From a bacterium (lineage in GTDB: Bacteria; Patescibacteriota; Saccharimonadia; Saccharimonadales; UBA4665): a DNA stretch of 64,000 nt. The stretch spans positions 27,794 through 91,793 of the forward strand of contig JAJZMC010000007.1 in assembly GCA_021803105.1 (NCBI GenBank), in the 5' to 3' direction. Made by a program: the position numbers and the translations under genes. Of this stretch, positions 1-64,000 are shown piece by piece; within the stretch, counting starts at the first letter, position 1, and every line of letters starts with the position of its first letter. The notes beneath the pieces were generated by a model. That model ran no database searches. It had not been told where the DNA came from and was given only the letters and a program-made list of their open reading frames with translations.

Positions 1-463
1 CACCTCCGGCAACGATTGAAGCCGAACCAGGTACAGTACCAACTAAAGTTCCATAAATCGAATGACGCTTAAAATATCCATAAACAAAAACGTAACAAAT
101 ATAAGCAATAATACCGATTAATAACGTGAGTGTATTTGTTAATAAAATTAATATTAAGCAAGCTATAATAAATAAAACCACCATAAAATATATTGCAAAT
201 TTTTTACTTATTTGCCCACTTGGTAATGGTCGATTTAAAGTACGATTCATAAGACTATCAATTGATATATCTAGGATATTATTAAAAACACATGCCGAAG
301 CAATCAAAAAAACGGTACCAGAAATAATACCAATAAACGAAGTAAAATCAATTCTTAAACCACTAACAAACAAATATCCAGCTACTGCTGTTAAGGTATT
401 AGCTATAACTATTCCTGGTTTAATTAGACTAACATAGAGTTTAATTGTATGGCTATTAATCAA
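1..463 (-). CDS. cyoE: protoheme IX farnesyltransferase (heme O synthase), N-terminal part; gene runs off the left edge
   Basis: Absent from the ORF track because it has no stop inside the window. Hand translation of the minus strand from ~463 gives (TTG)INSHTIKLYVSLIKPGIVIANTLTAVAGYLF...CVFNNILDISIDSLMNRTLNRPLPSGQIS...YGYFKRHSIYGTLVGTVPGSASIVAGG. These are CyoE/CtaB (UbiA-superfamily) signatures. The candidate TTG start overlaps the cyoD stop. It sits last in a cyoABCDE-ordered operon. Confidence 0.85.
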   Translation of the reverse strand, partial: MINSHTIKLYVSLIKPGIVIANTLTAVAGYLFVSGLRIDFTSFIGIISGTVFLIASACVFNNILDISIDSLMNRTLNRPLPSGQISKKFAIYFMVVLFIIACLILILLTNTLTLLIGIIAYICYVFVYGYFKRHSIYGTLVGTVPGSASIVAGG

Positions 464-840
464 AGTCCGCCACCCTGATTATTCATATACTGTATTTCGT
501 GAGATAAGCTAGTATCATAGTTTAAGTTAGTCATAATCCAAAGAGATCCACCAACCAAAATTAAAACAATACATATCATAAAAACAAAAACTAATAATCT
601 ATAACGAGGCTTAGAATCTTTAAACAAATGCAGAAAGAAAATTAATTGAATAAAAAACTGACTAATAGCAAAAACCGCTATTAACACTACTAACAAGTTA
701 CGAGATAACGAATGTTTAATTGTTAAAAAATAAGCACTAATAGTTAGAATTAAAGATAGAATAAAACCAATTAAGTAGCCATTAAAAGTACCTTCTGCTT
801 TAGTAGGAGCATTATAGACTCTTGAAATCATCTTATTCAT
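460..840 (-). CDS. cyoD: cytochrome o ubiquinol oxidase subunit IV
   Basis: A 126-aa protein with three hydrophobic helices. It overlaps cyoC by 4 nt and sits between cyoC and cyoE, as in the E. coli cyo operon. Confidence 0.8.
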   Translation of the reverse strand: MNKMISRVYNAPTKAEGTFNGYLIGFILSLILTISAYFLTIKHSLSRNLLVVLIAVFAISQFFIQLIFFLHLFKDSKPRYRLLVFVFMICIVLILVGGSLWIMTNLNYDTSLSHEIQYMNNQGGGL

Positions 841-1472
841 AGATTAAGAGCTCCATATAAATAAACAATACTAAAAATAAAAATCCAAATAATATCTAAA
901 AAATGCCAAAAAAGACTAAAAAGTGTTAATCTTCTAACTGATGCACGAGATAAACCACGTTTTAAAATACGAATAAACATTACTATCATCCAAATTAATC
1001 CAATCAATATATGTAAACCATGAGTAGAAACTAAAACAAAAAAACTAGATAAAAATCCACTACGACGCCAACTGTTACCAGTATTAATTAAATGTTTAAA
1101 TTCACTAAGCTCTAATATTAGAAATAAAGCACCTAATATAAAAGTAATCGCTAAGTATATTAAAACTTTGTGTTTATTACGATGTCTTAATGAAAGAATA
1201 GATAGACCACAAGTAAATGAACTGGTTAGTAAGAGTAGAGTTTCAGTTAGTACATTGTGCAAATTAAATAAAGTTGAGCCCGTTGGACCACCGGCTGTAT
1301 TATTATGTAATACCGCATAAACAGCGAATAAACCGCTAAATAACACGAAATCTGTCATTAGGTAAACAAAAAATCCAAAATTAGCTATATCATAAAAATG
1401 ATTAGATTCATCAAAACGTAATACTGCTAAAGATGAACGTTGTTCGTTAAAAGTTGTCGTTAAAACAGTCAT
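837..1472 (-). CDS. cyoC: cytochrome o ubiquinol oxidase subunit III
   Basis: Polytopic heme-copper oxidase subunit III-like sequence (FGFFVYLMTDFVLFSGLF, WHFLDIIWIFIF). The longest ORF reaches 1535 but would overlap cyoB by 62 nt. The ATG at 1472 (MTVLTTT...) gives ~211 aa, similar to E. coli CyoC, and lies 1 nt from the cyoB stop. Confidence 0.85.
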   Translation of the reverse strand: MTVLTTTFNEQRSSLAVLRFDESNHFYDIANFGFFVYLMTDFVLFSGLFAVYAVLHNNTAGGPTGSTLFNLHNVLTETLLLLTSSFTCGLSILSLRHRNKHKVLIYLAITFILGALFLILELSEFKHLINTGNSWRRSGFLSSFFVLVSTHGLHILIGLIWMIVMFIRILKRGLSRASVRRLTLFSLFWHFLDIIWIFIFSIVYLYGALNL

Positions 1473-1473
1473 T

Positions 1474-3447
1474 CTAAATATTTCCTTCATGTTCAATAAT
1501 TTTCTGGGCAGACAATAAATAATACGGGTTTTCATCAGATATACGTATCATTAGAACTATAAAAAAGATAACCAAACTAACGATAGACAACCACCAAATA
1601 TGCCAAATCATAGAAAATCCGAATAACATAGCACATATCCCAATATACACTGCAACTGGGGCATTAACCGGCATTAGAATATCTGTAATTTCTAATACTC
1701 TTTTCTTTTCTTTAGACTCATTTTTACTAACCCAAAATGCATCACGATCGTGAACAATTGGTATAGTAGCGAAATTATAATAAGGAGCGGGTGAAGGAAC
1801 TGACCATTCTAATGTTCGTCCATTCCAAGGATCACCGGTCAAATCTAATAATTGATGACGATTTCTGTATGAAACAATTTGCTGTAATATACTAACAGCA
1901 ACTGCACCAGCGATAATAACAACTCCAACACCAGCAATAATGAATAAAGGTTGCCATCCCAGCGAAGCACTATAATGATCAATCCGTCTAGTAGCACCAA
2001 GAAAACCTAGTATATATAATGGAATAAATGCTAATAAAAATCCTATAAACCACATATAAAAACTTACTCTACCTAATTTTTCGTCGAGCTTATAACCAAA
2101 AATTTTTGGAAACCAATAATGTATACCGGCAAAATAGCCAAACAGAACACCAGAAACTATCATAGTATGAAAATGAGCAACTAAAAACAAGCTGTTATGA
2201 AACTGAAAATCTGCGGGGGGTATAGCCATAATTACCCCAGCAACTCCACCGATAGTAAATAGGCCAACAAATCCTAAAAACCAATACATAGGTGCCGAAA
2301 AATGAATCTTACCGTGAAACATCGTAAATAACCAATTAAATATTTTAACTCCAGTTGGTATAGCAATAATCATTGTCATGATACCGAAAAAACCATTAAC
2401 ATCAGCTCCTGCTCCCATAGTGAAAAAATGATGCAACCAAACACTAAAAGATAATATAGTAATTAAAATTAACGCCCAAACCATTGTTCGATAACCAAAC
2501 AGTCTTTTTCGTGAAAATGTCGCAACCACTTCCGAAAATACCCCAAAGGCTGGTAAAATCAAAATATAGACCTCTGGATGTCCCCAAGCCCAAATTAAAT
2601 TGACATACATCATCATATTACCGCCGTGGCCAGCAGTAAAAAAATGCATTCCTAAAGTTCTATCTAAAAATAGTAAAGACAGAGTTACAGTTAATATAGG
2701 AAAAGCAAAAACAACCAATGTCATTGCACATAAAACACTCCAGCTAAACATAGGCATTTTCATAAATTTCATACCCGGAGCTCTTTTTTTTATAATAGTA
2801 GTTAAAAAATTAATACCGGACATTAGACTACCAATACCGGCGATCTGTAAACTCCAAATCCAATAATCAACACCAACCCCAGGACTATATTTTAATTCAG
2901 ACAACGGGGGGTATGCTAACCATCCAGCAGCTGAAAATTGTCCAATACCAAGTGATAAATTTATTAATATCATCCCAGCTACAAATAACCAAAAACTAGT
3001 TAGATTTAGAAAAGGAAAGGCGACATCCCTAGTACCAATTTGTAAAGGTAAAACTAAATTAATTATGCCGAACATTAATCCCATTGCAGCAAAAAAGATC
3101 ATAATAGTTCCATGAGCTGAAAAAACTTGCTGAAAAGTACTAGTAGCTAAAACGCCATGTGATGTACCAACAGATGTAGCCTGTTGGGCTCTCATCATCA
3201 AAGCATCAATACCCCCCCTAATCAGCATTAAAATAGCGACAATAATATACATAATGCCTATTTTTTTATGATCGACAGACGTAAACAACTCACGCCATAA
3301 ATAATGCCATTTTTTATAATAAGTAACCACGATAACAGTGACTACACCTCCAAAAAGAATTGATAGAGCAGCGCCTAAAGTAATTATATCAGTTGGAAAA
3401 ATATGGCTATTTAATCTTCCTAACCAAAAAGAAGCAACTATCATCAC
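1474..3447 (-). CDS. cyoB: cytochrome o ubiquinol oxidase subunit I (heme-copper oxidase catalytic subunit)
   Basis: A 657-aa protein with canonical subunit I motifs: WAWGHPEVYILILPAFG, WLHHFFTMG and VAHFHTMI (the heme and CuB histidine ligands). Confidence 0.95.
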   Translation of the reverse strand: MMIVASFWLGRLNSHIFPTDIITLGAALSILFGGVVTVIVVTYYKKWHYLWRELFTSVDHKKIGIMYIIVAILMLIRGGIDALMMRAQQATSVGTSHGVLATSTFQQVFSAHGTIMIFFAAMGLMFGIINLVLPLQIGTRDVAFPFLNLTSFWLFVAGMILINLSLGIGQFSAAGWLAYPPLSELKYSPGVGVDYWIWSLQIAGIGSLMSGINFLTTIIKKRAPGMKFMKMPMFSWSVLCAMTLVVFAFPILTVTLSLLFLDRTLGMHFFTAGHGGNMMMYVNLIWAWGHPEVYILILPAFGVFSEVVATFSRKRLFGYRTMVWALILITILSFSVWLHHFFTMGAGADVNGFFGIMTMIIAIPTGVKIFNWLFTMFHGKIHFSAPMYWFLGFVGLFTIGGVAGVIMAIPPADFQFHNSLFLVAHFHTMIVSGVLFGYFAGIHYWFPKIFGYKLDEKLGRVSFYMWFIGFLLAFIPLYILGFLGATRRIDHYSASLGWQPLFIIAGVGVVIIAGAVAVSILQQIVSYRNRHQLLDLTGDPWNGRTLEWSVPSPAPYYNFATIPIVHDRDAFWVSKNESKEKKRVLEITDILMPVNAPVAVYIGICAMLFGFSMIWHIWWLSIVSLVIFFIVLMIRISDENPYYLLSAQKIIEHEGNI

Positions 3448-4358
3448 ATACCCACCATATTAATATTATTTTTAGTAAATATCTTATGTTTTATCTCTGA
3501 CTTAGAACTCATAAAGTTATTAATAATTTTAACATACAGATTTGGATAGACACCATAATAATTAATAGTTTTACTACTTATAGTGGGATGAGCTAAAATA
3601 TTAAAATTTGAAAGCGACAACCTATTATTAGAAGTTCTAACGTATTTTAACCAATTACTAAACGCGGCGTTACTAACTGCATCAGCCGAAAAAGTCATAC
3701 CTGAAAACCCAACACCACTAAGATTAGCTGATAAACCCCGATAGTTCCCATAAGAACTAGCCATTAAGTGAAGTTCAGTAGACATTCCCGCCATAGCATA
3801 AATCTGACCACCTAACTGTGGAATCCAAAAAGAATTCATTGGTGCAGCTGAAGTAATATAAAAATCAACCGGTGTATTAATCGGAAATTTAAAATAATCA
3901 ACAGTCGCTATATTTGAATTAGGATAGATAAATAACCATCTCCAATCTAATGCTACAACTTGAATTACAACGGGTTTAACATTGGAATTAAGGCTTTTAT
4001 ATGGATTAAGCTGGTAAGAACTATTCCAAGTTACTACTGCTAAAATACCGATTAAAATTGAAGGAATAATCCACCACAACGATTCAAATACAAAACTTCG
4101 ATCCCAATCAGGGCGATATGTTGTGTTATTATTTGATTCACGATATTTATATGCGAAAAAAATCGTTAAGCTAAATACTGGAATAACAATCACTAGAGAG
4201 AGTAACAAAGCGAAATATATAAGATTACGTTCTTGAAGGGCAATTGGACCTTTAGAGTTTAAGACCTCAAAATTAAGTCCCGATAAATACCATACAAATA
4301 AAGAAATTAATCCGACGATTACTAATACTATAACAAATATTTTGATTCTTTTTTTCAC
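3444..4358 (-). CDS. cyoA: cytochrome o ubiquinol oxidase subunit II (quinol-oxidising type, no CuA ligands seen)
   Basis: It has N-terminal TM helices. The segment [54 protein letters not shown] closely parallels the E. coli CyoA region [22 protein letters not shown]...YSGPGFSGMKF (recalled from memory). There is a 4-nt overlap with cyoB. Confidence 0.9.
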   Translation of the reverse strand: [304 protein letters not shown]

Positions 4359-4407
4359 GATATATTACCGGTTGCTACTAACATAATATCATTTAAACAT
4401 AAATAGT

Positions 4408-5310
4408 TTAGGTTAAAAAATTTTCAAGTCTTTTAAGATATGTCTTAAGGTTATAATATGGCATCAATAAAATCATTAATCCAACCAAAATAATTAGTGG
4501 TCCGGAATTTAAATCAGTCATAAGACCGGAATAATAAAACCCTGCATTCTGATAAACTAGCCAAAAAATTAACATTAAAAAACATCCAGAATAAACTGCT
4601 AATAATCTCAATGCTTTTTGACCATATATAAATAAAGCAACGACTAATAAAAATAAAATTAAAACATTAACTAAACTAGGTCCCAAAATTATTAAAGCAG
4701 TTAGATACCAACGATCAAAAAAAGCTAACCAACTTGGTAATTGATTTAACTTTGGAGCCATAATCATTAAATTATTATAAGCACCTAAAGGAGATGTCAA
4801 CAAAAAACCCAATACACTAAGCCAAAAAATAGACCAAAAATAAAAAAGAATTTCAACAATCTGTTTTTTATACCGATAACTAATAATCAAAGTTAAAGCT
4901 ACTAAAACATAAACTAAAGCAGCACCCGGAGAACCCATCAAAGGATTATATTGATAAGTAAAAACACCTCCAAAATTTTCACCAAAAACCCAAATAAATA
5001 AACCCCAAAAAACTGACGAGTAAAGACCTAGCTGACGGAAACTTTTTTTTATAATTAACAGACCAATTAAAATCTGTAATAAACTAATAACACCACCAAC
5101 TAATAGAGTATTGCTTAAAAATATATTAGTAACATATTTTTCTAAAATTAGAAAAATACCATCTCGGTATGAATACATTGGATTAATAACCTGAGTTATA
5201 AATCTAAAAGATAGTAGCTTTACCTGCAATTGACATATACCGTCGAAAATCCAAGTTAATCCAAGAAAAATAATTAAAGCATTAAATTTATTTTTTGAAT
5301 TTAAAATCAT
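4408..5310 (-). CDS. polytopic integral membrane protein of unknown function, co-oriented just upstream of cyoA
   Basis: A 300-aa ORF, almost entirely hydrophobic with about 8 predicted helices. It is tightly spaced between the FAD oxidase gene and cyoA. I recognise no motif. Confidence 0.6.
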   Translation of the reverse strand: MILNSKNKFNALIIFLGLTWIFDGICQLQVKLLSFRFITQVINPMYSYRDGIFLILEKYVTNIFLSNTLLVGGVISLLQILIGLLIIKKSFRQLGLYSSVFWGLFIWVFGENFGGVFTYQYNPLMGSPGAALVYVLVALTLIISYRYKKQIVEILFYFWSIFWLSVLGFLLTSPLGAYNNLMIMAPKLNQLPSWLAFFDRWYLTALIILGPSLVNVLILFLLVVALFIYGQKALRLLAVYSGCFLMLIFWLVYQNAGFYYSGLMTDLNSGPLIILVGLMILLMPYYNLKTYLKRLENFLT

Positions 5311-5316
5311 TTAAAT

Positions 5317-6981
5317 TTAAAAATGATCCCTTATATGAGAAAAACTATAATCCCAATTTGCATCGGATTTTTTGTGAGGATTAAAGATATTATCAGGATC
5401 AAATATATGTTTAACTTCTTTAAATAAGTTTAAAATATCAACACCAAATTGTTTTTCTAACCAGGGTCCACGAACTAATCCATCATTATGTTCACCAGAT
5501 AATGATCCCCCAAATGATAACACTAACTCATTAACCTCCTTCATTGCTGGTAATAATTTTTCTCGTTCTTTAGGATCTTCTAACTTCATTAAAGGAATTA
5601 TATGAAAATTTCCATCACCTAAATGTCCAGCTATCGTAGCAAACAGTTTATATTTATTAATAATCTTTCTTAACTTTGGTAAGAATTCAGTCAAGTATTC
5701 CGGCCTGACAATTAAATCATCAATAAAAGGAGCGGTATGTTTATCTTTAACTTTAGATCGTAAAAGCTGAAAGCTTTGTCGTCTCATTATCCAAAATTTT
5801 TCAGAAGAACCCTCAGTTGGGTCTTCTTCAAAGCCATTAATTTCATAACGAGCCCGATATTTAGATAATGTTTTATGTAACAACTTTACTTTGTCTCTAA
5901 CATCTTGTTCGTTATCAGAATTAAATTCAATCATTAAGATTAATTTTGGAATACCACGTAATAGCTGAAATCCATCAGGGATTAAACTAACTAACAACTT
6001 TAAAAACTTTTTAAAACCTAACATTTTTAAAAAACTTGTCATAAATTTTAAAGACAAAATTAACGTTTGATCATCGAAACTTTCAAAAGTCGCCGGTTTA
6101 AATTCTAAAATTTTTGGGATTAATTCACCAAGATCATCAATATCTCTTAAAAACAAAACAAGTAATCCATTATGGGTTTTATGAGGAACTAATCTATAAG
6201 TAATATCAGTAACAAAACCCAAAGTACCTTCTGAGCCGGTGATTAATTTTGTTAAATCAAAAATTTGACTTTCTCGATCCCAAACCTCCCACAAAGTATA
6301 ACCCATTGAATTTTTACTAACTTTTGGAGCTGCACTTTTAATTAAATCGTAATGTTTATCACACAATTCAAAAATTTGACGGTAAATCTGACCTTCAAAA
6401 TTGTCCTGAGACATTTTGGCATCCAACTCAGATTTAGTCAATGGCCTTAAAATATATTCATTACCATCGGATAAAACAACAGAAAGCTGTTTAACAAAGT
6501 CCTTAGTTTTACCATATTCTAATGATTTCTCGCCTCCTGAATTATTAGCTACCATACCACCAATTGTTGCTAAATCCCTTGACGCTGGATAAGTTGGCAT
6601 TAAAGCATTATACTTCAAAGTTACTTTTTCAAAATCACGATAAAACACACCAGGTTCAGCTTCAGCCATATCGCTACTAACGTTTTTAATACCACGAAAA
6701 TGACGATTAAAATCAACAATAACGGAATCATTAATAGCACCGCCCGCCATATCAGTACCTGCCGATCGAGCAGTTAGAGACAAATCTGGGTTGTCTTTCT
6801 TATTATCTGCTACTAATTTAATTAATACTTTGACATCATTACTGTCTCTAGGAAAAACAACTACAGATGGCTGGATTTCAAATAACGAAGCATCGTGAGA
6901 ATAAGTCTGTAAAGTTTCAAAAGAATCATCAGATTCGCCCTTAAAACCATTTTTCTTTAATTCATTGATAAAATTATCCAT
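5317..6981 (-). CDS. FAD-linked oxidase/dehydrogenase (GlcD / D-lactate dehydrogenase family)
   Basis: It has an N-terminal PCMH-type FAD-binding domain pattern (VVFPRDSNDVKVLIKL...LTARSAGTDMAGGAI) and the C-terminal FAD-oxidase_C signature GGSLSGEHNDGLVRG. Confidence 0.8.
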   Translation of the reverse strand: MDNFINELKKNGFKGESDDSFETLQTYSHDASLFEIQPSVVVFPRDSNDVKVLIKLVADNKKDNPDLSLTARSAGTDMAGGAINDSVIVDFNRHFRGIKNVSSDMAEAEPGVFYRDFEKVTLKYNALMPTYPASRDLATIGGMVANNSGGEKSLEYGKTKDFVKQLSVVLSDGNEYILRPLTKSELDAKMSQDNFEGQIYRQIFELCDKHYDLIKSAAPKVSKNSMGYTLWEVWDRESQIFDLTKLITGSEGTLGFVTDITYRLVPHKTHNGLLVLFLRDIDDLGELIPKILEFKPATFESFDDQTLILSLKFMTSFLKMLGFKKFLKLLVSLIPDGFQLLRGIPKLILMIEFNSDNEQDVRDKVKLLHKTLSKYRARYEINGFEEDPTEGSSEKFWIMRRQSFQLLRSKVKDKHTAPFIDDLIVRPEYLTEFLPKLRKIINKYKLFATIAGHLGDGNFHIIPLMKLEDPKEREKLLPAMKEVNELVLSFGGSLSGEHNDGLVRGPWLEKQFGVDILNLFKEVKHIFDPDNIFNPHKKSDANWDYSFSHIRDHF

Positions 6982-7073
6982 ACTTAAGTTATTCTAGCAA
7001 AAAAAACATAACCAGAACATAGTCTTGTAGCCATTATATAAAACTCTAATTTATTGCTATAATATTTCTAACA

Positions 7074-8285
7074 ATGGTAGCACAGAATAAAAAAGAAAAT
7101 ATTTTAATTATCGGCGGTGGTTTTTCAGGAATAAAAGCTGCCCAAACATTAGCTAAATATTCAAAATATTTTAATATCACACTAGTTTCTGATTCCGATA
7201 ATTTTCGTTATTATCCAACCTTATTTCATTTAGCAACTGGTGGCGATAACAAATTTTCGTCAATACCGCTATCAGAAATTTTTAATAATACCTCTGTTAA
7301 AGTAATCATAGGCACAGCCGATATTCTAGATCGTAATAATAAATCAATTACTTTGACTGATAAAACAGTACTTGGCTATGATAAATTACTTTTAGGACTT
7401 GGGGTAATAACAAACTATTTTGATATTGAAGGCCTAGAACAGTATTCATATAGTATTAAAACAGAAGCACGTGCTAAAGAATTTAACAAATTTTTACATG
7501 ATTACATTAAAAATAATAAAGCACCTGATAGTAACTATGTTGTAGTTGGTGGAGGCCCAACTGGTATTGAATTAGCCGCTCAATTACCAAGTTATATAAG
7601 ACATTTATTACAAACTCATGATATTCATCATAAAGCAATTCATGTTGAACTTATTGAAGCTTTGCCTAAACTATTACCACGTCTTCCAAAAGATTATTCA
7701 AAAATAATTAGTCACAGATTAAATAACTTAGGTGTTAGTTTACGCTTAGCTAGCGCTGTAACCGCTCAAACCAACGACAGTATAATCATTAATAACGAAA
7801 CAGTCTTTAGTAAAACAGTTATATGGACTGCTGGTGTAACTAATCATCCATTCTATAATACTAATAATTTCTCAATGACCAAGCATAACAAAGTGTCGGT
7901 CGATATATATTTACAAGCCGAAGACAGCATTTATGTAATGGGAGATAATGCCAATACTCCTAACAGTGGCTTAGCTCAAACTGCTTTACATGACGGATAT
8001 TTTATTAGTAAAAATCTAATCAGAATAGCCAAAAATGAAACACCACTATCATATAAACCTAAAAAAATTATTACTATTATCCCAGTTGGTAAACATTGGG
8101 CAGCAGTTTTAGTAAATAAAATAAAACTCTACGGTTTAACGGGAGCGGCTCTACGACACATGGCAGATATTGAGGGCTATCATAGTGTTTTATCATGGCG
8201 ACAAACAATAAAACTACTTCTACCTAATTTTAAAAAAATGTCAGGAAAATGTCCTTATTGTGATGAAACTATTAATAACTCCTAA
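7074..8285 (+). CDS. ndh: type II NADH:quinone oxidoreductase (NDH-2)
   Basis: Two Rossmann dinucleotide motifs are present (ILIIGGGFSGIKAA and YVVVGGGPTGIELAA), plus GDNA near the C-terminal FAD site. Size is 403 aa. It ends with a CPYC pair. Confidence 0.85.
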   Translation: MVAQNKKENILIIGGGFSGIKAAQTLAKYSKYFNITLVSDSDNFRYYPTLFHLATGGDNKFSSIPLSEIFNNTSVKVIIGTADILDRNNKSITLTDKTVLGYDKLLLGLGVITNYFDIEGLEQYSYSIKTEARAKEFNKFLHDYIKNNKAPDSNYVVVGGGPTGIELAAQLPSYIRHLLQTHDIHHKAIHVELIEALPKLLPRLPKDYSKIISHRLNNLGVSLRLASAVTAQTNDSIIINNETVFSKTVIWTAGVTNHPFYNTNNFSMTKHNKVSVDIYLQAEDSIYVMGDNANTPNSGLAQTALHDGYFISKNLIRIAKNETPLSYKPKKIITIIPVGKHWAAVLVNKIKLYGLTGAALRHMADIEGYHSVLSWRQTIKLLLPNFKKMSGKCPYCDETINNS

Positions 8286-11200
8286 TGAACCAAGAGTACC
8301 TGCAAGCATACAATAAATTAAACAGCCAACAACAAAAAGCTGTTAGAACTATTGACGGTCCGGTGATGGTAATAGCTGGACCAGGTACGGGTAAAACACA
8401 ACTTCTATCAACTAGAGTGGCTTACATATTACAGAACACAGATACAACAGAGGAAAATATACTTTGTCTAACCTATACTGAAAGTGCGGTTGAAACAATG
8501 AAAAATAGATTACTCAATTTAATTGGTAGCAGTGCTTACAAAATAAACATCCTAACATATCATAGTTTTGGTACCCAACTTATTCAAAATTATCCATTTT
8601 ATTTTAAAAAATATTTAGCCTTTGAACCAGCATCAGATGTTAGTCTTCTATCATTAATAAGTAATATTCAATCTTCATTACCATATACCTCAACTCTTAA
8701 AAATAAAAAACAAACAATCAAAATTAAAGACTTCTTACTGTCTATAAAGAACAGTTCAATAACACCTGCTGATTTAGAAAATATTATTATGAAAGATCAA
8801 TTATATATCAAAAAAATAAATAACTTACTTAAAGAAAATACTGAATCTTTAAGACGAATCACAAAAAAATCAGCTGAAATACTCGGTAACTTAACTATCG
8901 AAGATGAGTCAAACCTAAAATTAAAAACTATATATTTTACATGTCTATCTGAATATTTATTAAATGATCTTTTACAAGCCCTAAACGAATTTAACTCAAC
9001 TAACAAAACTAAACCTCTAACAAATTTTAAAAATAAATGGCTAACAAAAGATTCTAAAGACAACTATGTTATTAAGTGGCAAAATCATTATCAACAACTT
9101 TTAGAACTTACTACATTTTATAAAAAATACTTAGACATTATGAAAGAAAATAAACTTCTAGATTATTCTGATATGATACTTGAAGTAACGAAATCATTAG
9201 AAAAAAACCCAGATTTCCTTTTTAGTTTACAAGAAAAATATCAATATATTATGATAGATGAATTTCAAGATTCTAATGAAACTCAAAATTATTTAATACA
9301 TCTACTTGGTAATAATAAGGTCAACGAAAATCGTCCTAATATTATGATAGTTGGTGATGATGATCAAGCTATTTTTGCTTTTCAAGGTGCTAATTATTCC
9401 CATATGCGACAATTTTATAAGGAGTATAATGAAGTTGAAGTAATATCTCTAAAAAAAAATTATCGTTCAACAAAAAAAATTATTGATTTTTCTCAACAAA
9501 TAGTTAAACAGATACCTAATCGAATTATAGACATCCTGCCGAATATAACAAAAGAACTAACTTCTACTGAGGATAAATCAAAAAATTCCGAGATTGTTAG
9601 ACTAAATTTTATCTCAGAAATTGATCAACTAGATTGGATAGGAAAATATTGTCTAAACCAAAAAAATACAAATAAAAAATTAAACGATATTGCAATAATT
9701 GCCCCAAAACACCGCTATCTTGAAGCATTGATACCATATTTTAATAAATACGATATACCAATAAATTATGAACGACGAAATAATGTATTGTCTGATCCAC
9801 TTATTAATCAAATTATTACTATATGTAAATTAATTATTAATTTATCTATAACAGGTGATAAAACACAAACAAATGCACTTTGGAGCGAAGTACTATCATC
9901 TTCGTTTTGGGAATTATCAACTATAAATTTATGGGATATATCTCAAAAATCTTATAAAGAGTCTACAGACTGGAGCGATATAGTCTTAAATAATAAAGAG
10001 ACTATGTATATAGGTCAATTTATTATCAGTCTATCGCAACAACTTAATAATTTTTCAGCGGAAGAAATTATTGATTTTATTATAGGACAAAAAACGTATC
10101 CATTACTAAATTATCGTTCACCATTTTTTGATTTTTACTTTAAAGATATAGCTAGTTTTAGTATCTACCAAGAACTACTTTCAAACTTAATTACTTTAAG
10201 ACAAAACTTTATCGATTTTCAAAAATCAGCTTATGAAACAATGAAACTAACTAGTTTTATAGAGTTTATAGAATTAAACCTAAATCTAAATCAAACTATT
10301 ATTAATAATAATCTACATTATGAATCTGACAACGCGGTAAGCTTATTAACGGTTCATAAAGCAAAAGGACAAGAATTTAAAACAATAATCATATATAACA
10401 CTAATGAAGAAACATGGGGAATGACAACTAAAAATGCTACAAACTTAAACTTTACTATGCCGCCAGACCTTGTTTTTATTAATTATCAAAATGCCGAGAC
10501 AGACGAACAAATACGTTCTTTTTTTGTAACAGTATCAAGAGCAAAAAAAAATTTAATTATGTTAAATTATCAAAATAAAACAGACACTAAAACAACATCT
10601 CCTTTATCATTTTTAAATGAAACAATATCAAATAATATAATGATTAGCCCTTATATATCACAAACTGAAGAAATTAAACTAATTACTGATCGTGCTAATA
10701 TTATTAACCTATCAAACATTAAAGAAGGTTGGCAAGATCGTCATTTAAGATCATTAGATAAAAAGACTTTTAAAAATTATTTAAAAAAACAACTAGAAAC
10801 ATTTCAACTAAGTCCAACTAACTTTAATGACTTTTTAGATATTGTATCATCAGGACCTAATCAATTTTTCATGAATCATATTCTACGTTTTCCGATTAGT
10901 AGTTCACCACAAATTGCCTACGGTGATGCCATACATAGTACAATTCAGTGGATAAACAATACAATGAAAACGGATAAATCATTCAATAACATAAAAAAAA
11001 TTAATAACGAATTTGAGCACAATCTTAAAAAACAAAGAATTCTCAGTAAAGATTTCAATTTATTGTTGGATAGAGGAAAAAAATCTTTAGAAATTTTCTT
11101 TCAGCAAAAAAAAGATCTTTTTTTAACAACTAATGTAGCTGAATATTCACTCAAAAATGATGGAGTATTTTTAAATAATGCTCATTTAACTGGAAGAATT

Positions 11201-11611
11201 GATAATATAATTATTAATGAAAAAAACAAATCACTTAAAATAATTGACTACAAAACGGCTCATCCGTTTAACAAGTGGAAAAATAATAATCTATCATACA
11301 ATTACCAAAAACAATTATGCTTTTACAAACTACTGCTGAACCACTCTTCGCGATTTAAACATTATAGAGTTGATGAATGCTCATTAATTTTCATCGATCC
11401 AAATGAAGAAGGAAATATAACAGAATTAAAATTAATTAATGATCAAGAAATATTTGAAAAAATAACTAGATTAATTCCCATAGTCTGGGATCTTATTAAT
11501 AATTTAACATTCCCAGATATAAATAAATATCCTAAAAATATATATGGCATTAAAACTTTTGAAAACGAATTAATTATGAATTTAAAAAATAATGCCGCTC
11601 CTAATTTATAG
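8285..11611 (+). CDS. UvrD/PcrA/AddA-like SF1 helicase fused to a C-terminal RecB-type PD-(D/E)xK nuclease
   Basis: Walker A is AGPGTGKTQ and Walker B/motif II is MIDEFQDSN. Further helicase motifs are VGDDDQAIFAFQGA, NYRST and VHKAKGQEF. The C-terminus has GRIDNII...IIDYKT...QKQLCFYKLL (the D / D-x-K / Q-x-x-x-Y nuclease pattern). The start ATG overlaps the ndh stop (TAATG). Confidence 0.85.
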   Translation: MNQEYLQAYNKLNSQQQKAVRTIDGPVMVIAGPGTGKTQLLSTRVAYILQNTDTTEENILCLTYTESAVETMKNRLLNLIGSSAYKINILTYHSFGTQLIQNYPFYFKKYLAFEPASDVSLLSLISNIQSSLPYTSTLKNKKQTIKIKDFLLSIKNSSITPADLENIIMKDQLYIKKINNLLKENTESLRRITKKSAEILGNLTIEDESNLKLKTIYFTCLSEYLLNDLLQALNEFNSTNKTKPLTNFKNKWLTKDSKDNYVIKWQNHYQQLLELTTFYKKYLDIMKENKLLDYSDMILEVTKSLEKNPDFLFSLQEKYQYIMIDEFQDSNETQNYLIHLLGNNKVNENRPNIMIVGDDDQAIFAFQGANYSHMRQFYKEYNEVEVISLKKNYRSTKKIIDFSQQIVKQIPNRIIDILPNITKELTSTEDKSKNSEIVRLNFISEIDQLDWIGKYCLNQKNTNKKLNDIAIIAPKHRYLEALIPYFNKYDIPINYERRNNVLSDPLINQIITICKLIINLSITGDKTQTNALWSEVLSSSFWELSTINLWDISQKSYKESTDWSDIVLNNKETMYIGQFIISLSQQLNNFSAEEIIDFIIGQKTYPLLNYRSPFFDFYFKDIASFSIYQELLSNLITLRQNFIDFQKSAYETMKLTSFIEFIELNLNLNQTIINNNLHYESDNAVSLLTVHKAKGQEFKTIIIYNTNEETWGMTTKNATNLNFTMPPDLVFINYQNAETDEQIRSFFVTVSRAKKNLIMLNYQNKTDTKTTSPLSFLNETISNNIMISPYISQTEEIKLITDRANIINLSNIKEGWQDRHLRSLDKKTFKNYLKKQLETFQLSPTNFNDFLDIVSSGPNQFFMNHILRFPISSSPQIAYGDAIHSTIQWINNTMKTDKSFNNIKKINNEFEHNLKKQRILSKDFNLLLDRGKKSLEIFFQQKKDLFLTTNVAEYSLKNDGVFLNNAHLTGRIDNIIINEKNKSLKIIDYKTAHPFNKWKNNNLSYNYQKQLCFYKLLLNHSSRFKHYRVDECSLIFIDPNEEGNITELKLINDQEIFEKITRLIPIVWDLINNLTFPDINKYPKNIYGIKTFENELIMNLKNNAAPNL

Positions 11612-11648
11612 AGCGGTATTATATACTATATTTTAATTTAATATATAG

Positions 11649-12416
11649 TTACTTTTTAGAAGTACTGCGTCTAGAAGCTGGCTTCTTTTTAGTAGTAGCC
11701 TTACTGCTAACTACTTTTTTATTACCACCAGAAAAACTAGCTGCTACATTAGCAAAACTTGTTTTCATGCTCTTCTGTCCCTTATTATCTACAAATAACA
11801 GGCTATAAATATTAACACCAATTACTGCACCTAATACTGGCCCTAGAACATATGTACCCCAAACCCAAGTTCTTACACCAAGAGCTACAGCCGGGTTAAT
11901 AATTCCCATAGTACTAATTGAACTAGCAAATGATGAAGCAACTATAATACCAATCATGAAACCTATACCTGCAATACTGGCTCTAATAGCGTTAGATTGC
12001 TTTTGAAACATAGCTGCAGCCCACACAAATGCAAAAATACCGGCGCCTAAGGCTTCAGCTACAAGAACTCGTTGATTATAATTTCCACCAACCGCTGGTA
12101 ATTTAGTATTTATTAAGTATGTAAATAAATAATATGCTACCCATCCTCCAAGTAACTGAGCTGCAATATAGAAAGCAGTTCGAGCGGTTGATGCTTTTCT
12201 AGCTGTCCATAGAGCTAATGTTAATGCTGGGTTAAAATTTGCACCCGACACATCAATTAAAGCAACCATCATTATAATAATGACCAGTCCTGCTACTGCC
12301 GCAATAAAAAAAGGCAGTGCTACACTTGAATATCGCACACTTAGTATTAACACAGTTAAGACTGCAGTCCCGAGAAACTCGGCTACTACCGCAGCTACAT
12401 TTTTTTTCCCAAACAT
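11649..12416 (-). CDS. MIP-family channel (aquaporin/glycerol facilitator) with a Lys/Ser-rich C-terminal tail
   Basis: Two NPA boxes are present (SGANFNPALTLA and GIINPAVALG) in a six-helix hydrophobic profile. The tail reads GGNKKVVSSKATTKKKPASRRSTSKK. Confidence 0.9.
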   Translation of the reverse strand: MFGKKNVAAVVAEFLGTAVLTVLILSVRYSSVALPFFIAAVAGLVIIIMMVALIDVSGANFNPALTLALWTARKASTARTAFYIAAQLLGGWVAYYLFTYLINTKLPAVGGNYNQRVLVAEALGAGIFAFVWAAAMFQKQSNAIRASIAGIGFMIGIIVASSFASSISTMGIINPAVALGVRTWVWGTYVLGPVLGAVIGVNIYSLLFVDNKGQKSMKTSFANVAASFSGGNKKVVSSKATTKKKPASRRSTSKK

Positions 12417-12483
12417 TTGGAACCTCCACTTAGTTTTATGATTATAAGATTACATCTAAGTTGACGATTTGTAAAGTGTTTGT

Positions 12484-13098
12484 TTAAAAATTCAAAAAAC
12501 GTTTAATAGCAAAACGGCCTAATGATGTCTTTAAGGCCTCAATTTGATCTTTATGTTCAGCCACAGATAAAATTGTAATAACACTTAAAAAATCATGTAC
12601 TCCTCGTCTAACTCTAGTTTCACTATCTGGTTTTAACATTACATGAGGTAAATCCGATGAACACTTCTTAATGTAAGCTGATACAGCCTCTTCTAACATT
12701 GGATAATTTTTTTTATCATAGCGAGTTAAACTTCTAATTGATTTGTTCTTGCTCTTTTTTAAATAATCATCAACTAAATTCTTTGTTTCTAAATTAAAAC
12801 TGCTGATTAATGGAACTTCTTCCTTATTTTGATTAAATATTAATATACTACTAAAGAGAACCCCTAAATCATACGCTGTTAAAGTTGCTTTAATACCCTC
12901 GGTATCAACCCGATTATCAAACAAATATTTTGTTGGATGTTCTTTAGGTAAATTATTATACGTTCTATAAGAAGTTTCCAAAAAATCAACAGACAAGACA
13001 CTAATCTGTTCCAAAACCTCATATAGTCCTGCTTCGTTAATATCAAAAAAAGGAGTTTGGGCTGTCTCTTTAACTAATTTTATACATAATTCTGACAT
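12484..13098 (-). CDS. hypothetical protein
   Basis: A 204-aa ORF with normal-looking composition and no overlapping competitor. No motif recognised. Confidence 0.5.
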   Translation of the reverse strand: MSELCIKLVKETAQTPFFDINEAGLYEVLEQISVLSVDFLETSYRTYNNLPKEHPTKYLFDNRVDTEGIKATLTAYDLGVLFSSILIFNQNKEEVPLISSFNLETKNLVDDYLKKSKNKSIRSLTRYDKKNYPMLEEAVSAYIKKCSSDLPHVMLKPDSETRVRRGVHDFLSVITILSVAEHKDQIEALKTSLGRFAIKRFLNF

Positions 13099-13202
13099 AT
13101 TATATAATAATTATACTAATTTATCGTGTTATTAGATAGCTTAAGCTATTATATAAGTGAGTTTAATCACTAAAAAGATAACAAATTACTGATTACGTGT
13201 GA

Positions 13203-13541
13203 TTGTTTATACCCGAATTGACTGTTTTAATTAAAGATTATGAACCTTATTTCAAAGACGTTAATTCTAACAGCTTAATTTACTGTAGTGATAAACGATT
13301 AGCTATTATTCTAACCAGAGGATTATATTCACATATTAGGAGGTGCTCCAAATATCCCTATAGTGCAGAAACTTATAATCTACTCTTTAACTATAGAAGA
13401 AATACTACATTTTTAGATTTAACTAAAGAATACATTCCTCTATTAATTAAATTCGGTTTTAATCCAGGTATTCACAGCGATAATCACAATGACCCTATCA
13501 GTGTGGTTTTGCTATTAATAATCCAGCAATCACTACAATAG
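13203..13541 (+). CDS. hypothetical protein (weak call, non-ATG start)
   Basis: A 112-aa ORF starting at TTG in an otherwise empty interval. No motif recognised. Confidence 0.3.
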   Translation: MFIPELTVLIKDYEPYFKDVNSNSLIYCSDKRLAIILTRGLYSHIRRCSKYPYSAETYNLLFNYRRNTTFLDLTKEYIPLLIKFGFNPGIHSDNHNDPISVVLLLIIQQSLQ

Positions 13542-13773
13542 GTTGCAACTATTTACAGAAAAAATAGGATATATAAAAATTAATTTATCAAAAACATGAT
13601 GAAATATATTAATCACTGGTAATCATCAGTCACAAGTAGTAATAATTAATTTAATTTTTAATACTTCCATCGATTCATCAACCGCTAATAAAGTAAGGAA
13701 CAAATAACCTAAATTTTCTAAATCTAAAATTAACCATAAAATAATATTTAAAACTACATAACATATAAAAAAA

Positions 13774-14196
13774 TTAATGGTGTCGACGTCGTAAATTTGC
13801 GACCTGTAAACGAACAGCATGTCGATCAATAAGTTTTTGAGCATTTTCTAAACTTATTTCATCTTCTGCTTCTTCTTTTAATTTTAGAGCTTTTTCATAG
13901 GCAGCTTGAGCTTCCGCCTCATTAATTGAATCAGCATGATCAGCTTCATCTACTAATACATTTAATTGATTATTACTAACTTCTATAACACCACCATTAG
14001 TAGCAAATAATTCCATTTTTTGATCACTATCACGCGGATTAACTCTAATTTTAATCACTCCATTACTAACGACGCTTACTAAAGGCATATGATCTTTTAG
14101 GACCCCTATTTGACCATCTAAAGTTGGTAGTATGATTTCATATGCATCATTATCAAATTTCACACCAGATTGACTTACAAGACGAAAATGTATCAC
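13774..14196 (-). CDS. atpC: F1 ATP synthase epsilon subunit
   Basis: It is 140 aa and the last gene of the atp operon. It shows the typical N-terminal beta-sandwich sequence (ILPTLDGQIGVLKDHMPLVS) and a C-terminal helical hairpin. Confidence 0.9.
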   Translation of the reverse strand: MIHFRLVSQSGVKFDNDAYEIILPTLDGQIGVLKDHMPLVSVVSNGVIKIRVNPRDSDQKMELFATNGGVIEVSNNQLNVLVDEADHADSINEAEAQAAYEKALKLKEEAEDEISLENAQKLIDRHAVRLQVANLRRRHH

Positions 14197-14202
14197 CTGA
14201 TT

Positions 14203-15609
<1,407 letters not shown>

Positions 15610-15618
15610 TTAACATTA

Positions 15619-16491
15619 TTATCCATTTAAAGCCTCAGCGCCACCGGTTATTTCTGCCAATTCCTGAGTAATACTTGCTTGCCTAGCAGTATTTAATTCC
15701 AAAGTATAATCATCAATTAAATCTTTGGCATTATCAGTTGCATTTTTCATAGCAATCATTCGCATTGAATGTTCTGAAGCTAAACTTTCAAGTAACGCTT
15801 GCCACAATTGAGCTTCGATTAATCTAGTGGTTATTTCATCAATAACTGTCTGAACATCCGGTTCAAAATTTGAATAAGTTGCTTGAGTTGGAGACATATT
15901 AGTTTCAATCATTTTAGCTGGTAATAACACAACTTGATCAACTTCTTGAGAAATATTAGATTTAAATTTTGTATAAATTAAAATCACTTCATCAACCTTG
16001 TGATCTTTAAAATTATCAATAATAGAATTTAGGATTGGTCGAATATCATTAGCCGTTGGATGATCAGAGAAATTATTATAAACAGCTAATAAATTAACTC
16101 CACCAAGTGATCGGCTAAGATGAGCTACCTTATTACCAATTGCAATAACGGATGATTTTTTATTATCTTTTTTATCTTGACTAACAGATTTTAAAAAAAC
16201 CCTTAAGACATTAGAGTTATAAGCTCCAGCCAAACCACTATTAGAAGTAATAACAACATATAGACGATTAGTTATTGTTCTGACCTTAAATAATTCATAA
16301 TTATCAAGCTCATTCATACCAGATAATTTAATCATCAATCTAGTTGCCAATTCACCATAGGCCCTAGAACGACTAGCATATTCTTGGGCTCTTCTCATTT
16401 TACTAGCCGCAACAAGCTGTAGAGCTTTAGTGATCTGTCTAGTACTCTTAATAGAAGTAATCTTTCTTTTTAGAACAACTGTACTAGGCAT
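15619..16491 (-). CDS. atpG: F1 ATP synthase gamma subunit
   Basis: The N-terminus ([23 protein letters not shown]) and C-terminus ([20 protein letters not shown]) match the gamma subunit signature. Confidence 0.95.
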
Positions 16492-18040
16492 TCTCTTTAG
16501 ATCCTTCTACTCTTGTCTGATAAGTCTTAGCGATGTCTTTAGCGATTATTAATACTGCTTCATTGTCTTTATCATCAGGTTTATCTCCGGTGTTTAAGCG
16601 ATTTATCAAATTAGCATTTTTACTTTCTAAAATTCTTAAGAATGTTTCTTCTGCAAGCTTAATTTTTTCAACTGGAATTTGATCAAATACACCAGAAGTT
16701 GCTGCCAGCAACACACTATACATTTGCCAAATAGAGTACGGTGAATATTGAGTTTGTTTTAGTAATTCTGTCAATCTTTGACCGCGTTCAATTATTTGTC
16801 GGGTATCAGCATCTAAATCCGTTGAAAACTGACTAAACGCGGCTAATTCACGAAATTGAGCTAAAGCCAATTTAAGACCTCCACCAACAGCTTTAATCGC
16901 TTTAGTTTGGGCATTACCACCAACTCGCGATACAGAAAGACCTACTGAAATAGCTGGTCTAATACCTTGATAAAATAAATTAGTCTCTAGGAAAATCTGA
17001 CCATCGGTAATTGATATAACATTTGTTGGTATATAAGCACTAATATCACCAGCTTGAGTTTCAATAATCGGCAGAGCAGTTAATGAACCACCGCCTAACT
17101 CATCATTCAATTTAGCAGCTCTTTCTAGTAAACGTGAATGTAAATAAAAAACATCACCTGGATAAGCTTCTCGTCCTGGTGGTCTTCTAAGCAATAAAGA
17201 CATCTGACGATAAGCTGCCGCATGTTTTGTTAAATCATCAAACACGATTAAAGCATGTTGTGAATTATCACGAAAATATTCACCAATTGTTGCACCAGTG
17301 TAGGGAGCAAGATACAACATTGCAGCCGGGTCAGCAGGACTTGTTGCGACAATGATAGTATTATCCATAACACCTTCTCGCCTTAATCTCTCTTCTAGTG
17401 CAGCGACTTTGGATAATTTTTGTCCTATAGCAACATAAATATTAATAACACCAGTTTTTTGTCTAGTTTGATTAACCATCGTATCAACTGCAATAGCAGT
17501 TTTACCAGTTTGTCGATCACCAATAATTAATTCTCGTTGACCACGACCAATTGGCACTATTGTATCAATAGCGATTAGCCCAGTCATCAAGGGTTCGAAA
17601 ACACTCTTACGATCTAAAACCGCAGGAGCGGTTCTTTCGACCCGTGAGGTTAACGTTGACTTTATTGGACCTTGACCATCCAATGGACGACCTAACGGAT
17701 CAACCACTCGACCGATTAATTCCGGTCCAACTGGAACTTCTAGTACCTTACCAGACAATCTTACTTCAGCACCGGCCTTAACTGGTGTATCATCAGATAA
17801 TAAGACGGCACCAATTTCATCAATAGCCAAATTAAAAGCAAAAGCCGTAATAGTGGTACCATCACTGCCTTTAATTTCTAACATTTCATTATAACCACAA
17901 TGAGACAAACCATAAATCCAAGCTATACCATCACCAACTCTGGTCACAATACCAACGTTTTCGATCTCTGGTCTGCTTTTTAAGGCTTCAATTGCCAAAC
18001 GAATATCTTCCGATAATTCTTGAATAGATGTATTAGCCAC
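16484..18040 (-). CDS. atpA: F1 ATP synthase alpha subunit
   Basis: Walker A is GDRQTGKTA. Conserved alpha segments include [21 protein letters not shown] and ITDGQIFLE. Confidence 0.98.
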
Positions 18041-18045
18041 GAATA

Positions 18046-18450
18046 TTATAACCTTTCTTTATTAGTTAAACGTATCAACCGGTCTAGTTTAGCCTTAACA
18101 GTCAAATCTAAACTTTGAGCAGGAAATTCCAACTTAACGCCACCGATAATATTTGTATCTATAATCGGCTCAATCACAATCGATTTAATCTTATCAAAAT
18201 ATTGATTAATTAATTCTCTAATATTTGACAAATTATCCGATGATAACTGATAAGCACTAATAACTTTTACATCAAGTATACCAACTTTGTAACGATACAT
18301 ACTAATATCTCTTAAGATTGAATCTAGTTGGGCAGTTAATTTATTATCTAACAAATATGCTGCAACTTCTTGTGATAACTGTGCAATTGATACATTAGGA
18401 ACGAGTGTTTTTTTTGCTATAATTTCAGCTAATTGTAATCTACCTATCAT
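18046..18450 (-). CDS. atpH: F1 ATP synthase delta (OSCP) subunit, unusually short at 134 aa
   Basis: It lies between atpF and atpA. The C-terminal part (IIGGVKLEF...[12 protein letters not shown]) resembles delta subunits. The ORF cannot extend upstream because the atpF stop abuts it. Confidence 0.75.
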
Positions 18451-18984
18451 CTATATAGCCTGCTGTTCTTTCAAAGATTCAGAAATTAACTTGTTATCTG
18501 TTTCTGAATCTAATTTTTTCTTTATAACAACTTCAGAAGTCTTAGTAATTAATTCAAAGATTTCCGACTCTACTTTTTGTTTCATTTGAGTAGCTTCTAA
18601 ATTAATTTTAGATTTTGCTTCATTTATTAATACATCAGATCTTTTACTAGCTGCTAATTCTGCTTCTCTGATAACTGATTGAGCTGAGGACCGTGCGTCC
18701 GCAATAATCTGATCAGCCTCAAGTCTAGCTTTATGTAATGACTCATCAATTCTTTTTTCAAGTTCATGTTCTTTTTTTTGCATCGTTTCACCCAATTTAA
18801 CTCCTTGTTCTATCTTTTCACGGCGTTCTTGTAGAACTTTTAATATAGGTTTAAAAGCATATCTACGTAAAACAATATAAGCTAAAATAAATGTAATTAA
18901 CTGAATTAAGAAAGCTGAGCCATTGATACCTAAAGCACCAATACCCGAAGCACTACTAGCAAATAAAAAGAAATCATTTATCAT
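18451..18984 (-). CDS. atpF: Fo ATP synthase subunit b
   Basis: One N-terminal TM helix is followed by a long charged coiled-coil (KPILKVLQERREKIEQG...). It occupies the expected operon position. Confidence 0.9.
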   Translation of the reverse strand: MINDFFLFASSASGIGALGINGSAFLIQLITFILAYIVLRRYAFKPILKVLQERREKIEQGVKLGETMQKKEHELEKRIDESLHKARLEADQIIADARSSAQSVIREAELAASKRSDVLINEAKSKINLEATQMKQKVESEIFELITKTSEVVIKKKLDSETDNKLISESLKEQQAI

Positions 18985-18995
18985 TAATTTATACC

Positions 18996-19223
18996 TTACT
19001 TAACAATAAATATTGAAGCAAACGCTAGTAAACCAAACAACTCAACAATAGCAACAAATATTAAGGCTTGTCCTAAAAATTTAGCTGCCTCAGGGTTCCT
19101 ACCAACTGCTTGAAGATAGTTGCCTCCAATTAAACCTATACCAATACCTGGACCAATAAAACCTCCACCAATCATCAAACCTTTAGCAATAATTGCAGTA
19201 TCAATAGTTGATGCAATAATCAT
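18996..19223 (-). CDS. atpE: Fo ATP synthase subunit c
   Basis: A 75-aa two-helix hairpin with a Gly-rich helix 1 (GGGFIGPGIGIGLIGG), an RNPE loop and the carboxylate in VAIVELFGLLAF. Confidence 0.95.
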   Translation of the reverse strand: MIIASTIDTAIIAKGLMIGGGFIGPGIGIGLIGGNYLQAVGRNPEAAKFLGQALIFVAIVELFGLLAFASIFIVK

Positions 19224-19282
19224 AATATTTTTTCTCCTTTATTTAATTCTTATTCTAACTTATTGTTTCAAAAATCATCTGA

Positions 19283-20080
19283 TCATTCAAGTGCCTCGAT
19301 TTCTTTTTCATCAGCATGATTAACAACAATAGCCAAATACATAACAGCAAGTATCGTAAAAATATAAGCCTGCAATGCTGTCATAAACAATTCTATTAAA
19401 GTAAACGGAAGAGCGGTAAGTGGAGCTAAAACATGACCGAGATATGAAAAAACGGCTATAACAATTTCACCAATAGCGATATTTAAAAAAAGTCGAAGAG
19501 ACAAGCTAAGAACTCTAGTAAAATCAGTTAGCATTTCAAGTAAACCAATTATTAAATAAAGTGGATTTAAAGGATTACCGACAAAAAAATGGCCTAAATA
19601 CTTTCTAATACCCCCCGACTCTCGAATAGAAGATAAATAAACATATATCATCGTAAAAGCAGCCATAGCAAATGTGGCATCTAGATCAGCTGTGAATGGA
19701 CGAAATAATGGTACACCTAAAGACTGAAATCCTTCACCAACTATCGGCAATAACCCTAGCCAATTGTTAAGCAGAATAAAAACAAATAAAGTAACAAAGT
19801 AGGGAATATATTTTTTAGCCTTTTGTTTATCATCAAAACTATTTTCAACTAAATTAATAACAAACTCACTGACGGCCTCAACGTATTGGATAATACCGCC
19901 TTTTGGGTTAATAGTTACTTTTCTAGCCACAGAGATTAACAAAACACAAATAATAACGATTGATACCCAACCATAAAGCATTGAATTTGTAATGGCTACA
20001 CCTCTAATATAAAAAATAACACCAGGAGCAATATGTACAACTGGACCACTTACTGAAAATATTTTAAAAAAATTTAACAT
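19283..20080 (-). CDS. atpB: Fo ATP synthase subunit a
   Basis: A polytopic protein with the essential-Arg helix LSLSLRLFLNIAIGE. It occupies the expected operon position. Confidence 0.93.
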   Translation of the reverse strand: MLNFFKIFSVSGPVVHIAPGVIFYIRGVAITNSMLYGWVSIVIICVLLISVARKVTINPKGGIIQYVEAVSEFVINLVENSFDDKQKAKKYIPYFVTLFVFILLNNWLGLLPIVGEGFQSLGVPLFRPFTADLDATFAMAAFTMIYVYLSSIRESGGIRKYLGHFFVGNPLNPLYLIIGLLEMLTDFTRVLSLSLRLFLNIAIGEIVIAVFSYLGHVLAPLTALPFTLIELFMTALQAYIFTILAVMYLAIVVNHADEKEIEALE

Positions 20081-20088
20081 TGATAAAA

Positions 20089-20409
20089 TTATTCATTTTT
20101 AATTTTTAAATTATTTTTACCTGCAACTTGATTAATATTCATCACAGCTTTCCAAACAACTATAATACCCATTAATATACCAACTAAAAGTCCAATTAAA
20201 GTCCATAAAGGACTAGTTTTAAAATGTTCATCAATAAAAACTCCTACGAATAAAGGCACTAGAACCGTAACAGCCAGTTGCCAACTCATAGAAATCGCAG
20301 ACGACATAAATAAACTTGAACTTAAATTACTTACATCTGTATTCTTTGAGATCTTTTTATTCTTCACACTTTGGCTAATTCTAACAAAAAAATCAATTAA
20401 AATCAACAA
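20089..20409 (-). CDS. AtpZ/AtpI-family small membrane protein (first gene of the atp operon)
   Basis: Two TM helices with the pattern LFVGVFIDEHFKTSPLWTLIGLLVGILMG, typical of AtpZ/AtpI proteins. It sits directly upstream of atpB. The true start may be an internal Met. Confidence 0.65.
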   Translation of the reverse strand: MLILIDFFVRISQSVKNKKISKNTDVSNLSSSLFMSSAISMSWQLAVTVLVPLFVGVFIDEHFKTSPLWTLIGLLVGILMGIIVVWKAVMNINQVAGKNNLKIKNE

Positions 20410-20476
20410 GCTATCTTTAAGATATGTCTTTGGTAATATAATTGATTTTACATCCTTGAATTGCTATGATGACAGT

Positions 20477-20734
20477 ATGGGTGATAACAAGGTAATAATT
20501 TACACTGCAGTCTGGTGTGGCTTCTGTCACGCTGCTAAGGATTACCTAACAAAACTAGCTGTTGATTTCGAAGATAGAGATGTTGAAAAAAATCCAAAAT
20601 TCGGCGAAGAAGCTGTCGAGAAGAGTAGCCAGAGAGGTATACCAGTAATTGACATCGCTGGGGATATTATTATTGGTTTTGACAGACCAAAAATTGATGC
20701 TGCATTAGCTAAACATCAATTAATAAAAACTTAA
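20477..20734 (+). CDS. glutaredoxin-like (NrdH/Grx-type) thiol-disulfide oxidoreductase
   Basis: It has a CGFC active site in the IIYTAVWCGFCHAAKDYL context and the cis-Pro region GIPVI. The ORF track starts at TTG 20456. I prefer the ATG at 20477 (MGDNKVIIY...). Confidence 0.85.
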   Translation: MGDNKVIIYTAVWCGFCHAAKDYLTKLAVDFEDRDVEKNPKFGEEAVEKSSQRGIPVIDIAGDIIIGFDRPKIDAALAKHQLIKT

Positions 20735-20740
20735 TGACTA

Positions 20741-21310
20741 ATGGCTTTTGAAGATTATAAAACTAAAAAATCTTTAGTATTGGTATACACCGGAGAAGGT
20801 AAAGGTAAGACTTCTGCCGCACTTGGACTACTTACTAGAGCCTTAGGCAATCGATGGAGGGTAGCGTTCATTCAATTTATTAAATATTGGGGAGTTGGTG
20901 AACATGTTTTTATTAGAGATATTCAATCAATTTATGGAAACGAGCTATATTTTTACAAAGGAGGCAAGGGTTTTTACCAGGCCGGAGAATTAAGCCCAAA
21001 ACATATAACCAATAAAGAGCACTTAGATGCAGCTCACCAAACATACTTAGAAGCCTTAAAAGCAGCTTCAAACGGAACATTTGATTTAGTAATCTGTGAT
21101 GAAATCAATAATGCTGTCCATGACAGTCTAATTAGTAAAAAAGAACTAGTAAAATTAATTGATACAAGAGCACCAAACACAAGTTTATGTTTAACTGGTC
21201 GAGATTTTCCCAATGAATTGTTACCAAAAACCGATATAGCAACAAATATGACCAAACTTAAACATCATTTCGATGAGAAATATCTAGCCAACAAAGGAAT
21301 TGATTTCTAA
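20741..21310 (+). CDS. cobO: cob(I)yrinic acid a,c-diamide / cob(I)alamin adenosyltransferase (CobA/CobO/BtuR family)
   Basis: It has the family-typical P-loop and downstream pattern YTGEGKGKTSAALGLLTRALGNRWRVAFIQFIK, then DLVICDEIN and LTGR. Confidence 0.75.
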   Translation: MAFEDYKTKKSLVLVYTGEGKGKTSAALGLLTRALGNRWRVAFIQFIKYWGVGEHVFIRDIQSIYGNELYFYKGGKGFYQAGELSPKHITNKEHLDAAHQTYLEALKAASNGTFDLVICDEINNAVHDSLISKKELVKLIDTRAPNTSLCLTGRDFPNELLPKTDIATNMTKLKHHFDEKYLANKGIDF

Positions 21311-21337
21311 TTATATTATTATATAATAAAGTATAAC

Positions 21338-22300
21338 ATGGCATTAGAGCAATCAAATTTATTTAATTCTCATGAACCAGAGCCATCTTTTTTTTCGATT
21401 CCTAAAAAAATCTATATTATCGGAAATCCTGATAGACCCGGTGTTAAAGAAGCTGTAGAAGACATAAAAAGAAAACTAAGTATTACAACAATCACAGAAA
21501 AACCAAATTCGTTTAAATTTGTTAAGTCAGCAAAATCGACTGATGAAATTTACAATAATTTAATTGAAGTAGGGATTAAAAATGAAGATGATAACGAACT
21601 TGTACTTGGACCGATTGGTGGAGATGGCCTCGATTCTACTATTTTTGAAATCGCTAGAAAAAATTTCAAAAATGCTACCTGTCTATTAACTAACCGAGTA
21701 GGCACGGCTAAAGATCTATACTGGAATGTATCCAAAAATAATAAAGGTCAAAAACCAACCGAACTTTATCCATTAGAAATTACTATTAATGACACAATTC
21801 ATGCTGCTTATAATATTGGTAGCATTGGAACATGGGCTGAAATGGCCGAAAAATTTAATGATTTACCTAGATCATCTTATTCATATATACAGTTAATAAA
21901 AAATGGCTTAATTGCGGTAAAAAAAATATCTAACTCGAAGACTTTTACAATAACTACAAACAATAAAACGATTGAAAACGTGACAGATTTGATATTAACA
22001 AATAGTCAACGATCTGGTGTAGTTTTTCATTCAAAACAAAACGACATACACGACAAAACAGCCGGTGAACATTTATTAACAAATAACAACCCAACATTTA
22101 TTGGTAAAGTTATTTTAAGTGCAATTGGACTATATAAATTTACACCAAATCAACACTTTAATTCAAATGATAACATAGAATACTATATAGAAGGAGAGGA
22201 GATGCGTTTTCAAAGAGACGGCGAAAGTATCGAAATTCCAAACAAAGCAAACGTATCAGTAAAAATAGCTAAAAAACCTGTCCGTGTTTTAACAATATAG
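21338..22300 (+). CDS. hypothetical protein with a diacylglycerol-kinase/NAD-kinase-like GGDG motif
   Basis: A short Rossmann-like start (IYIIGNP) is followed by LVLGPIGGDGLDSTIFE, which resembles the DAGK_cat/NAD-kinase GGDG(T) signature. The rest is unrecognised. Confidence 0.4.
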   Translation: MALEQSNLFNSHEPEPSFFSIPKKIYIIGNPDRPGVKEAVEDIKRKLSITTITEKPNSFKFVKSAKSTDEIYNNLIEVGIKNEDDNELVLGPIGGDGLDSTIFEIARKNFKNATCLLTNRVGTAKDLYWNVSKNNKGQKPTELYPLEITINDTIHAAYNIGSIGTWAEMAEKFNDLPRSSYSYIQLIKNGLIAVKKISNSKTFTITTNNKTIENVTDLILTNSQRSGVVFHSKQNDIHDKTAGEHLLTNNNPTFIGKVILSAIGLYKFTPNQHFNSNDNIEYYIEGEEMRFQRDGESIEIPNKANVSVKIAKKPVRVLTI

Positions 22301-22305
22301 CAAAG

Positions 22306-23130
22306 TTATTCAACAAATGTTGCTGGATTGACTCTATATTGATCAGAGATAACGTCTTTTGGCTTGCTATATTTTACTCGAGCATTCAACCTAATAACTC
22401 CGTAAAAAACTAAAACTAAAAAAATAATTGGATACATATAATATCTAGAGGTTTTATAATGCTTTTTATAAGTTAATGGACTGAGCATAGCATATTTAAA
22501 AATTTCAATTGGACCATCCTTAAATCGTCTAATTGAAATTGATGCTGACAAGTTATCATCAAATATAACTTTAAATTTATTCTCTTGTAAATGAAGTGCT
22601 AAATCAAAATCCTCATGGAGGTTAGATTTATAACACAAAGTATTTTTAACATCCTCCCAAGCACTTTTTCTAATTGCCATATTAGCACCTTGTAAAAACA
22701 TTTCATCAGTTTTCATTCTATGAGCTAACCATCGTCTAAAAAATATATCTAGGGATGAGGATAATTTTGGCCATATACATTCATGATAATAAAGTCGTCC
22801 TGAAACAGCAGCTATATTATCATTATCAAATATTCGCTCAATATGTAAAATCCAATCTTTTTTGAGAACAGTATCAGCATCTATTCGACCAATAACATCA
22901 CCACTAGCATAATCAAAACCGGTTGATCTAGCATGAACCACACCTTGTCTTTTCTCTTTAATAATAGTCACAAAATTAAAATCTTTTGCTACATTTAAAG
23001 TACTATCTGTAGAATTATTATCAACAACAATAACTTCAAAAGGAGTAATACTTTGTTGTTTAATGGATTCTAAACAAGCCCTTAAATGGGTCTGTTCGTT
23101 GTATACTGGAATAACAATGCTAATTTTCAT
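22306..23130 (-). CDS. family 2 glycosyltransferase
   Basis: GT2 signatures are present: ISIVIPVYNE, VVDNNSTDST and RIDADT (DxD). One C-terminal TM helix. The longest ORF begins at TTG 23154 but would overlap the divergent gene head to head, so I prefer the ATG at 23130. Confidence 0.85.
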   Translation of the reverse strand: MKISIVIPVYNEQTHLRACLESIKQQSITPFEVIVVDNNSTDSTLNVAKDFNFVTIIKEKRQGVVHARSTGFDYASGDVIGRIDADTVLKKDWILHIERIFDNDNIAAVSGRLYYHECIWPKLSSSLDIFFRRWLAHRMKTDEMFLQGANMAIRKSAWEDVKNTLCYKSNLHEDFDLALHLQENKFKVIFDDNLSASISIRRFKDGPIEIFKYAMLSPLTYKKHYKTSRYYMYPIIFLVLVFYGVIRLNARVKYSKPKDVISDQYRVNPATFVE

Positions 23131-23147
23131 GAATATTAATCTATTAT

Positions 23148-24236
23148 ATGACAAATAAACTAAAAAAGTATTTTTATTTACTCATAAACACAACTCATAA
23201 GTTATTTACTTATTACTGGCGATCTGGTATATGGCAAAAGTTCGTCGTCATTTTTATTATTGTTATTACAATTTTAAGTATCTTTATGTATTCAATCGGT
23301 GAATGGTATATCCAAAGTCAAAATAACATACCGTTACAACTTGGTGTTAGTTTTATACCAGACTATGCTACCTCATTAGGTCTTAACCCAAAAAAAACAA
23401 TGTCAGCCTTAATTAAAATTGGTGTTAAACATTTTAGATTAGTAAGTTACTGGTCAGATGGTGAACCGACAAAAGGTGTTTATAATTTTTCTCAACTAAA
23501 TTGGGAGTTCGCATTAGCTCAAAAAGCACATGCAACAATCACTCTTACTCTGGGTTTAAGACAACCCAGATGGCCAGAATGTCACGCTCCAACTTGGTCA
23601 TTATCCGAACCAACAAAAATATGGGAACCCCAACTTTATAATTACATCGCAAAAGTTGTAAATAAATATAAAAACTCTCCTAGTTTAAAAAATTATCAAC
23701 TAGAAAACGAATATTTTCTAAAAGGATTTGGTAATTGTACTAATTTCAGTCGTAATCGACTAATAACAGAATACAACTTGGTAAAAAAACTTGATCCAAA
23801 CCATCCCATTATAATTGGTAGAAGTAATAATGGGATAGGTATACCAATTGGTCAACCACAACCAGATATATTTAGTATATCTATATATCGCAGAGTTTGG
23901 GATGCTAATGTTACACATCGTTACCTTGAATATCCGTTTCCATCATGGTATTTTGCTTTTCTTGCCGGGATACAGAAAATCATTTTGCATAAAAATATGG
24001 TTATAGATGAAATGCAAGCTGAAGCTTGGCCACCACACGGACAGACCATACCACAAACTAGTCTAAAAGAACAAAATAAATCTATGAACGCCAAAGCACT
24101 ACTAGCAAGTTTTAACTTCGCGAAAAAAACTGGCATGAAAAGCATTGATATGTGGGGAGCTGAATACTGGTATTATAGACTAGTAAAACTACATGACCCA
24201 AGTTTATGGAATATAGCTAAAAAAGAATTTAAATAA
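23148..24236 (+). CDS. membrane-anchored protein, possible clan GH-A (TIM-barrel) glycoside hydrolase
   Basis: It has an N-terminal TM helix. YQLENEYF resembles the acid/base NE(Y/P) strand of clan GH-A enzymes, and a later DEMQAEAW could supply the nucleophile Glu. The assignment is tentative. Confidence 0.4.
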   Translation: MTNKLKKYFYLLINTTHKLFTYYWRSGIWQKFVVIFIIVITILSIFMYSIGEWYIQSQNNIPLQLGVSFIPDYATSLGLNPKKTMSALIKIGVKHFRLVSYWSDGEPTKGVYNFSQLNWEFALAQKAHATITLTLGLRQPRWPECHAPTWSLSEPTKIWEPQLYNYIAKVVNKYKNSPSLKNYQLENEYFLKGFGNCTNFSRNRLITEYNLVKKLDPNHPIIIGRSNNGIGIPIGQPQPDIFSISIYRRVWDANVTHRYLEYPFPSWYFAFLAGIQKIILHKNMVIDEMQAEAWPPHGQTIPQTSLKEQNKSMNAKALLASFNFAKKTGMKSIDMWGAEYWYYRLVKLHDPSLWNIAKKEFK

Positions 24237-24239
24237 AAG

Positions 24240-24713
24240 ATGCCAAAAAAAAGAAAGAAAATAACTAGTCATACAATTAGTAATCGTCGTGCCAGTCATC
24301 ACTATACTTTAAGTGATAATTTAATCGTAGGTATCAAGCTTATCGGCGCAGAAGTAAAAAGCCTCAGACTTGGACACGGTGATCTAAAAGGAGCTTATGT
24401 AACTCTAAAGAACAATGAACTATGGTTAATAAACGCTACCATTCATGGAACTAAGGGAATAATCATCACTGACAGCGATAAAACTAGAGCTCGTAAAATT
24501 TTAGCAAGAAGACAAGAAATAAATAAATTAATTGAAGCCAAACAAACAGGCAAAACAATTATACCTATTGAAATTTTAACTAAAGAAAAATTTATCAAAC
24601 TAAAAATTGCTCTTGGTAAGGGTAAAAAAAATTATGATAAACGCCAGTTATTAAAACGAAGAGACCAGATGAAATCAATTAACATAGAACTAAAAAGAAA
24701 AATACAAAACTAA
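24240..24713 (+). CDS. smpB: SsrA (tmRNA)-binding protein
   Basis: It is 157 aa. NRRASHHYTLSDNLIVGIKLIGAEVKSLR...AYV...ELWLINATI is the classic SmpB N-terminal pattern. The C-terminal tail is basic. Confidence 0.93.
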   Translation: MPKKRKKITSHTISNRRASHHYTLSDNLIVGIKLIGAEVKSLRLGHGDLKGAYVTLKNNELWLINATIHGTKGIIITDSDKTRARKILARRQEINKLIEAKQTGKTIIPIEILTKEKFIKLKIALGKGKKNYDKRQLLKRRDQMKSINIELKRKIQN

Positions 24714-24721
24714 TAAACACC

Positions 24722-24750
24722 TTGATTGTGTTGTTTAGATTAGTTATAAT
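24722..24750 (+). promoter_or_regulatory. near-consensus sigma70-type promoter for tRNA-Asn
   Basis: TTGATT (24722-24727), an exactly 17-nt spacer, then TATAAT (24745-24750). The tRNA 5' end lies 19 nt downstream. Confidence 0.55.
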
Positions 24751-24768
24751 TCAGCAAGCAATTTATAT

Positions 24769-24843
24769 TCCGGGGTAGCTCAGCGGTAGAGCGGGTGGCT
24801 GTTAACCACTAGGTCGCTGGTTCGAATCCAGTTCCCGGAGCCA
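24769..24843 (+). tRNA. tRNA-Asn (anticodon GTT), CCA encoded
   Basis: I folded the cloverleaf by hand. The acceptor pairs TCCGGGG with TCCCGGA. The D arm is GCTC/GAGC. The anticodon stem is GGTGG/CCACT with loop CTGTTAA. The T arm is GCTGG-TTCGAAT-CCAGT. The discriminator is G, followed by CCA. Confidence 0.93.
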
Positions 24844-24914
24844 AATAGAACGTAACTGACGATTTAGCCTGTCCTTACCTCTGTTATTTTGATCTTTTTT
24901 AGCGGTTATATTAG

Positions 24915-26417
24915 TCATTTTATGCCTCCTAGCAAATTATTAGTTTTAATAACATTTTGAGCAATAATTTTTGCAAAATTAGTATACTCAACAGATATAA
25001 ATTCTTGTTCATAGGTAATACGACTGAAAAGTTTGCTTATTATTAGTCGTTTTACTTCCGGTGGCTTATTTTGGTACAACTGAGCAGCTTTTTGAGATAA
25101 TTCTAATAAGAGTAGTTTCTGATCTAAGTCTTTACTAACTAATGTATCAACCTGGGCTAATTTCTGCTCAAATTCATTAATCTGATTAATTAAATTCTGG
25201 TGTTTATCTTTATATCTAGCCTGAGTTATCTCACCAGATAATTTATCATCATAAAGGCTTTCATCCATTCGATTTAGTCGATTAATCTGTGATTGAATTG
25301 AACTGATTAGCTGTGTACTGTTGTTAATGTTTTTAGCATAATGATCTTTCATAGATTCAGCTAACCAATCAATAATTTCAGCAGAAGGACATACTAACTG
25401 TTCCAGCATTTTCATAATTGCTTGCTCAACTTTATCTTCCCTAAGTAGTATTCGGCCCTTACAGACCTCTAAACTGCGCTGACAATAACCATAATATCGT
25501 TTCTTTTGAAGTTGCCAGGTAACAACACTGCCACAATACTTACAATAAATTAAATTTTTAAATACAGGATTATGTTTAGCACGTCTTAATGCCCGCTTAC
25601 CTTGTAATTTGTTTTGAACTTGTTCGAATAATTCTTTAGAAATAATCGGTACTTGAGCACCAGGATATTCCTTGCCGTCAAACCGAATAATGCCAATATA
25701 GTAAGGATTTCTTAAAATTCGATGAACTTGGCTCTTATGATACTCTCTGCCTTTATGATTTCTAATACCCATTATTTGAAGCTCCTTAGTAATCGATTGG
25801 ATAGATTGACTAGGATCAAGATAAAGTTTGAAAGCTCTCTCGATTAAAAACTTAGTTTCTTCATCTGGTTCATGAATTCGTTTACCGTTAACAATAACTG
25901 TTTTATAACCTGGAGGTGGTGGGGCAGGTACCCAACCCTGGGCTAATTTTTCAGCCCAACCTTTCATAGCTTCTTCGCGTAAATTATCGCTATATTTTTT
26001 AGCAACTGATAAATGAATATTCCACATAAACTTAACATCAGATTTAGCTTCTTTATGTAGTAATAAGTTTTCTTTAACGGCATGAAGTCGTCGATCAACG
26101 TCTTTTTCCAGCCAATCGTCAATTGCAATAGCATCACGAAAATTTCTAGTTAATCTATCAGTCTTTTCAACTGCCAGATGATAGATATTTTCTTTACTAA
26201 GATAGGTTAGTAGCTCATGAAAGACTTTTCGACTCTGTTCCTTAGAGGCAGTTTCGGCTATTTTAAATACTTTAATAACGTTAAAGTTTCTACTGTCACA
26301 ATAACTCTGCAAAAGCTTAAGCTGAGAATCAAGTGAATAGCCTTCATCTTCTTGAGCTTTAGAAGAAACCCTAGCTAAAATAACTGCACTAGAATGATCT
26401 TTGACTAGAGTTTTCAT
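24915..26417 (-). CDS. large serine recombinase (integrase)
   Basis: The N-terminal resolvase catalytic domain reads AVILARVSSKAQEDEGYSLDSQ, with the catalytic Ser in the RVSS context. It is followed by a recombinase domain, a Cys-rich zinc-ribbon region (CKYCGSVV...CQRSLEVC) and a C-terminal coiled coil. Size is 500 aa. Confidence 0.9.
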   Translation of the reverse strand: MKTLVKDHSSAVILARVSSKAQEDEGYSLDSQLKLLQSYCDSRNFNVIKVFKIAETASKEQSRKVFHELLTYLSKENIYHLAVEKTDRLTRNFRDAIAIDDWLEKDVDRRLHAVKENLLLHKEAKSDVKFMWNIHLSVAKKYSDNLREEAMKGWAEKLAQGWVPAPPPPGYKTVIVNGKRIHEPDEETKFLIERAFKLYLDPSQSIQSITKELQIMGIRNHKGREYHKSQVHRILRNPYYIGIIRFDGKEYPGAQVPIISKELFEQVQNKLQGKRALRRAKHNPVFKNLIYCKYCGSVVTWQLQKKRYYGYCQRSLEVCKGRILLREDKVEQAIMKMLEQLVCPSAEIIDWLAESMKDHYAKNINNSTQLISSIQSQINRLNRMDESLYDDKLSGEITQARYKDKHQNLINQINEFEQKLAQVDTLVSKDLDQKLLLLELSQKAAQLYQNKPPEVKRLIISKLFSRITYEQEFISVEYTNFAKIIAQNVIKTNNLLGGIK

Positions 26418-26589
26418 CTTGATTATTACTCCCTAAAGCATTAAAGAGGCTAATTAACGATTCACCAATCTCACTAGCTTCAGAAAAACTCAGTATTAAA
26501 TGATTCTGCTGCTCAATGATCTGTTGCAAAGATTGAGTTCTTGTTCTTATTTTAATGTCTTTTGTTAAAGTTATACTTTCTTGTTCCAT
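26389..26589 (-). CDS. small hypothetical protein upstream of the integrase (possible directionality/regulatory factor)
   Basis: A 66-aa ORF overlapping the integrase start by 29 nt, preceded by the palindromic operator. No motif recognised. Confidence 0.3.
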   Translation of the reverse strand: MEQESITLTKDIKIRTRTQSLQQIIEQQNHLILSFSEASEIGESLISLFNALGSNNQDENSSQRSF

Positions 26590-26629
26590 CTAGATACCCT
26601 CCTATTAACTATTCATACAAGTATAGTTT

Positions 26630-26649
26630 ACTATTCATACGTGAATAGT
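26630..26649. promoter_or_regulatory. palindromic operator-like site ACTATTCA-tacg-TGAATAGT, with an extra half-site at 26608-26615
   Basis: A perfect 8-bp inverted repeat with a 4-bp spacer, and a third direct copy of ACTATTCA 22 bp away. It lies between the XRE gene and the small ORF/integrase unit. Confidence 0.45.
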
Positions 26650-26692
26650 TCAAGTAGTTATACACAGGATTTTTATGTTATATAAAAACTTA

Positions 26693-26905
26693 CTAAAAAG
26701 GTAGAATATCTGATGATTTAATTTTTAGAGCCTTAGCTATCTTTTCGATCATTTCAAATTTTGGTTTTATTTCACCTCGTTCTAATCGGGCATAGTGATT
26801 AGGACTAATACCGGCTTTAGTGGCAACTTCAATTTGAGTTAAACCACTATTACTTCGAGCGGCTTTTAATTTTTGTCCAAAAAGCTTAATAGAACTATCA
26901 GCCAT
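26693..26905 (-). CDS. XRE-family helix-turn-helix transcriptional regulator
   Basis: It is 70 aa. LTQIEVATKAGISPNHYARLERGE is a canonical Cro/CI-type HTH. Confidence 0.9.
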   Translation of the reverse strand: MADSSIKLFGQKLKAARSNSGLTQIEVATKAGISPNHYARLERGEIKPKFEMIEKIAKALKIKSSDILPF

Positions 26906-26987
26906 ATACCGATATTTTACCAGATTTTACTATATTAAAATAATCACTCTTCTTGTATGATATTTTTTTTCAGCTATACTTCAAATA

Positions 26988-27368
26988 ATGGATTCAATAA
27001 TTGAAAATAACTTAATCAATCCCTATCATGTAATTAATTTTGCAGATTATTTATTTAAACCTCAAATTCAACCAATTGCTAAAGAAGATTATGTACTAGC
27101 AAACGCTAAATTAATAAAGACATTAGGGGCTTCCACTTGGCTAACAAAACTAATTGAAATTTTAAGCAGTGAAGTAGACGACAAAACTTATGCCGTTATA
27201 AACCCAATTGAATCTGTCCTGATATCTGCAAGACTCCAAGGACAACATAAAACTATTATTGATTTAAAAGATTGGCTAAGTGCCAACATTAAATTAATCA
27301 ACGAAATCGGGGCAGAGGAATGGCTTTATCTACTACTCAATATCCTCGAAACTGCTAGCAATAATTAA
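26988..27368 (+). CDS. hypothetical protein with an internal duplication
   Basis: It is 126 aa and divergent from the XRE gene. Two related segments are present: ANAKLIKTLGASTWLTKLIEILSSE and ANIKLINEIGAEEWLYLLLNILETA. Confidence 0.5.
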   Translation: MDSIIENNLINPYHVINFADYLFKPQIQPIAKEDYVLANAKLIKTLGASTWLTKLIEILSSEVDDKTYAVINPIESVLISARLQGQHKTIIDLKDWLSANIKLINEIGAEEWLYLLLNILETASNN

Positions 27369-27483
27369 GCCTAAATCATCTTTTTATCTACTGCTTAATA
27401 GATCGATCGATTTATCTATTTAGCCTTAATTTCTTCTCTGTTATTTGTATTTTTCCGTCTACCATTTTATTATATATATACAT

Positions 27484-28272
27484 ATGAACCCTATAACTAT
27501 TAAATCTTATAAGAAACTAAACAATAAACAAATAAAATTACTAAAGATCTTATATAAGTTTAGGTTTGGTACTAGTGAACTAATAGCACTATTTATGGAT
27601 CAATCAACAGTCTATACCAGAACCAGGCTTAATAGATTATTAGAACAAGGTTACATTGCTAAAAATTATGATAGCACTTATAAACTAAGAGGAATACCAG
27701 CGAATCACTACTTATTACCTAAAGCTATTAAATTACTTAAAGACAATGATGAACTAGATCATAAAGGACTTCATTTACTCTACTACAATAAACAAGCCTC
27801 AACTAGATTTATTAAACACTGGTTAGAGATATTTAAAATCTATCAAAAACTAAATGAATTGTATAAAAAGAAACTAGAATTCTTTACCTCTACCGAAGTA
27901 GCTGATCAAAATCAATTCCCTAAACCTGGTCTTGATAGTTATCTAAATATTAATGATTCTTATTACTTTCTAGACCTATTAGATAACTCAATGTCATATA
28001 CCCTACTTAAAAGAAAAGTTAATAAACATATTAAATGCTATGAATCAGAAAAACTAGAAGGTGATTACCCAACTATTCTACTTATTTGTTCTACTAAGGC
28101 AATCAAGACAATGATGACTAAATATTTAAACTCTGTTTTGAATAAAAAAGGAATTGATCAGTTAGAATTTCTAATAACCACGAAAGTGGAATTATTAACA
28201 CAAAAAGATAGTAAACAGGCTATTTGGAGGGAGGTAATGGAGAATGAGAACGAGGAGTTAGTTAGTCTTTAA
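27484..28272 (+). CDS. replication-relaxation family protein (winged-helix, plasmid/ICE-associated)
   Basis: The N-terminus LNNKQIKLLKILYKFRFGTSELIALFMDQSTVYTRTRLNRLLEQGYI matches the pattern I associate with the Replic_Relax family. I prefer the ATG at 27484 (MNPITIK...) to the track start at 27445. Confidence 0.55.
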   Translation: MNPITIKSYKKLNNKQIKLLKILYKFRFGTSELIALFMDQSTVYTRTRLNRLLEQGYIAKNYDSTYKLRGIPANHYLLPKAIKLLKDNDELDHKGLHLLYYNKQASTRFIKHWLEIFKIYQKLNELYKKKLEFFTSTEVADQNQFPKPGLDSYLNINDSYYFLDLLDNSMSYTLLKRKVNKHIKCYESEKLEGDYPTILLICSTKAIKTMMTKYLNSVLNKKGIDQLEFLITTKVELLTQKDSKQAIWREVMENENEELVSL

Positions 28273-28372
28273 GAGTAGTTTTAAGCCTTACTTAGCTGAG
28301 TTAGCATAAACATTGACAAAACAAATAAAAGTAGTATAATATATATCATAAACTAAACAAGGTAGATGAATT

Positions 28373-29011
28373 ATGTCAGAAATCAGTAATTACCCAGACT
28401 TTTATAAATCTACTGAGGGACAATCAAAGCTAGGTACGGAAGAACTAATTCAAACAAATCAAGCATTTAATGAACTATTCGATGATTTAATGTTAATAGA
28501 CATGGAAATTGTAAAAAGGTTTGAGAGTTTTAATGATCGTCCTGTTGCAAACTTACTAAAAAAGATAGTAGTAGATGGTCAAAAATATACCTTAAACTTA
28601 GAGGACAAAAGTCAAAGAGACCCGAAGAGTGAGACTCCCGATATAACTTGGAGAGATAGTGAAATAATAATTAGAGATATTAGTTTACAAAGATCTGATG
28701 GAGTATATGGACGAGAATATTGGAGCTATAGACTCGGTGCAGATGGTATTGTTAGACGCTGGGACGGCGGAGATATTACCGCTAAAACACGCAATGAACG
28801 AGAGCTTGGTATTAAAGAACCAAAAATACGTGGAAACGAAACACTAGATGAACTCGGAAAACTTGCACTTGCTGGCTTACAAAGAACTATCGACCAAATT
28901 CCTAATAGTAGACTAGAAGAAGATATGGGCTTAAATAACCAGCCTGTTACATTAGCCGAAATACAGGGCTTGCAAGACTTTTTGAATAGAGCTACAGATA
29001 TTCAACGATAA
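28373..29011 (+). CDS. hypothetical protein
   Basis: A 212-aa ORF in the island, preceded by a plausible RBS region. No motif recognised. Confidence 0.5.
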   Translation: MSEISNYPDFYKSTEGQSKLGTEELIQTNQAFNELFDDLMLIDMEIVKRFESFNDRPVANLLKKIVVDGQKYTLNLEDKSQRDPKSETPDITWRDSEIIIRDISLQRSDGVYGREYWSYRLGADGIVRRWDGGDITAKTRNERELGIKEPKIRGNETLDELGKLALAGLQRTIDQIPNSRLEEDMGLNNQPVTLAEIQGLQDFLNRATDIQR

Positions 29012-29190
29012 CGTGGTTACTTATCTTAACTGAAATCTCCTTCTAAACACTCTAGAGCCTTTTTAAGCCTTACTCAGGGCTATCGAACTTACTCTAAATT
29101 AGACTCGATAACTTCTAACCAATCTACTTTAGATAAACTAGTAGACAATAGATCACTAAATAGACTAGCTCCAAGATTAAGATCATACAT

Positions 29191-29361
29191 TTAACCTTCA
29201 ACTAATTCTTGAAGTCTTTCGGCTTTGTTACTATTTGATATATTTAATCCTAAAATATCAGTTAATAGTCGATGGTTATATTCATCATTATTTAGCCATA
29301 GACTAACTAACCATGTCTCTCGGTTACTCCAACCGTTATATGTTAATGTTAACTCACTCAT
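29191..29361 (-). CDS. small hypothetical protein (a motif I associate with mobile elements and phages)
   Basis: The ATG at 29361 is preceded by AGGAG with a 9-nt spacer. MSELTLTYNGWSNRETWLVSLWLNNDEY resembles a short motif I associate with phage/plasmid small proteins. This is from memory only, and no family name is claimed. Confidence 0.45.
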   Translation of the reverse strand: MSELTLTYNGWSNRETWLVSLWLNNDEYNHRLLTDILGLNISNSNKAERLQELVEG

Positions 29362-29571
29362 TTCTTTCTTCTCCTTTACTTTACGTAATAAGAGAAATAA
29401 GAACATCCTAAGGAGACGATAGTTACAAGGTGGAGACGAAGTACTACCTTGTAACTAGAGTTCAAGATGTAAAATGATGGATTTACGTAAAGAGAAGAAT
29501 ATTTAAGGATAAGAATATATGCTCTATTGCTATAATTAATGTACAATATTTATAATGATTAAGTATAAACA

Positions 29572-30417
29572 ATGTCTAGCAATACACTCATAGCTTTCAA
29601 AAATATCGTCGACCAACCTCTTACGTCAGTAAACCCCGCAATAATATCCAGTAACAGAATTAATAATGTCGGTGATGCGCTTGAAAGCTTTGTCAAAGAT
29701 GCATATACGGGCTTATTGAATTCCAAATTAAATCAGACACAAAAAGATGAAAAATATTCTGAGATTTTTTCTTGGCTCGGTAATTCCTCCAACCCGCCCG
29801 ATTCACTTCTAAGAGCCGGTGACGGTATAGAGGTAAAAAAAATAGAGTCTCTAACATCAGATATAGCACTTAATAGTTCCTTCCCAAAAAACAAACTACA
29901 TTCTGATGACTCGCGCGTAGCAGGTGGCGCTAAACGTGCAGAAAATTGGACAGAACGAGATATTGTATATATTATTGGTACTGTCTTTAGTCAAGAACTG
30001 AGTCGCTTATGGTTTATTTATGGGGATTGTTACGCCGCATCAAAAGAAACCTATGAACGCCTTATTGAAGTTATTGGTGATGGCGTAAGAACTATCCCGG
30101 ATATTGAATTTCATGAGACTAACGAACTAGCAAAAATAAAGAAAGTAGATCCTCTAGGTATAACCGATATGAGAGTACGGGGTATGTGGCATATTCAAAA
30201 TCCATCTCGTTTATATTCAAATCTTGTAACTTCGAGTCCACAAAGACAGTATTACTTACTTATGAGAGAAGAAAAATATCAAAGTTTTCCCGAAGCTGAT
30301 AGGAGCAGCTTAGATAAACTCCATGTAAATGGTTACAGTAATTCTATTATTAAAATTCGTAATCCAGATAATCCAGCACAACTAATGAAAGCACGGTTTA
30401 TTAAATATGAAATTTAA
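29572..30417 (+). CDS. type II restriction endonuclease (candidate NgoPII/HaeIII-isoschizomer, GGCC)
   Basis: A 281-aa ORF whose 3' end overlaps the start of the C5-methyltransferase gene by 11 nt, the classic R-M operon arrangement. The nuclease call rests on this context. The size is close to what I recall for R.NgoPII. Confidence 0.6.
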   Translation: MSSNTLIAFKNIVDQPLTSVNPAIISSNRINNVGDALESFVKDAYTGLLNSKLNQTQKDEKYSEIFSWLGNSSNPPDSLLRAGDGIEVKKIESLTSDIALNSSFPKNKLHSDDSRVAGGAKRAENWTERDIVYIIGTVFSQELSRLWFIYGDCYAASKETYERLIEVIGDGVRTIPDIEFHETNELAKIKKVDPLGITDMRVRGMWHIQNPSRLYSNLVTSSPQRQYYLLMREEKYQSFPEADRSSLDKLHVNGYSNSIIKIRNPDNPAQLMKARFIKYEI

Positions 30418-31474
30418 CATTACATCATTTTTTTCTGGAGCCGGTGGATTAGACACTGGTTTTCATAATCAAGGTTTTAATATTATCTGGGCAAATGAAT
30501 ATGACAAAACAATAACACCTACCCTTAGAAAAAATTTTCCATCAACAATTATTGACGACAGAAGTTTATTCAATATTCCATCTGAAGATATCCCTGATTC
30601 TCTTGGTATTATTGGTGGTCCGCCATGTCAAAGCTGGAGCGTTGCTGGAGCTGGTAAGGGTTTAAACGACGAAAGAGGTGGAGTATTTCTAGAATATATT
30701 CGAGTAATTAGAGACAAAAAACCTCTTTTTTTTCTAGCTGAGAATGTTGCTGGAATGTTATCCTCAAGACACCAAGATTCGTTAAAGTTAATTATTAGTG
30801 AATTCAATAAATTAGGTTATTATTTTACCTATAAACTACTAAATGTCAGGGATTATGGCGTTCCAGAGGATCGCAAAAGAGTCATATTTATTGGCTATAA
30901 TAAGAAATTAGGTAAATCTTTTACTTTTCCTAAACCTGTTTCAGATAATGATAAAAAAAATCTGAAAGACGCTATATGGGATTTAAAAGATAGTGCTAAA
31001 CCCGCAAAAGCTAAAAATAAGACTAATGGCAACAATTTAAAGGTTTTAAACCACGAATACATGACTGGAGGCTTTTCTACTATGTATATGTCTAGAAATA
31101 GAGTCAGAAACTGGGATGAACCATCTTTCACGATTCAAGCGGGTGGCAGACACGCCCCAATTCATCCTCAAGCACCAAAAATGATTAAGGTAGAGACCAA
31201 TGTTCAAAAGTTTGTTCCAGACAAAGAACATTTATATCGTCGACTATCAGTACGTGAAGTAGCAAGAATACAAACATTCCCAGACGATTTTGAGTTTATC
31301 TATACCGACGTAGCTGATGGATATAAAATGGTAGGTAATGCAGTACCGATAAAATTTGCTGAAGTTATTGCTAAACAAATCAAAAAAGATCTAGATGAAT
31401 ACTATAGTATAAAAGTTTCAAAGTTAGCTCCAAAAAAAATCATTAAAAAGTGTTACAAAACTGCTACTGTATAA
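30407..31474 (+). CDS. DNA (cytosine-5) methyltransferase, M.HaeIII/M.NgoPII-like
   Basis: All C5-MTase motifs are present: I FFSGAGGLDTGF, IV GGPPCQSWS, VI ENVAGML, VIII EDRKRVIFIGY, IX LSVREVARIQTFPDDF and X GNAVP. The variable region (IWDLKD...NKTNGN...NHEY...MSRNRVRNWDEPSFTIQAGGRHAPIHPQAPKM...KEHLYRRL) closely parallels M.HaeIII as I remember it. Confidence 0.92.
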   Translation: MKFNITSFFSGAGGLDTGFHNQGFNIIWANEYDKTITPTLRKNFPSTIIDDRSLFNIPSEDIPDSLGIIGGPPCQSWSVAGAGKGLNDERGGVFLEYIRVIRDKKPLFFLAENVAGMLSSRHQDSLKLIISEFNKLGYYFTYKLLNVRDYGVPEDRKRVIFIGYNKKLGKSFTFPKPVSDNDKKNLKDAIWDLKDSAKPAKAKNKTNGNNLKVLNHEYMTGGFSTMYMSRNRVRNWDEPSFTIQAGGRHAPIHPQAPKMIKVETNVQKFVPDKEHLYRRLSVREVARIQTFPDDFEFIYTDVADGYKMVGNAVPIKFAEVIAKQIKKDLDEYYSIKVSKLAPKKIIKKCYKTATV

Positions 31475-31757
31475 TAACTAAACATCCTAGTTTACTAAAA
31501 GTATACTCATATCCCGACTTCAACAATAAATACTACTTATTTAGGGTCTCTATAACTGAAGTTGGAGGTTATTTTACCAAATTATTATGCGGTATCTCGA
31601 TAATTACGTTAGTGTGCCGAAATTAAGCACATGCTATCTGTTAACAGCTCCAAAACAAGATCTTGTGGTCAAGTCAGGTAATTGTCTAACTACTATTGAT
31701 TAAGACAATTAATTAATCTAACATCTTAAACATTTCATTATAATGTAAAATGTATCT

Positions 31758-32216
31758 ATGGATAACAATGAAAAAACTGAACTTCTACTAAAAGCGGAAA
31801 ACTATGACAAATTTAAAGATGAAATCGGCAAAGAATATGTAAATAACATACGCTATTTAAAGACAGATCTCAGTTCATGGTTTAACGCATTAACGGCAGC
31901 TAGTTTTACAGTTGGTGCAATAGCAATCACAATAGGATCCGACAAGACTGTGAATTCTGGCATTTCTCATCCTGACTACTTTTGGTGGGGAACATTTTTA
32001 TTAATATTGGACGGAGTTCTGATATTCCTTCTTAAAAAACACGATATTGAAAACAATCTTAATGAAATGCCTCAATTAACCGAATCAAAAGCAGATTATT
32101 GGGAATTAAGAAACCTTACAATTGAAAAATCTAATGATAATAACATGAATAATAGTCGACTAGAAACTTTAGAAAAAAACGTAATTAGAGATTATGAAGA
32201 ACTTATTAAAAAATAG
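31758..32216 (+). CDS. hypothetical two-TM membrane protein
   Basis: It is 152 aa with two hydrophobic helices (FNALTAASFTVGAIAITIG and WWGTFLLILDGVLIFLL) and a charged C-terminus. A further ~59-codon hydrophobic ORF follows at ~32301-32480. Confidence 0.45.
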   Translation: MDNNEKTELLLKAENYDKFKDEIGKEYVNNIRYLKTDLSSWFNALTAASFTVGAIAITIGSDKTVNSGISHPDYFWWGTFLLILDGVLIFLLKKHDIENNLNEMPQLTESKADYWELRNLTIEKSNDNNMNNSRLETLEKNVIRDYEELIKK

Positions 32217-32558
32217 TCCTGGTATAAATGGATAAAAAAAGACAACCCAAGCGGCTACAACTGATATTGTTTTTGGCTTATTTTTATTCCCAATTATTCT
32301 TATGCTATCTCAAATAATACATAAACTACATATCTCAATGAATTTTTATACGCTAATATTACAGGCATTATTAATTCTCTATATAATTTATACTATCCGT
32401 GGTGGCATTATTGGAGTGAAAGCAATAAAAAAACAACAGGCAACTGAACAAAGAATAAAAAAACTAGTTATTAAAAAATAACAAATAATCTTATAAGTTA
32501 TTAATTAGATATTTAAAAAATTAATCATGATTTTTTGTTTGACAAAATTTTAACTCTT

Positions 32559-32987
32559 TTATTCTTTATCTATAAATTTCACAGTATAATTCTTCCTGGA
32601 ATTAACTTTCACTAAATCGGTCACATTCTTATTTCCATCATCCTCTAACAATAACGTTCTCCCAGACATTGGTTCTTGTGGTTCAATAGCGGTTATCCGT
32701 ATATAGAAGTTATAGCTTGGTAGATTAGTTATTTCTCCTTCTTCTAGGAATGGTTTAAATAAAGGAAGTATTAACTGTTCATCTAATGGACTCCCAGTTC
32801 TAAAGACCACTACTGTTCCAACATTAGCTAGAATTATATTAACCATTCTTTGTTCTTCTTGTTGAGAAGTAGATTGTTCAACCATAATTAGATATAACTT
32901 ATACTTTCTAGCCTCAGATAACATTTGCACAAATGAAGTAGTGGCAAAGTTCTGAAACTCATCAACATAGAGAAAGAAATAAAAATC
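32559..32987 (-). pseudogene. 3' remnant of a second VirD4/TraD-like ATPase gene (starts at the Walker B region)
   Basis: Hand translation from 32987 gives DFYFFLYVDEFQNFATTSFVQMLSEARKYKLYLIMVEQSTSQQEEQRMVNIILANVGTVVVFRTGSP...LLLEDDGN.... This is colinear with PFYLYVDEFQNFATISFVQLLSEARKYKLFLTMAEQSTAQQEEKRLVDIMLANVGTVICFRSGSP...VLLEDNGS of the 864-aa protein. No N-terminal two-thirds is present. Confidence 0.8.
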
Positions 32988-34838
32988 TTAATTAGTTAAT
33001 AAGAGCCTATTCATGAAATATTTTTCCAGTTCTTTGTCTTGAAAATAGACATAGCAACCCCTCATTCCCCTAGTCATTAAGACTTTATAGATGTTACGGA
33101 CTAGTCTATTCAACTCTTCGGGCTTATCTTTCATACCTTGTTTACCAGTTATATCTTTGTAATTGGTATAAGCGGTGCTAAATTGATTCTTATTTGGGTT
33201 AAAATTTAAATCATCCCCGATGATTACCCCAACATAGTCAAATTCCAATCCCTGTGATGTATGTATGCAACCAACTTGGTTAATACCTCGCTCATCAATC
33301 GCCCAGGTTGTGCCGACCTTACGCGAGTTCCAGGGCATCCTAAAATCGAATTCTGGTATGGTTATGTCTTCAACCTCGCCGTCTTGATTTCCACTGGAGG
33401 CCGATGTCCACATCCATGAATATCCAGCAAGCATACGGGCAGAGAAATTTTCAGATTTTTTATTTATCTCATCTCGCATGTCATTTGGATTGTTAAAAAT
33501 TCTAAAATCAAAGCTCTTTTTATCCCAACCATTGTAGTTCGCTGTTTCCTTTAATTGGAGAACATCATTAAGCCAATTAATATATCCTTCTGCTCCAGCA
33601 CATCTAAATTGTGCCGTTAGTTCCATTTCATATATTTTGGCGTTCTGATCCTCGGCAATTCTTTTAAGCTCTTTTATAGTGCCAATGTCTTCTGGTCTTA
33701 CTGCTTGATCATCGTCTATGAAAAAAATCGATGTTCTAGCCGCCTTAATTACATCCTCGACTTGGTTAGCACCTTTATACATGAATGCTCCCTTATTTTT
33801 GAGCCTATGCGCTTCATCAATAATCAGGGCATCAAATTCATCTTCTTTAGCATCATAAAATGAAGCTGATCCCTTGAATATATTGCGAATTCTCTGGGCT
33901 GAGTGTTCTTGAGTTAATCTTTTAACCAATGTATTTCTAAATGAAGAATTAGGAGCTACAAAAATTGCATTAAGATTATCTTTTAGCAAAGCGCTAATTA
34001 AATTTACTGAAACTACGGATTTACCAGTGCCAGGACCACCCTGAATAATGACGACTGATTTTTCTTTTTTATTGGCTATCAACCGAGCGGTCTCAAAGGC
34101 AACTTTTTGTTCATCTAATAATATATAATTCTGATTGCCCTTAAACATACTAGCGACATGATCAATGAGTTTTTTAGAAGGTCGAATCTTACCATTATTT
34201 ATTTCGTATAGGATATCCATTCCGTTGCCATATTTAACGTATTTGGCCAAAAAATCTTCGAGTTTTGATTGATCATCTCTGAAGTAAATTGGAGATTTAT
34301 CTATAACTGTTGTGTACTTATCTTCCAGTAATGGCTCGGGTTGTTTCTCTAGATAATTGTGTAAATAAGCACAGGAATAGGCACTTACGCTTCCGCTATA
34401 GATAGTCTCATTAAAATCAGACATAAAGTCTTTGTATCTCATCGCTTGATAACTGGGGTGAGTAACTACTCGTGGTGCACCCCCAGTATATGATTCTACA
34501 AGGCCATCACCATCAACCGAAGATGCTTTTTGCCACTGTTTTAACTCAACAATTACAAAGTTTTTATTGCCTTGATCATCATGTCCAGAGATTACAAAAT
34601 CTATTCTAAAATTAGTCAGAGGTATTTTGTATTCAATTAAAACCCCGCAGTCCTCAGCAACTTCAGATCGCTTTACTACCATTCCCATGCGTGGTAATGA
34701 ATTTTGATATGCGGTAACTTCACCAGGAGGTATGCTTCTTCCGAGTTTTTCTTGAAATGCCGTCTCGATCTGTGTCATGAGAGAGTTTGATTCAACATCC
34801 TCCATAAATCTTCTGGCGGTAGCTTCATAAACTATCAT
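32988..34838 (-). CDS. DUF2075/Schlafen-helicase-type P-loop NTPase with an N-terminal PD-(D/E)xK-like nuclease domain
   Basis: It is 616 aa. The N-terminal part has FRIDFVISGHDD...FVIVELKQW (a D...E-x-K pattern). Walker A is QGGPGTGKSV and Walker B is ALIIDEAHRL. The overall layout is what I associate with DUF2075 proteins. Its start overlaps the MazG-like stop (ATGA). Confidence 0.7.
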   Translation of the reverse strand: MIVYEATARRFMEDVESNSLMTQIETAFQEKLGRSIPPGEVTAYQNSLPRMGMVVKRSEVAEDCGVLIEYKIPLTNFRIDFVISGHDDQGNKNFVIVELKQWQKASSVDGDGLVESYTGGAPRVVTHPSYQAMRYKDFMSDFNETIYSGSVSAYSCAYLHNYLEKQPEPLLEDKYTTVIDKSPIYFRDDQSKLEDFLAKYVKYGNGMDILYEINNGKIRPSKKLIDHVASMFKGNQNYILLDEQKVAFETARLIANKKEKSVVIIQGGPGTGKSVVSVNLISALLKDNLNAIFVAPNSSFRNTLVKRLTQEHSAQRIRNIFKGSASFYDAKEDEFDALIIDEAHRLKNKGAFMYKGANQVEDVIKAARTSIFFIDDDQAVRPEDIGTIKELKRIAEDQNAKIYEMELTAQFRCAGAEGYINWLNDVLQLKETANYNGWDKKSFDFRIFNNPNDMRDEINKKSENFSARMLAGYSWMWTSASSGNQDGEVEDITIPEFDFRMPWNSRKVGTTWAIDERGINQVGCIHTSQGLEFDYVGVIIGDDLNFNPNKNQFSTAYTNYKDITGKQGMKDKPEELNRLVRNIYKVLMTRGMRGCYVYFQDKELEKYFMNRLLLTN

Positions 34839-35194
34839 TTGTTTTCAAGTTCCGTATATTTTAGGTGATTACCTTTAGCTTTATGGACCGGATATTTAAT
34901 TTCATTTTTAATCATTTTACTGTCTAATGCCTGCCTCAAATCTATGTCTAAGTCATTTGCTATTAATAATACCCAATACAAAACATCAGCCAGCTCATCC
35001 GCAATATCTTTTTTTTTGTTTTTTAAGTGTGCTTCTATCTCTTCATTATTCTTCCACTGAAAATGTTCTAAGAATTCAGTTGATTCTAATACGAGCGAGA
35101 TAGCCATATCTTTAGGATTATGGAATTGTTTCCAATTACGATCGTCTCGAAACTTAATTATTCTTTTAGCTAAATTTTCGAAATTGCTTTTCAT
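34835..35194 (-). CDS. MazG-like nucleoside triphosphate pyrophosphohydrolase (small all-alpha type)
   Basis: It is 119 aa. RDDRNWKQFHNPKDMAISLVLESTEFLEHFQW...ELADVLYWVLLIANDLDIDL matches the EExxE/D-bearing helices of the small MazG/YpjD/DCTPP1-like family. Confidence 0.75.
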   Translation of the reverse strand: MKSNFENLAKRIIKFRDDRNWKQFHNPKDMAISLVLESTEFLEHFQWKNNEEIEAHLKNKKKDIADELADVLYWVLLIANDLDIDLRQALDSKMIKNEIKYPVHKAKGNHLKYTELENK

Positions 35195-35448
35195 TGTTTT
35201 CCCTAAGTTGTATTTTATAAGTTTCCTGTCAATAATTATAATCCAAAATTAATATTTTTAATAAGTCTGGTCATCATTTTATTAAACTGAATTATTATCA
35301 GATAAACAAAAATATGTAACAAAATAGACGAGTATGGACTTATCAGACACACAAAATAAGCTAACTCGTCATCGTGATAACATTAATATATCAAAAAATA
35401 CTTGAAAATCAATAATTATATCAAACGTTACTTGTTTTTATCAACCGC

Positions 35449-38043
35449 TTACTTATTCTTGCTAAATTTACCCTTAGTTCTCTGATTATTTGATTTACGT
35501 TTTTTACTAGCTTGATAGTTTTTAATTGGTATATCACTAACAATTTTCTCTTCCGGCTGAACATATAATTTGGCATAACTATCTCTTGATGTCTCAACAA
35601 CTCTTCCAGCTACTTCTTCACTCCCATTATCTTCAAGTAAGACCGTCTCCCCAGACAAAGGTTCTAAGACACTAACAGCTCTCAGTCTCATATAAAAGCT
35701 ATAAGCTGGCAAGTTAGCTATATCACCTTGATCTAGTTGTGGTTTAAAGATAGGTAGTAATAGTTTTTCATCTTGTGGACTACCTGATCTAAAACAAATA
35801 ACTGTCCCAACGTTAGCTAGCATAATATCAACTAGTCTTTTTTCTTCTTGTTGAGCAGTCGATTGTTCTGCCATAGTAAGAAATAACTTATACTTTCTAG
35901 CTTCACTAAGTAATTGAACGAAACTAATTGTTGCAAAGTTTTGAAATTCATCAACATAAAGATAAAAAGGAGTCCTGCTGTCTTCTCCTAGTCTAGCTCG
36001 TCTAAGGGCAGATAACTGCAACTTAGCTAGAACACTAATACCAAGTAGAGTAGAGGTATCTTCTCCAATATGACCCTTAGCAAAGTTACAGATAAGTATC
36101 TTACTATCCTGAATAATATCATCAAAGTTAATAGTAGATTTAGCTTGTTCTAGTATTCTTCTACTAACAACTGATCTTTGGAATCTACCAAGCTTAGCAT
36201 TAACACCACTACTCATCTTTATTTTCTGGTAATCACCAGCACTATTAAATTCACCAGCCCAGAAGTCTTTTAAATCTTCATCAGTTAGTTTATCTACTAC
36301 TGATCTTCTAAACTTACTATTAGTGAGTAGCTTATAGACAGTAAATAAAGTAGCATCAGGAACAGTAAAAGCTGTATGAATAGTATTTCGAAGGAAATGT
36401 TCAATTCGATGACCACCATGATCATCCTCAGAAAATATTTTTCGAAAAACCGATATAACAGCTTCCGTGATAAAATCTTGTTCTAGTAGTAGTTCATCTT
36501 CACTTAAACCTTTTGGTTGTTCAAGCAAATTAAGTCCAATCGGATGAGCTATATCTCTTGGATTAAAGTAAATAACGTCTTTTATTCTACTCTCTGGAAT
36601 ATACTTTAGGATTGACTCGGCTAGATCACCATGAGGATCAATTACAGCCACACCTTTACCAGCTTTAATATCTGAAATAATTGCTGATTTAATCATAGTT
36701 GTTTTACCGTTACCACTACCACCTAAGATATAGACATGACGCTGTCTTTCTTCTTCTGTTAGTCCAACTAGATTATCATGATCATGGTAGTGATTTATCC
36801 CGTAGATAACATCAAAACTATCACTAGTTGATCTATTTTTAATAGCCAGTGGAACAGGTAAGACCTTAGATAATGATTTAACTACTTCATTACTATTACT
36901 ACCAAGACTTGGGAAGTGATAAATACTAGCTAACTCTTGGCTAGATAATATAGAAGAACTACTAGTTAAAATTGATGGTAATCGTCCACTATAAACATCC
37001 AGTTTATATTTCCAGGCAAAAGACTGACTAGTATTTTTTCTAATTATTATTTCCTGATAACCAGGAACATTAAATAAAGACAGAGCACTACTTAAACCTT
37101 TGATTCTTTGTTTGTAATTATCTCCAATAGCTAGGATTCTAATATCGACATAAAATAAGGGTTGATCTAATTTATCATAGATTGAAGTAATAACGTGTTT
37201 GGTAGTTGATGACAAACTTGGTGTTTTACTTGTTTTTAAGTATTTAGAATCTTTAAATATAAAGTGCAGAATAATATCTACTAATGTCACACTACTTACA
37301 AAAAGTAGTCTAATTAATCTAAATAGCCAGAAACCTTTACGTCGGTTAATACTACCGTCTTTACCAGCAAGTAGTTTTTTTCGGATCTTACTACTAGTCG
37401 AAACATCAACTGGTGAAGTAACTAGTTGCAGAGCAATGATCTCATCATCAGCTGGTGAAACCATTGATCCAGTAATAAAAGATAAGACATCATTAGTCTT
37501 AGTAGCTAGGGGATAAGCGTAGTGAGCTGACTGACAAAACTCAACTATTTGACAGTTAGAACTAGTTAAATCTCTAGGTAGATAATCTGGTATTTCTTTT
37601 ATCTGAATCTCTGGCATAAAAGATTCAAGTAACTGTTTAAACAAGAAAGAGTAGTCCTCATTTAGTCCAGCAATGAATCTAATACCATCACGTTTAGTTG
37701 ATACTAGTTCTAGTGATATAATCTTTCTTCGTCTTAGTAACTTATCTTTTAGCGAAACTTTATTAGTTAGTCCATAAATACTATTAAAAAACTTAGCTAC
37801 TTCATTAGTAGTTTTATTGTTACTATAAGGCGTCGTTAATTCTAAAAATATAACTGAGCCTTTTTTAAGATGAATGTAGTCTAGAGTATCTAATATTTTA
37901 TTAATGATACTAGCTAGTATTAATCTATATAAAATAATAAAAACAATAACAATAAAGGCAAAATTAATAAAAAAAGTCAAAAGAGAAGTACCAAAGATTT
38001 GCTGAAACAGATTGTAATGAATAACTGCTATAACTTCTAGCAT
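35449..38043 (-). CDS. VirD4/TraD(TrwB)-like type IV secretion coupling-protein-like P-loop ATPase
   Basis: It is 864 aa with N-terminal TM helices. Walker A is GGSGNGKTT, followed by AVIDPHGD, and Walker B is YLYVDEFQNF. It is colinear with the 1005-aa protein at 51812-54829. Confidence 0.7.
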   Translation of the reverse strand: MLEVIAVIHYNLFQQIFGTSLLTFFINFAFIVIVFIILYRLILASIINKILDTLDYIHLKKGSVIFLELTTPYSNNKTTNEVAKFFNSIYGLTNKVSLKDKLLRRRKIISLELVSTKRDGIRFIAGLNEDYSFLFKQLLESFMPEIQIKEIPDYLPRDLTSSNCQIVEFCQSAHYAYPLATKTNDVLSFITGSMVSPADDEIIALQLVTSPVDVSTSSKIRKKLLAGKDGSINRRKGFWLFRLIRLLFVSSVTLVDIILHFIFKDSKYLKTSKTPSLSSTTKHVITSIYDKLDQPLFYVDIRILAIGDNYKQRIKGLSSALSLFNVPGYQEIIIRKNTSQSFAWKYKLDVYSGRLPSILTSSSSILSSQELASIYHFPSLGSNSNEVVKSLSKVLPVPLAIKNRSTSDSFDVIYGINHYHDHDNLVGLTEEERQRHVYILGGSGNGKTTMIKSAIISDIKAGKGVAVIDPHGDLAESILKYIPESRIKDVIYFNPRDIAHPIGLNLLEQPKGLSEDELLLEQDFITEAVISVFRKIFSEDDHGGHRIEHFLRNTIHTAFTVPDATLFTVYKLLTNSKFRRSVVDKLTDEDLKDFWAGEFNSAGDYQKIKMSSGVNAKLGRFQRSVVSRRILEQAKSTINFDDIIQDSKILICNFAKGHIGEDTSTLLGISVLAKLQLSALRRARLGEDSRTPFYLYVDEFQNFATISFVQLLSEARKYKLFLTMAEQSTAQQEEKRLVDIMLANVGTVICFRSGSPQDEKLLLPIFKPQLDQGDIANLPAYSFYMRLRAVSVLEPLSGETVLLEDNGSEEVAGRVVETSRDSYAKLYVQPEEKIVSDIPIKNYQASKKRKSNNQRTKGKFSKNK

Positions 38044-38946
38044 GATTCCTCTTATTTCACCACTGTTTGGACGGTATTGTAACTGATTAGATTTATATTA
38101 GCAAATATATTTTAATAATTACTTATTTTTCAGTGTTACGAATGTATAATAATATTAGAAATAAAGTAAAATTATCTTACGAAATAAAATTTAAAGTACA
38201 TGAGCACTAAGCATTCTATCGCAGGAGTTAAAAGATAATGGGGCGCACTAAAGGATCAACGAATAAAGAGCGTCCGGTACCATGGCCTATGAATTTATCT
38301 AGGAAAGATCGGCTGGAGTTAATAGCTAATATTATAGTCGATAAGATCATTGAGATCAGAGAAACGGAGGCCCATTGCTAAAAAAAATTGAAGCTCAACA
38401 AAAAATATCAAAAAAGTCAGATTATAAATAACCATTAAACCATCTGTATAAATTAACATATAGGGTTTCTATTTTCTCACATACCTAAAAGACTCAGGTG
38501 TATATGAAACTTTCAAAGCATTCTAAAGTGCTACAATATACTTATGAATCAAAAAATATCTAAACCTAAACACCTTAGTAAACAGCAGGAAGAGCTTATC
38601 GATCAAATAACAAAAATATCAAAGATCCTGTGCGGTCAGTCAACGCTAAAGGAATGATAAGAGAAGCAATGAGTGGGAATAAAGAGCTAGCGGATATTAT
38701 ACATAGGATGATTGTCTCAGCGCTGAATGAACAAAAACAAACTATTTCGTAAAATTATTTACAGTAGATCAAACTATAGAATCAAAAGATAAACAATAGT
38801 TGTATAAATGTAGTCTAAACAAAGATTATAAGAACCTTTAAATAAATTTAATATTTTATTGATAACATAACAAAATTATAAATTAACGAATACTATACTT
38901 TATAAATAGTACAAATTACCTAAATAATCAAGACTTTTATGGCAAT

Positions 38947-40408
38947 TGTTGCTCGCCAATAGAAATGTCCGGATTTGCGTTCAATAGAAATGTCCAGTTT
39001 TTTGGTATGATCCTATTTAAAAAATAGGAGGATTTAATGCCAGAAATAATAAGGTTATCTCAAAAAGAACTGAACCAAGTTAGTGTCATAAAACAAGTAG
39101 CTGAAGGTAAACTCAAGCAAATAGAAGCAGCTGAAAGTTTAGATATAACAGACAGACAAATAAGAAGGCTACTCAATAAATATAGAGATGAAGGTAATAA
39201 AAGTTTTGCTAATAAATTAAGAGGCAGACCTAGTAATCACCAACTGGATAAGGGTTTTAAAGATAAAGTAATTAAGTTAGTTAAAAACAAATACCCAGAC
39301 TTTGGTCCAACCTTTGCAGCCGAAAAACTTAAGGAATTGGACGGTATTAGTATATCTGTATCTACTTTAAGACGCATAATGGTAAATAATGACGTTTGGA
39401 GAGAAAAAAGGCGTAAGAAACCTATTCACAGAACCAGGAGGCCTAGGCGTTCATGCTACGGAGATATGGAACAATTTGACGGCTCAAGCCATGACTGGTT
39501 TGAGGGTAGATATAACCATGGTGAATATACTACATTACTAGCTAGTATTGACGATGCTACGTCTATAGTTAATGCTTGGTTTAGTGACTATGAAGGGACT
39601 GTGCCTGTCATGAAGTTTTGGTGGGGGTATTTTGAGAAATATGGTAAACCTCACAGTATTTATCTAGATCGTCACAGCACATACAAAGTTAACTCTAAAA
39701 ATGCACTAGATAATGACAGCATCGTATCTGAATTTACTAGAGCCATGAAAGAATTAGGCGTACAGGTTATTAATGCAAATAGTCCTCAGGCTAAAGGTAG
39801 AATAGAAAGATTATTTGGAACCCTGCAAGACAGATTAGTAAAAGAGCTCCGCCTCGCAGGTATTAATAATCCTAATGATGCCAATAAATTTTTGCAAGCT
39901 TATTTACCTAGGTTTAATGCCAGGTTTAACGTTGAGGCTACCAGTAGCACAGATACTCACGTTATGTTATCTAAGCAGTACGATCTTAACTCAATCCTGT
40001 CTGTTCAGTCTGTACGCATTGTTAGTCGTGACTTTGTGGTTAGCTTTAAGAACCATTGGTATCAACTATCTAAAGATCAGCCTACTACAGTTTATCCTAA
40101 TAGTAAGGTAATCATTGAAGAGAGGTTAAATGGTAATTTATTGATACGTCTCAATAGCAAGTATCTAAACTACACTAAGCTAGACATTAAACCACGGAAA
40201 CCTAAAGTACTAGCCCCAGTTTTAGCCCCTAATCCTACTAAAAGACCTTATAAGCCATCAGCTACTCATCCGTGGAGAAGTATTAGGTTATTACCCTACA
40301 ATATTAGTAATAGACCGAATCAAACACCACCATCAAAGAAAATTACTTAAAAACGAATCCGGACATTTCTAAAAGTTTAAATCCGGACATTTCTACTGAA
40401 TTTCAACA
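38947..40408 (+). mobile_element. insertion sequence (rve/DDE transposase, TGT termini; IS481-like or ISNCY-like), copy 1
   Basis: The imperfect terminal inverted repeats both start with TGTTG. Each end carries two copies of the subterminal motif (A/T)AGAAATGTCC(G/A)G. These sit at 38959-38975 and 38984-38998 on the left, with the mirrored copies at 40357-40372 and 40381-40396. It has a single transposase ORF. No target-site duplication is visible. Confidence 0.8.
39037..40350 (+). CDS. IS transposase (N-terminal HTH + integrase-core DDE domain)
   Basis: It is 437 aa and preceded by AGGAGG. The HTH reads ITDRQIRRLLNKYR. Catalytic-core-like segments are MEQFDGSSHDW, IYLDRHSTYK and ANSPQAKGRIERLFGTLQDRLVKELR. 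By eye it is about 65-70% identical to the ORF at 45312-46637. Confidence 0.9.
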   Translation: MPEIIRLSQKELNQVSVIKQVAEGKLKQIEAAESLDITDRQIRRLLNKYRDEGNKSFANKLRGRPSNHQLDKGFKDKVIKLVKNKYPDFGPTFAAEKLKELDGISISVSTLRRIMVNNDVWREKRRKKPIHRTRRPRRSCYGDMEQFDGSSHDWFEGRYNHGEYTTLLASIDDATSIVNAWFSDYEGTVPVMKFWWGYFEKYGKPHSIYLDRHSTYKVNSKNALDNDSIVSEFTRAMKELGVQVINANSPQAKGRIERLFGTLQDRLVKELRLAGINNPNDANKFLQAYLPRFNARFNVEATSSTDTHVMLSKQYDLNSILSVQSVRIVSRDFVVSFKNHWYQLSKDQPTTVYPNSKVIIEERLNGNLLIRLNSKYLNYTKLDIKPRKPKVLAPVLAPNPTKRPYKPSATHPWRSIRLLPYNISNRPNQTPPSKKIT

Positions 40409-40494
40409 GGTTAGGGGTTATATTTAGGGGTTATATTTATTCTAATTAATTGAATTATCCCAAAAAGTAAGTTATTATTTAATAATATTTTTGC

Positions 40495-40571
40495 GGGCGG
40501 TTAGCTCATTTGGCTAGAGCGCTTCCTTGACGTGGAAGAGGTGACAGGTTCGAATCCTGTATCGCCCACCA
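40495..40571 (+). tRNA. tRNA-Val (anticodon GAC), CCA encoded
   Basis: Hand-folded cloverleaf. The acceptor pairs GGGCGGT with ATCGCCC. The D arm is GCTC/GAGC. The anticodon stem is CTTCC/GGAAG with loop TTGACGT. The T arm is ACAGG-TTCGAAT-CCTGT. It ends in ACCA. A possible promoter is TTGAAT (40450), 17 nt, then TATTAT (40473). Confidence 0.92.
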
Positions 40572-40830
40572 AAGATGTTATTTAATATTTTACGACGTAA
40601 TACTTTTAAGTTTAAATAGGATAAATTATATAGCTTATTTGAATATTGTTTATAATGATAGGTTAATTATTGTATATTTAAGATAATTATGCCTTTTATG
40701 ATATAATTAGCTTTGGAGTTATCCACATTAGTAAATGTAACAATTACAGCATAAATATGCTAGCCATATATTACTAACCGTGTTAATATTAATTTGAGGC
40801 GAGGTTTTGACGAGAATGTTTTCTCTTAAA

Positions 40831-40875
40831 TAACAGTTGAGTAAAATGCGAGATTACTCAACTGTTTTTATTTTT
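40831..40875 (+). terminator. intrinsic terminator between tRNA-Val and thrS
   Basis: A perfect 13-bp stem, AACAGTTGAGTAA (40831-40843) pairing with TTACTCAACTGTT (40853-40865), has a 9-nt loop and is followed by TTTTATTTTTAT. Confidence 0.7.
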
Positions 40876-40942
40876 ATGCAGATACTGTTTTATGTTGATA
40901 TAATAGTATCATCTTGTTATAACTTATAAAGAAGGTTTAATT

Positions 40943-42796
40943 TTGAATAAGCAAAATGATTTAGATATTGTTTCTTTAAGACATAGTACAGCTCATGTTC
41001 TAGCTACTGCTATTTATCATTTATGGCCTAATACTAAGTTTGGGATTGGTCCTGTAATTGATGACGGTTTTTATTATGATGTTGACATCGAAGATTATAC
41101 GATATCTGAAACCGATTTTTCTCGAATAGAAAATGAGATGAGGGCTATTATTAAATCTAATAATTCTTTTGATCAGTATGATTTATCTATAGAGGATGCT
41201 CTATCTTGGGCAAAATCTAATAATCAGCCATATAAGTATGAATTAATTAATGATTTAAAAAGGGAAGGCACAACAGTTTTTAAAAACCTAGATAAATCTC
41301 AAATTGGTTTATTTTTCGATGGTAGTTCTGCAGTTGACGGAGTATCTTTTTTTAAGAATGGTGATTTTATTGATTTATGTCGTGGACCTCATTTAAAATC
41401 TACTGGCGAAATCAAGGCATTTAAAATATTAAAAATTTCTGGCGCATACTGGAGAGGAGATCAAAAAAAATCCCAGATGCAAAGAATTTATGGTACTTCA
41501 TTTTATACAAAAGAAGAATTAACTGACTATCTAAATTATATAGAAGAAGCGAAAAAAAGAGATCATCGTAAATTAGGTAATGATTTAGATCTTTTTGTTT
41601 TTTCAGATTTAGTTGGTTCAGGTTTACCGTTATTTACACCTAGAGGTACTAATATAAGGGATCAATTAATTAAATTTTCAAATGAGTTAAGAGAAAAAAA
41701 TGGTTTTGAAAAAGTTTTTGTACCTCATATTACTAAAACTGAGTTATATAAAAAATCTGGACATTGGGCAAAATTTGGTGATGAGTTATTTTTAGTAAAA
41801 AGCCAAGAAACGGCTGATGAGTTAGTACTTAAACCAATGAATTGTCCTCACCATACTAGGATTTATGCCGGCAAACAAAGGAGCTATAGAGATTTACCCA
41901 TTCGGTATCTAGAAACTGCAACTGTTTATCGTGATGAAAAAACAGGGGAATTAGGAGGATTAAATCGAGTAAGATCAATTACTCAAGATGATAGTCATAT
42001 TTTTTGTCGTACTGATCAAATTGAATCTGAAATAAGTTCTTTATTATATGCCGCCCAAGAACTTTATAATACAGTAGATATGAAACTTAAAGTGAGATTA
42101 AGTTACAGAGATGAATCTGATAATTATTTGGGCGATAAAATGATATGGCAGAACGCTCAAGATCAATTAAAAAAAGCAGTGTTAAATACTAAGCTTGATT
42201 TTTATGAACAAACAGGTGAAGCAGCTTTTTATGGTCCAAAAATTGATTTTATGGCAACTGATGTTTTAAATAGAGAACATCAAGTTGCTACTATTCAATT
42301 AGATTTTGTCCAGCCTAAAAGATTTAGTCTTGAATATACTGATCAAAATGGTAAAAAAGCAGAACCAGTAATGATTCATTGTGCTTTACTGGGTTCAATT
42401 GAAAGATTTTTAGCAGTTTATATTGAACATACAGCTGGTAGATTTCCGGTTTGGAATACGCCAGAACAAATAAGATTGATTAGTCTTAATCAACAAGAAG
42501 AAATTCTAAATTTTATTAATAAAATTAAAGAAGAAGCCTTTTTAATGAATCTTAGATTGACAATAGATATTAGTCCAGAATCAATTTCTAAAAAAATTAG
42601 AAATGCTGAGATAATGAAAATTCCTTATGTAGTTGTTATCGGTAACCAAGAATTAAATAATAGTTTATTAAAACCGAGAATTAGATCTGATTTATTAGAG
42701 AATGATAAAAAAGAAGTTTCTTTGACAGTTGAAAATTTTTTGAAATCTGTTAAGTATGAATCTGATATGAGAACTTCTAAAACAACATTGGTTTAA
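40943..42796 (+). CDS. thrS: threonyl-tRNA synthetase (lacks the N-terminal TGS domain)
   Basis: The TTG start follows AAGAAGG. LRHSTAHVLATAIYHLWPNTKFGIGPVIDDGFYYD aligns to E. coli ThrRS at about residue 66. Class II motifs and zinc-site residues are present (KPMNCPHH, RVRSITQDDSHIFC, MIHCALLGSIERF). Confidence 0.95.
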   Translation: MNKQNDLDIVSLRHSTAHVLATAIYHLWPNTKFGIGPVIDDGFYYDVDIEDYTISETDFSRIENEMRAIIKSNNSFDQYDLSIEDALSWAKSNNQPYKYELINDLKREGTTVFKNLDKSQIGLFFDGSSAVDGVSFFKNGDFIDLCRGPHLKSTGEIKAFKILKISGAYWRGDQKKSQMQRIYGTSFYTKEELTDYLNYIEEAKKRDHRKLGNDLDLFVFSDLVGSGLPLFTPRGTNIRDQLIKFSNELREKNGFEKVFVPHITKTELYKKSGHWAKFGDELFLVKSQETADELVLKPMNCPHHTRIYAGKQRSYRDLPIRYLETATVYRDEKTGELGGLNRVRSITQDDSHIFCRTDQIESEISSLLYAAQELYNTVDMKLKVRLSYRDESDNYLGDKMIWQNAQDQLKKAVLNTKLDFYEQTGEAAFYGPKIDFMATDVLNREHQVATIQLDFVQPKRFSLEYTDQNGKKAEPVMIHCALLGSIERFLAVYIEHTAGRFPVWNTPEQIRLISLNQQEEILNFINKIKEEAFLMNLRLTIDISPESISKKIRNAEIMKIPYVVVIGNQELNNSLLKPRIRSDLLENDKKEVSLTVENFLKSVKYESDMRTSKTTLV

Positions 42797-42829
42797 TTAT
42801 AGATTAAACCAATTAGTGAGAATAATAGT

Positions 42830-43702
42830 ATGTCCTTAGTGGTAATAGTTGGTGAAACAGTTTCAGGTAAAAGTAATTTAGCATTTAAACTTGCTCGAAA
42901 AATAAACGGCGAAATTATCTGTGCAGATTCTACTACTGTTAGAAAAAACCTTAACATCGGTACAGCTAAGCCTACCACAGAAGAAAGAGAAAAAATTAAA
43001 CATCATTTAATAGATTTAATAGAACCAACAGAACATTTTACGGTAGTAGATTTTCAAAAATTGGCTATTCAGACTATTGATGATGTATCTTTAAAAAATA
43101 AAGTACCTATTTTAGTAGGTGGTAGCGGACTTTATATTAATTCAGTAATTTATAATTACAATTTTGATAATAATTATAATGAGGTTTTTCATAAAAAATT
43201 AATTGGTAGTAGTTTAGAAACATTACAAAAATTAGCAATTCAACGAAAGCTAGATATTACAAAGATAGATTTTTTGAATAGTAGACGATTAATTACTTTT
43301 ATTGAAAATAATGGTAATTTTTCGAATAAATCTTCATTACTGCCCAATACAATTGTAATTGGTATAAAAATTAATCGAGAAGAATTAATTAAAAGAGTAA
43401 TTAAAAGAATTGATAAGATGTTAAGTGATGGGTTAGAAAAGGAAGTTAAATATTTAAAATTTTGTCTAGGTGATGATTTTAATAAAATTAATATTATTGG
43501 TTATAAAGAGTGGCAAGAATATTTGGTAAGCAAAGAGAATATAAAAACCGTAAGGTCAAAGATTATCAGTCATACATTACAGTTAGCAAAAAAACAAAGA
43601 ACTTGGTTTCATCAAAATAAGGACATTATTTGGTTAGATAACAATGTTAGTTTGGATAAAGTTGTTGATTTAATAACTACAACATTGAATAATAAAATTT
43701 AA
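42830..43702 (+). CDS. miaA: tRNA dimethylallyltransferase
   Basis: The P-loop is GETVSGKSNLA. ADSTTVRKNLNIGTAKPTTEE...HHLIDLIEP and VGGSGLYINS match MiaA. Confidence 0.88.
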   Translation: MSLVVIVGETVSGKSNLAFKLARKINGEIICADSTTVRKNLNIGTAKPTTEEREKIKHHLIDLIEPTEHFTVVDFQKLAIQTIDDVSLKNKVPILVGGSGLYINSVIYNYNFDNNYNEVFHKKLIGSSLETLQKLAIQRKLDITKIDFLNSRRLITFIENNGNFSNKSSLLPNTIVIGIKINREELIKRVIKRIDKMLSDGLEKEVKYLKFCLGDDFNKINIIGYKEWQEYLVSKENIKTVRSKIISHTLQLAKKQRTWFHQNKDIIWLDNNVSLDKVVDLITTTLNNKI

Positions 43703-43733
43703 TAAATGTTAAAAATGCTGTTAAACTTAATAT

Positions 43734-44339
43734 ATGATTGATCAATTGTTTGGATCTAAGACCAGAGTAAAGTTATTGAACCTATTTTTTAGTAGTCCTA
43801 ATAGGTCATTTTATGTTAGAGAAATAACACGGAAAATAGATGAACAAATAAATTCTGTGAGAAGGGAATTATCTAATTTATTAAGTATCGGTATAATACA
43901 TTCTGAAAATACTAATAATAGGGTATATTACGAAGTTAATCAGAAGTATGTTTATTATCAGCCTCTTAAGGAAATTTTTGGACAAAAGACTCCTTCAGAT
44001 AATCAGATTATAAGTAACGAAAAAAATAGTGAAACACCTGTAATAGATTTAAAGTCTATTGGCCATATCGAATTAGCGGTTTTAACTGGACAATTTACTA
44101 GGGATGAAGTAACTGGGATTGATTTCTTTATTATCGGTGATGTTAATATGAATGCTTTACTTAAATTTATAGACGAACTAGAAAAAAAAGAGAATAAAAT
44201 TATTCGATACACTGTTATGAAATTAGATGATTTTAATTATCGTCAAAAAATAAGAGATAGGTTTGTTGTTTCTTTGATGCAATCTAAAAAACAGGTTTTA
44301 GTCGATGTTTATAATTTATTGTTGGAAAATAAGGAGTAA
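43734..44339 (+). CDS. winged-helix DNA-binding protein (ArsR/MarR-like N-terminal domain)
   Basis: LFGSKTRVKLLNLFFSSPNRSFYVREITRKIDEQINSVRRELSNLLSIGII is a typical wHTH pattern. The C-terminal domain is unassigned. Confidence 0.55.
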   Translation: MIDQLFGSKTRVKLLNLFFSSPNRSFYVREITRKIDEQINSVRRELSNLLSIGIIHSENTNNRVYYEVNQKYVYYQPLKEIFGQKTPSDNQIISNEKNSETPVIDLKSIGHIELAVLTGQFTRDEVTGIDFFIIGDVNMNALLKFIDELEKKENKIIRYTVMKLDDFNYRQKIRDRFVVSLMQSKKQVLVDVYNLLLENKE

Positions 44340-44341
44340 TA

Positions 44342-44965
44342 ATGGATTTTCAATTTTATGGGGCTAATACTATAGTAATTAATTTTAAAAACAATAGGTT
44401 TGTTTTTGATGATTATTTAAGTGATTTTGGTCTTAATTCGATTACAAAATCAAACGATGTAGCTCTTTTTACCGATGATCATAATGATTCTATAGCTCGT
44501 TTAGTTTTTGATAGTGCTGGAGAATTTGAAGTTTCAGAATTATCGATAATTGGTTTGCCGGCTGAAAGATATACTAATACACCAGAAAACAATAATATTT
44601 GTACCATGTTTAAAATAATGTCAAACGATCTAACAGTTTTAATTAGTGGCAATATTAGACCTAATATCACGGAGAACTTGTTAGAACAAATTGGATATGT
44701 TGATGTTCTTATTATGCCGGTTGGTGGATTAGGTTTATCTTTAGATCCTAACGAAGCTTTACAAGTAATTAAAGCTATAGAACCAAAAATCTTTATCCCA
44801 ACTAATTATCAGACTGCAACTTTAAAATATAAACAACCTCATTTAGATCTTGAAGAAATTATTAAACAATTAGGTATGGAAGTTAAATCAAGAGAGACCA
44901 AATTAAAGATTAAACCAAGTGAATTAACAGATAAAACTCAACTTGTTATATTAGAACAGGTTTAA
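44342..44965 (+). CDS. hypothetical protein, possibly a degenerate MBL-fold hydrolase
   Basis: It is 207 aa. The size and beta-rich pattern resemble UPF0173/MBL-fold proteins, but no intact HxHxDH motif is seen (only FTDDHND). Confidence 0.35.
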   Translation: MDFQFYGANTIVINFKNNRFVFDDYLSDFGLNSITKSNDVALFTDDHNDSIARLVFDSAGEFEVSELSIIGLPAERYTNTPENNNICTMFKIMSNDLTVLISGNIRPNITENLLEQIGYVDVLIMPVGGLGLSLDPNEALQVIKAIEPKIFIPTNYQTATLKYKQPHLDLEEIIKQLGMEVKSRETKLKIKPSELTDKTQLVILEQV

Positions 44966-45168
44966 GTTTGTTGATTTGTTGTAATGAAGCCTTTTTTCTT
45001 TAGTGTTCTGATAGCTTGAGTACTAATTTTTAAAGTCATTTTTTTACCGTCAACTATAATCGTTTTAGTTTGAAGGTTTGGTTTCCAGACCTTTTTAGTA
45101 TGTCTTTGAGAGAAGCTAACATTATTACCGAACTGTTTACCTTTACCAGTAATCATACATTTTTGCAT
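44962..45168 (-). CDS. rpmB: 50S ribosomal protein L28
   Basis: It is 68 aa. CMITGKGKQFGNNVSFSQRHTKKVWKPNLQ is the L28 signature. Confidence 0.93.
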   Translation of the reverse strand: MQKCMITGKGKQFGNNVSFSQRHTKKVWKPNLQTKTIIVDGKKMTLKISTQAIRTLKKKGFITTNQQT

Positions 45169-45249
45169 AGATATCCTTAGAATGTCTAGTTTATTAAAAG
45201 TATATTCTAATATATTTAATGGTCAATAGTCAATAAAAAACTGATGTGG

Positions 45250-46727
45250 TGTCACCGCAAAGTTAAAATGTCCGCTTTTCTGCACAATAGAAATGTCCGC
45301 TTTTAGTTTATTTAAGTTATTTTTTTAGATAATGGTTTATGTTTAGGATTACTAGAAATATTATATGGAAGTAGAGTGAATTTACGCCATGGATGATTAG
45401 AACTTGGTGTAGTGTAGGTTCGTGGTTTTTTTAGGTTAGGATTACTTGTTAAGGCAATTGGTGGTTTTTCAGTTATAACAGGTTTAGTAGTTAACTTAAC
45501 ATAGGTTAAGTAATAGTTACTTAGTCTTATATAAATTGTATTATCTAATCGTTCTTCGATTGTTACTTGAGCTTTTGGTAATACTAATGTTGGTTGTACT
45601 TTTGTTAGTTGTAGCCACTGATTCTTAAAACGGATAGTGAAATCTTCATTGATGTATCGTTTTGTTTGAACTGATAAAATAGCTATTAAATTGTCCCTGG
45701 TAGTGACTGGACGATGAATGTCAATATCAGATCGTGGAGTTACAGAAAATCGAATATTAAAAGCTGGTAGAAATTTATCCTGGAGAAATATATTGGCTTC
45801 TTTTACATCATTAATATTAGCTAATCTTAACTCTTTAACTAAACGATCTTGTAAGGTACCAAATAGATTCTCTATTCTTCCTTTAGCCTGAGGGCTATTG
45901 GCATGAATAACTTCAACATTAACCTCTTTCATAGCTCGTTCAAATTGAGTAATCATAGCATCGTCATCAAGAGCATTTTTATCATTAACTTTATAGGTAC
46001 TATGACGATCTAAATAGATAGTGATTGGTTTACCATAAATCTTAAAGTAATCTCGCCAGAAGATCATAACTGGTTTAGTTCCTTCATAGTCTAAGAACCT
46101 AGCATAAATAATATTATTAGCATCATCTCTACTAGCCAGTAGTGTTGCCCAGGCTCTATTAGGTAATCTACCTTCAAACCAATCATGATGACATCCATCA
46201 AATTGTTCCATGTCTCCATAACAAGCTCTCCGTTCTCGACGCATACGATGAATTGGTTTACGTTTTTTATGTTGCCAGATACCTTCTTTAATCATTAGAT
46301 TACGGAGTGTTTCATGGTTAATATTAAGGTTATCTCTTTCAGCTAATTTCTCAGCAGCAAAAGTTGGCCCAAAATCTGGATATTTGGTTTTAACCAATTC
46401 AATTACTTGGTCTTTAATTGTTTGTGATAAACGATTATGACTAGGATTACCTCTTGCTTTATGAGCTAGTCTAGCGGTACCTTCAGCTCTGTATTTAACT
46501 AACATACGTCGGACTTGACGATCAGTTAAACCTAGACTTAAAGCGGCATCTTTTTGAGTTATTGTTTTATTAATAATTCGTTGCAACATGGTTGCTCGAT
46601 TAAGTTCTTTGGAACTTATTGTATGTATATGGTTCACTTAGATTGTCCTATCTTTTAGTTGTTTCTGTAACTAAGGATAGGACATTTTAACTTTGCGCAA
46701 ACCGGACATTTTAACTTTGCTTTCACA
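45250..46727 (-). mobile_element. insertion sequence, copy 2 (same type as copy 1, diverged), flanked by a perfect 16-bp direct repeat
   Basis: The ends are TGTCACCGCAAAGTTAAAATGTCCG... (45250->) and the reverse complement TGTGAAAGCAAAGTTAAAATGTCCGG... (46727<-). Each end has two AAATGTCC subterminal motifs. TAAAAAACTGATGTGG occurs at 45234-45249 and again at 46728-46743. Confidence 0.88.
45312..46637 (-). CDS. IS transposase (HTH + integrase-core DDE domain)
   Basis: It is 441 aa and colinear with the 437-aa transposase (MEQFDGCHHDW, IYLDRHSTYK, ANSPQAKGRIENLFGTLQDRLVKELR). Confidence 0.9.
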   Translation of the reverse strand: MNHIHTISSKELNRATMLQRIINKTITQKDAALSLGLTDRQVRRMLVKYRAEGTARLAHKARGNPSHNRLSQTIKDQVIELVKTKYPDFGPTFAAEKLAERDNLNINHETLRNLMIKEGIWQHKKRKPIHRMRRERRACYGDMEQFDGCHHDWFEGRLPNRAWATLLASRDDANNIIYARFLDYEGTKPVMIFWRDYFKIYGKPITIYLDRHSTYKVNDKNALDDDAMITQFERAMKEVNVEVIHANSPQAKGRIENLFGTLQDRLVKELRLANINDVKEANIFLQDKFLPAFNIRFSVTPRSDIDIHRPVTTRDNLIAILSVQTKRYINEDFTIRFKNQWLQLTKVQPTLVLPKAQVTIEERLDNTIYIRLSNYYLTYVKLTTKPVITEKPPIALTSNPNLKKPRTYTTPSSNHPWRKFTLLPYNISSNPKHKPLSKKIT

Positions 46728-46800
46728 TAAAAAACTGATGTGGACTGATGTAAGCCAATATAAAATTTACGAATTATCATAAATTTATTGGTATAATTTA

Positions 46801-47436
46801 ATGATGTTTGGAAATTTAACTGGCTTAGATATATTAATTGTACTTGTTTCATTAATAATTTCGTTGACTATTCATGAAGCTATGCATGGTTATATGGCTC
46901 ATTGGTTAGGTGATAGTACGGCCTCTGATATGGGTCGTTTAACGCTAAATCCTTTGAAACATATTAATATGTCAACTACCATCTTATTGCCTTTAGTATT
47001 AATTCTTTTAGGTCAACAGCCTTTCTTTGTTGCTAAACCTGTTCCTTTTGATTCTAACAGAGTTAAGTATGGAGATTATGGTACCGCTTTAGTGGGTTTA
47101 ATTGGTCCATTAACTAATTTGGTATTAGCAATTGTTGGTGCGTTTATTATACGAGTATTTTATCTTAATCTAGATCAAAGTTTTTTTAACGCTATTATTA
47201 TATTCATACAAGTTAATGTAGGTTTTTTTATTTTTAATATGATTCCTTTTCCACCACTTGATGGGTCTAGATTATTATATGCTTTTGCACCAGAATATAT
47301 TCAAAGAGTAATGAGACAGATTGAGTCAATTGGTTTTATTGGTATAGTGATATTTATGGTATTAATTTTTCAATATGTCGCCGGTCCAATTGTTAATATA
47401 GAAAATAGTTTATTAAGATTTTTGATAGGAATTTAA
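46801..47436 (+). CDS. site-2 protease family (M50) zinc metalloprotease
   Basis: A polytopic protein with HEAMHG (HExxH) in the first helix and the second motif NMIPFPPLDGSRLL. Confidence 0.85.
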   Translation: MMFGNLTGLDILIVLVSLIISLTIHEAMHGYMAHWLGDSTASDMGRLTLNPLKHINMSTTILLPLVLILLGQQPFFVAKPVPFDSNRVKYGDYGTALVGLIGPLTNLVLAIVGAFIIRVFYLNLDQSFFNAIIIFIQVNVGFFIFNMIPFPPLDGSRLLYAFAPEYIQRVMRQIESIGFIGIVIFMVLIFQYVAGPIVNIENSLLRFLIGI

Positions 47437-47457
47437 TTATTAAGTATAATTAATATA

Positions 47458-47602
47458 GGATCGGGTAACATTAATTTGTTTTTCGAGAAAATGATTATCT
47501 GAATACTAATCATTAGGGAGATTAATATTTGTAATAATCGTGGTTATTACGTGAGATTTCCCACCTGGGTGTTTCTCAGGTGATCTTACTCGAACCCGAT
47601 TC
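47458..47602 (+). ncRNA. candidate structured RNA of unknown family
   Basis: The region is non-coding and closed by a 9-bp stem, GGATCGGGT (47458-47466) pairing with ACCCGATTC (47594-47602). That stem encloses three hairpins. The first is AATGATTA/TAATCATT. The second is GGGAGATT/AGATTTCC with a nested GTAATAA/TTATTAC. The third is CACCTG/CAGGTG. The G-U pairs only work on the plus strand. Confidence 0.3.
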
Positions 47603-47748
47603 TATATTAAGAATTAATAGTCTATTTATTGCTAATTAACAAAGAAAAAATGGCTTAAAACCTACATGAAATTATTGATTAGTTTATATTATCAATATCT
47701 TGAATTGTTATTTTATGGTATTAAATACAGTAAAAGGGGTATATAAAA

Positions 47749-47825
47749 TGGTCGGGATGACAGGACTTGAACCTGCGACCTCACGGCCCCCAGCCGTACG
47801 CGCTAGCCAACTGCGCCACACCCCG
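47749..47825 (-). tRNA. tRNA-Pro (anticodon GGG), CCA encoded
   Basis: The reverse complement reads CGGGGTGTGGCGCAGTTGGCTAGCGCGTACGGCTGGGGGCCGTGAGGTCGCAGGTTCAAGTCCTGTCATCCCGACCA. The acceptor pairs CGGGGTG with CATCCCG. The anticodon loop is CTGGGGG. The T arm is GCAGG-TTCAAGT-CCTGT. Confidence 0.9.
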
Positions 47826-47977
47826 TTTAATTATTGTAACAGATTATAAAAATCCTAAATAATATTTATGGTAGCTTTGGTTATTAAAAATTATATAGTA
47901 CTGATTTATTGTTTATTGAATAGTTTAGTGAAATTAAATAGCTGAATCATAAGAGTATATGATAAGATAAAATAATA

Positions 47978-48679
47978 ATGTGGCAAAAAACAAAACATGG
48001 TTTATATCGTCAATTTAATTTTAAAGATTTTAATAGTGCTTTAGATTTTATTAATCAATTAGGCATTATAGCTAATAAGTTTAATCATTATCCTAGGTTT
48101 GAAAATGAATGGAACGTTGTACAGGTTTGGTTAATTACACACGAAGAAAAAAATAATATTAGTCAGATTGATGAAGATATAGCTAAAGCAATCGATTTAA
48201 TTGTCGAAAACAAGAAACAAGATCTAAATATTAAAGCAGATATTACTATTAAAGACCATAATATTAATAAAGAGGTTAAATTATTTGCTGATGGTGGATC
48301 AAGGGGTAATCCAGGACCTTCTGCGAGTGGATTCGTTATCTTAAAAAATGATAGCGAAGAAGTGATAGTAGATAAAGGTGTTTATTTAGGTATAACAACT
48401 AATAATCAAGCTGAATATACCGCTTTAAAACTTGGTCTAGAAGAGTGTTATAAACTTCAATGTCAAACTGTGCATGTTTTTATGGATAGTTTACTTGTTA
48501 TCAATCAGATGAAAGGAATATATAAAATTAAAAATCGTGATTTATGGCCGATTCATAATGCTATTTTAGGGCTAGTTAATAAATTTAATCATGTTTACTT
48601 TCAGCATGTTCCTAGAGAGTTTAATAAATTAGCAGATGCAGCAGTTAATAGAGCATTGGACGAGAACATAAATCATTAA
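47978..48679 (+). CDS. fusion protein: pterin-4a-carbinolamine dehydratase (PCD/DCoH)-like domain + RNase H (type 1) domain
   Basis: The N-terminal ~90 aa read FNFKDFNSALDFINQLGIIANKFNHYPRFENEWNVVQVWLITHE, the PCD pattern with HYP in place of HHP. The C-terminal ~135 aa read LFADGGSRGNPGPSASGFVI...TNNQAEYTALKLGLEE...VFMDSLLVINQ...REFNKLADAAVN, which carries the RNase H D-E-D-D catalytic pattern. Confidence 0.75.
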   Translation: MWQKTKHGLYRQFNFKDFNSALDFINQLGIIANKFNHYPRFENEWNVVQVWLITHEEKNNISQIDEDIAKAIDLIVENKKQDLNIKADITIKDHNINKEVKLFADGGSRGNPGPSASGFVILKNDSEEVIVDKGVYLGITTNNQAEYTALKLGLEECYKLQCQTVHVFMDSLLVINQMKGIYKIKNRDLWPIHNAILGLVNKFNHVYFQHVPREFNKLADAAVNRALDENINH

Positions 48680-48707
48680 ATTAAGAAAGTATTGTATAAT
48701 AAACATT

Positions 48708-49064
48708 GCCAGATTATTGACCGATCGCGTACTTTTAAATACGAGGAAAGTCCGGGCAGCAAAGAGAGTGATAGTCGTTAACGACGACCAGATGTGAATC
48801 TAGGGAAAGTGCCACAGAGACAATACTATCGTTATTTTGACGGTAAAGGTGAAAAGAGCGGTGTAAAAGACCGTAGTTTATATTGGTGACATTATAAAGA
48901 GGTAAACCCTATCAGCTGCAAGGAGATAAGTTTTAAGTTTTTACTTTAGTTTCTCGCTAAACTTATCGATTTATCCGCTTGAATTTATGAGTAATTATAA
49001 ATCTAGATAGATGATCGGTAATCTTATTTTAAGATTACAGAACCCGGCTTATAGATAATCTGGC
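48708..49064 (+). ncRNA. rnpB: RNase P RNA (bacterial type A)
   Basis: The universally conserved P4 strands GAGGAAAGTCCGGGC (~48744) and ACAGAACCCGGCTTA (~49038) are present. The terminal P1 pairs GCCAGATTAT (48708-48717) with ATAATCTGGC (49055-49064). AGGGAAAGTGCCACAGA is also conserved. Confidence 0.92.
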
Positions 49065-49069
49065 TATTA

Positions 49070-49417
49070 TTATTTTTGTTTTGCAGAATTAACAATAGCT
49101 GTAAATGCTTTTGGTTCATTAACGGCTAATTCAGCAAGTATTTTTCTATCTAAGATAATATTTGATGATTTAAGATTAGCAATCAATTTTGAATAAGTCG
49201 TAGCATTTAATCTTGCTGCAGCATTAATTCGTGTATTCCAAAGTTGTCTAAATGTTCTTTTACGATTTTTTCTATCTCTAGTTGCAAATTGTAATCCTTT
49301 TGTTACTGCTTGTCTTCCACGTTTAATACTAGCACGATTAGAATGAGTCATACCTTTTGTGGCTTTTCTTATTTTTGTGTGCCTTTTATGGCTTGTGACA
49401 CCTCGTTTTACTCTCAT
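49070..49417 (-). CDS. rplT: 50S ribosomal protein L20
   Basis: It is 115 aa. MRVKRGVTSHKRHTKI...RDRKNRKRTFRQLWNTRINAAAR is the L20 signature. Confidence 0.96.
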   Translation of the reverse strand: MRVKRGVTSHKRHTKIRKATKGMTHSNRASIKRGRQAVTKGLQFATRDRKNRKRTFRQLWNTRINAAARLNATTYSKLIANLKSSNIILDRKILAELAVNEPKAFTAIVNSAKQK

Positions 49418-49441
49418 TTTATTGTCTCCTTAATGATAGAT

Positions 49442-49636
49442 TTATATAGCTAATTTTTTTCTAATAGTTTTAGCGGTTTTTCCTTTATATGTTTTAAGAC
49501 CTGTCAATGATCTTTTTCTTGAACCAGATTTTTTTTGTAAAAAATGATTTAAATTTGGATGACCAATTCTTATCTTACCATTTTTAGATACTCTGACCCT
49601 ATCTTTAGTGCCACTGTGAGTTTTTAGTTTTGGCAT
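49442..49636 (-). CDS. rpmI: 50S ribosomal protein L35
   Basis: It is 64 aa. MPKLKTHSGTKDRVRVSKNGKI matches L35, and it sits between infC and rplT. Confidence 0.93.
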   Translation of the reverse strand: MPKLKTHSGTKDRVRVSKNGKIRIGHPNLNHFLQKKSGSRKRSLTGLKTYKGKTAKTIRKKLAI

Positions 49637-49651
49637 AATAATCTCCTCATA

Positions 49652-50188
49652 TTATTTTTCAATTTGTTCAATAGGTTTAATGTTACTAGCTCTAATAACG
49701 AAGTTCAATTGCTTACCAGTTAGTTGTGGTTGTTGATCAATAATTATTTTATCAGACAATATAGTAATTATTTTATTTGCTAGCTGGAAACCGATGTCTT
49801 TATGAGCTTGTTCTCTACCTTTATATACTAAAGTGATTTTAACTTTATGACCGATATTTAAAAACTTTTCAACTTTTTTAAGTTTTATCATTAGATCATT
49901 ATCACTAATTTTTAAGCCGAGCCTCATTTGTTTTATATCTAGTGTTTTTGTATTTTTACGATTTTTTTGTTGAGTTTTTGTTTTTTGATAATTAAACTTA
50001 CCCCAATTAATAATTTTAGCAACTGGTGGTTTAGCATCCGGAGAAATCTCAACTAAATCTAGCTCTTTTTGCCTTGCAATGTTAAGTGCTTCTTCTTTAG
50101 AAAGGATTCCTAATTGATGACCATCTTCATCTATTACTCGCAACTGAGATGCTCGAATTTCTTGATTCAAGCGGTTGTATTTAGCTAT
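49652..50188 (-). CDS. infC: translation initiation factor IF-3, probably starting at a non-canonical ATA codon
   Basis: NQEIRASQLRVIDEDGHQLGI...ELDLVEISPDAKPPVAKIINWGKFNYQ is the IF-3 pattern. The track start is TTG at 50170, which has no RBS. An in-frame ATA at 50188-50186 lies 8 nt after GGAG, with an in-frame TAA just upstream. Use of a rare start codon is a known infC feature (AUU in E. coli). Confidence 0.9.
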   Translation of the reverse strand: MAKYNRLNQEIRASQLRVIDEDGHQLGILSKEEALNIARQKELDLVEISPDAKPPVAKIINWGKFNYQKTKTQQKNRKNTKTLDIKQMRLGLKISDNDLMIKLKKVEKFLNIGHKVKITLVYKGREQAHKDIGFQLANKIITILSDKIIIDQQPQLTGKQLNFVIRASNIKPIEQIEK

Positions 50189-50524
50189 TTCAAGGTCTCC
50201 TTAATAATTATCTTTCAGATAACATTTTAACAGGTTAACTTTAATTTTACAACAGGGTTTTTAGTTTTTAGTTTAATAATTAAAATCAAAATTATTTTGA
50301 TAACTTAGATAGTTTTGTCTGAAGCTTTTATTTAAAAATGTCCTGATTTTATTATCAGGACATTTTAAGTTTTAAGTTTGATGGTTTATTTTAGTTTCTT
50401 TTTAGTTTTTCTTCTTGGAACAACGGCTTGCGAGAAGCCGTTGTTTTAACTGTCTTTTTGTTTTTGAGTACTTAATTTATTCAAGTACTATCTTCATCTT
50501 ATAAAATACTAAAAAGGTCGTCAA
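50189..50524 (-). promoter_or_regulatory. infC-rpmI-rplT promoter plus a ~300-nt hairpin-rich leader (candidate L20-type attenuator)
   Basis: On the minus strand: TTGACG (50524-50519), 17 nt, then TAAGAT (50501-50496). Three hairpins follow. The first is AGTACTT/AAGTACT (50467-50489). The second is an 11-bp stem, AACAACGGCTT/AAGCCGTTGTT (50419-50445). The third is a perfect 13-bp stem, AAAATGTCCTGAT/ATCAGGACATTTT (50335-50366), followed on the minus strand by TTTTTAAAT, which makes it terminator-like. Confidence 0.4.
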
Positions 50525-50764
50525 TAACAATTATGGTTATTTTATAAAAAAGCTGTGCATAACTCATGTATATTTTTTTACTATCTTGTTTTTTTACTGC
50601 AATGTTTTAGATATTTTAACAATAAAATAAATATATACAGACCATAAGGATGATACTCAATTACAAAGTACTTTATAGATAATAGTAATATTATTATGCT
50701 AGTTATATTTTTTTATTTTTGAGGTTGTTATTTATGATTAATAGTGCGATAGTATCAGTCAGTC

Positions 50765-50793
50765 TTGACTATTTTAAGGTTAGGTGCTATATT
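50765..50793 (+). promoter_or_regulatory. near-consensus sigma70-type promoter for the 51009-54829 operon
   Basis: TTGACT (50765-50770), an exactly 17-nt spacer, then TATATT (50788-50793). It lies about 215 nt upstream of the first start codon. Confidence 0.5.
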
Positions 50794-50914
50794 AGAAAAG
50801 TAAGTTCAAAAACAAAAATATTAATTTAAAAAAACTTACTCTATGCATAATTTGTGATATGCAAATGTCGCTCTGAGGATGCCTTACAGTATTTTTAGAG
50901 CGGTCAGTCAGTCG

Positions 50915-50974
50915 AGGACGATAAGCGCTGTTTATTTTATATTTTGAGCGGATTTATCGTCCCGATTTTATTTT
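50915..50974 (+). terminator. terminator-like hairpin inside the 5' leader of the 51009 operon (possible attenuator or riboswitch expression platform)
   Basis: GGACGATAA (50915-50923) pairs with TTATCGTCC (50953-50961), extended by CGCT/AGCG. CGATTTTATTTT follows. An upstream CGCTCT...AGAGCG helix (50868-50901) shares sequence with the terminator arms, which allows alternative pairing. Confidence 0.4.
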
Positions 50975-51008
50975 AAGTTAGGATATCGGTTATACTTCAA
51001 AGTGGATT

Positions 51009-51398
51009 ATGTTTGAGGTTAAAAAATATATAAAAAAATATCGTTTAATTAAGTTTCTGTTATTAGTAATATCAGAAATTATTTTTTTTAGTACCATTAA
51101 TCCATATAGTAGTCAAACAATCGTATTAGTGATTGGCGTAGCATTTGTTGTAGTGGATTATTATTTGCTTGTTAATTATATTGTGAGCTATTTAGCTAAA
51201 ATTTATAAAGTTATTTTTAATCAAAAAAAGAGAATAGTTTTATTTTTAACCGTAATAGGGAGTTTATTTATCATTTTAAAATCGTTGGGACAGTTGAGTA
51301 TTAATGATGTTTTAGTAATTATTTTATTATCAATAATAGGGTACAGTTATAGTTGGTATGCCTCTGATCAAAAAAAGAGAATAAAAAAGAATTTTTAA
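51009..51398 (+). CDS. small polytopic membrane protein (4 predicted TM helices)
   Basis: It is 129 aa, almost entirely hydrophobic, with a basic C-terminus (QKKRIKKNF). It is the first gene of the operon. Confidence 0.6.
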   Translation: MFEVKKYIKKYRLIKFLLLVISEIIFFSTINPYSSQTIVLVIGVAFVVVDYYLLVNYIVSYLAKIYKVIFNQKKRIVLFLTVIGSLFIILKSLGQLSINDVLVIILLSIIGYSYSWYASDQKKRIKKNF

Positions 51399-51428
51399 CT
51401 ATAGTTTTTTAAAGATATAATTATATTT

Positions 51429-51809
51429 ATGGATAATCAGCAAATACTTAAAGATGATCTAACGTTACCAACACCTCAAAGTAACGATATGATGGTTGAT
51501 GATAATAATACTTCTTCTCCAACAAAAGTTGTTAACTCAGCATCAGAGCAAGATAATAGTTCACAAGTTAATAGATCTAATTCTAATGACGTAATTTCTG
51601 ATAGTCCTATTTCTGTTAATCAAGATCAATCTATTGTTAACCAAATTTCAATAGAAGATAATGATTTAATAGACAAAGAATGGATTAATAGAGTAAAAAA
51701 TATTATTGAAGCTACTAGAGGTAATCCTTATAAACAATCGCAAGAAATAAATGCTTTAAAGGCAGAATTTATACTAAAGAAGTATAATAAAGTTATTAAG
51801 GTAGAATAA
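51429..51809 (+). CDS. hypothetical protein (polar low-complexity N-terminal half, helical C-terminal half)
   Basis: It is 126 aa. Its stop lies 2 nt before the ATPase start, which implies co-translation. Confidence 0.5.
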   Translation: MDNQQILKDDLTLPTPQSNDMMVDDNNTSSPTKVVNSASEQDNSSQVNRSNSNDVISDSPISVNQDQSIVNQISIEDNDLIDKEWINRVKNIIEATRGNPYKQSQEINALKAEFILKKYNKVIKVE

Positions 51810-51811
51810 TT

Positions 51812-54800
51812 ATGCAAGTAGCTATGTATGTTATTGGTGTTTTGCTAGTGATAGTGGTTATAGCTGGTTTTATAATATTTTTACAATCAAGAAAAATATT
51901 TAGAGAACAAAAAAATCTTGAAAGAGGTCTTAAGACTATTTCATTATATATTCATTTACCACCTCCGAGTGATGATATAGAGGTTAATGGTAGAGATATA
52001 AGAGACGTAACTCAAGAAACTATTTCTAAGGCTGAAATAATTTATAGTATATTGGCAAGTACCGTAAAAAAGGGTTTCAAAACAAATTATTACGGTCAAC
52101 GCCATTTTTCTTTTGAAATTGTTGGAACTAAAGGATATGTTTATTTTTATGCCAGTGTCCCAATCTCACTAATCGAGGTGGTAAAGCAAGCAATAAGTAG
52201 TGCTTATCCGACGGCTCGCTTGGAAGAAATTTCTGACCATAACATATTTAGTCAGATAGGTAAGTCTACCGGTACTTTAGGTGGTGAACTTGAACTTAAG
52301 GAATCTTTTGCTTTCCCAATAGCAACTTATCAGGAACTTAAACGTGATTCAATGTCATCTTTACTTAATGCTTTATCAACTTTAAATAAAGAAGATGGTG
52401 CTTCTATTCAGTTTTTAATTCGTCCAGCTAATAGTTCTTGGACAAAAACTGCTCATAGTTTATCTAGTAAAAAAAGAAAGGGAACTGATAAAAAAACTGG
52501 TTTTACTGATTATTTAAAATTAATAATACTAGCTTTTTCTAAATCACCAACAGAACAAAAAAATAATGCTGATGATAAACCTAATCTATCTAGCCTAGAT
52601 CAATCGATAGTTGATGCTATTGATGATAAAACTAAAAATCCAGGGTTTGAAACTTTAATTAGGATAGTGGTATCAAGTAATGTTTCTCAACGATCACAGG
52701 AGATATTGAACAATATAATAGCTACTTTTTCGCTATATAATGCTCCATCAAAGAATGGTTTTAAGTATTTACCGGCCAATGATATTGAAACTTTGATTAC
52801 TAGTTATATTTTGAGACTATTTCCTCAAGCTAAAAATAAAATGATTTTAAATTCAGTTGAGCTGGCAACCTTATTTCATTTTCCTGATCAAAGAAGTATT
52901 CCTACTTCACAATTAACAAGACAAACTTCACGACAAGTAGATGGACCACCGAATGTACCGGACAATGGTTTATTGCTTGGCTATAATGAGTTTAGAGGAG
53001 TTAAAAAACCCATCAGATTAGAACTTTCAGATAGACAGAGACATCTGTATGCTGTTGGACAAACTGGTGTTGGTAAATCTACTTTTTTAGAAAATTTAGC
53101 TTTGCAGGATATGATTAACGGAGATGGTTTCGCTTTTGTTGATCCTCATGGTGATACAGTAGAAAAATTATTAGCAATGACACCAGCTGAACGAGCTGAG
53201 GATATTATTTACTTTTCTCCGGCTGATATGGACTATCCTATGGGTTTGAATTTGTTTGAGTACAGTAATCCTGATCAAAAAGATTTTTTGATTCAAGAAG
53301 CCTTAAATATGCTTTATAAGCTATATGATCCTAATCACACTGGAATTATGGGACCTCGTTATGAAAATTTATTTAGAATGGCTGCTTTAACTATTATGGC
53401 TGATCCTGCTGGTGGTACTTTTGTTGATATACCTAAACTTTTTAGAGATCCTAAATTCGTTGAACAAAAACTTCAATACGTAACTGACACTAATGTACTT
53501 GATTTTTGGCGAAAAGAAATGCCAGCTTCTCAGAGGTCGAATGATTTTGGTGAAGTTGTTGCTTGGTTTGTTAGTAAATTCGGTGCATTTTTAAGTAATG
53601 ATATGATGCGAAATATTATTGGACAAACCAAGAGTTCTTTTAATATGCGTGAGATTATGGATAATAAAAAGATTTTATTAGTTAATTTAAGCAAAGGTCG
53701 TTTAGGGGATTTAAATTCAAAGTTACTTGGTATGATTTTTGTTATGAAGTTTCAGGTAGCTGCTATGAGTAGGACAGATATCCCAGAAAAAGAAAGAACA
53801 GATTTTTGTTTATTTGTTGATGAGTTTCAAAATTTTTCTACGGATAGTTTTGCTACTATTATGTCTGAAGCTAGAAAATTTCATTTAAATTTGATCGTAG
53901 CCAATCAGTTTACAACACAGTTAACAGAAGAAATTAGGGATGCAGTTTTCGGTAATATTGGAACGATTGTAGCTTTTAGAATCGGTCAGAACGACGTTGA
54001 AATACTTACAAGATATTTTCAGCCAATATTTAATGGAGATGATCTATTAAGGATACCAAATTATAATACAATAGTTAGGACACTTATTAATGGTGTTCCT
54101 ACTCAACCCTTTAGTATGGCTGCTTTACCGACTTTAGGTACACCCAATGAACGCTTAGCAGAGGCGTTAAAACAATTATCTGCAATAAAATACGGTAGAG
54201 TACGTAATATTGTTGAAAAAGAGATTGTAAAGAGAATGAGCGTGTCACAACCACCTGTTATGTCATCAACTAGACAGACTATAGGTAATGATTTTTCTGA
54301 TATTGCTAAACAATGGGGTCAAAATAGTGGGTTATCTGATAATCAATTACAACAACAGTTATCTGGTAATAATGAACCTGTTTCACCACCAGCTATCGGT
54401 CAAGTAAAATCATCATTTATAGATGATTGGTTAGCTAAGAGGAAAAAGTCCATGTTAAATTCTAATACTAACCCAATGGTTAATAGTGTTACTCCGATGT
54501 CATCACCATTTGATTTAGAAGATAAAAATATGATGGATATGAATTTTAATAAATCACAAGATATACCACAAACGAATCATACTAATCAGGAAAATGAGTT
54601 TAAGATTAAAAGAGATAATAATTTGACTTCTACTCAAAATATTTCTAGTGATGAATTACAAAAAGTTGAAATTGATCAAATAGCTTCAGTTTTAAAGGAA
54701 GATTTAAATATTAATAAAAATGATACATCTGTTGATAATGTATCAACAAACGTAGATAGCGAGATAAAAGATGATAACAGTGAGATTAGCATAGACCAGA

Positions 54801-54829
54801 ATGGTAATTTAGTGGTTAAGGATAAATAA
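51812..54829 (+). CDS. VirD4/TraD(TrwB)-like coupling-protein-like P-loop ATPase with a long polar C-terminal extension
   Basis: It is 1005 aa with one N-terminal TM helix. Walker A is GQTGVGKST, followed by AFVDPHGD, and Walker B is CLFVDEFQNF, followed by MSEARKFHLNLIVANQ and GNIGTIVAFRIG. The last ~230 aa are N/Q/S/D-rich. Confidence 0.72.
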   Translation: MQVAMYVIGVLLVIVVIAGFIIFLQSRKIFREQKNLERGLKTISLYIHLPPPSDDIEVNGRDIRDVTQETISKAEIIYSILASTVKKGFKTNYYGQRHFSFEIVGTKGYVYFYASVPISLIEVVKQAISSAYPTARLEEISDHNIFSQIGKSTGTLGGELELKESFAFPIATYQELKRDSMSSLLNALSTLNKEDGASIQFLIRPANSSWTKTAHSLSSKKRKGTDKKTGFTDYLKLIILAFSKSPTEQKNNADDKPNLSSLDQSIVDAIDDKTKNPGFETLIRIVVSSNVSQRSQEILNNIIATFSLYNAPSKNGFKYLPANDIETLITSYILRLFPQAKNKMILNSVELATLFHFPDQRSIPTSQLTRQTSRQVDGPPNVPDNGLLLGYNEFRGVKKPIRLELSDRQRHLYAVGQTGVGKSTFLENLALQDMINGDGFAFVDPHGDTVEKLLAMTPAERAEDIIYFSPADMDYPMGLNLFEYSNPDQKDFLIQEALNMLYKLYDPNHTGIMGPRYENLFRMAALTIMADPAGGTFVDIPKLFRDPKFVEQKLQYVTDTNVLDFWRKEMPASQRSNDFGEVVAWFVSKFGAFLSNDMMRNIIGQTKSSFNMREIMDNKKILLVNLSKGRLGDLNSKLLGMIFVMKFQVAAMSRTDIPEKERTDFCLFVDEFQNFSTDSFATIMSEARKFHLNLIVANQFTTQLTEEIRDAVFGNIGTIVAFRIGQNDVEILTRYFQPIFNGDDLLRIPNYNTIVRTLINGVPTQPFSMAALPTLGTPNERLAEALKQLSAIKYGRVRNIVEKEIVKRMSVSQPPVMSSTRQTIGNDFSDIAKQWGQNSGLSDNQLQQQLSGNNEPVSPPAIGQVKSSFIDDWLAKRKKSMLNSNTNPMVNSVTPMSSPFDLEDKNMMDMNFNKSQDIPQTNHTNQENEFKIKRDNNLTSTQNISSDELQKVEIDQIASVLKEDLNINKNDTSVDNVSTNVDSEIKDDNSEISIDQNGNLVVKDK

Positions 54830-54832
54830 TAG

Positions 54833-55411
54833 TTAAATTTTTTTGAATAATCTAATTATTAGTTCAATTAGTAGTCCAAGAATAAAACCACCTATAAAGA
54901 AAATGAAAAACCAAATAAAATTGTATGTGATACCAACATACTTTACAAATATTAGATAACTTAAACTACCAATAAATGCTAAGATTGCTCCTCCTAGTAC
55001 ACCGGATGGTCTAGCTATTGTTGTGCTTGTTTTATCACTGACCTGATCTATTATTGGTTGATGTATGATTTTACTAAGATTTCTATCAACTATTGGTAAA
55101 CGGTGTCTGATATTATTAAATATTTGTTTAGTTGATATATTAACTAGGTTTTGATCTACATAACGATTTTCTTGTAGTTTTTCTTGTTTAAAAGCATCGA
55201 GTTCATTCTCATTATTGTTAGTTTCTTCTTTAATAATTTCACGAGTTTCTTCTAGCTTTTCATTTTCTAGATTAGTTTCGTTAGATAGATTAGCAGTTTC
55301 ATTTTCTAGCGCATGTGTTTTTTCTATTTGTTCAGAGGTTGGTAAAAGTAATTCTTTTTCTCCTTCTGGTAATTTAAGTTCTTCTGGTATATTTAATTGT
55401 TCTGCTGACAT
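54833..55411 (-). CDS. hypothetical protein: acidic coiled-coil N-terminus with two C-terminal TM helices
   Basis: It is 192 aa with an E/N/L-rich N-terminal half. The C-terminus reads GGAILAFIGSLSYLIFV...FIWFFIFFIGGFILGLLIELII. It is convergent with the ATPase gene, with only 3 nt between the stops. Confidence 0.5.
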   Translation of the reverse strand: MSAEQLNIPEELKLPEGEKELLLPTSEQIEKTHALENETANLSNETNLENEKLEETREIIKEETNNNENELDAFKQEKLQENRYVDQNLVNISTKQIFNNIRHRLPIVDRNLSKIIHQPIIDQVSDKTSTTIARPSGVLGGAILAFIGSLSYLIFVKYVGITYNFIWFFIFFIGGFILGLLIELIIRLFKKI

Positions 55412-55428
55412 TTTATTATTTCTCTTTT

Positions 55429-57087
55429 TTAGATTATGTTATTTTGAAGCGCTAAGTCAGATTCTTTGGCGAGTAATCTAGATCGAGCAAAGAAGTAACC
55501 GATAACTGTTACTATTAATGCGGCAATGAAGATATCGTTTCCTGGACCAGTATTAACAAGTGTTGTTGAAGTTGTGGTCGTCTCAATTGTTTTAATAATT
55601 GTAGCAGGTAAATGTATGATTATAGTGTTACCGTATACATTAGTCATTTCGAGGTTGTAATAGCCTGGATCTGAAGATGAAGTAGGAGTTTGAGGAATTG
55701 GGCTCATCACTTTAACGGCTACTTTTTCGGTTGCTGTGGAGTTAGGAGCAATATTAATAGCTGGCCATGTTATTTGATTAGAACTATTAATTGTTCCACC
55801 GTATTTATTTACGATCGTTGAGTAATCAAGAACATCACTTAGATTATCACTAAAAACGTAGTTTTTAATTGGTGCTAGACCGGTGTTATCAGCATAAAGA
55901 GTATAAATAATTTCATTATTAGGTTGAGCAGTTGTTCCATTAGCATTAGCGATGTTTTGAGTAATATTAGCAGCGGTTTTATATACTTTAATACAAGCTA
56001 TACTGTCTTGACTATTAATACTGGCTTGGCAGGGCTTACAATTAGGACTTGAAGCGGTTAAGCTAGCATTATACTTACAGGTTGGCGGTGTAGGTGGTGG
56101 TGAATAAGGTGTAGTCGGTGGTTGACTTGGTGTGGCAACTGTCATACAAACTTGGTTACTGTTTAGAGGTGTTGTTTCGTTAGAGCTTATAGTTGCTATA
56201 TTACAGATTTGAGTACCAGGAGTGACGTTAGGGTTAATTTTAACTCTTAGGTCTATATAATAATTAGTGGCTCCAGCGGGTAAAGTGTTATATACCCATT
56301 GTGCTTGATTAGTTTGAAAATTATTTGGTACAACATTAGCTCCTCCAGTTCCAAACCAAGTGTATGTTGTATTATTTGGTAATGGATCAGATATAACTAC
56401 GTTTTTAGCTTCACCACCAGTATTCGAAAAAATTAAACGATAGGATAAAGTTTCGTTTGGACTAACAATACTACCATTAACTGGAAAGCCTGGAGAGGTG
56501 GTTTTACTGATTGTTAAATTTGGTGCTTGAGGTAAACCAATCGATACTAAGTTACCACAAGTGTAGAGTAAAAAGTATGTTGTGCCATTAGAGGCTGTTA
56601 ATTTAATTGCTTGATAATTTGATGAACCAGCTGTATCCCAGGCCCATAAATATCTAAAATAATAAATGGTTCCAGCTACAATAACAGGTGTTTCTCCGGT
56701 TAGATTATAAGGTAATCTTCCCATTGAAAATAGTTGCTTATTGTATGAGTCAGAGTTAAGAGTTATCGTTGAACCTGAGGCTATATCTTGACAGGTAATG
56801 TTATAGTTAGCCAGAATTGTACCGTAATTTTCAATGTTATTGTTACAAAGATTAACAGCTTGTGAGATAGAAGAAAAGCCTCCATTTATTAAATCATTTG
56901 GTGAAGCTGCTATTGTTGGTTGAGGAGGACTTATAAAGGCAAAGAATTGAACAAAAAAAGCTAATATAATAAAAATAAAACTAATTCGTCTAATACTGGA
57001 CTCTTGTCTCATTCGTTTACTGTAAAATGATATCTGACTGGTGATGTTTGGATTATATGGTAGTAGTGATAGTAATTTTTTTAACAT
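55429..57087 (-). CDS. secreted or cell-surface protein with DUF11-type repeats, a Pro-rich/Cys-rich linker and an LVNTG + TM + basic C-terminal sorting-like signal
   Basis: An N-terminal signal-anchor is present (ISFIFIILAFFVQFFAFI). Two segments resemble the conserved repeat domain (LSYRLIFSNTGGEAKNVVISDPLPNNTTY and IIYTLYADNTGLAPIKNYVFSDNLSD). The linker reads PSQPPTTPYSPPPTPPTC. The C-terminus reads TTLVNTGPGNDIFIAALIVTVIGYFFARSR. Confidence 0.65.
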   Translation of the reverse strand: MLKKLLSLLPYNPNITSQISFYSKRMRQESSIRRISFIFIILAFFVQFFAFISPPQPTIAASPNDLINGGFSSISQAVNLCNNNIENYGTILANYNITCQDIASGSTITLNSDSYNKQLFSMGRLPYNLTGETPVIVAGTIYYFRYLWAWDTAGSSNYQAIKLTASNGTTYFLLYTCGNLVSIGLPQAPNLTISKTTSPGFPVNGSIVSPNETLSYRLIFSNTGGEAKNVVISDPLPNNTTYTWFGTGGANVVPNNFQTNQAQWVYNTLPAGATNYYIDLRVKINPNVTPGTQICNIATISSNETTPLNSNQVCMTVATPSQPPTTPYSPPPTPPTCKYNASLTASSPNCKPCQASINSQDSIACIKVYKTAANITQNIANANGTTAQPNNEIIYTLYADNTGLAPIKNYVFSDNLSDVLDYSTIVNKYGGTINSSNQITWPAINIAPNSTATEKVAVKVMSPIPQTPTSSSDPGYYNLEMTNVYGNTIIIHLPATIIKTIETTTTSTTLVNTGPGNDIFIAALIVTVIGYFFARSRLLAKESDLALQNNII

Positions 57088-57797
57088 AATTTTATGTGTT
57101 TCTTTAAATTTAATGTTTATTCATTAGTTTAATGTAAACATAAAGTTACTATTTATACAATAGAGGTTAATGGTATTAAGATTTAAATTACTATTTTATG
57201 TTTATGGTTAAGATGTTAGTTGTTTATAATAGTATATAGTAAAAATAACAGCAGATGAATAATTAAAAACAGGCGAGGCATTTTATTAAGAACATAAGTT
57301 TATATGATTGAATACACTAATATGTTGTAAATTAAGACAGTATTTTTAATCAATAAGTGTTGTTATATTGTCTATATATTAATATTTTTATGATTTTTTG
57401 ATAAAACTGGAGCTATTTTTTCCCAAAATCGTAGTATTATTCACACCTGTGTATAACTGTTATTAATAACATTTAATTAATTATTTAATGTTAATTAAAT
57501 AAAATATTAATTAATAATTTAAGTTATTTCTACAATGAAGTAATTTATTACTTCTTATGTAGTAATAAATAATATAAATTAGTTAATCTAATATTGAATA
57601 AATAATAAGTTATTTAAGTTAATATTGTTGTTCTAATATAAACAAACATTAGCTTTATTAATTTATTTAATTAAACTGACTAATTTATTAAGTCTTTTTA
57701 TCTTGTTAAAAGGGTAGTAATAATACTAAAATGGATTAAGTTATTATTCACTTAAAGTTAATAAATTAATAAATACTAAAATATAAACAATAAACAA

Positions 57798-60700
57798 ATG
57801 CCACCTAACAACGATTACTCTGGTCTTAAAACTCTAGAAGACTCTCCTAATATCTCTTCACTTAATCCCATAACTAATTCTAACTACACTAAACCTAAAT
57901 GGTACTCACTAGCCTATAGCTCTCATAAGAAACTATTAATATCTCTAATAGTAATATTAGTTATATTTCTATTATCTGGTTCTTATGCCATCTACAGACT
58001 AACAGCTAATACTAAAGCTAATACACCAGTATCTATTAAAAACAATATTAATCCTACACTACCTCAATCTACTAATGGACTACTACCACCTAAACAACAA
58101 GTCTTAGTAGTTAACTCTAACTTAAAGGTTAATGCTAATACTGCTCTTCAAGGTACTCTAAATGTTACAGGACTAGTTACCTTACAAGGTAATGTAACCA
58201 TTACTGGTACTCTAAATGTTTTAAAGAATGGTACCTTTAAAGGTAACAATACTTTCTCAGGTACTAATACCTTTACTAATAACTCTACCTTTTCTGGACC
58301 AACTAACTTTACTAATACTAACAATACTTTCTCAGGACTAACTATCTCCAACAATGGACTAGTAGGCGGTATATTAAAAGTAGCTAGTGGTAGTCTAGTA
58401 CTAGGTAATCCAGGAACTACTCTAGGTTCCTTATCTTTTTCTCAAACTAACTCAACTAATTTATCTAGCTTAACTATTTCTAATCCTTTATCTCTTGGTA
58501 AAGTAAACTATGTCTTACCATCAATCAGTGGTAATTCTTCTGATACTATTTGTTTAGCTAATCTAAGAAACTGTTCAGCTGTTGGTACTTCAGGTGGTGA
58601 TTTAACAGGCAACTACCCAAGTCCAACTATCGCTAAACTCCAAGGAACTACTCTAACTCTATCTACTCCATCAACTGGACAAGTTCTAGCCTACAATGGT
58701 ACTGCCTATATTAATACATTAATTACTAACACTAACCTAACAGCTGGTAGTTATACTAACATCACTGGAGTAGGAGTCTTATCTTCTGGTTCTATTGCTT
58801 CTGGCTTTGGTCCTATCTCTACTACTAACAACATATCTACTACTGCTACTATTAATGCTGGAACACTTAGTGTTAGTGGTAACTCCACACTCTCAGGAAC
58901 ATTAACTGTTAGTGGTAACTCACTACTAAGTAGTAACTTAAACGTTAATGGTACCTCCACTCTTTCTGGTCCACTAATAGCTAACTCTACTACATTATTT
59001 AAAGACTTAACTAACTCTACTACTGCCTTTCAAATACAGAATGCTAATTCAGCTAACATACTAACTGCTGATACTACAACTAATACTATTAACCTAAACG
59101 GTAACCTAAACCTTAACCAAGTATCGGCTCCTACTACTGCTCCAACAGTTGCTATTAATACTACTGCTGGTAACCTTAACTCTACTTATTACTATGTCTA
59201 TGCTTATATAACACCAAGTGGTATTACTAATTATTCTCCAGTCTCTTCTGGTGTAGCTCCAGTCTCTCAACAAGTTAATGTTACAGTCTCTGCTTCATCT
59301 AACAACCTAGTAACTGGTATTAATATCTATCGGACTATAGCTGGAGCTACTAACTCTGGACCATTCTATTTAGTTAACTCCACTCCACTATCTAACGTAA
59401 GCCAAACATATGTAGACAATATAGCTGATAGTTCATTAGGAATAGCTAGTAGTGATATTAATAATAGTGCTAACTTTAAAGTTAATGGTAGCTCAGTTCT
59501 AATTATTGATCCTAACAACTACAATACTGGAGTAGGACTTAATGTGTTAAAGAGTAATAGTACGGGCTTATCTAACTCAGCTTTTGGCTTTAATGCTCTT
59601 GAATCTAACATTACCGGTTCTGACAATACTGCTATAGGAGCTTTAGCTCTTCAGTCTAATACTACCGGTTATTCAAACACCGCTATCGGACTTAACGCCT
59701 TACAACTTAACACCACTGGCTACCAAAACACTGCTGTTGGCTTTCAATCTCTTCAGGACAATACCACTGGTGTTAATAATGCTAGCTTAGGCTATCAGGC
59801 TCTTCAAGCCAATACTACCGGTTATTCAAACACCGCTATCGGACTTAACGCCTTACAACTTAACACCACTGGCTACCAAAACACTGCTGTTGGCTTTCAA
59901 TCTCTTCAGGACAATACTACTGGTTATTCAAACACCGCTGTCGGACTTAATACCTTACAACTTAACACCACTGGCTATCTAAATACAGCTCTAGGTTTAG
60001 GTGCTTTACAGTCTAATACTACCGGTACTTATAACACGGCTTTAGGAGCAGGTGCTCTTCAATATAATACAACTAGTGGCAGTAATACTGCCTTTGGAGC
60101 TCAAGCTCTTCAAGAAAATACCACCGGTTATAATAACACTAGTGTTGGTATGAATGCCTTACAACTTAACACCACAGGTTATCTAAACACATCTCTAGGT
60201 CTTGCTTCGTTACAATCTAACACCACTGGCTATACTAACACGGCTTCTGGAGCTTTAGCTCTTCAAGGCAATACCACTGGTTACCAGAATACCGCTCTAG
60301 GCTATAGTGCTTTATATTCTAATACCACTGGTGGAACAAACACTGCTCTTGGTCAAAATGCTCTCTATGCTAATACTTCTGGTAACTCAAACATAGCTAT
60401 TGGTTTTGGAGCAGGTTATACCAACACTGGAGCTAATGCCAATACCACAGGTTCTAATAACACATTCCTAGGATATTATTCAGGACCAGGAACTACTACT
60501 CAACTTAACAATGCTACAGCTATTGGTTCTAATGCAGTTGTAGATACTTCTAATTCTCTAGTTCTAGGATCAATAAGTGGAGTTAATGGAGCTACTGCTA
60601 GTACTAATGTTGGTATAGGAACAACTTCACCGAACGCTGCACTAGAAGTTACTACTGGTGGAGGTGGTGTAAATAATAATGGGATTTATGTTTATGATAG

Positions 60701-63700
60701 TCCAAATGTCGGTTATTCTACTTTGAGTGTCTATAATAATTGGCTTGATGGTCACGGTGGCAATAATTTTCAAATTCAAAATGCATCAGGTTCATTATTT
60801 ACGGTTAATAATAATGGTTATGTTGGTATAGGAACAGCTAGTCCACAAGATAATTTAAGTATATTTGGAGTACAAAATTATAATAGTGGTTTAGAGTTAA
60901 ATGGTAATAGTAGTGGTGGTGTAGGTATGTCAATTGAAAATACATCTTCTGGGGGTCATAGTTATGCAATTTTATCCGGAGGCGCTGCTAATGGAGTTGG
61001 TGTAGGTGCGTTTGGTATATATGATGAAACTACAGGTGCTTATCGTCTGACAATAAATCCTAGTGGTAATGTTGGTATAGGAACAACTAGTCCAACTCAA
61101 ACTTTAGATGTAGTAGGAAACACTCTACTTCAATCAGCTACTAACTCTACTACTGCCTTTCAAGTACAGAATGCTAGTGGAGCTACTATATTAAATACTG
61201 ACTCTAATCCACTAACTGCTAATAATGTTGGTAGTACTAATTGGACTACTACTTCTTCATTACCAAAAGCTTTATATGATGGTAACTCTATTACATATAA
61301 CGGCTATATATATGAAATAGCAGGATTTAATAGTTCTTCCGTTTATTATGCTCCAATTAACCTAGACGGTTCAGTTAGCTCTTGGACTACTACTACCTCA
61401 TTACCTCAACCACTAGAAGGAGCTAGAGTAGTTACTTACAATGGTTATGTCTATGTGATGGGTGGATATAACGATAGTTCAGGAACTGTTCAGTCCACTG
61501 TCTACTATGCTCAAATCAATCTAGACGGTTCAATAGGTACTTGGTTATCTGCTACTAACTTACCACAAGCCTTATGGCAACCAACTGCTGTTGTTTACAA
61601 TAACTATATATATGTTATAGGTGGTAATAACACTACTGCTTCTACTACTGATCAATCCACTGTCTACTATGCCCCAATTAACTCTGATGGCTCTGTCGGC
61701 ACTTGGACTACTACCACCGCACTACCACAGACATTATACGGTGCTACTTCTGTTATCTATAATGGTTACATTTATGAAATAGGCGGTACAAATAGTACGG
61801 TTGTTCAATCCACTGTCTACTATGCTCCCATTAACTCTGATGGCTCCGTTGGTACTTGGACTTCTACTACTGCCTTACCTCAAGCACTTCAAGCTGATAA
61901 CTCCGTTGTCTATGATGGTTATATTTATGAACTTGGTGGTTACAACGGTTCTTATCAGTCTTCTATTATCTATTACGCTTTAATAAATTCTAATGGTTCA
62001 ATTGGTAATTGGAGCACTAGTCCTATTACTCTTCCACAAGCTTTATATGCTGCATCAGCTTCCGTCTATAATGGCTATGTCTATGAAATGACTGGTTTAA
62101 ATAGTAGTGGTGTTAGTCAATCTGCTGTTTACTACACTCAACTACTGAATGGTAGCTCATCAATAGAGCAGGGTAGTCTTACTCTTAATGCTGGTACTAC
62201 TATAACTGGACCAACAACTCTACAGAATACTACTAACTCTAATACGGCCTTACAAGTTAACAACAGCAATGGTGGTTCTATATTAAATGTTAATTCTAAC
62301 CCTCAAACATATACTAATGCTGGGATAACGAATTGGAATAGTACGAGTGGATTACCACAAGGAATAAATAGTTCTACCTCTGTGTCGTATAACGGCTATA
62401 TATATGAATTAGGAGGATACACTAATAGTTTGGGTTATCAATCCACTGTCTACTACGCCCCTCTAAACTCCAATGGCTCCGTGGGCACCGGGATCTACAC
62501 CACCGCCTTACCCCAGGCATTAGATGGTACAGCCTCAGATGTATATAATGGATATGTATATATATTGGGAGGTCAAAATTCATCTAATACTATTCAATCC
62601 ACTGTCTACTACGCCCCTCTAAACTCCAATGGCTCCGTCGGCACCTGGATCTCCACCACCGCCTTACCCCAGGCATTAAGTAGGTCTACATCCTTGGTAT
62701 ATAACGGCTATATATATGAATTTGGAGGTGATAATAGTGCTTATCAATCCACTGTCTACTACGCCCCCTTAAATTCCAATGGCTCCGTCGGCACCTGGAT
62801 CTCCACCACCGCCTTACCGCAATCTATAGACTTTATTTCTTCAGATGTATATAATGGATATGTATATATATTGGGAGGTCAAAATTCAAGTGGTGCTTAT
62901 CAATCCACTGTCTACTACGCCCCTCTAAACTCCAATGGCTCCGTCGGCACCTGGATCTCCACCACCGCTTTACCTCAAACACTTAGGGGGGCGACGTCGA
63001 GTATTTATAATGGTTTTATCTATGAAGTTGGTGGAGATAACGGATATACTTACAATTCCACCGTCTACTACGCCCCTCTAAAATCCAATGGTTCAGTCGG
63101 CACTTGGAATAGCACTGTCTACTTACCTGAAACAGTATCTTATGCAGCGTCGAGTATTTATAACGGATATATATATGAGCTAGGAGGAGGCTTATCTAAC
63201 GGATCAATAGTTCCTAATGTCTATTACGCTCAATTTTTAACAGGTAATTCAACTCTGCAGGGTAGTCTAACTTTTAATGCTAGTCTAAATGTATCAGGAC
63301 CAACAGTCTTACAAAATGCTATTGATTCAGTTAATGCCTTTCAAATAAACAATAGCACTGGTGGTTCTATTTTGTCTGTTAACTCTACACCAGTAACGAC
63401 TACTACTGCCGGAACAACGGCTTGGAATACAACAACTAACTTACCACAAGCGTTAAATAGCCCCACTTCAGTAACATACAACGGTTATATATATGAATTA
63501 GGCGGACAGGAGACATCTGGAACTATAATCAGTACAGTTGAATATGCTCCTCTAAATTCCAACGGCTCAGTTGGTGCCTGGACCTCCACCACCGCTCTAC
63601 CCCAAGCATTGTGGCGCGCTACTTCTGTTGTCTACAACGGTTATATTTATGAAATAGGAGGGGATGATGCTGGTATTTATCAATCCACCGTCTACTACGC

Positions 63701-64000
63701 TCCCTTAAACTCCAACGGCTCAGTCGGTACCTGGACCTCCACCACCGCCTTACCCCAAGCATTAGGTATTGCTACCTCCGTAGTCTACAACGGCTATGTT
63801 TATGAAATAGGAGGATATAACGGTACTGCTATTCAATCCACCGTCTACTACGCCCCCTTAAACTCCAACGGCTCAGTCGGTACCTGGACCTCCACCACCG
63901 CGTTGCCGCAGATTACATTTGTTGCCACTTCAGTAGTATATAATGATTATGTCTATGAGATAGGGGGTAGCAACGGTAGTGTTAATTATTCATCGGTCTA
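57798..64000 (+). CDS. giant membrane-anchored surface protein (>2,067 aa, 3' end outside the window): beta-helix/tail-fibre-like stalk plus at least 3 tandem six-bladed Kelch-type propellers
   Basis: It is absent from the ORF track because there is no stop in the window. Hand translation from ATG 57798 gives MPPNNDYSGLKTLED...KKLLISLIVILVIFLLSGSYAIY (the TM helix). This continues as NTALQGTLNVTGLVTLQGNVTITGTLNV... and then DLTGNYPSPTIAKLQGTTLTL.... I checked the same frame at 62400 (IYELGGYTNSLGYQSTVYYA) and at 63951 (VYEIGGSNGSVNYSSV). The only ORFs listed in this 6.2 kb are three short ones, either out of frame or antisense. Confidence 0.85.
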   Translation, partial: MPPNNDYSGLKTLEDSPNISSLNPITNSNYTKPKWYSLAYSSHKKLLISLIVILVIFLLSGSYAIYRLTANTKANTPVSIKNNINPTLPQSTNGLLPPKQQVLVVNSNLKVNANTALQGTLNVTGLVTLQGNVTITGTLNVLKNGTFKGNNTFSGTNTFTNNSTFSGPTNFTNTNNTFSGLTISNNGLVGGILKVASGSLVLGNPGTTLGSLSFSQTNSTNLSSLTISNPLSLGKVNYVLPSISGNSSDTICLANLRNCSAVGTSGGDLTGNYPSPTIAKLQGTTLTLSTPSTGQVLAYNGTAYINTLITNTNLTAGSYTNITGVGVLSSGSIASGFGPISTTNNISTTATINAGTLSVSGNSTLSGTLTVSGNSLLSSNLNVNGTSTLSGPLIANSTTLFKDLTNSTTAFQIQNANSANILTADTTTNTINLNGNLNLNQVSAPTTAPTVAINTTAGNLNSTYYYVYAYITPSGITNYSPVSSGVAPVSQQVNVTVSASSNNLVTGINIYRTIAGATNSGPFYLVNSTPLSNVSQTYVDNIADSSLGIASSDINNSANFKVNGSSVLIIDPNNYNTGVGLNVLKSNSTGLSNSAFGFNALESNITGSDNTAIGALALQSNTTGYSNTAIGLNALQLNTTGYQNTAVGFQSLQDNTTGVNNASLGYQALQANTTGYSNTAIGLNALQLNTTGYQNTAVGFQSLQDNTTGYSNTAVGLNTLQLNTTGYLNTALGLGALQSNTTGTYNTALGAGALQYNTTSGSNTAFGAQALQENTTGYNNTSVGMNALQLNTTGYLNTSLGLASLQSNTTGYTNTASGALALQGNTTGYQNTALGYSALYSNTTGGTNTALGQNALYANTSGNSNIAIGFGAGYTNTGANANTTGSNNTFLGYYSGPGTTTQLNNATAIGSNAVVDTSNSLVLGSISGVNGATASTNVGIGTTSPNAALEVTTGGGGVNNNGIYVYDSPNVGYSTLSVYNNWLDGHGGNNFQIQNASGSLFTVNNNGYVGIGTASPQDNLSIFGVQNYNSGLELNGNSSGGVGMSIENTSSGGHSYAILSGGAANGVGVGAFGIYDETTGAYRLTINPSGNVGIGTTSPTQTLDVVGNTLLQSATNSTTAFQVQNASGATILNTDSNPLTANNVGSTNWTTTSSLPKALYDGNSITYNGYIYEIAGFNSSSVYYAPINLDGSVSSWTTTTSLPQPLEGARVVTYNGYVYVMGGYNDSSGTVQSTVYYAQINLDGSIGTWLSATNLPQALWQPTAVVYNNYIYVIGGNNTTASTTDQSTVYYAPINSDGSVGTWTTTTALPQTLYGATSVIYNGYIYEIGGTNSTVVQSTVYYAPINSDGSVGTWTSTTALPQALQADNSVVYDGYIYELGGYNGSYQSSIIYYALINSNGSIGNWSTSPITLPQALYAASASVYNGYVYEMTGLNSSGVSQSAVYYTQLLNGSSSIEQGSLTLNAGTTITGPTTLQNTTNSNTALQVNNSNGGSILNVNSNPQTYTNAGITNWNSTSGLPQGINSSTSVSYNGYIYELGGYTNSLGYQSTVYYAPLNSNGSVGTGIYTTALPQALDGTASDVYNGYVYILGGQNSSNTIQSTVYYAPLNSNGSVGTWISTTALPQALSRSTSLVYNGYIYEFGGDNSAYQSTVYYAPLNSNGSVGTWISTTALPQSIDFISSDVYNGYVYILGGQNSSGAYQSTVYYAPLNSNGSVGTWISTTALPQTLRGATSSIYNGFIYEVGGDNGYTYNSTVYYAPLKSNGSVGTWNSTVYLPETVSYAASSIYNGYIYELGGGLSNGSIVPNVYYAQFLTGNSTLQGSLTFNASLNVSGPTVLQNAIDSVNAFQINNSTGGSILSVNSTPVTTTTAGTTAWNTTTNLPQALNSPTSVTYNGYIYELGGQETSGTIISTVEYAPLNSNGSVGAWTSTTALPQALWRATSVVYNGYIYEIGGDDAGIYQSTVYYAPLNSNGSVGTWTSTTALPQALGIATSVVYNGYVYEIGGYNGTAIQSTVYYAPLNSNGSVGTWTSTTALPQITFVATSVVYNDYVYEIGGSNGSVNYSSV
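59571..60480 (+). repeat. in-frame 51-nt (17-aa) tandem repeats, about 17 units, consensus (Y)xNTA(I/L)GxxALQxNTTG
   Basis: Example units: SDNTAIGALALQSNTTG, YSNTAIGLNALQLNTTG, YQNTAVGFQSLQDNTTG, VNNASLGYQALQANTTG and so on. The array contains a perfect 107-bp duplication (59658-59764 = 59811-59917), offset by 153 bp, which is 3 units. Confidence 0.9.
61240..64000 (+). repeat. in-frame ~150-156-nt Kelch-like blade repeats arranged as six-blade modules (61240-62150, 62331-63235, 63421->64000)
   Basis: The blade consensus is W(T/I)(S/T)TTALPQAL...S(V)VYNGY(I/V)YE(I/L)GG.N....QSTVYYAP(L/I)NS(N/D)GSVGT. The modules are separated by a linker motif, (T/V)LQN....S..A(L/F)Q(V/I)NNS.GGSIL.VNS, which also appears at ~59020 and ~61140. 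Confidence 0.88.

Follow-up and report, generated by a model that had tools for sequence, protein, structure and literature searches.

The closest described counterparts of the protein considered here are the mosaic adhesive trimer (MAT) fibres of Bdellovibrio (Bd2133, Bd3182, Bd1334 and others). These are intertwined trimers displayed on the surface; their adhesive tips can be exchanged, and one such tip has been shown to bind prey glycans (Caulton et al. 2024, PMC10769870). Peptidase_S74 is a trimerising intramolecular chaperone of tail fibres (PMC10769870). Many consecutive propellers are found in the giant RCC1-repeat proteins of Oscillospiraceae, for which binding to host or prey surfaces has been proposed (West-Roberts et al. 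preprint, 10.1101/2023.11.21.568195). Neither Kelch domains nor propellers are mentioned in the MAT paper (PMC10769870), and no description of Kelch-bearing fibres was found in the literature searched. Here we analyse the 5' part of a giant gene (57798..64000, + strand), located at the end of a 64,000-nt window, that is, the whole stretch of DNA under study. We assign a probability of about 0.6 to the reading that its product is a mosaic adhesive fibre displayed on the cell surface, probably as a trimer, whose propellers act as lateral binding modules. The visible part probably corresponds to roughly the first two-thirds of such a giant modular Saccharibacterium surface fibre.

As originally predicted, the frame that starts at ATG 57798 runs on to the edge of the window, with 0 stops in the 2,067 codons translated, and it was indeed missing from the ORF list because it runs past the window end; the 3' end of the gene lies outside the window. 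The closest in-frame stop on the 5' side is at 57777, and the sole start downstream of it is ATG 57798. No recognisable Shine-Dalgarno sequence precedes this start, as is the case for several other genes of the window. An AT-rich intergenic region of 710 nt (57088..57797, unstranded), in which promoter-like matches and inverted repeats are not commoner than in shuffled sequence, separates the giant gene from a divergent gene for a 552-aa DUF11 surface protein. The N-terminal tail (aa 1-44; 57798..57929, +) ends with HKK directly before the only hydrophobic helix, the putative single transmembrane anchor at aa ~45-66 (LLISLIVILVIFLLSGSYAIY; 57930..57995, +), where Kyte-Doolittle 19-residue windows beginning at aa 41-51 reach a maximum of 2.65. 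Hydropathy is thus in line with the cytoplasmic N-terminus and single transmembrane helix proposed earlier, and under the positive-inside rule the tail would be cytoplasmic and the remainder exported. Short (6/12-residue) repeats follow in the membrane-proximal region (aa ~100-230; 58095..58487, +; TRF period 36 nt). The repeats themselves are as predicted; their assignment to a beta-helix fold is tentative, all matches being weak (Bactofilin, E 0.0035, below threshold; phrog_5070, 4e-5; LpxD, E 0.19). A Cys-X6-Cys stretch and the DLTGNYPSPTIAKLQG... module (aa ~250-310; 58545..58727, +) come next: the DLTGNYPSPTIAKLQG... (KLQG) segment is present at aa ~268-306 and is 51-60% identical in the giant homologues P0042 (labelled Ca. 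Saccharibacteria), P0047 and P0013. The phage association suggested for this segment is unsupported, because it has no match in phage records or in the PDB. A compact beta-sandwich domain (aa 441-553, …YYYVYAYITPSG…IYRT…; 59118..59456, +) was predicted by AlphaFold2 with pLDDT ~90 and is kept in homologues P0002, P0006, P0007 and P0009; its single marginal Foldseek match is a domain of the phage SPO1 capsid-entry chain (E 6e-3).

The stalk contains two kinds of repeats. The first is an array of ~18 tandem 17-residue NTAIGxxALQxNTTGxx repeats (aa 576-881; 59523..60440, +), about 17 of which had been claimed. The 17-residue register is strict from aa 593 to ~881, with one more degenerate unit at aa 576, and TRF finds periods of 51 and 153 nt. 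In tblastn searches the array matches 92 phage records annotated as tail fibre or tailspike (best E 2e-55, 35-49% identity), and PHROG virion and tail-spike families match it at 1e-50 to 8e-58, so that the predicted likeness to tail fibres is one of homology; the similarity spans aa ~565-945. AlphaFold2 models the array as a regular solenoid (pLDDT 65-80), and the stalk model has no significant match in Foldseek. The second kind comprises three NVGIGTTSPxxxLxV units with AFQVQN motifs (aa ~926-1144; 60573..61229, +), identified by profile search as a MAT-type beta-helix segment, with the VGIGT units at aa 938, 1009 and 1092. A GIGTTSP-type segment had been predicted, and a profile of its unit matches five structures in the PDB (8ond, 2e-15; 8oml, 6e-11; 8ojn, 3e-9; 8ol4, 4.5e-8; 8on4, 3.5e-4). 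All five are crystal structures of Bdellovibrio MAT fibres (Bd2133 at 2e-15 and Bd3182 at 3e-9), and no other PDB entry is matched at a strong E-value. Profile comparison shows homology between the GIGTTSP units and the trimeric beta-helix found in the MAT prey-recognition fibres.

Next along the chain are Kelch propeller 1 (six blades, aa 1145-1451; 61230..62150, +), linker 1 (aa 1452-1508, …GSLTLNAGTTITGPTTLQN…ALQVNNSNGGSILNV…; 62151..62321, +), propeller 2 (six blades, aa 1509-1815; 62322..63242, +), linker 2 (aa 1816-1871; 63243..63410, +) and the first four blades of propeller 3 (aa 1872-2067; 63411..64000, +), inside which the window ends. Propellers 2 and 3 were delimited with a blade HMM, the former also with anchors, and linker 1 by its recurring pattern, whose motif set returns in linker 2. 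The blades form groups of 6, 6 and at least 4 (aa 1154-1462, 1518-1825 and 1880-2066, the last cut at the window edge), and the linkers have ~56 residues, bearing out the forecast of at least three complete or partial six-blade modules joined by a recurring linker. Propeller 1 scores 113.8 bits against PF24681 (cut-off 50 bits) and 83.4 bits against PF01344 (cut-off 20.1 bits), is modelled by AlphaFold2 with pLDDT >90 and in Foldseek is matched to six-bladed Kelch domains (E ~1e-19, target TM 0.82). The proposed check of the fold thus returned a six-bladed Kelch propeller, and Pfam, AlphaFold2 and Foldseek together identify the propellers as true Kelch domains with six blades. A strand around W1149 stands before blade 1, and blade 6 has no fourth strand of its own: the opening strand completes the propeller's own last blade, and the chain enters and leaves at one blade. 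The propeller is therefore suited to side-decoration on a continuing fibre. Placement of the propellers at the tip, as envisaged in the original prediction, is unsupported, because the window cuts the gene and because relatives known at full length have their propellers inside the chain, the last one being followed by other modules (LVIVD repeats, a GH85_C-like stretch) over 200-1,400 residues. The pattern of linker 1 is also found ahead of propellers 1 and 3, and connector motifs related to the linkers are conserved in homologues. Within the blades, framework positions are near-invariant, and those that follow LPQAL and the GG doublet are highly variable; we take the latter to be loops of the Kelch ligand-binding face. 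Third-position GC is 0.38-0.50 in propeller 2, compared with 0.15-0.23 in most of the 15 other genes of the window, is back at background in linker 2 (0.17-0.25) and reaches 0.45-0.57 in the visible part of propeller 3. This patchwork fits import or exchange of cassettes.

We retrieved 52 giant homologous proteins with lengths of 1,400-3,700 aa. All those with a source organism name are from Saccharimonadales, Saccharibacteria or Patescibacteria, Saccharibacteria MAGs account for 15 of the 16 related genome loci, and the ThrRS of the source DNA also points to Saccharibacteria. Judging by these sequences, the organism is a Saccharibacterium, a member of the Patescibacteria/CPR epibiont lineage; an epibiotic lifestyle is therefore plausible. 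Most homologues have a comparable N-terminal helix (at aa ~10-160), and they carry 1-5 six-blade Kelch modules in shuffled positions. Their C-terminal ends vary as well: a domain of ~120 residues is shared by seven, and Peptidase_S74 is present in the precomputed Pfam lists of six. In P0014, an N-terminal anchor occurs together with a Kelch propeller and a GIG unit, and its C-terminal sequence TSDRRLKKNI fits the SDxxxK motif. At the sequence level, the homologues form a highly mosaic family with much variation. Such variability would be unexpected for a structural lattice protein, and it bears on an unlikely alternative, namely a giant protein of the envelope or coat that stays monomeric (S-layer-like or a spacer fibril) and shapes or protects the cell surface or adheres non-specifically. 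T+S+N+G make up ~50% and K+R only ~1.3% of residues, and there are 98 N-x-S/T sequons versus 64±7 in shuffles, a composition typical of coats with strong hydration or glycosylation; several large surface-protein genes are clustered in relatives. A monomeric coat would also agree with the low confidence of monomer models, in which the linkers and the GIG region have pLDDT 35-45 (~35 for linker 1, ~40 for the GIGTTSP segment) and the propeller and beta-sandwich ~90 or above. Strand-swapped trimers would be expected to behave in this way, and disordered linkers would equally produce such values. Evidence against a coat comes from the specific homology of the stalk units to trimeric receptor-binding fibres, from the S74 trimerisation chaperone of some family members and from a Pfam search of the giant protein, which found no SLH or similar S-layer domain.

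Kelch domains include enzymes, and the propellers could be catalytic, of the mutarotase or galactose-oxidase-like type, or a hydrolase or toxin could sit at the C-terminus with the fibre as its delivery arm. We regard such a surface-tethered enzyme or effector as improbable. The propellers match NanM below threshold (2e-11, 43.8 bits versus a cut-off of 45) and a permuted mutarotase model of NCBIfam at 52 bits, the latter far under its cut-off of 243, and not a single catalytic domain scores above threshold in the 2,067 visible residues. In relatives, the GH85_C-like stretch and CBM_4_9, listed in precomputed Pfam annotation, would suit an enzyme, and giant proteins of predatory Omnitrophota were proposed to be cell-wall degraders (bioRxiv 10.1101/2023.11.21.568195). 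However, the inspected C-termini of homologues are small beta-rich domains or S74, with no recognisable toxins among them, and three tandem, fast-diverging propellers fit binding valency better than catalysis.

The strong tail-fibre similarity of aa ~565-945 could also mean that the gene is a phage or tailocin tail-fibre gene within a prophage rather than one for a cellular surface protein. Kelch propellers do occur in phages: one Bacillus phage tail-fibre gene has a propeller, and Foldseek against BFVD matched the propeller model to virion proteins of the jumbo phages PhiPA3, Noxifer, Phabio, PS119XW and CBB (E 1e-17 to 1e-19). At the sequence level, however, phage records are nearly devoid of tandem Kelch propellers, with one weak match among 50,697. 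A prophage origin is nevertheless very improbable, given an N-terminal transmembrane anchor instead of a virion-attachment domain, the third-position GC of the first 1,150 codons, which is that of the host genome, and the chromosomal location of full-length relatives in many Saccharibacteria MAGs. In the 8 kb upstream lie the gene of the DUF11 surface protein and those of an AAA-type protein and of IF3; phage structural genes are absent there, and the syntenic relative has ribosomal-protein genes. The chance that the frame stems from misassembly of repeats or is a pseudogene in decay is close to negligible: Logan short-read contigs with the neighbouring genes all stop within 57088..57797, beside the giant gene, and an identical copy turned up in none of the collections searched, but 2,067 stop-free codons in DNA so AT-rich exclude chance, the internal repeats are diverged (73-83% nt identity, except one 153-nt block of the 17-residue array at 96%), which makes assembly collapse or chimaera unlikely, significant homologues exist for all modules, and the predicted propeller fold reaches pLDDT >90.

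The anchor and the tail-fibre and MAT homology of the stalk thus support the original view of a membrane-anchored, fibre-type surface protein. In the favoured reading as an adhesive fibre, the N-terminal transmembrane helix would fix the protein in the cell membrane, with the remainder exported. The stalk would be assembled from building blocks common to phage tail fibres and MAT fibres, the 17-residue solenoid and the GIGTTSP-type beta-helix units, and therefore an intertwined homotrimer is its most likely state. The propellers would be side excursions, in which the chain quits the fibre axis, forms a propeller and rejoins via a ~56-residue connector. A trimer would display three propellers per level, at least nine in the visible part, and these may be multivalent binders of a glycan or protein component of the host cell envelope, like the tips of tail fibres and MAT fibres. 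Module shuffling and import could diversify the binding repertoire. By analogy, a role of the giant fibre as a host-recognition device is plausible.

Several known systems resemble this protein in part. The Oscillospiraceae proteins are likewise giant bacterial proteins with consecutive propellers, but these are seven-bladed RCC1 propellers throughout, with neither a membrane anchor nor a tail-fibre-type stalk. The jumbo-phage virion proteins share the six-bladed Kelch fold in a protein of the virus particle; unlike the giant protein, they mostly have one propeller in 300-700 aa, and they are known as predicted structures only, with uncharacterised roles. Trimeric autotransporter adhesins (YadA/Hia) have a similarly repetitive head or stalk with short Asn/Gly/Thr-rich beta repeats, and JGI labels two homologues as autotransporter adhesin; the giant protein has no Hep_Hag or YadA match in Pfam and is anchored by an N-terminal helix, whereas YadA and Hia use a C-terminal outer-membrane barrel. 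An outer membrane is not known from Saccharibacteria. Fibres and tailspikes of pelagiphages, roseophages, cyanophages and Bacillus SPO1-like phages share the NTAxG-type repeats and, with some relatives, the S74 end, whereas the giant gene is cellular and its product membrane-anchored, far longer and equipped with tandem Kelch propellers. As to MAT fibres, the giant protein would like them be a surface fibre of a bacterium living on other bacteria, the stalks of both contain the same GNVGIGTxxPxxxLxV capping-loop/beta-helix unit and are kin to phage tail fibres, and both families are mosaic, with and without S74 ends. Bdellovibrio MAT proteins are ~1,000 aa long, versus >2,067 aa here, and reach a Gram-negative surface with a signal peptide and a conserved ~130-aa N-domain, versus a 44-residue tail and then an anchor that is not cleaved off. 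Their trimers are known, while that of the Saccharibacterial fibre is predicted, and their variable domain is a single C-terminal tip (TNF-like, C-type lectin or beta-sandwich), whereas the giant protein has several Kelch propellers at intervals along its length. The earlier claim that no characterised protein has such a design thus applies to Kelch propellers on a MAT/tail-fibre-type stalk, a combination for which we found no description; the fibre design itself has its precedent in MAT (PMC10769870).

The giant gene is a single open reading frame on the forward strand that extends from ATG 57798 to the window edge at 64000. As the original prediction claimed, its translation is uninterrupted (2,067 codons, 0 stops), and the ATG is the sole start codon past the nearest upstream in-frame stop (57777). 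The frame is missing from the ORF listing because it runs off the window edge. A 46-mer from the 3′ end of the window has no exact copy in the metagenome collection, and searching GTDB genomes and JGI metagenomes with protein seeds brought up only relatives with at most 55% identity. For the relative whose ThrRS is closest (76% identity), the contigs shown reach no further than IF3. All six parts proposed from the sequence were recovered about where they had been placed. Behind a 44-residue tail lies a single hydrophobic helix (aa ~45–66, numbered from ATG 57798). The remaining parts are short 6/12-residue repeats (aa ~100–230), the DLTGNYPSPTIAKLQG… module, an array of ~18 strict 17-residue NTAIG repeats (aa 576–881), three VGIGT units (aa 938, 1009 and 1092), and Kelch blades grouped 6 + 6 + 4 (the last group cut by the window) and joined by recurring linkers of ~56 residues. 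For the short repeats the support is weak, consisting of a TRF period of 36 nt and matches to Bactofilin (E 0.0035) and phrog_5070 (4e-5).

The propellers occupy positions 61230–62150, 62322–63242 and 63411–64000, the last being cut by the window edge, with linkers at 62151–62321 and 63243–63410. In Pfam, Kelch_KLHDC2_KLHL20_DRC7 (PF24681) scores 113.8 bits against a cut-off of 50 over three stretches and Kelch_1 (PF01344) scores 83.4 bits against a cut-off of 20.1 over six. PDB sequence matches of the region include KLHL12 (2e-14), KEAP1 and designed six-bladed SAKe proteins. We modelled aa 1085–1530 with AlphaFold2 using a 22-sequence alignment of modules from the giant protein and its relatives. 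Aa 1145–1450 have pLDDT above 90, both flanking linkers ~35, and the model is a closed ring of six four-stranded blades. Foldseek agrees, matching it to six-bladed Kelch domains with E ~1e-19, target TM 0.80–0.84 and rmsd 2.3–3.4 Å. Each complete module has six blade anchors. Every module opens with a lone '…NW' strand (W1149, W1513, W1876) that its sixth blade lacks; this strand completes the last blade, so that the chain's entry to and exit from the propeller coincide. The blade framework (LPQ, YNGYIY, GG, VYYAP, NG, W) is near-invariant, and variability is high just past LPQAL and just past the GG doublet; the loops at these positions would be those of the ligand-binding face, as in Kelch domains generally. 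Of all blades, the closing ones of modules 1 and 2 are most alike; the others show weak positional correspondence. This pattern suggests that whole modules were duplicated and later homogenised internally.

The stalk is related to phage fibres in one segment and to fibres of a predatory bacterium in another. A tblastn search with aa 100–1150 matched 92 phage records at 35–49% identity (E down to 2e-55), all at aa ~565–945. These records include pelagiphages, roseophages, cyanophages and Bacillus SPO1-like phages, and the matches are annotated as tail fibre, tail spike or 'intramolecular chaperone auto-processing domain protein'. PHROGs tail spike and virion structural families gave 1e-50 to 8e-58, and phrog_4636 ('tail spike protein') gave 1e-49. 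By sequence, the 17-residue array is thus homologous to phage tail fibres. The original prediction had likened it to tail fibres or trimeric-adhesin heads; the first likeness is borne out by these searches, and no YadA or Hep_Hag profile matched. Copies of repeats inside the giant gene share 73–83% DNA identity, save one block: at 59646–59924, within the otherwise diverged NTAIG array, a 153-nt stretch of three 17-residue units is duplicated with 96% identity, which points to a recent duplication inside the array. The array itself has no PDB sequence homologue, and profile A3, built on the stalk, matched structures of mosaic adhesive trimers (MATs) only through its GIG part (three 'NVGIGTTSP'-type units, aa ~926–1144). 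The single-sequence PDB search with aa 561–1150 returned one match, 8ojn (E 7.8e-4), the Bd3182 fibre of Bdellovibrio bacteriovorus (PMC10769870). With a profile of 15 sequences of the 'GNVGIGTTSPxxxLxV' unit, taken from the giant protein and relatives, the matches were 8ond (Bd2133; 2e-15, three stretches), 8oml (6e-11), 8ojn (Bd3182; 3e-9), 8ol4 (4.5e-8) and 8on4 (3.5e-4), all five from one study (PMC10769870). The only PDB matches other than MATs were a designed ThreeFoil protein (5.4e-4) and Lon211 (0.81), and the larger stalk profile had the same outcome. In an AlphaFold2 single-chain model of aa 430–1150, there is a beta-sandwich at aa 441–553 (pLDDT ~90), the 17-residue array forms a regular solenoid (pLDDT 65–80) and the GIG region is low (pLDDT ~40); Foldseek found no match to this model at E <= 0.001. 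The low monomer pLDDT of the GIG region and linkers (about 35–45) is compatible with strand-swapped trimers and equally with disorder. Neither the KLQG module (aa ~268–306) nor aa 230–560 has a PDB sequence match or a phage match.

A family search over 5.8 billion proteins yielded 52 giant proteins of 1,374–3,573 aa, with 29–66% identity over parts of the giant protein. The organism names given by the sources are all Saccharimonadales, Saccharibacteria or Patescibacteria. Most homologues have a hydrophobic helix in the N-terminal region, and by the blade HMM 19 of the 52 contain six-blade groups, one to four in each; related genome loci carry up to five propellers (locus L005, ~3,700 aa). In three other loci (L004, L007, L011), ~1,450-aa ORFs contain 18 Kelch blades in direct succession, without long linkers. 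Several Saccharibacteria loci, L014, L013 and L018 among them, have two or three large (900–3,700 aa) fibre-type genes adjoining; the giant gene of L014 seemingly lies in three overlapping ORFs, possibly from frameshift errors. The position of modules differs between proteins, aa 315–863 of the giant protein aligning to 1620–2175 of homologue P0002, and the Kelch modules of relatives are mixed with LVIVD repeats, a GH85_C-like stretch and CBM_4_9 (the latter from precomputed Pfam lists). Sequence comparison thus describes a truly mosaic family. The propeller cassettes are bordered by conserved connectors, '…NSTTAFQVQNAxGxSLFxVD…' before and '…VYYTSTxRxxxxGSLDLVG…GGSLTAGNTxIVGxLxV' past the cassette.

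Both ends of the homologues vary as well. Complete relatives continue for 200–1,400 residues beyond the last propeller. Seven (P0001, P0003, P0008, P0011, P0033, P0041, P0051) have in common a ~120-residue two-cysteine C-terminal domain ending in 'YYWVIE', to which the C-termini of P0012, P0013 and P0037 are related (…YNYFxxQ / FDYFIAQ). The homologues' precomputed lists hold no Pfam annotation for this domain, which in many family members may form the actual distal end. According to the same lists, Peptidase_S74 occurs in six homologues, and other C-terminal ends occur too. In homologue P0014, an N-terminal anchor occurs together with a Kelch propeller and a GIG unit, and the C-terminal 'TSDRRLKKNI' is consistent with the SDxxxK motif. 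Since Peptidase_S74 is a trimerising chaperone (PMC10769870), the Kelch-bearing members that possess it are, by homology, very probably trimers. The membrane-proximal region is of at least three types. In P0001, P0008, P0011 and P0033 a conserved Cys-rich cytoplasmic segment, MAAKKCLICNCSL(S/T)GRRDAKTC..RCRKRLQ, precedes the membrane helix; judged by eye, it looks like a zinc ribbon, and an intracellular module of this kind is unexpected on so large a surface fibre. The segment is absent from the window protein.

Base composition follows the modular layout. GC3 is 0.15–0.23 in most of the 15 other window genes examined, with three at 0.25–0.32, and 0.11–0.23 in blocks over codons 1–1465 of the giant gene. 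It rises to 0.38–0.50 in the body of propeller 2 (62322–63242) and to 0.45–0.57 in propeller 3 (63411–64000), and falls back to 0.17–0.25 in the linker between them (63243–63410). Lesser bumps occur in the 17-residue array (aa ~600–720, 0.32–0.38) and briefly in propeller 1 (0.35). The patchwork fits propeller cassettes imported or exchanged at conserved connectors; biased gene conversion among repeats could also have produced it.

The window is bacterial chromosome. It codes for IF3, ThrRS, F-type ATP synthase subunits, cytochrome oxidase subunit I and an AddA-like helicase-nuclease, and for three tRNAs and a bacterial class A RNase P RNA (48709–49067, 247.6 bits) between an RNase H/pterin dehydratase fusion gene and rplT. 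One database entry is 100% identical to the window ThrRS, and the next relative is at 76%; most source-named matches at 62–65% are 'Candidatus Saccharibacteria/Saccharimonadales'. A scan of species-representative genomes found 16 loci related to the giant gene, 15 of them in Saccharibacteria MAGs. From these ThrRS matches and loci, the source organism is a Saccharibacterium without a close sequenced relative. Upstream of the giant gene are a 710-nt AT-rich spacer and, beyond it, a divergent gene for a 552-aa surface protein with DUF11/DUF7619/DUF7927 repeats. The genes at 51009–57087 also include two small unknowns (129 and 126 aa), a protein of 1,005 aa that matches AAA_22 and whose identical Logan copy has DUF8128, and a 192-aa unknown; IF3 is likewise among the upstream neighbours. 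All Logan short-read contigs with these neighbours, which are present in runs such as SRR13190158, stop ~365 nt into the spacer. Promoter scan and inverted-repeat search of the spacer remained at the level of AT-rich shuffles, and no phase-variation device is evident there. Further upstream, ~24900–47500 has the makings of an integrated mobile element, with a serine recombinase adjoining tRNA-Asn, a C5 DNA methylase, a Schlafen-type helicase and a VirD4/TraG-like coupling protein. Two ~440-aa HTH_32 transposase-like ORFs lie at 39037–40350 and 45312–46637; in two assemblies of the nearest relative the syntenic region lacks the second, and a third contig of that relative has a 446-aa HTH_32 gene at the matching site.

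We favour, with a probability of roughly 0.6, an anchored and exported fibre. The N-terminal helix would anchor the protein and the rest would be exported, the stalk probably trimerising into a fibre like those of phage tails and MATs. The propellers would stick out sideways as multivalent binding modules, with specificity located in the variable blade loops and a repertoire evolving by the shuffling of modules. By rough extrapolation from the 550 Å model of the 922-aa Bd3182, such fibres would measure some 60–100 nm. The analysis shows that the gene is real, which folds it encodes, what its stalk is homologous to, that the family is mosaic and to which taxon the organism belongs; the trimer, its exposure on the surface, its ligand and its part in host recognition are inferred. 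Of the other explanations, a monomeric coat or spacer protein, although unlikely, fares best. It would account for the extreme composition (T+S+N+G ~50%, K+R ~1.3%, D+E 3.1%) and for the enrichment of N-x-S/T sequons, 98 against 63.9±6.6 in composition-preserving shuffles; this excess is partly due to the repeated NTTG motif. A tethered enzyme or effector arm, to which sub-threshold NanM and mutarotase matches would point, is a poorer candidate that we give little credence. A prophage tail fibre is highly improbable: the array shares its homology with phage proteins, but the membrane-anchor N-terminus and the chromosomal upstream neighbours rule against it, no phage structural genes being present in the 8 kb upstream. 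Least credible of all is an artefact or pseudogene, as the internal repeats are diverged at the DNA level, so that repeat collapse in the assembly is unlikely; misassembly was rejected on this ground.

Little is known of how ultrasmall Patescibacteria locate the right host cell and stay attached to it. Apart from type IV pili, the host-contact factors named for them are some loosely defined 'adhesins' (PMC10633639, PMC11665869, PMC11623550), and for Saccharibacteria the literature names type IV pili, a small number of lectin-like proteins and a type IV secretion system. The anchored-fibre reading makes the giant gene and its 50-odd relatives a concrete, testable candidate family for host recognition in an uncultivated radiation, with a stalk demonstrably akin to the receptor-binding fibres of phages and Bdellovibrio and with variable Kelch modules that could encode host specificity. 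This candidate status comes from sequence analysis of a gene truncated by the window. A wider proposal, which we hold as speculative, is that Saccharibacteria, and perhaps other CPR epibionts, have undescribed host-range determinants in the form of anchored trimeric fibres, with Kelch triads as exchangeable, horizontally traded receptor-binding cassettes, continuous with phage and MAT fibres. In such a trimer the propellers would be stacked in triads, nine or more per fibre here and up to fifteen in relatives. Phages, predatory bacteria and CPR epibionts, three independent 'bacteria-hunting' entities, would then draw on one shared toolkit for recognition. Should the role of the candidate family in host recognition be confirmed, sequence might allow the host range of uncultured Saccharibacteria to be predicted, hosts could be fished out with fibre fragments as affinity reagents, and the 'mosaic adhesive trimer' concept, so far confined to one predatory genus, would widen to a large uncultivated radiation. 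Otherwise the giant protein is another large repetitive surface protein of unknown role.

Among known systems, trimeric autotransporters were rejected: no Hep_Hag or YadA Pfam family is among the matches at E <= 0.1, YadA_anchor is in no homologue's precomputed Pfam list, and the membrane anchor is N-terminal, the wrong end for the C-terminal outer-membrane beta-barrel of that class. Phage tail fibres share homology in the repeat region; they differ in their location in a phage module, judged here from the upstream side, and in their virion-attachment N-terminus. Propellers in large proteins have parallels in the Kelch propellers of jumbo-phage virion proteins and in the tandem RCC1 propellers of Oscillospiraceae giant proteins. 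The sole tblastn match to the Kelch module among 50,697 phage records is a 'putative tail fiber protein' of Bacillus phage vB_BspM_AgentSmith (MW749006.1, 64279–65013); the match is weak (26% identity, E 1e-6), and this tail fibre may have a Kelch propeller. Our literature search found no account of Kelch modules along a tail-fibre-type stalk, of Saccharibacterial fibres with Kelch domains, or of fibres of the MAT type in Patescibacteria or anywhere outside predatory bacteria. MAT fibres sit on the predator surface as trimers of intertwined beta-helices whose capping loops follow the consensus V-G-G/N-π-x-x-P-x-x-x-L; at the C-terminus they carry a Peptidase_S74 chaperone or an exchangeable adhesive tip, and one such tip binds prey glycans (PMC10769870). 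Their N-terminus has a signal peptide and then a conserved ~130-aa beta-rich N-terminal domain (PMC10769870); the helix of the giant protein begins only at ~aa 45, after the 44-residue tail, and looks more like an uncleaved anchor than a signal peptide. The likeness to MATs is established for the stalk unit alone: the GIG profile matches MAT structures, and the GIG units (NVGIGTTSP/NVGIGTASP) fit the capping-loop consensus, with Pro one residue further from Val. The giant protein may work like a MAT fibre or a phage tail fibre.

Follow-up and report, generated by a model that had tools for sequence, protein, structure and literature searches.

Introduction

Bacterial β-propellers, those of the Kelch type included, are known in which the blades are near-identical and propeller-specific nucleotides are common to all blades of one propeller (PMC9218822, PMC6805158). 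Near-identity of this kind over whole blades has been taken to mean that a single blade was amplified (Pereira & Lupas 2022, PMC9218822; Afanasieva et al. 2019, PMC6805158), and the assembly of such highly repetitive propeller genes is recognised as difficult (PMC9218822). Highly identical tandem repeats are also found in Periscope proteins, bacterial surface proteins of variable length (Whelan et al. 2021, PMC8201768).

We analysed a Kelch gene of a low-GC, Saccharibacteria-type bacterium (Patescibacteria) that lies in a window of 64,000 nt (contig JAJZMC010000007.1, positions 27,794 to 91,793). All coordinates below refer to this window and all features are on its plus strand. Compared with recently amplified propellers, homogenisation here covers only ~55% of each blade, namely strands C and D, whereas the rest is synonymously saturated, so that near-identity does not extend over whole blades; in addition, we see an island of deviating codon composition, which is not described in those papers (PMC9218822, PMC6805158). 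Similar to Periscope proteins, the gene encodes a long surface-type protein with tandem domains that are alike in DNA, and the repeat number differs between two assemblies, one of them chimeric, a difference that may be an artefact. In contrast to Periscope proteins, the domains are predicted to be closed six-bladed propellers and not a rod of independent domains, the identity is restricted to part of the repeat, with flanks at only ~0.65-0.75, and copy-number variation would be limited by propeller closure. With Keap1, KLHL2/3/12/20 and the designed symmetric SAKe Kelch proteins, the protein has in common the six-bladed fold, a GG doublet and conserved Tyr and Trp residues; the arrangement of five tandem propellers in one bacterial, presumably membrane-anchored protein of 3,344 aa, without BTB/BACK, differs from eukaryotic Kelch domains.

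Gene structure and predicted fold

The gene begins with an ATG at 57798, and frame analysis shows it open to the end of the window (57798..64000). Its translation in the window is identical to residues 1-2067 of the 3,344-aa NCBI protein P0142. The gene ends ~3.8 kb past the window, and its continuation was taken from the ENA contig L004. A hydrophobic N-terminal helix, LLISLIVILVIFLLSGSY (57933..57986), read from the translation, is predicted to act as a transmembrane or signal-anchor segment; the protein is presumably membrane-anchored and probably located at the cell surface. In P0142, an N-terminal repeat region is followed by five tandem Kelch β-propellers with 6, 6, 6, 6 and 5 blades (29 altogether). 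Module 1 (six blades) occupies 61233..62132 and module 2 (six blades) 62328..63236, while module 3 (63420..64000) is cut by the window end. A literature search on Saccharibacteria Kelch proteins found nothing.

Kelch profile HMMs matched above their curated cut-offs (PF24681 with 113.8 bits, cut-off 50; PF01344 with 83.4 bits, cut-off 20.1). The blades are 47-54 residues long and 28 of them carry YNGYIYE.GG ... VYYAP ... GTW, consistent with the definition of a Kelch repeat by 44-56 residues, GG, Tyr and Trp. AlphaFold2 predicted a closed six-bladed propeller for module 2 (pLDDT 95.2, pTM 0.92), and the best Foldseek matches of this model were designed symmetric Kelch proteins and the Kelch domains of KLHL proteins and Keap1 (E ~1e-18, TM 0.75-0.83). 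By profile, blade motif and four-stranded closure in the model, module 2 is a Kelch-repeat β-propeller.

Core copies and blade layout

The original prediction had placed four GC-rich cores with few substitutions at 62439, 62595, 62745 and 62901 within module 2, and all four starts proved exact. The reference copy of 84 nt (copy 2, blade 8, 62595..62678) translates into QSTVYYAPLNSNGSVGTWISTTALPQAL and runs from strand C through the C-D hairpin and strand D into the beginning of the D-A loop; in the AlphaFold2 model of module 2, the core corresponds to β-strands C and D plus their hairpin. Copy 1 (blade 7, 62439..62522) has 3 mismatches to this reference, one of which changes the invariant Trp codon TGG to GGG. 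Copy 3 (blade 9, 62745..62828) has 8, mostly in the last 10 nt, and copy 4 (blade 10, 62901..62984) has 6 and shares an exact repeat of 69 nt with copy 2; copies 3 and 4 are both 100% identical in L004. Because their mismatches cluster in the final ~10 nt, the uniform tract measures ~72-75 nt there. A diverged core (21 mismatches, G+C 0.45) lies in blade 11 (63054..63137). The reference has a G+C content of 48/84 (57%; A18 C36 G12 T18), as previously counted, in a window whose G+C is ~0.31 outside the giant gene and ranges from 0.21 to 0.42 per 1 kb.

The cores of module 2 are spaced by 156, 150 and 156 nt, and TRF reports a 156-nt array at 62436-62974. According to the codon alignment, the AT-rich variable segment between the first two cores (62523..62594) encodes the D-A loop, strand A, strand B (YNGYVYILGG) and the B-C loop, with counterparts at 62679-62744 and 62829-62900. 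A higher-order repeat of two blades (306 nt) had also been proposed. The best ungapped self-identity in 62380-63160 was indeed found at lag 306 (0.64, compared with 0.56 at lag 156), and exact repeats of 69 nt (62594/62900) and 48 nt (62535/62841) lie 306 nt apart. The 48-nt repeat (62535..62582, partner 62841-62888) is located in the flanks and marks the two-blade unit; blades 8 and 10 are the sole pair with such an additional common flank tract.

Module 3 has its own homogenised version of the core, as anticipated, with starts at 63681 and 63834 (previously given as 63833) and a partly diverged copy at 63528. In module 1, three cores (starts at 61491, 61653 and 61806) show differences of 16-30 nt and only a weak C bias, with a C/(C+T) ratio of 0.33 and a synonymous difference of 0.54. 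The same peptide in AT-rich codons had been expected there: the codons ending in C are indeed fewer, whereas the peptides are related and not the same (P-I-N-S-D versus P-L-N-S-N).

Homogenisation of cores versus flanks

Within modules 2, 4 and 5, codons for the same amino acid differed at a rate of 0.15-0.26 in the cores and 0.44-0.57 in the flanks, where background codon usage sets saturation at 0.50. The synonymous difference between cores was 0.27 within modules (0.15 in module 5, 0.23 in module 2) and 0.37 between modules. The invariant motif YNGYIYE.GG outside the core showed 0.46, against 0.45 expected at saturation. The comparison of dN/dS between cores and inter-core segments that had been suggested as a check yielded a dS of ~0.5-0.6 for the core (0.48-0.64) and 1.6-2.4 for the invariant strand-B motif, with a dN/dS of 1.07-1.54 in the B-C loop. 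The flanks have a nucleotide identity of ~0.65-0.75, and near-identity is limited to the 84-nt core.

Permuting the blades among modules gave P<0.0002 for the core, and the nearest neighbour belonged to the same module for 19 of 23 cores and 8 of 23 flanks. Modules 2 and 3 carry different fixed synonymous variants (ACT/AAT/TCC/GGC and ACC/AAC/TCA/GGT, respectively), and exact tracts of 48 and 69 nt form a mosaic, split by clustered differences. Low synonymous difference and a high fraction of C are mathematically coupled, as a strong bias alone reduces differences, and the between-module value of 0.37 compares with 0.40 expected from the codon usage of the cores themselves. Synonymous similarity between modules therefore comes mostly from the common codon bias, and conversion is demonstrated only within modules, where the module signatures together with the permutation result require identity by descent. 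Because synonymous sites in the flanks are saturated, amplification of whole blades cannot be the origin of the pattern.

The cores thus display a mosaic pattern, module-specific signatures and a genealogy in conflict with that of their flanks, a combination that favours gene conversion in short tracts limited to the cores. Codon differences, permutation, nearest neighbours and dS all agree with the earlier suggestion of concerted evolution or gene conversion acting on constant cores with variable inserts.

Neither a diversity-generating retroelement (DGR) nor a silent cassette found support as a source of variation. No DGR-type reverse transcriptase was present in the 29 of 39 ORFs (≥150 aa) scanned against Pfam, in which the sole reverse transcriptase-like match was RVT_3, an RNase H fold, and BLASTN against the rest of the window gave no significant match to a template copy of the gene.

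Bias towards C-ending codons

The third-position C/(C+T) ratio was 0.76 in the cores, 0.21 in the flanks and 0.18 in the background. The core GC3 was ~0.7 compared with 0.20 in the background. The G/(A+G) ratio was 0.14, 0.25 and 0.19 in core, flank and background, respectively, with the missing enrichment of G resting on few independent sites (~4 two-fold R and 16 four-fold sites per core). All four-fold families are shifted to NNC in the cores, with NNG at ≤0.11, CAA at 1.00 and TTA/CTA kept. Of the initial description as GC-rich and strongly C-rich, the composition anomaly stands, whereas the cores are not GC-rich in general and their bias is limited to C-ending codons.

In a single core, 18 of 24 degenerate codons end in C, where 2.8 are expected from the codon usage of the window (z = 9.8). 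In none of 13,840 background windows of 28 codons did the number of C-ending codons exceed 10, compared with 13-18 in the cores of modules 2 and 3. Only the Kelch cores and the two copies of an unrelated 153-nt repeat in the same gene exceed this background maximum. This repeat lies in the N-terminal region of 17-residue NTAxG repeats (59646..59924; TRF, 1.8 copies, 96% identity), and its 28-codon windows at 59658 and 59799 contain 12 C-ending codons each. It is the sole other island of C-ending codons in the window, with a C/(C+T) of 0.40 compared with 0.28 in neighbouring repeats. Ranked by synonymous difference, the five modules fall in exactly the reverse order of their C fraction (n=5).

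GNN-anticodon tRNAs are present for the four-codon boxes of Val and Pro, and one of the genes in the window codes for an AddA-like recombination helicase-nuclease. The genes for ATP-synthase α and β have a C3 of only 0.05-0.08 and lend no support to NNC as a genome-wide translational optimum; the window is without ribosomal-protein genes. A structured RNA was considered as well, and no Rfam family matched within the gene.

A Chi-like GGTGGTGG occurs on the minus strand of six cores, and 8 times in the window compared with 0.3 expected. It equals the complement of ACC-ACC (Thr-Thr) and was set aside as a candidate Chi site.

Homologous loci

Of 16 homologous loci, only the two with the highest homogenisation, L014 and L006, exceed the C level of their own genome by a large margin (+0.28 and +0.22, with a small G excess of +0.07 and +0.09), a selection made post hoc. 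Over all 16 loci, blade identity and C excess were not significantly correlated (rho 0.32, P 0.22), and the moderately homogenised cores of L023 and L027 show no C excess. In seven low-GC relatives, the core C/(C+T) of 0.06-0.20 equals their own background, which speaks against a family-wide constraint on core codons.

In L037, from an independent JGI sample, the same core peptide is encoded and the whole blade is C-rich (core 0.66, flank 0.64, G/(A+G) 0.07-0.17); C-ending codons are common to this locus and the window core at many positions. The JGI metagenome collection was scanned with a degenerate pattern of the core and with a codon-neutral back-translation of YYAPLNSNGSVGTW, neither of which gave a match. 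A variant with 85-90% identity, L038, has a C/(C+T) of 0.86-0.95 in the core compared with 0.21-0.28. L038 and L039 (both ENA ERZ27237063) are variants of 78-90% identity and fold-back or mosaic chimeras, and we excluded them as evidence for blade shuffling.

Discussion

Blade number requires caution. P0142 has exactly one blade more than L004, a chimeric short-read contig, the breakpoint falls within 63 nt of core sequence, and the additional module-4 blade of P0142 is known from the protein alone; the difference reflects either a real unequal crossover or a short-read collapse. Could the near-identical cores themselves, or the number of blades, be a product of consensus smoothing, collapse or expansion during short-read assembly? 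L004 opens with a 520-nt fold-back and is one blade short of P0142, L038 and L039 are mosaics, the Logan contigs end before the giant gene, and Pereira & Lupas caution about assembling near-identical blades (PMC9218822). Nevertheless, the longest exact repeat of 69 nt is shorter than an ordinary read and every flank is unique, anchoring each core. Window positions 62649-64000 were recovered at 100% identity in L004, the frame is open over 3,344 codons, modules 1-4 have six blades each with module 2 modelled as a closed propeller (pLDDT 95), and homogenised C-rich cores occur independently in L037 and L038. We therefore regard an artefact as highly improbable. Direct purifying selection could instead hold the synonymous sites of the core at the level of nucleotides or RNA, for instance for translation kinetics during blade folding or for mRNA structure; the blades would then have converged on one optimum without any conversion. 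Such selection would suit a pattern that is blade-periodic and matches strands C and D, and the synonymous similarity between modules does come almost entirely from the common codon bias (0.37 versus 0.40). It is difficult to reconcile with the fixed synonymous variants specific to modules and the permutation result (P<0.0002), with the lack of the pattern in module 1 of the same protein and in the homologous cores of seven other low-GC genomes, with the equally conserved YNGYIYE.GG being free of such constraint, and with the region having no Rfam match; convergence of this kind is very unlikely.

With conversion accepted, the question is what drives the codons. In canonical GC-biased gene conversion (gBGC), heteroduplex mismatches are repaired toward G:C and the core GC3 climbs against AT-biased mutation. 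Recombination and GC3 are reported to be positively associated across bacteria (Lassalle et al. 2015, PMC4450053), and the cores are likewise recombining sequence with a GC3 raised over the rest of the genome, at a scale of 84 nt inside a gene compared with gene by gene in that study. Also in line with this process, the high-GC3 tract coincides with the homogenised tract, islands of C-ending codons are restricted to homogenised repeats, modules that are more homogenised are also richer in C, and L014 and L006 lie above their own genomic GC3, in L006 with a raised core G/(A+G) as well (0.66 versus 0.45). Lassalle et al. give contrasting predictions for selection and gBGC, the latter being expected to raise all GC-ending codons and lower AU-ending ones (PMC4450053). 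In the cores only C is up, G/(A+G) is even below background (0.14 versus 0.19), four-fold families move to NNC and not to NNG (≤0.11), CAA (1.00) and TTA/CTA are kept, and L023 and L027 are moderately homogenised without gaining GC3. Restricted to C-ending codons, the bias fits the 'selection model' of PMC4450053 better, and we consider canonical gBGC rather unlikely. Slightly less doubtful, yet still unlikely in our view, is a C-rich core that was ancestral or was imported by core-limited recombination from a relative like L037 and spread by neutral conversion without a directional force, between flanks that had long resided in an AT-rich genome. L037 has the same core peptide, is C-rich over the whole blade and shares many C-ending codons, low-GC relatives lack the bias, which is hence not a family-wide constraint, and decay from an all-C ancestor predicts, by our calculation, a between-module 2pq of ~0.37 as observed. 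A truly GC-rich donor is excluded by the retention of TTA and CAA in the cores and by their lack of NNG codons. Furthermore, neutral conversion does not on average slow amelioration, yet the cores hold 0.66-0.88 C, and the between-module difference of 0.37 is already near the 0.40 expected for independent draws. Module 5 (0.88) and L038 (0.86-0.95) exceed every measured candidate donor (maximum 0.73, in a 48%-GC locus), a second, unrelated repeat of the same gene is also a C island, and both metagenome scans for the core were without a match.

The explanation we favour, and think probable on balance, combines gene conversion confined to the cores with a directional force for C-ending codons, most likely weak selection for NNC made effective by conversion. 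Neighbouring blades, above all those of one module, would exchange short tracts by conversion or recombine unequally, which would keep a segment of ~84 nt per blade near-identical. The other parts of the blade (loops D-A and B-C, strands A and B) would lie outside the conversion tracts and have diverged to saturation. The force would act on the converting tracts and would thus yield C-ending codons only where the sequence is homogenised. Its likeliest form may be weak selection for NNC codons read by GNN-anticodon tRNAs, too weak for the single-copy genes of this genome and effective once ~20 copies exchange sequence; the main alternative force would be a base-specific repair bias in heteroduplex DNA. 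The rise of C alone, with A-ending two-fold codons kept, leans towards selection over biased repair.

More tentatively, conversion among ~20 cores may amplify very weak synonymous selection and so create 'codon-optimised islands' only in homogenised sequence, in a bacterium that is reduced, AT-rich and probably slow-growing; this is possible, and we would not rely on it. Gene conversion among copies may raise the efficacy of selection (PMC8794474), as has been proposed for the ampliconic genes of Y chromosomes (PMC8794474, citing Rozen 2003 and Connallon & Clark 2010). Those genes are eukaryotic and the proposal concerns fitness at the amino-acid level (PMC8794474), whereas its extension to synonymous choice in intragenic bacterial repeats would rest on analogy.

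Concerted evolution of part of a repeat, joined to a codon bias, is a genuine feature of this gene, while homogenisation of propellers over whole blades is already known. It shows that concerted evolution can act on part of a structural repeat, with the outer Kelch strands frozen and the rest of the blade free. Other Kelch domains suggest by analogy that a ligand-binding face may consist of the variable D-A and B-C loops, each blade combining a constant scaffold with diversified loops, and the identical cores may be places of blade gain, loss and shuffling. In short-read assemblies of the gene, fold-back chimeras occur and blade numbers are inconsistent; counts of blades in such proteins should not be trusted without long reads.

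For the organism, the gene represents a constant-frame, variable-loop design, with loops that are probably ligand-binding, in a huge surface protein of a bacterial group whose members live attached to other cells. The same amino acids are encoded by C-ending and by AT-rich codons within one transcript, which bears on whether biased repair or more effective selection underlies the link between recombination and GC3. If the amplification of weak selection by conversion holds true, converting and non-converting segments with the same amino acids in one transcript would constitute a natural within-gene experiment, and the gene could separate selection from gBGC behind this link in bacteria.

Structure of the giant Kelch gene

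All repeats lie in a single open frame that starts with an ATG at 57798 and is still open at the window end. By cluster look-up, we found its 3,344-aa product at NCBI (P0142), encoded on a 101-kb contig; the window translation is identical to residues 1–2,067. From N to C terminus, this protein comprises a hydrophobic anchor, N/T-rich repeats (among them a 153-nt tandem repeat at 59646–59924), five Kelch propeller modules (M1–M5) of 6, 6, 6, 6 and 5 blades joined by linkers of ~55 residues, and a C-terminal region of ~480 residues without a Pfam match. The predicted structure of M2 is a closed six-bladed propeller (pLDDT 95, pTM 0.92), closest to the designed symmetric SAKe6 Kelch proteins and to KLHL/Keap1 Kelch domains. 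All tests run place the product among Kelch propeller proteins; it does not match the typical periscope protein. Its multi-propeller homologues number more than 1,300, and the named ones all belong to Saccharimonadales or Patescibacteria.

Genomic context

The window is bacterial chromosome, carrying genes for RNase P RNA, three tRNAs, ATP synthase, cytochrome oxidase, ThrRS and an AddA-like helicase-nuclease. The giant gene is preceded by a 710-nt intergenic region of ~21% G+C (57088–57797). Logan contigs stop just upstream of the gene, and the three shown for the neighbouring gene end within this region. That neighbour (55429–57087, minus strand) encodes a DUF11/DUF7619/DUF7927 repeat protein that probably lies at the surface too, and is C3-rich and G3-poor like the giant gene (C3 0.17, G3 0.05).

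An island resembling an integrative element (24769–38043) adjoins tRNA-Asn. It encodes a large serine recombinase (24915–26417, minus strand), a Replic_Relax protein (27445–28272), an NgoPII-type restriction endonuclease with a C-5 cytosine methyltransferase (29572–31474), a Schlafen-like helicase (32988–34838, minus strand) and a TrwB-like coupling protein (35449–38043, minus strand). Two similar, inverted HTH_32 transposase-like ORFs (39037–40350, plus strand; 45312–46637, minus strand) flank a segment with tRNA-Val, ThrRS, miaA and adjacent genes, and the whole may be arranged like a composite transposon. The minimum of the cumulative GC skew falls at ~37000–38000, where the skew also changes sign; this may mark a replication origin or a mere gene strand switch; the coding strand of the giant gene is C-rich, opposite to the local positive skew. 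Within 47978–49067, another ORF combines a pterin-4a-carbinolamine dehydratase domain with an RNase H/RVT_3 domain, and its end lies 30 nt upstream of the RNase P RNA gene (48709–49067).

Core copies and repeat period

The original prediction placed four near-identical cores in M2, at 62439, 62595, 62745 and 62901, and these starts are exact, with 3, 0, 8 and 6 mismatches to the copy at 62595. Weaker copies lie in M1 (61491, 61653, 61806), at 63054 and in M3 (63528, 63681, 63834). The 84-mer contains 48 G+C (36 C, 12 G), and the remainder of the window has ~31% G+C, in agreement with the low-G+C surroundings described. Tandem Repeats Finder detected a 156-nt array. The proposed two-blade unit of 306 nt is borne out by M2 self-identity, which peaks at lag 306 (0.64), and by two exact repeats (69 and 48 nt), each with copies spaced 306 nt apart. 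On the M2 model, the core encodes strand C (TVYYAP), the C–D hairpin (LNSNGSVG) and strand D (TWxST), and runs into the D–A loop; the remainder of that loop makes up the variable part of the blade together with strands A and B (..SVV-YNGYIYE.GG) and the B–C loop. Beyond the window we took the gene from L004, an ENA contig matching 63029–64000 at 100%. Together, the core is present in 17–18 blades of M2–M5, where its synonymous sites are conserved and small signatures mark the individual modules.

The first core in M2 (62439–62522) carries three transversions relative to the others (GTC to GTG, TGG to GGG and TCC to TAC), which put glycine at the blade tryptophan that is invariant in the other cores; the changes may be genuine or due to sequencing error. 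The motif GGTGGTGG occurs 8 times in the window versus 0.3 expected. Six of these copies (62653, 62803, 62959, 63586, 63739 and 63892, minus strand) are the complement of the core ACC-ACC. The motif is like the Chi sequences of some bacteria.

Assembly and blade number

The window sequence is supported by the reproduction of 62649–64000 in L004 at 100%, by a longest exact repeat of 69 nt, and by the intact frame with six blades in each of M1–M4. Other assemblies of the gene contain faults. The first 520 nt of L004 (L004:1–520) are a fold-back whose join falls at an inverted microhomology of 10 nt (flank GGTGGAGAT versus core ATCTCCACC), and two homologous ENA short-read contigs (L038 and L039) are fold-back or mosaic chimeras, a pattern typical of amplification or assembly artefacts. 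Compared with P0142, L004 has exactly one M4 blade fewer, every other residue being identical; the breakpoint (window-equivalent 65082–65145, L004:2564–2627) falls somewhere inside a 63-nt stretch of core sequence. This is the expected product of unequal crossover between cores or, equally, of short-read collapse. M5 is five-bladed in both assemblies.

Concerted evolution of the cores

As a synonymous measure we used the fraction of same-amino-acid codon pairs that differ. The flanks, i.e. the rest of each blade, are saturated (0.44–0.51 versus 0.50 expected from background codon usage), as is the invariant YNGYIYE.GG motif (0.46 versus 0.45). For the cores the difference is 0.27 within and 0.37 between modules, being 0.15 in M5, 0.23 in M2, 0.26 in M4, 0.41 in M3 and 0.54 in M1. 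Because strong codon bias by itself reduces such differences, the expectation was computed from the cores' own codon usage (0.40). The within-module difference falls below it and therefore reflects genuine identity by descent (permutation test of within-module similarity, P<0.0002), and the similarity between modules is mostly shared codon bias.

Core and flank genealogies conflict: 19 of 23 cores, but only 8 of 23 flanks, had their nearest neighbour in their own module; the flank of blade 14 (M3), for example, is nearest to that of blade 25 (M5). Nei-Gojobori dS was 0.48–0.64 in the core, 1.6–2.4 in strand B and 1.2–2.7 in strand A, with dN/dS of 1.07–1.54 in the B–C loop and 0.4 in the D–A loop. 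Near-identical blades are usually read as whole-blade amplification (PMC9218822), which is incompatible with the saturated flanks; short-tract conversion restricted to the cores is compatible with them. These data show concerted evolution at the sub-blade scale within modules. The gene illustrates concerted evolution among intragenic repeats and differs from whole-blade amplified propellers; from searches within the window, it was rejected as a target of a diversity-generating retroelement.

An island of C-ending codons

The core had been described as GC-rich. The anomaly is real, but what rises is C-ending codons, not GC in general. In one core, 18 of 24 degenerate codons end in C versus 2.8 expected (z = 9.8), and 28-codon stretches hold 13–18 C-ending codons in the M2 and M3 cores and at most 10 across the other 39 ORFs. 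Third-position C/(C+T) is 0.76 in M2–M5 cores, 0.21 in their flanks, 0.33 in M1 cores and 0.18 in the background; the corresponding G/(A+G) values are 0.14, 0.25, 0.09 and 0.19. All four-fold families move to NNC, with both NNT and NNA losing ground (ACC 0.82, GTC 0.86, GGC 0.74, GCC 0.68, TCC 0.72); NNG is rare, Gln stays CAA and Leu stays TTA or CTA. The island coincides with the homogenised core. Outside the Kelch cores, the only place in the window above the background C-ending maximum is the 153-nt repeat of the NTAxG region, unrelated to Kelch, both copies of which (96% identity) exceed it. Across the five modules, core synonymous difference and C fraction rank perfectly inversely (n = 5; the measures are partly coupled).

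Comparison with homologous loci

Among 31 homologous genomic loci, low-GC relatives show no core bias, their core C/(C+T) of 0.06–0.20 equalling their own background, and homogenisation specific to the core is rare among them. The two loci with the most homogenised blades (L014 and L006) are also the two whose C fraction lies far above that of their own genomes (+0.28 and +0.22), with a small G excess (+0.07 and +0.09); this choice was post hoc, and over the 16 loci compared, blade homogenisation and C excess show no significant rank correlation (rho 0.32). L037 is a JGI gene from an independent sample; its core peptide is the same, encoded in its own homogenised version, and it is C-rich across the whole blade (0.66 and 0.64). 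An in-frame TAG lies within one of its blades (L037:435–455, YNGYVY*MVGV); the gene may be a pseudogene, or the codon may be recoded or a sequencing error. L038 is an 85–90% identical variant with the same core–flank contrast as the window.

Possible causes of the C bias

Canonical GC-biased gene conversion predicts that all GC-ending codons rise and AU-ending codons fall (PMC4450053). The rarity of NNG and the retention of CAA and TTA/CTA contradict this defining prediction, nor is the codon pattern what a GC-rich donor leaves. A preference for codons read through GNN anticodons would produce this pattern, and the window encodes such tRNAs (tRNA-Val(GAC), tRNA-Pro(GGG) and tRNA-Asn(GTT)). Simple translational selection is opposed by the ATP-synthase genes (C3 0.05–0.08) and by the flanks of the same transcript, neither of which show an NNC preference.

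The converting tracts would be subject to a directional force. We favour weak selection for NNC codons, which would become effective once many copies exchange sequence; the underlying principle is cited in PMC8794474, and a "selection model" is laid out in PMC4450053. A base-specific repair bias is an alternative directional cause. The C-rich segment could instead be a relict or imported, but its neutral retention is hard to square with cores at 0.66–0.88 C while the between-module difference is near the level of independent draws, and is also strained by modules that exceed every measured relative in C-richness.

The processes beneath this feature are already familiar. What sets it apart is the restriction of homogenisation to part of the blade, together with a pyrimidine-specific island built from C-ending codons. 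The feature is real and unusually clean, and this core–flank case can help in weighing selection against biased conversion.
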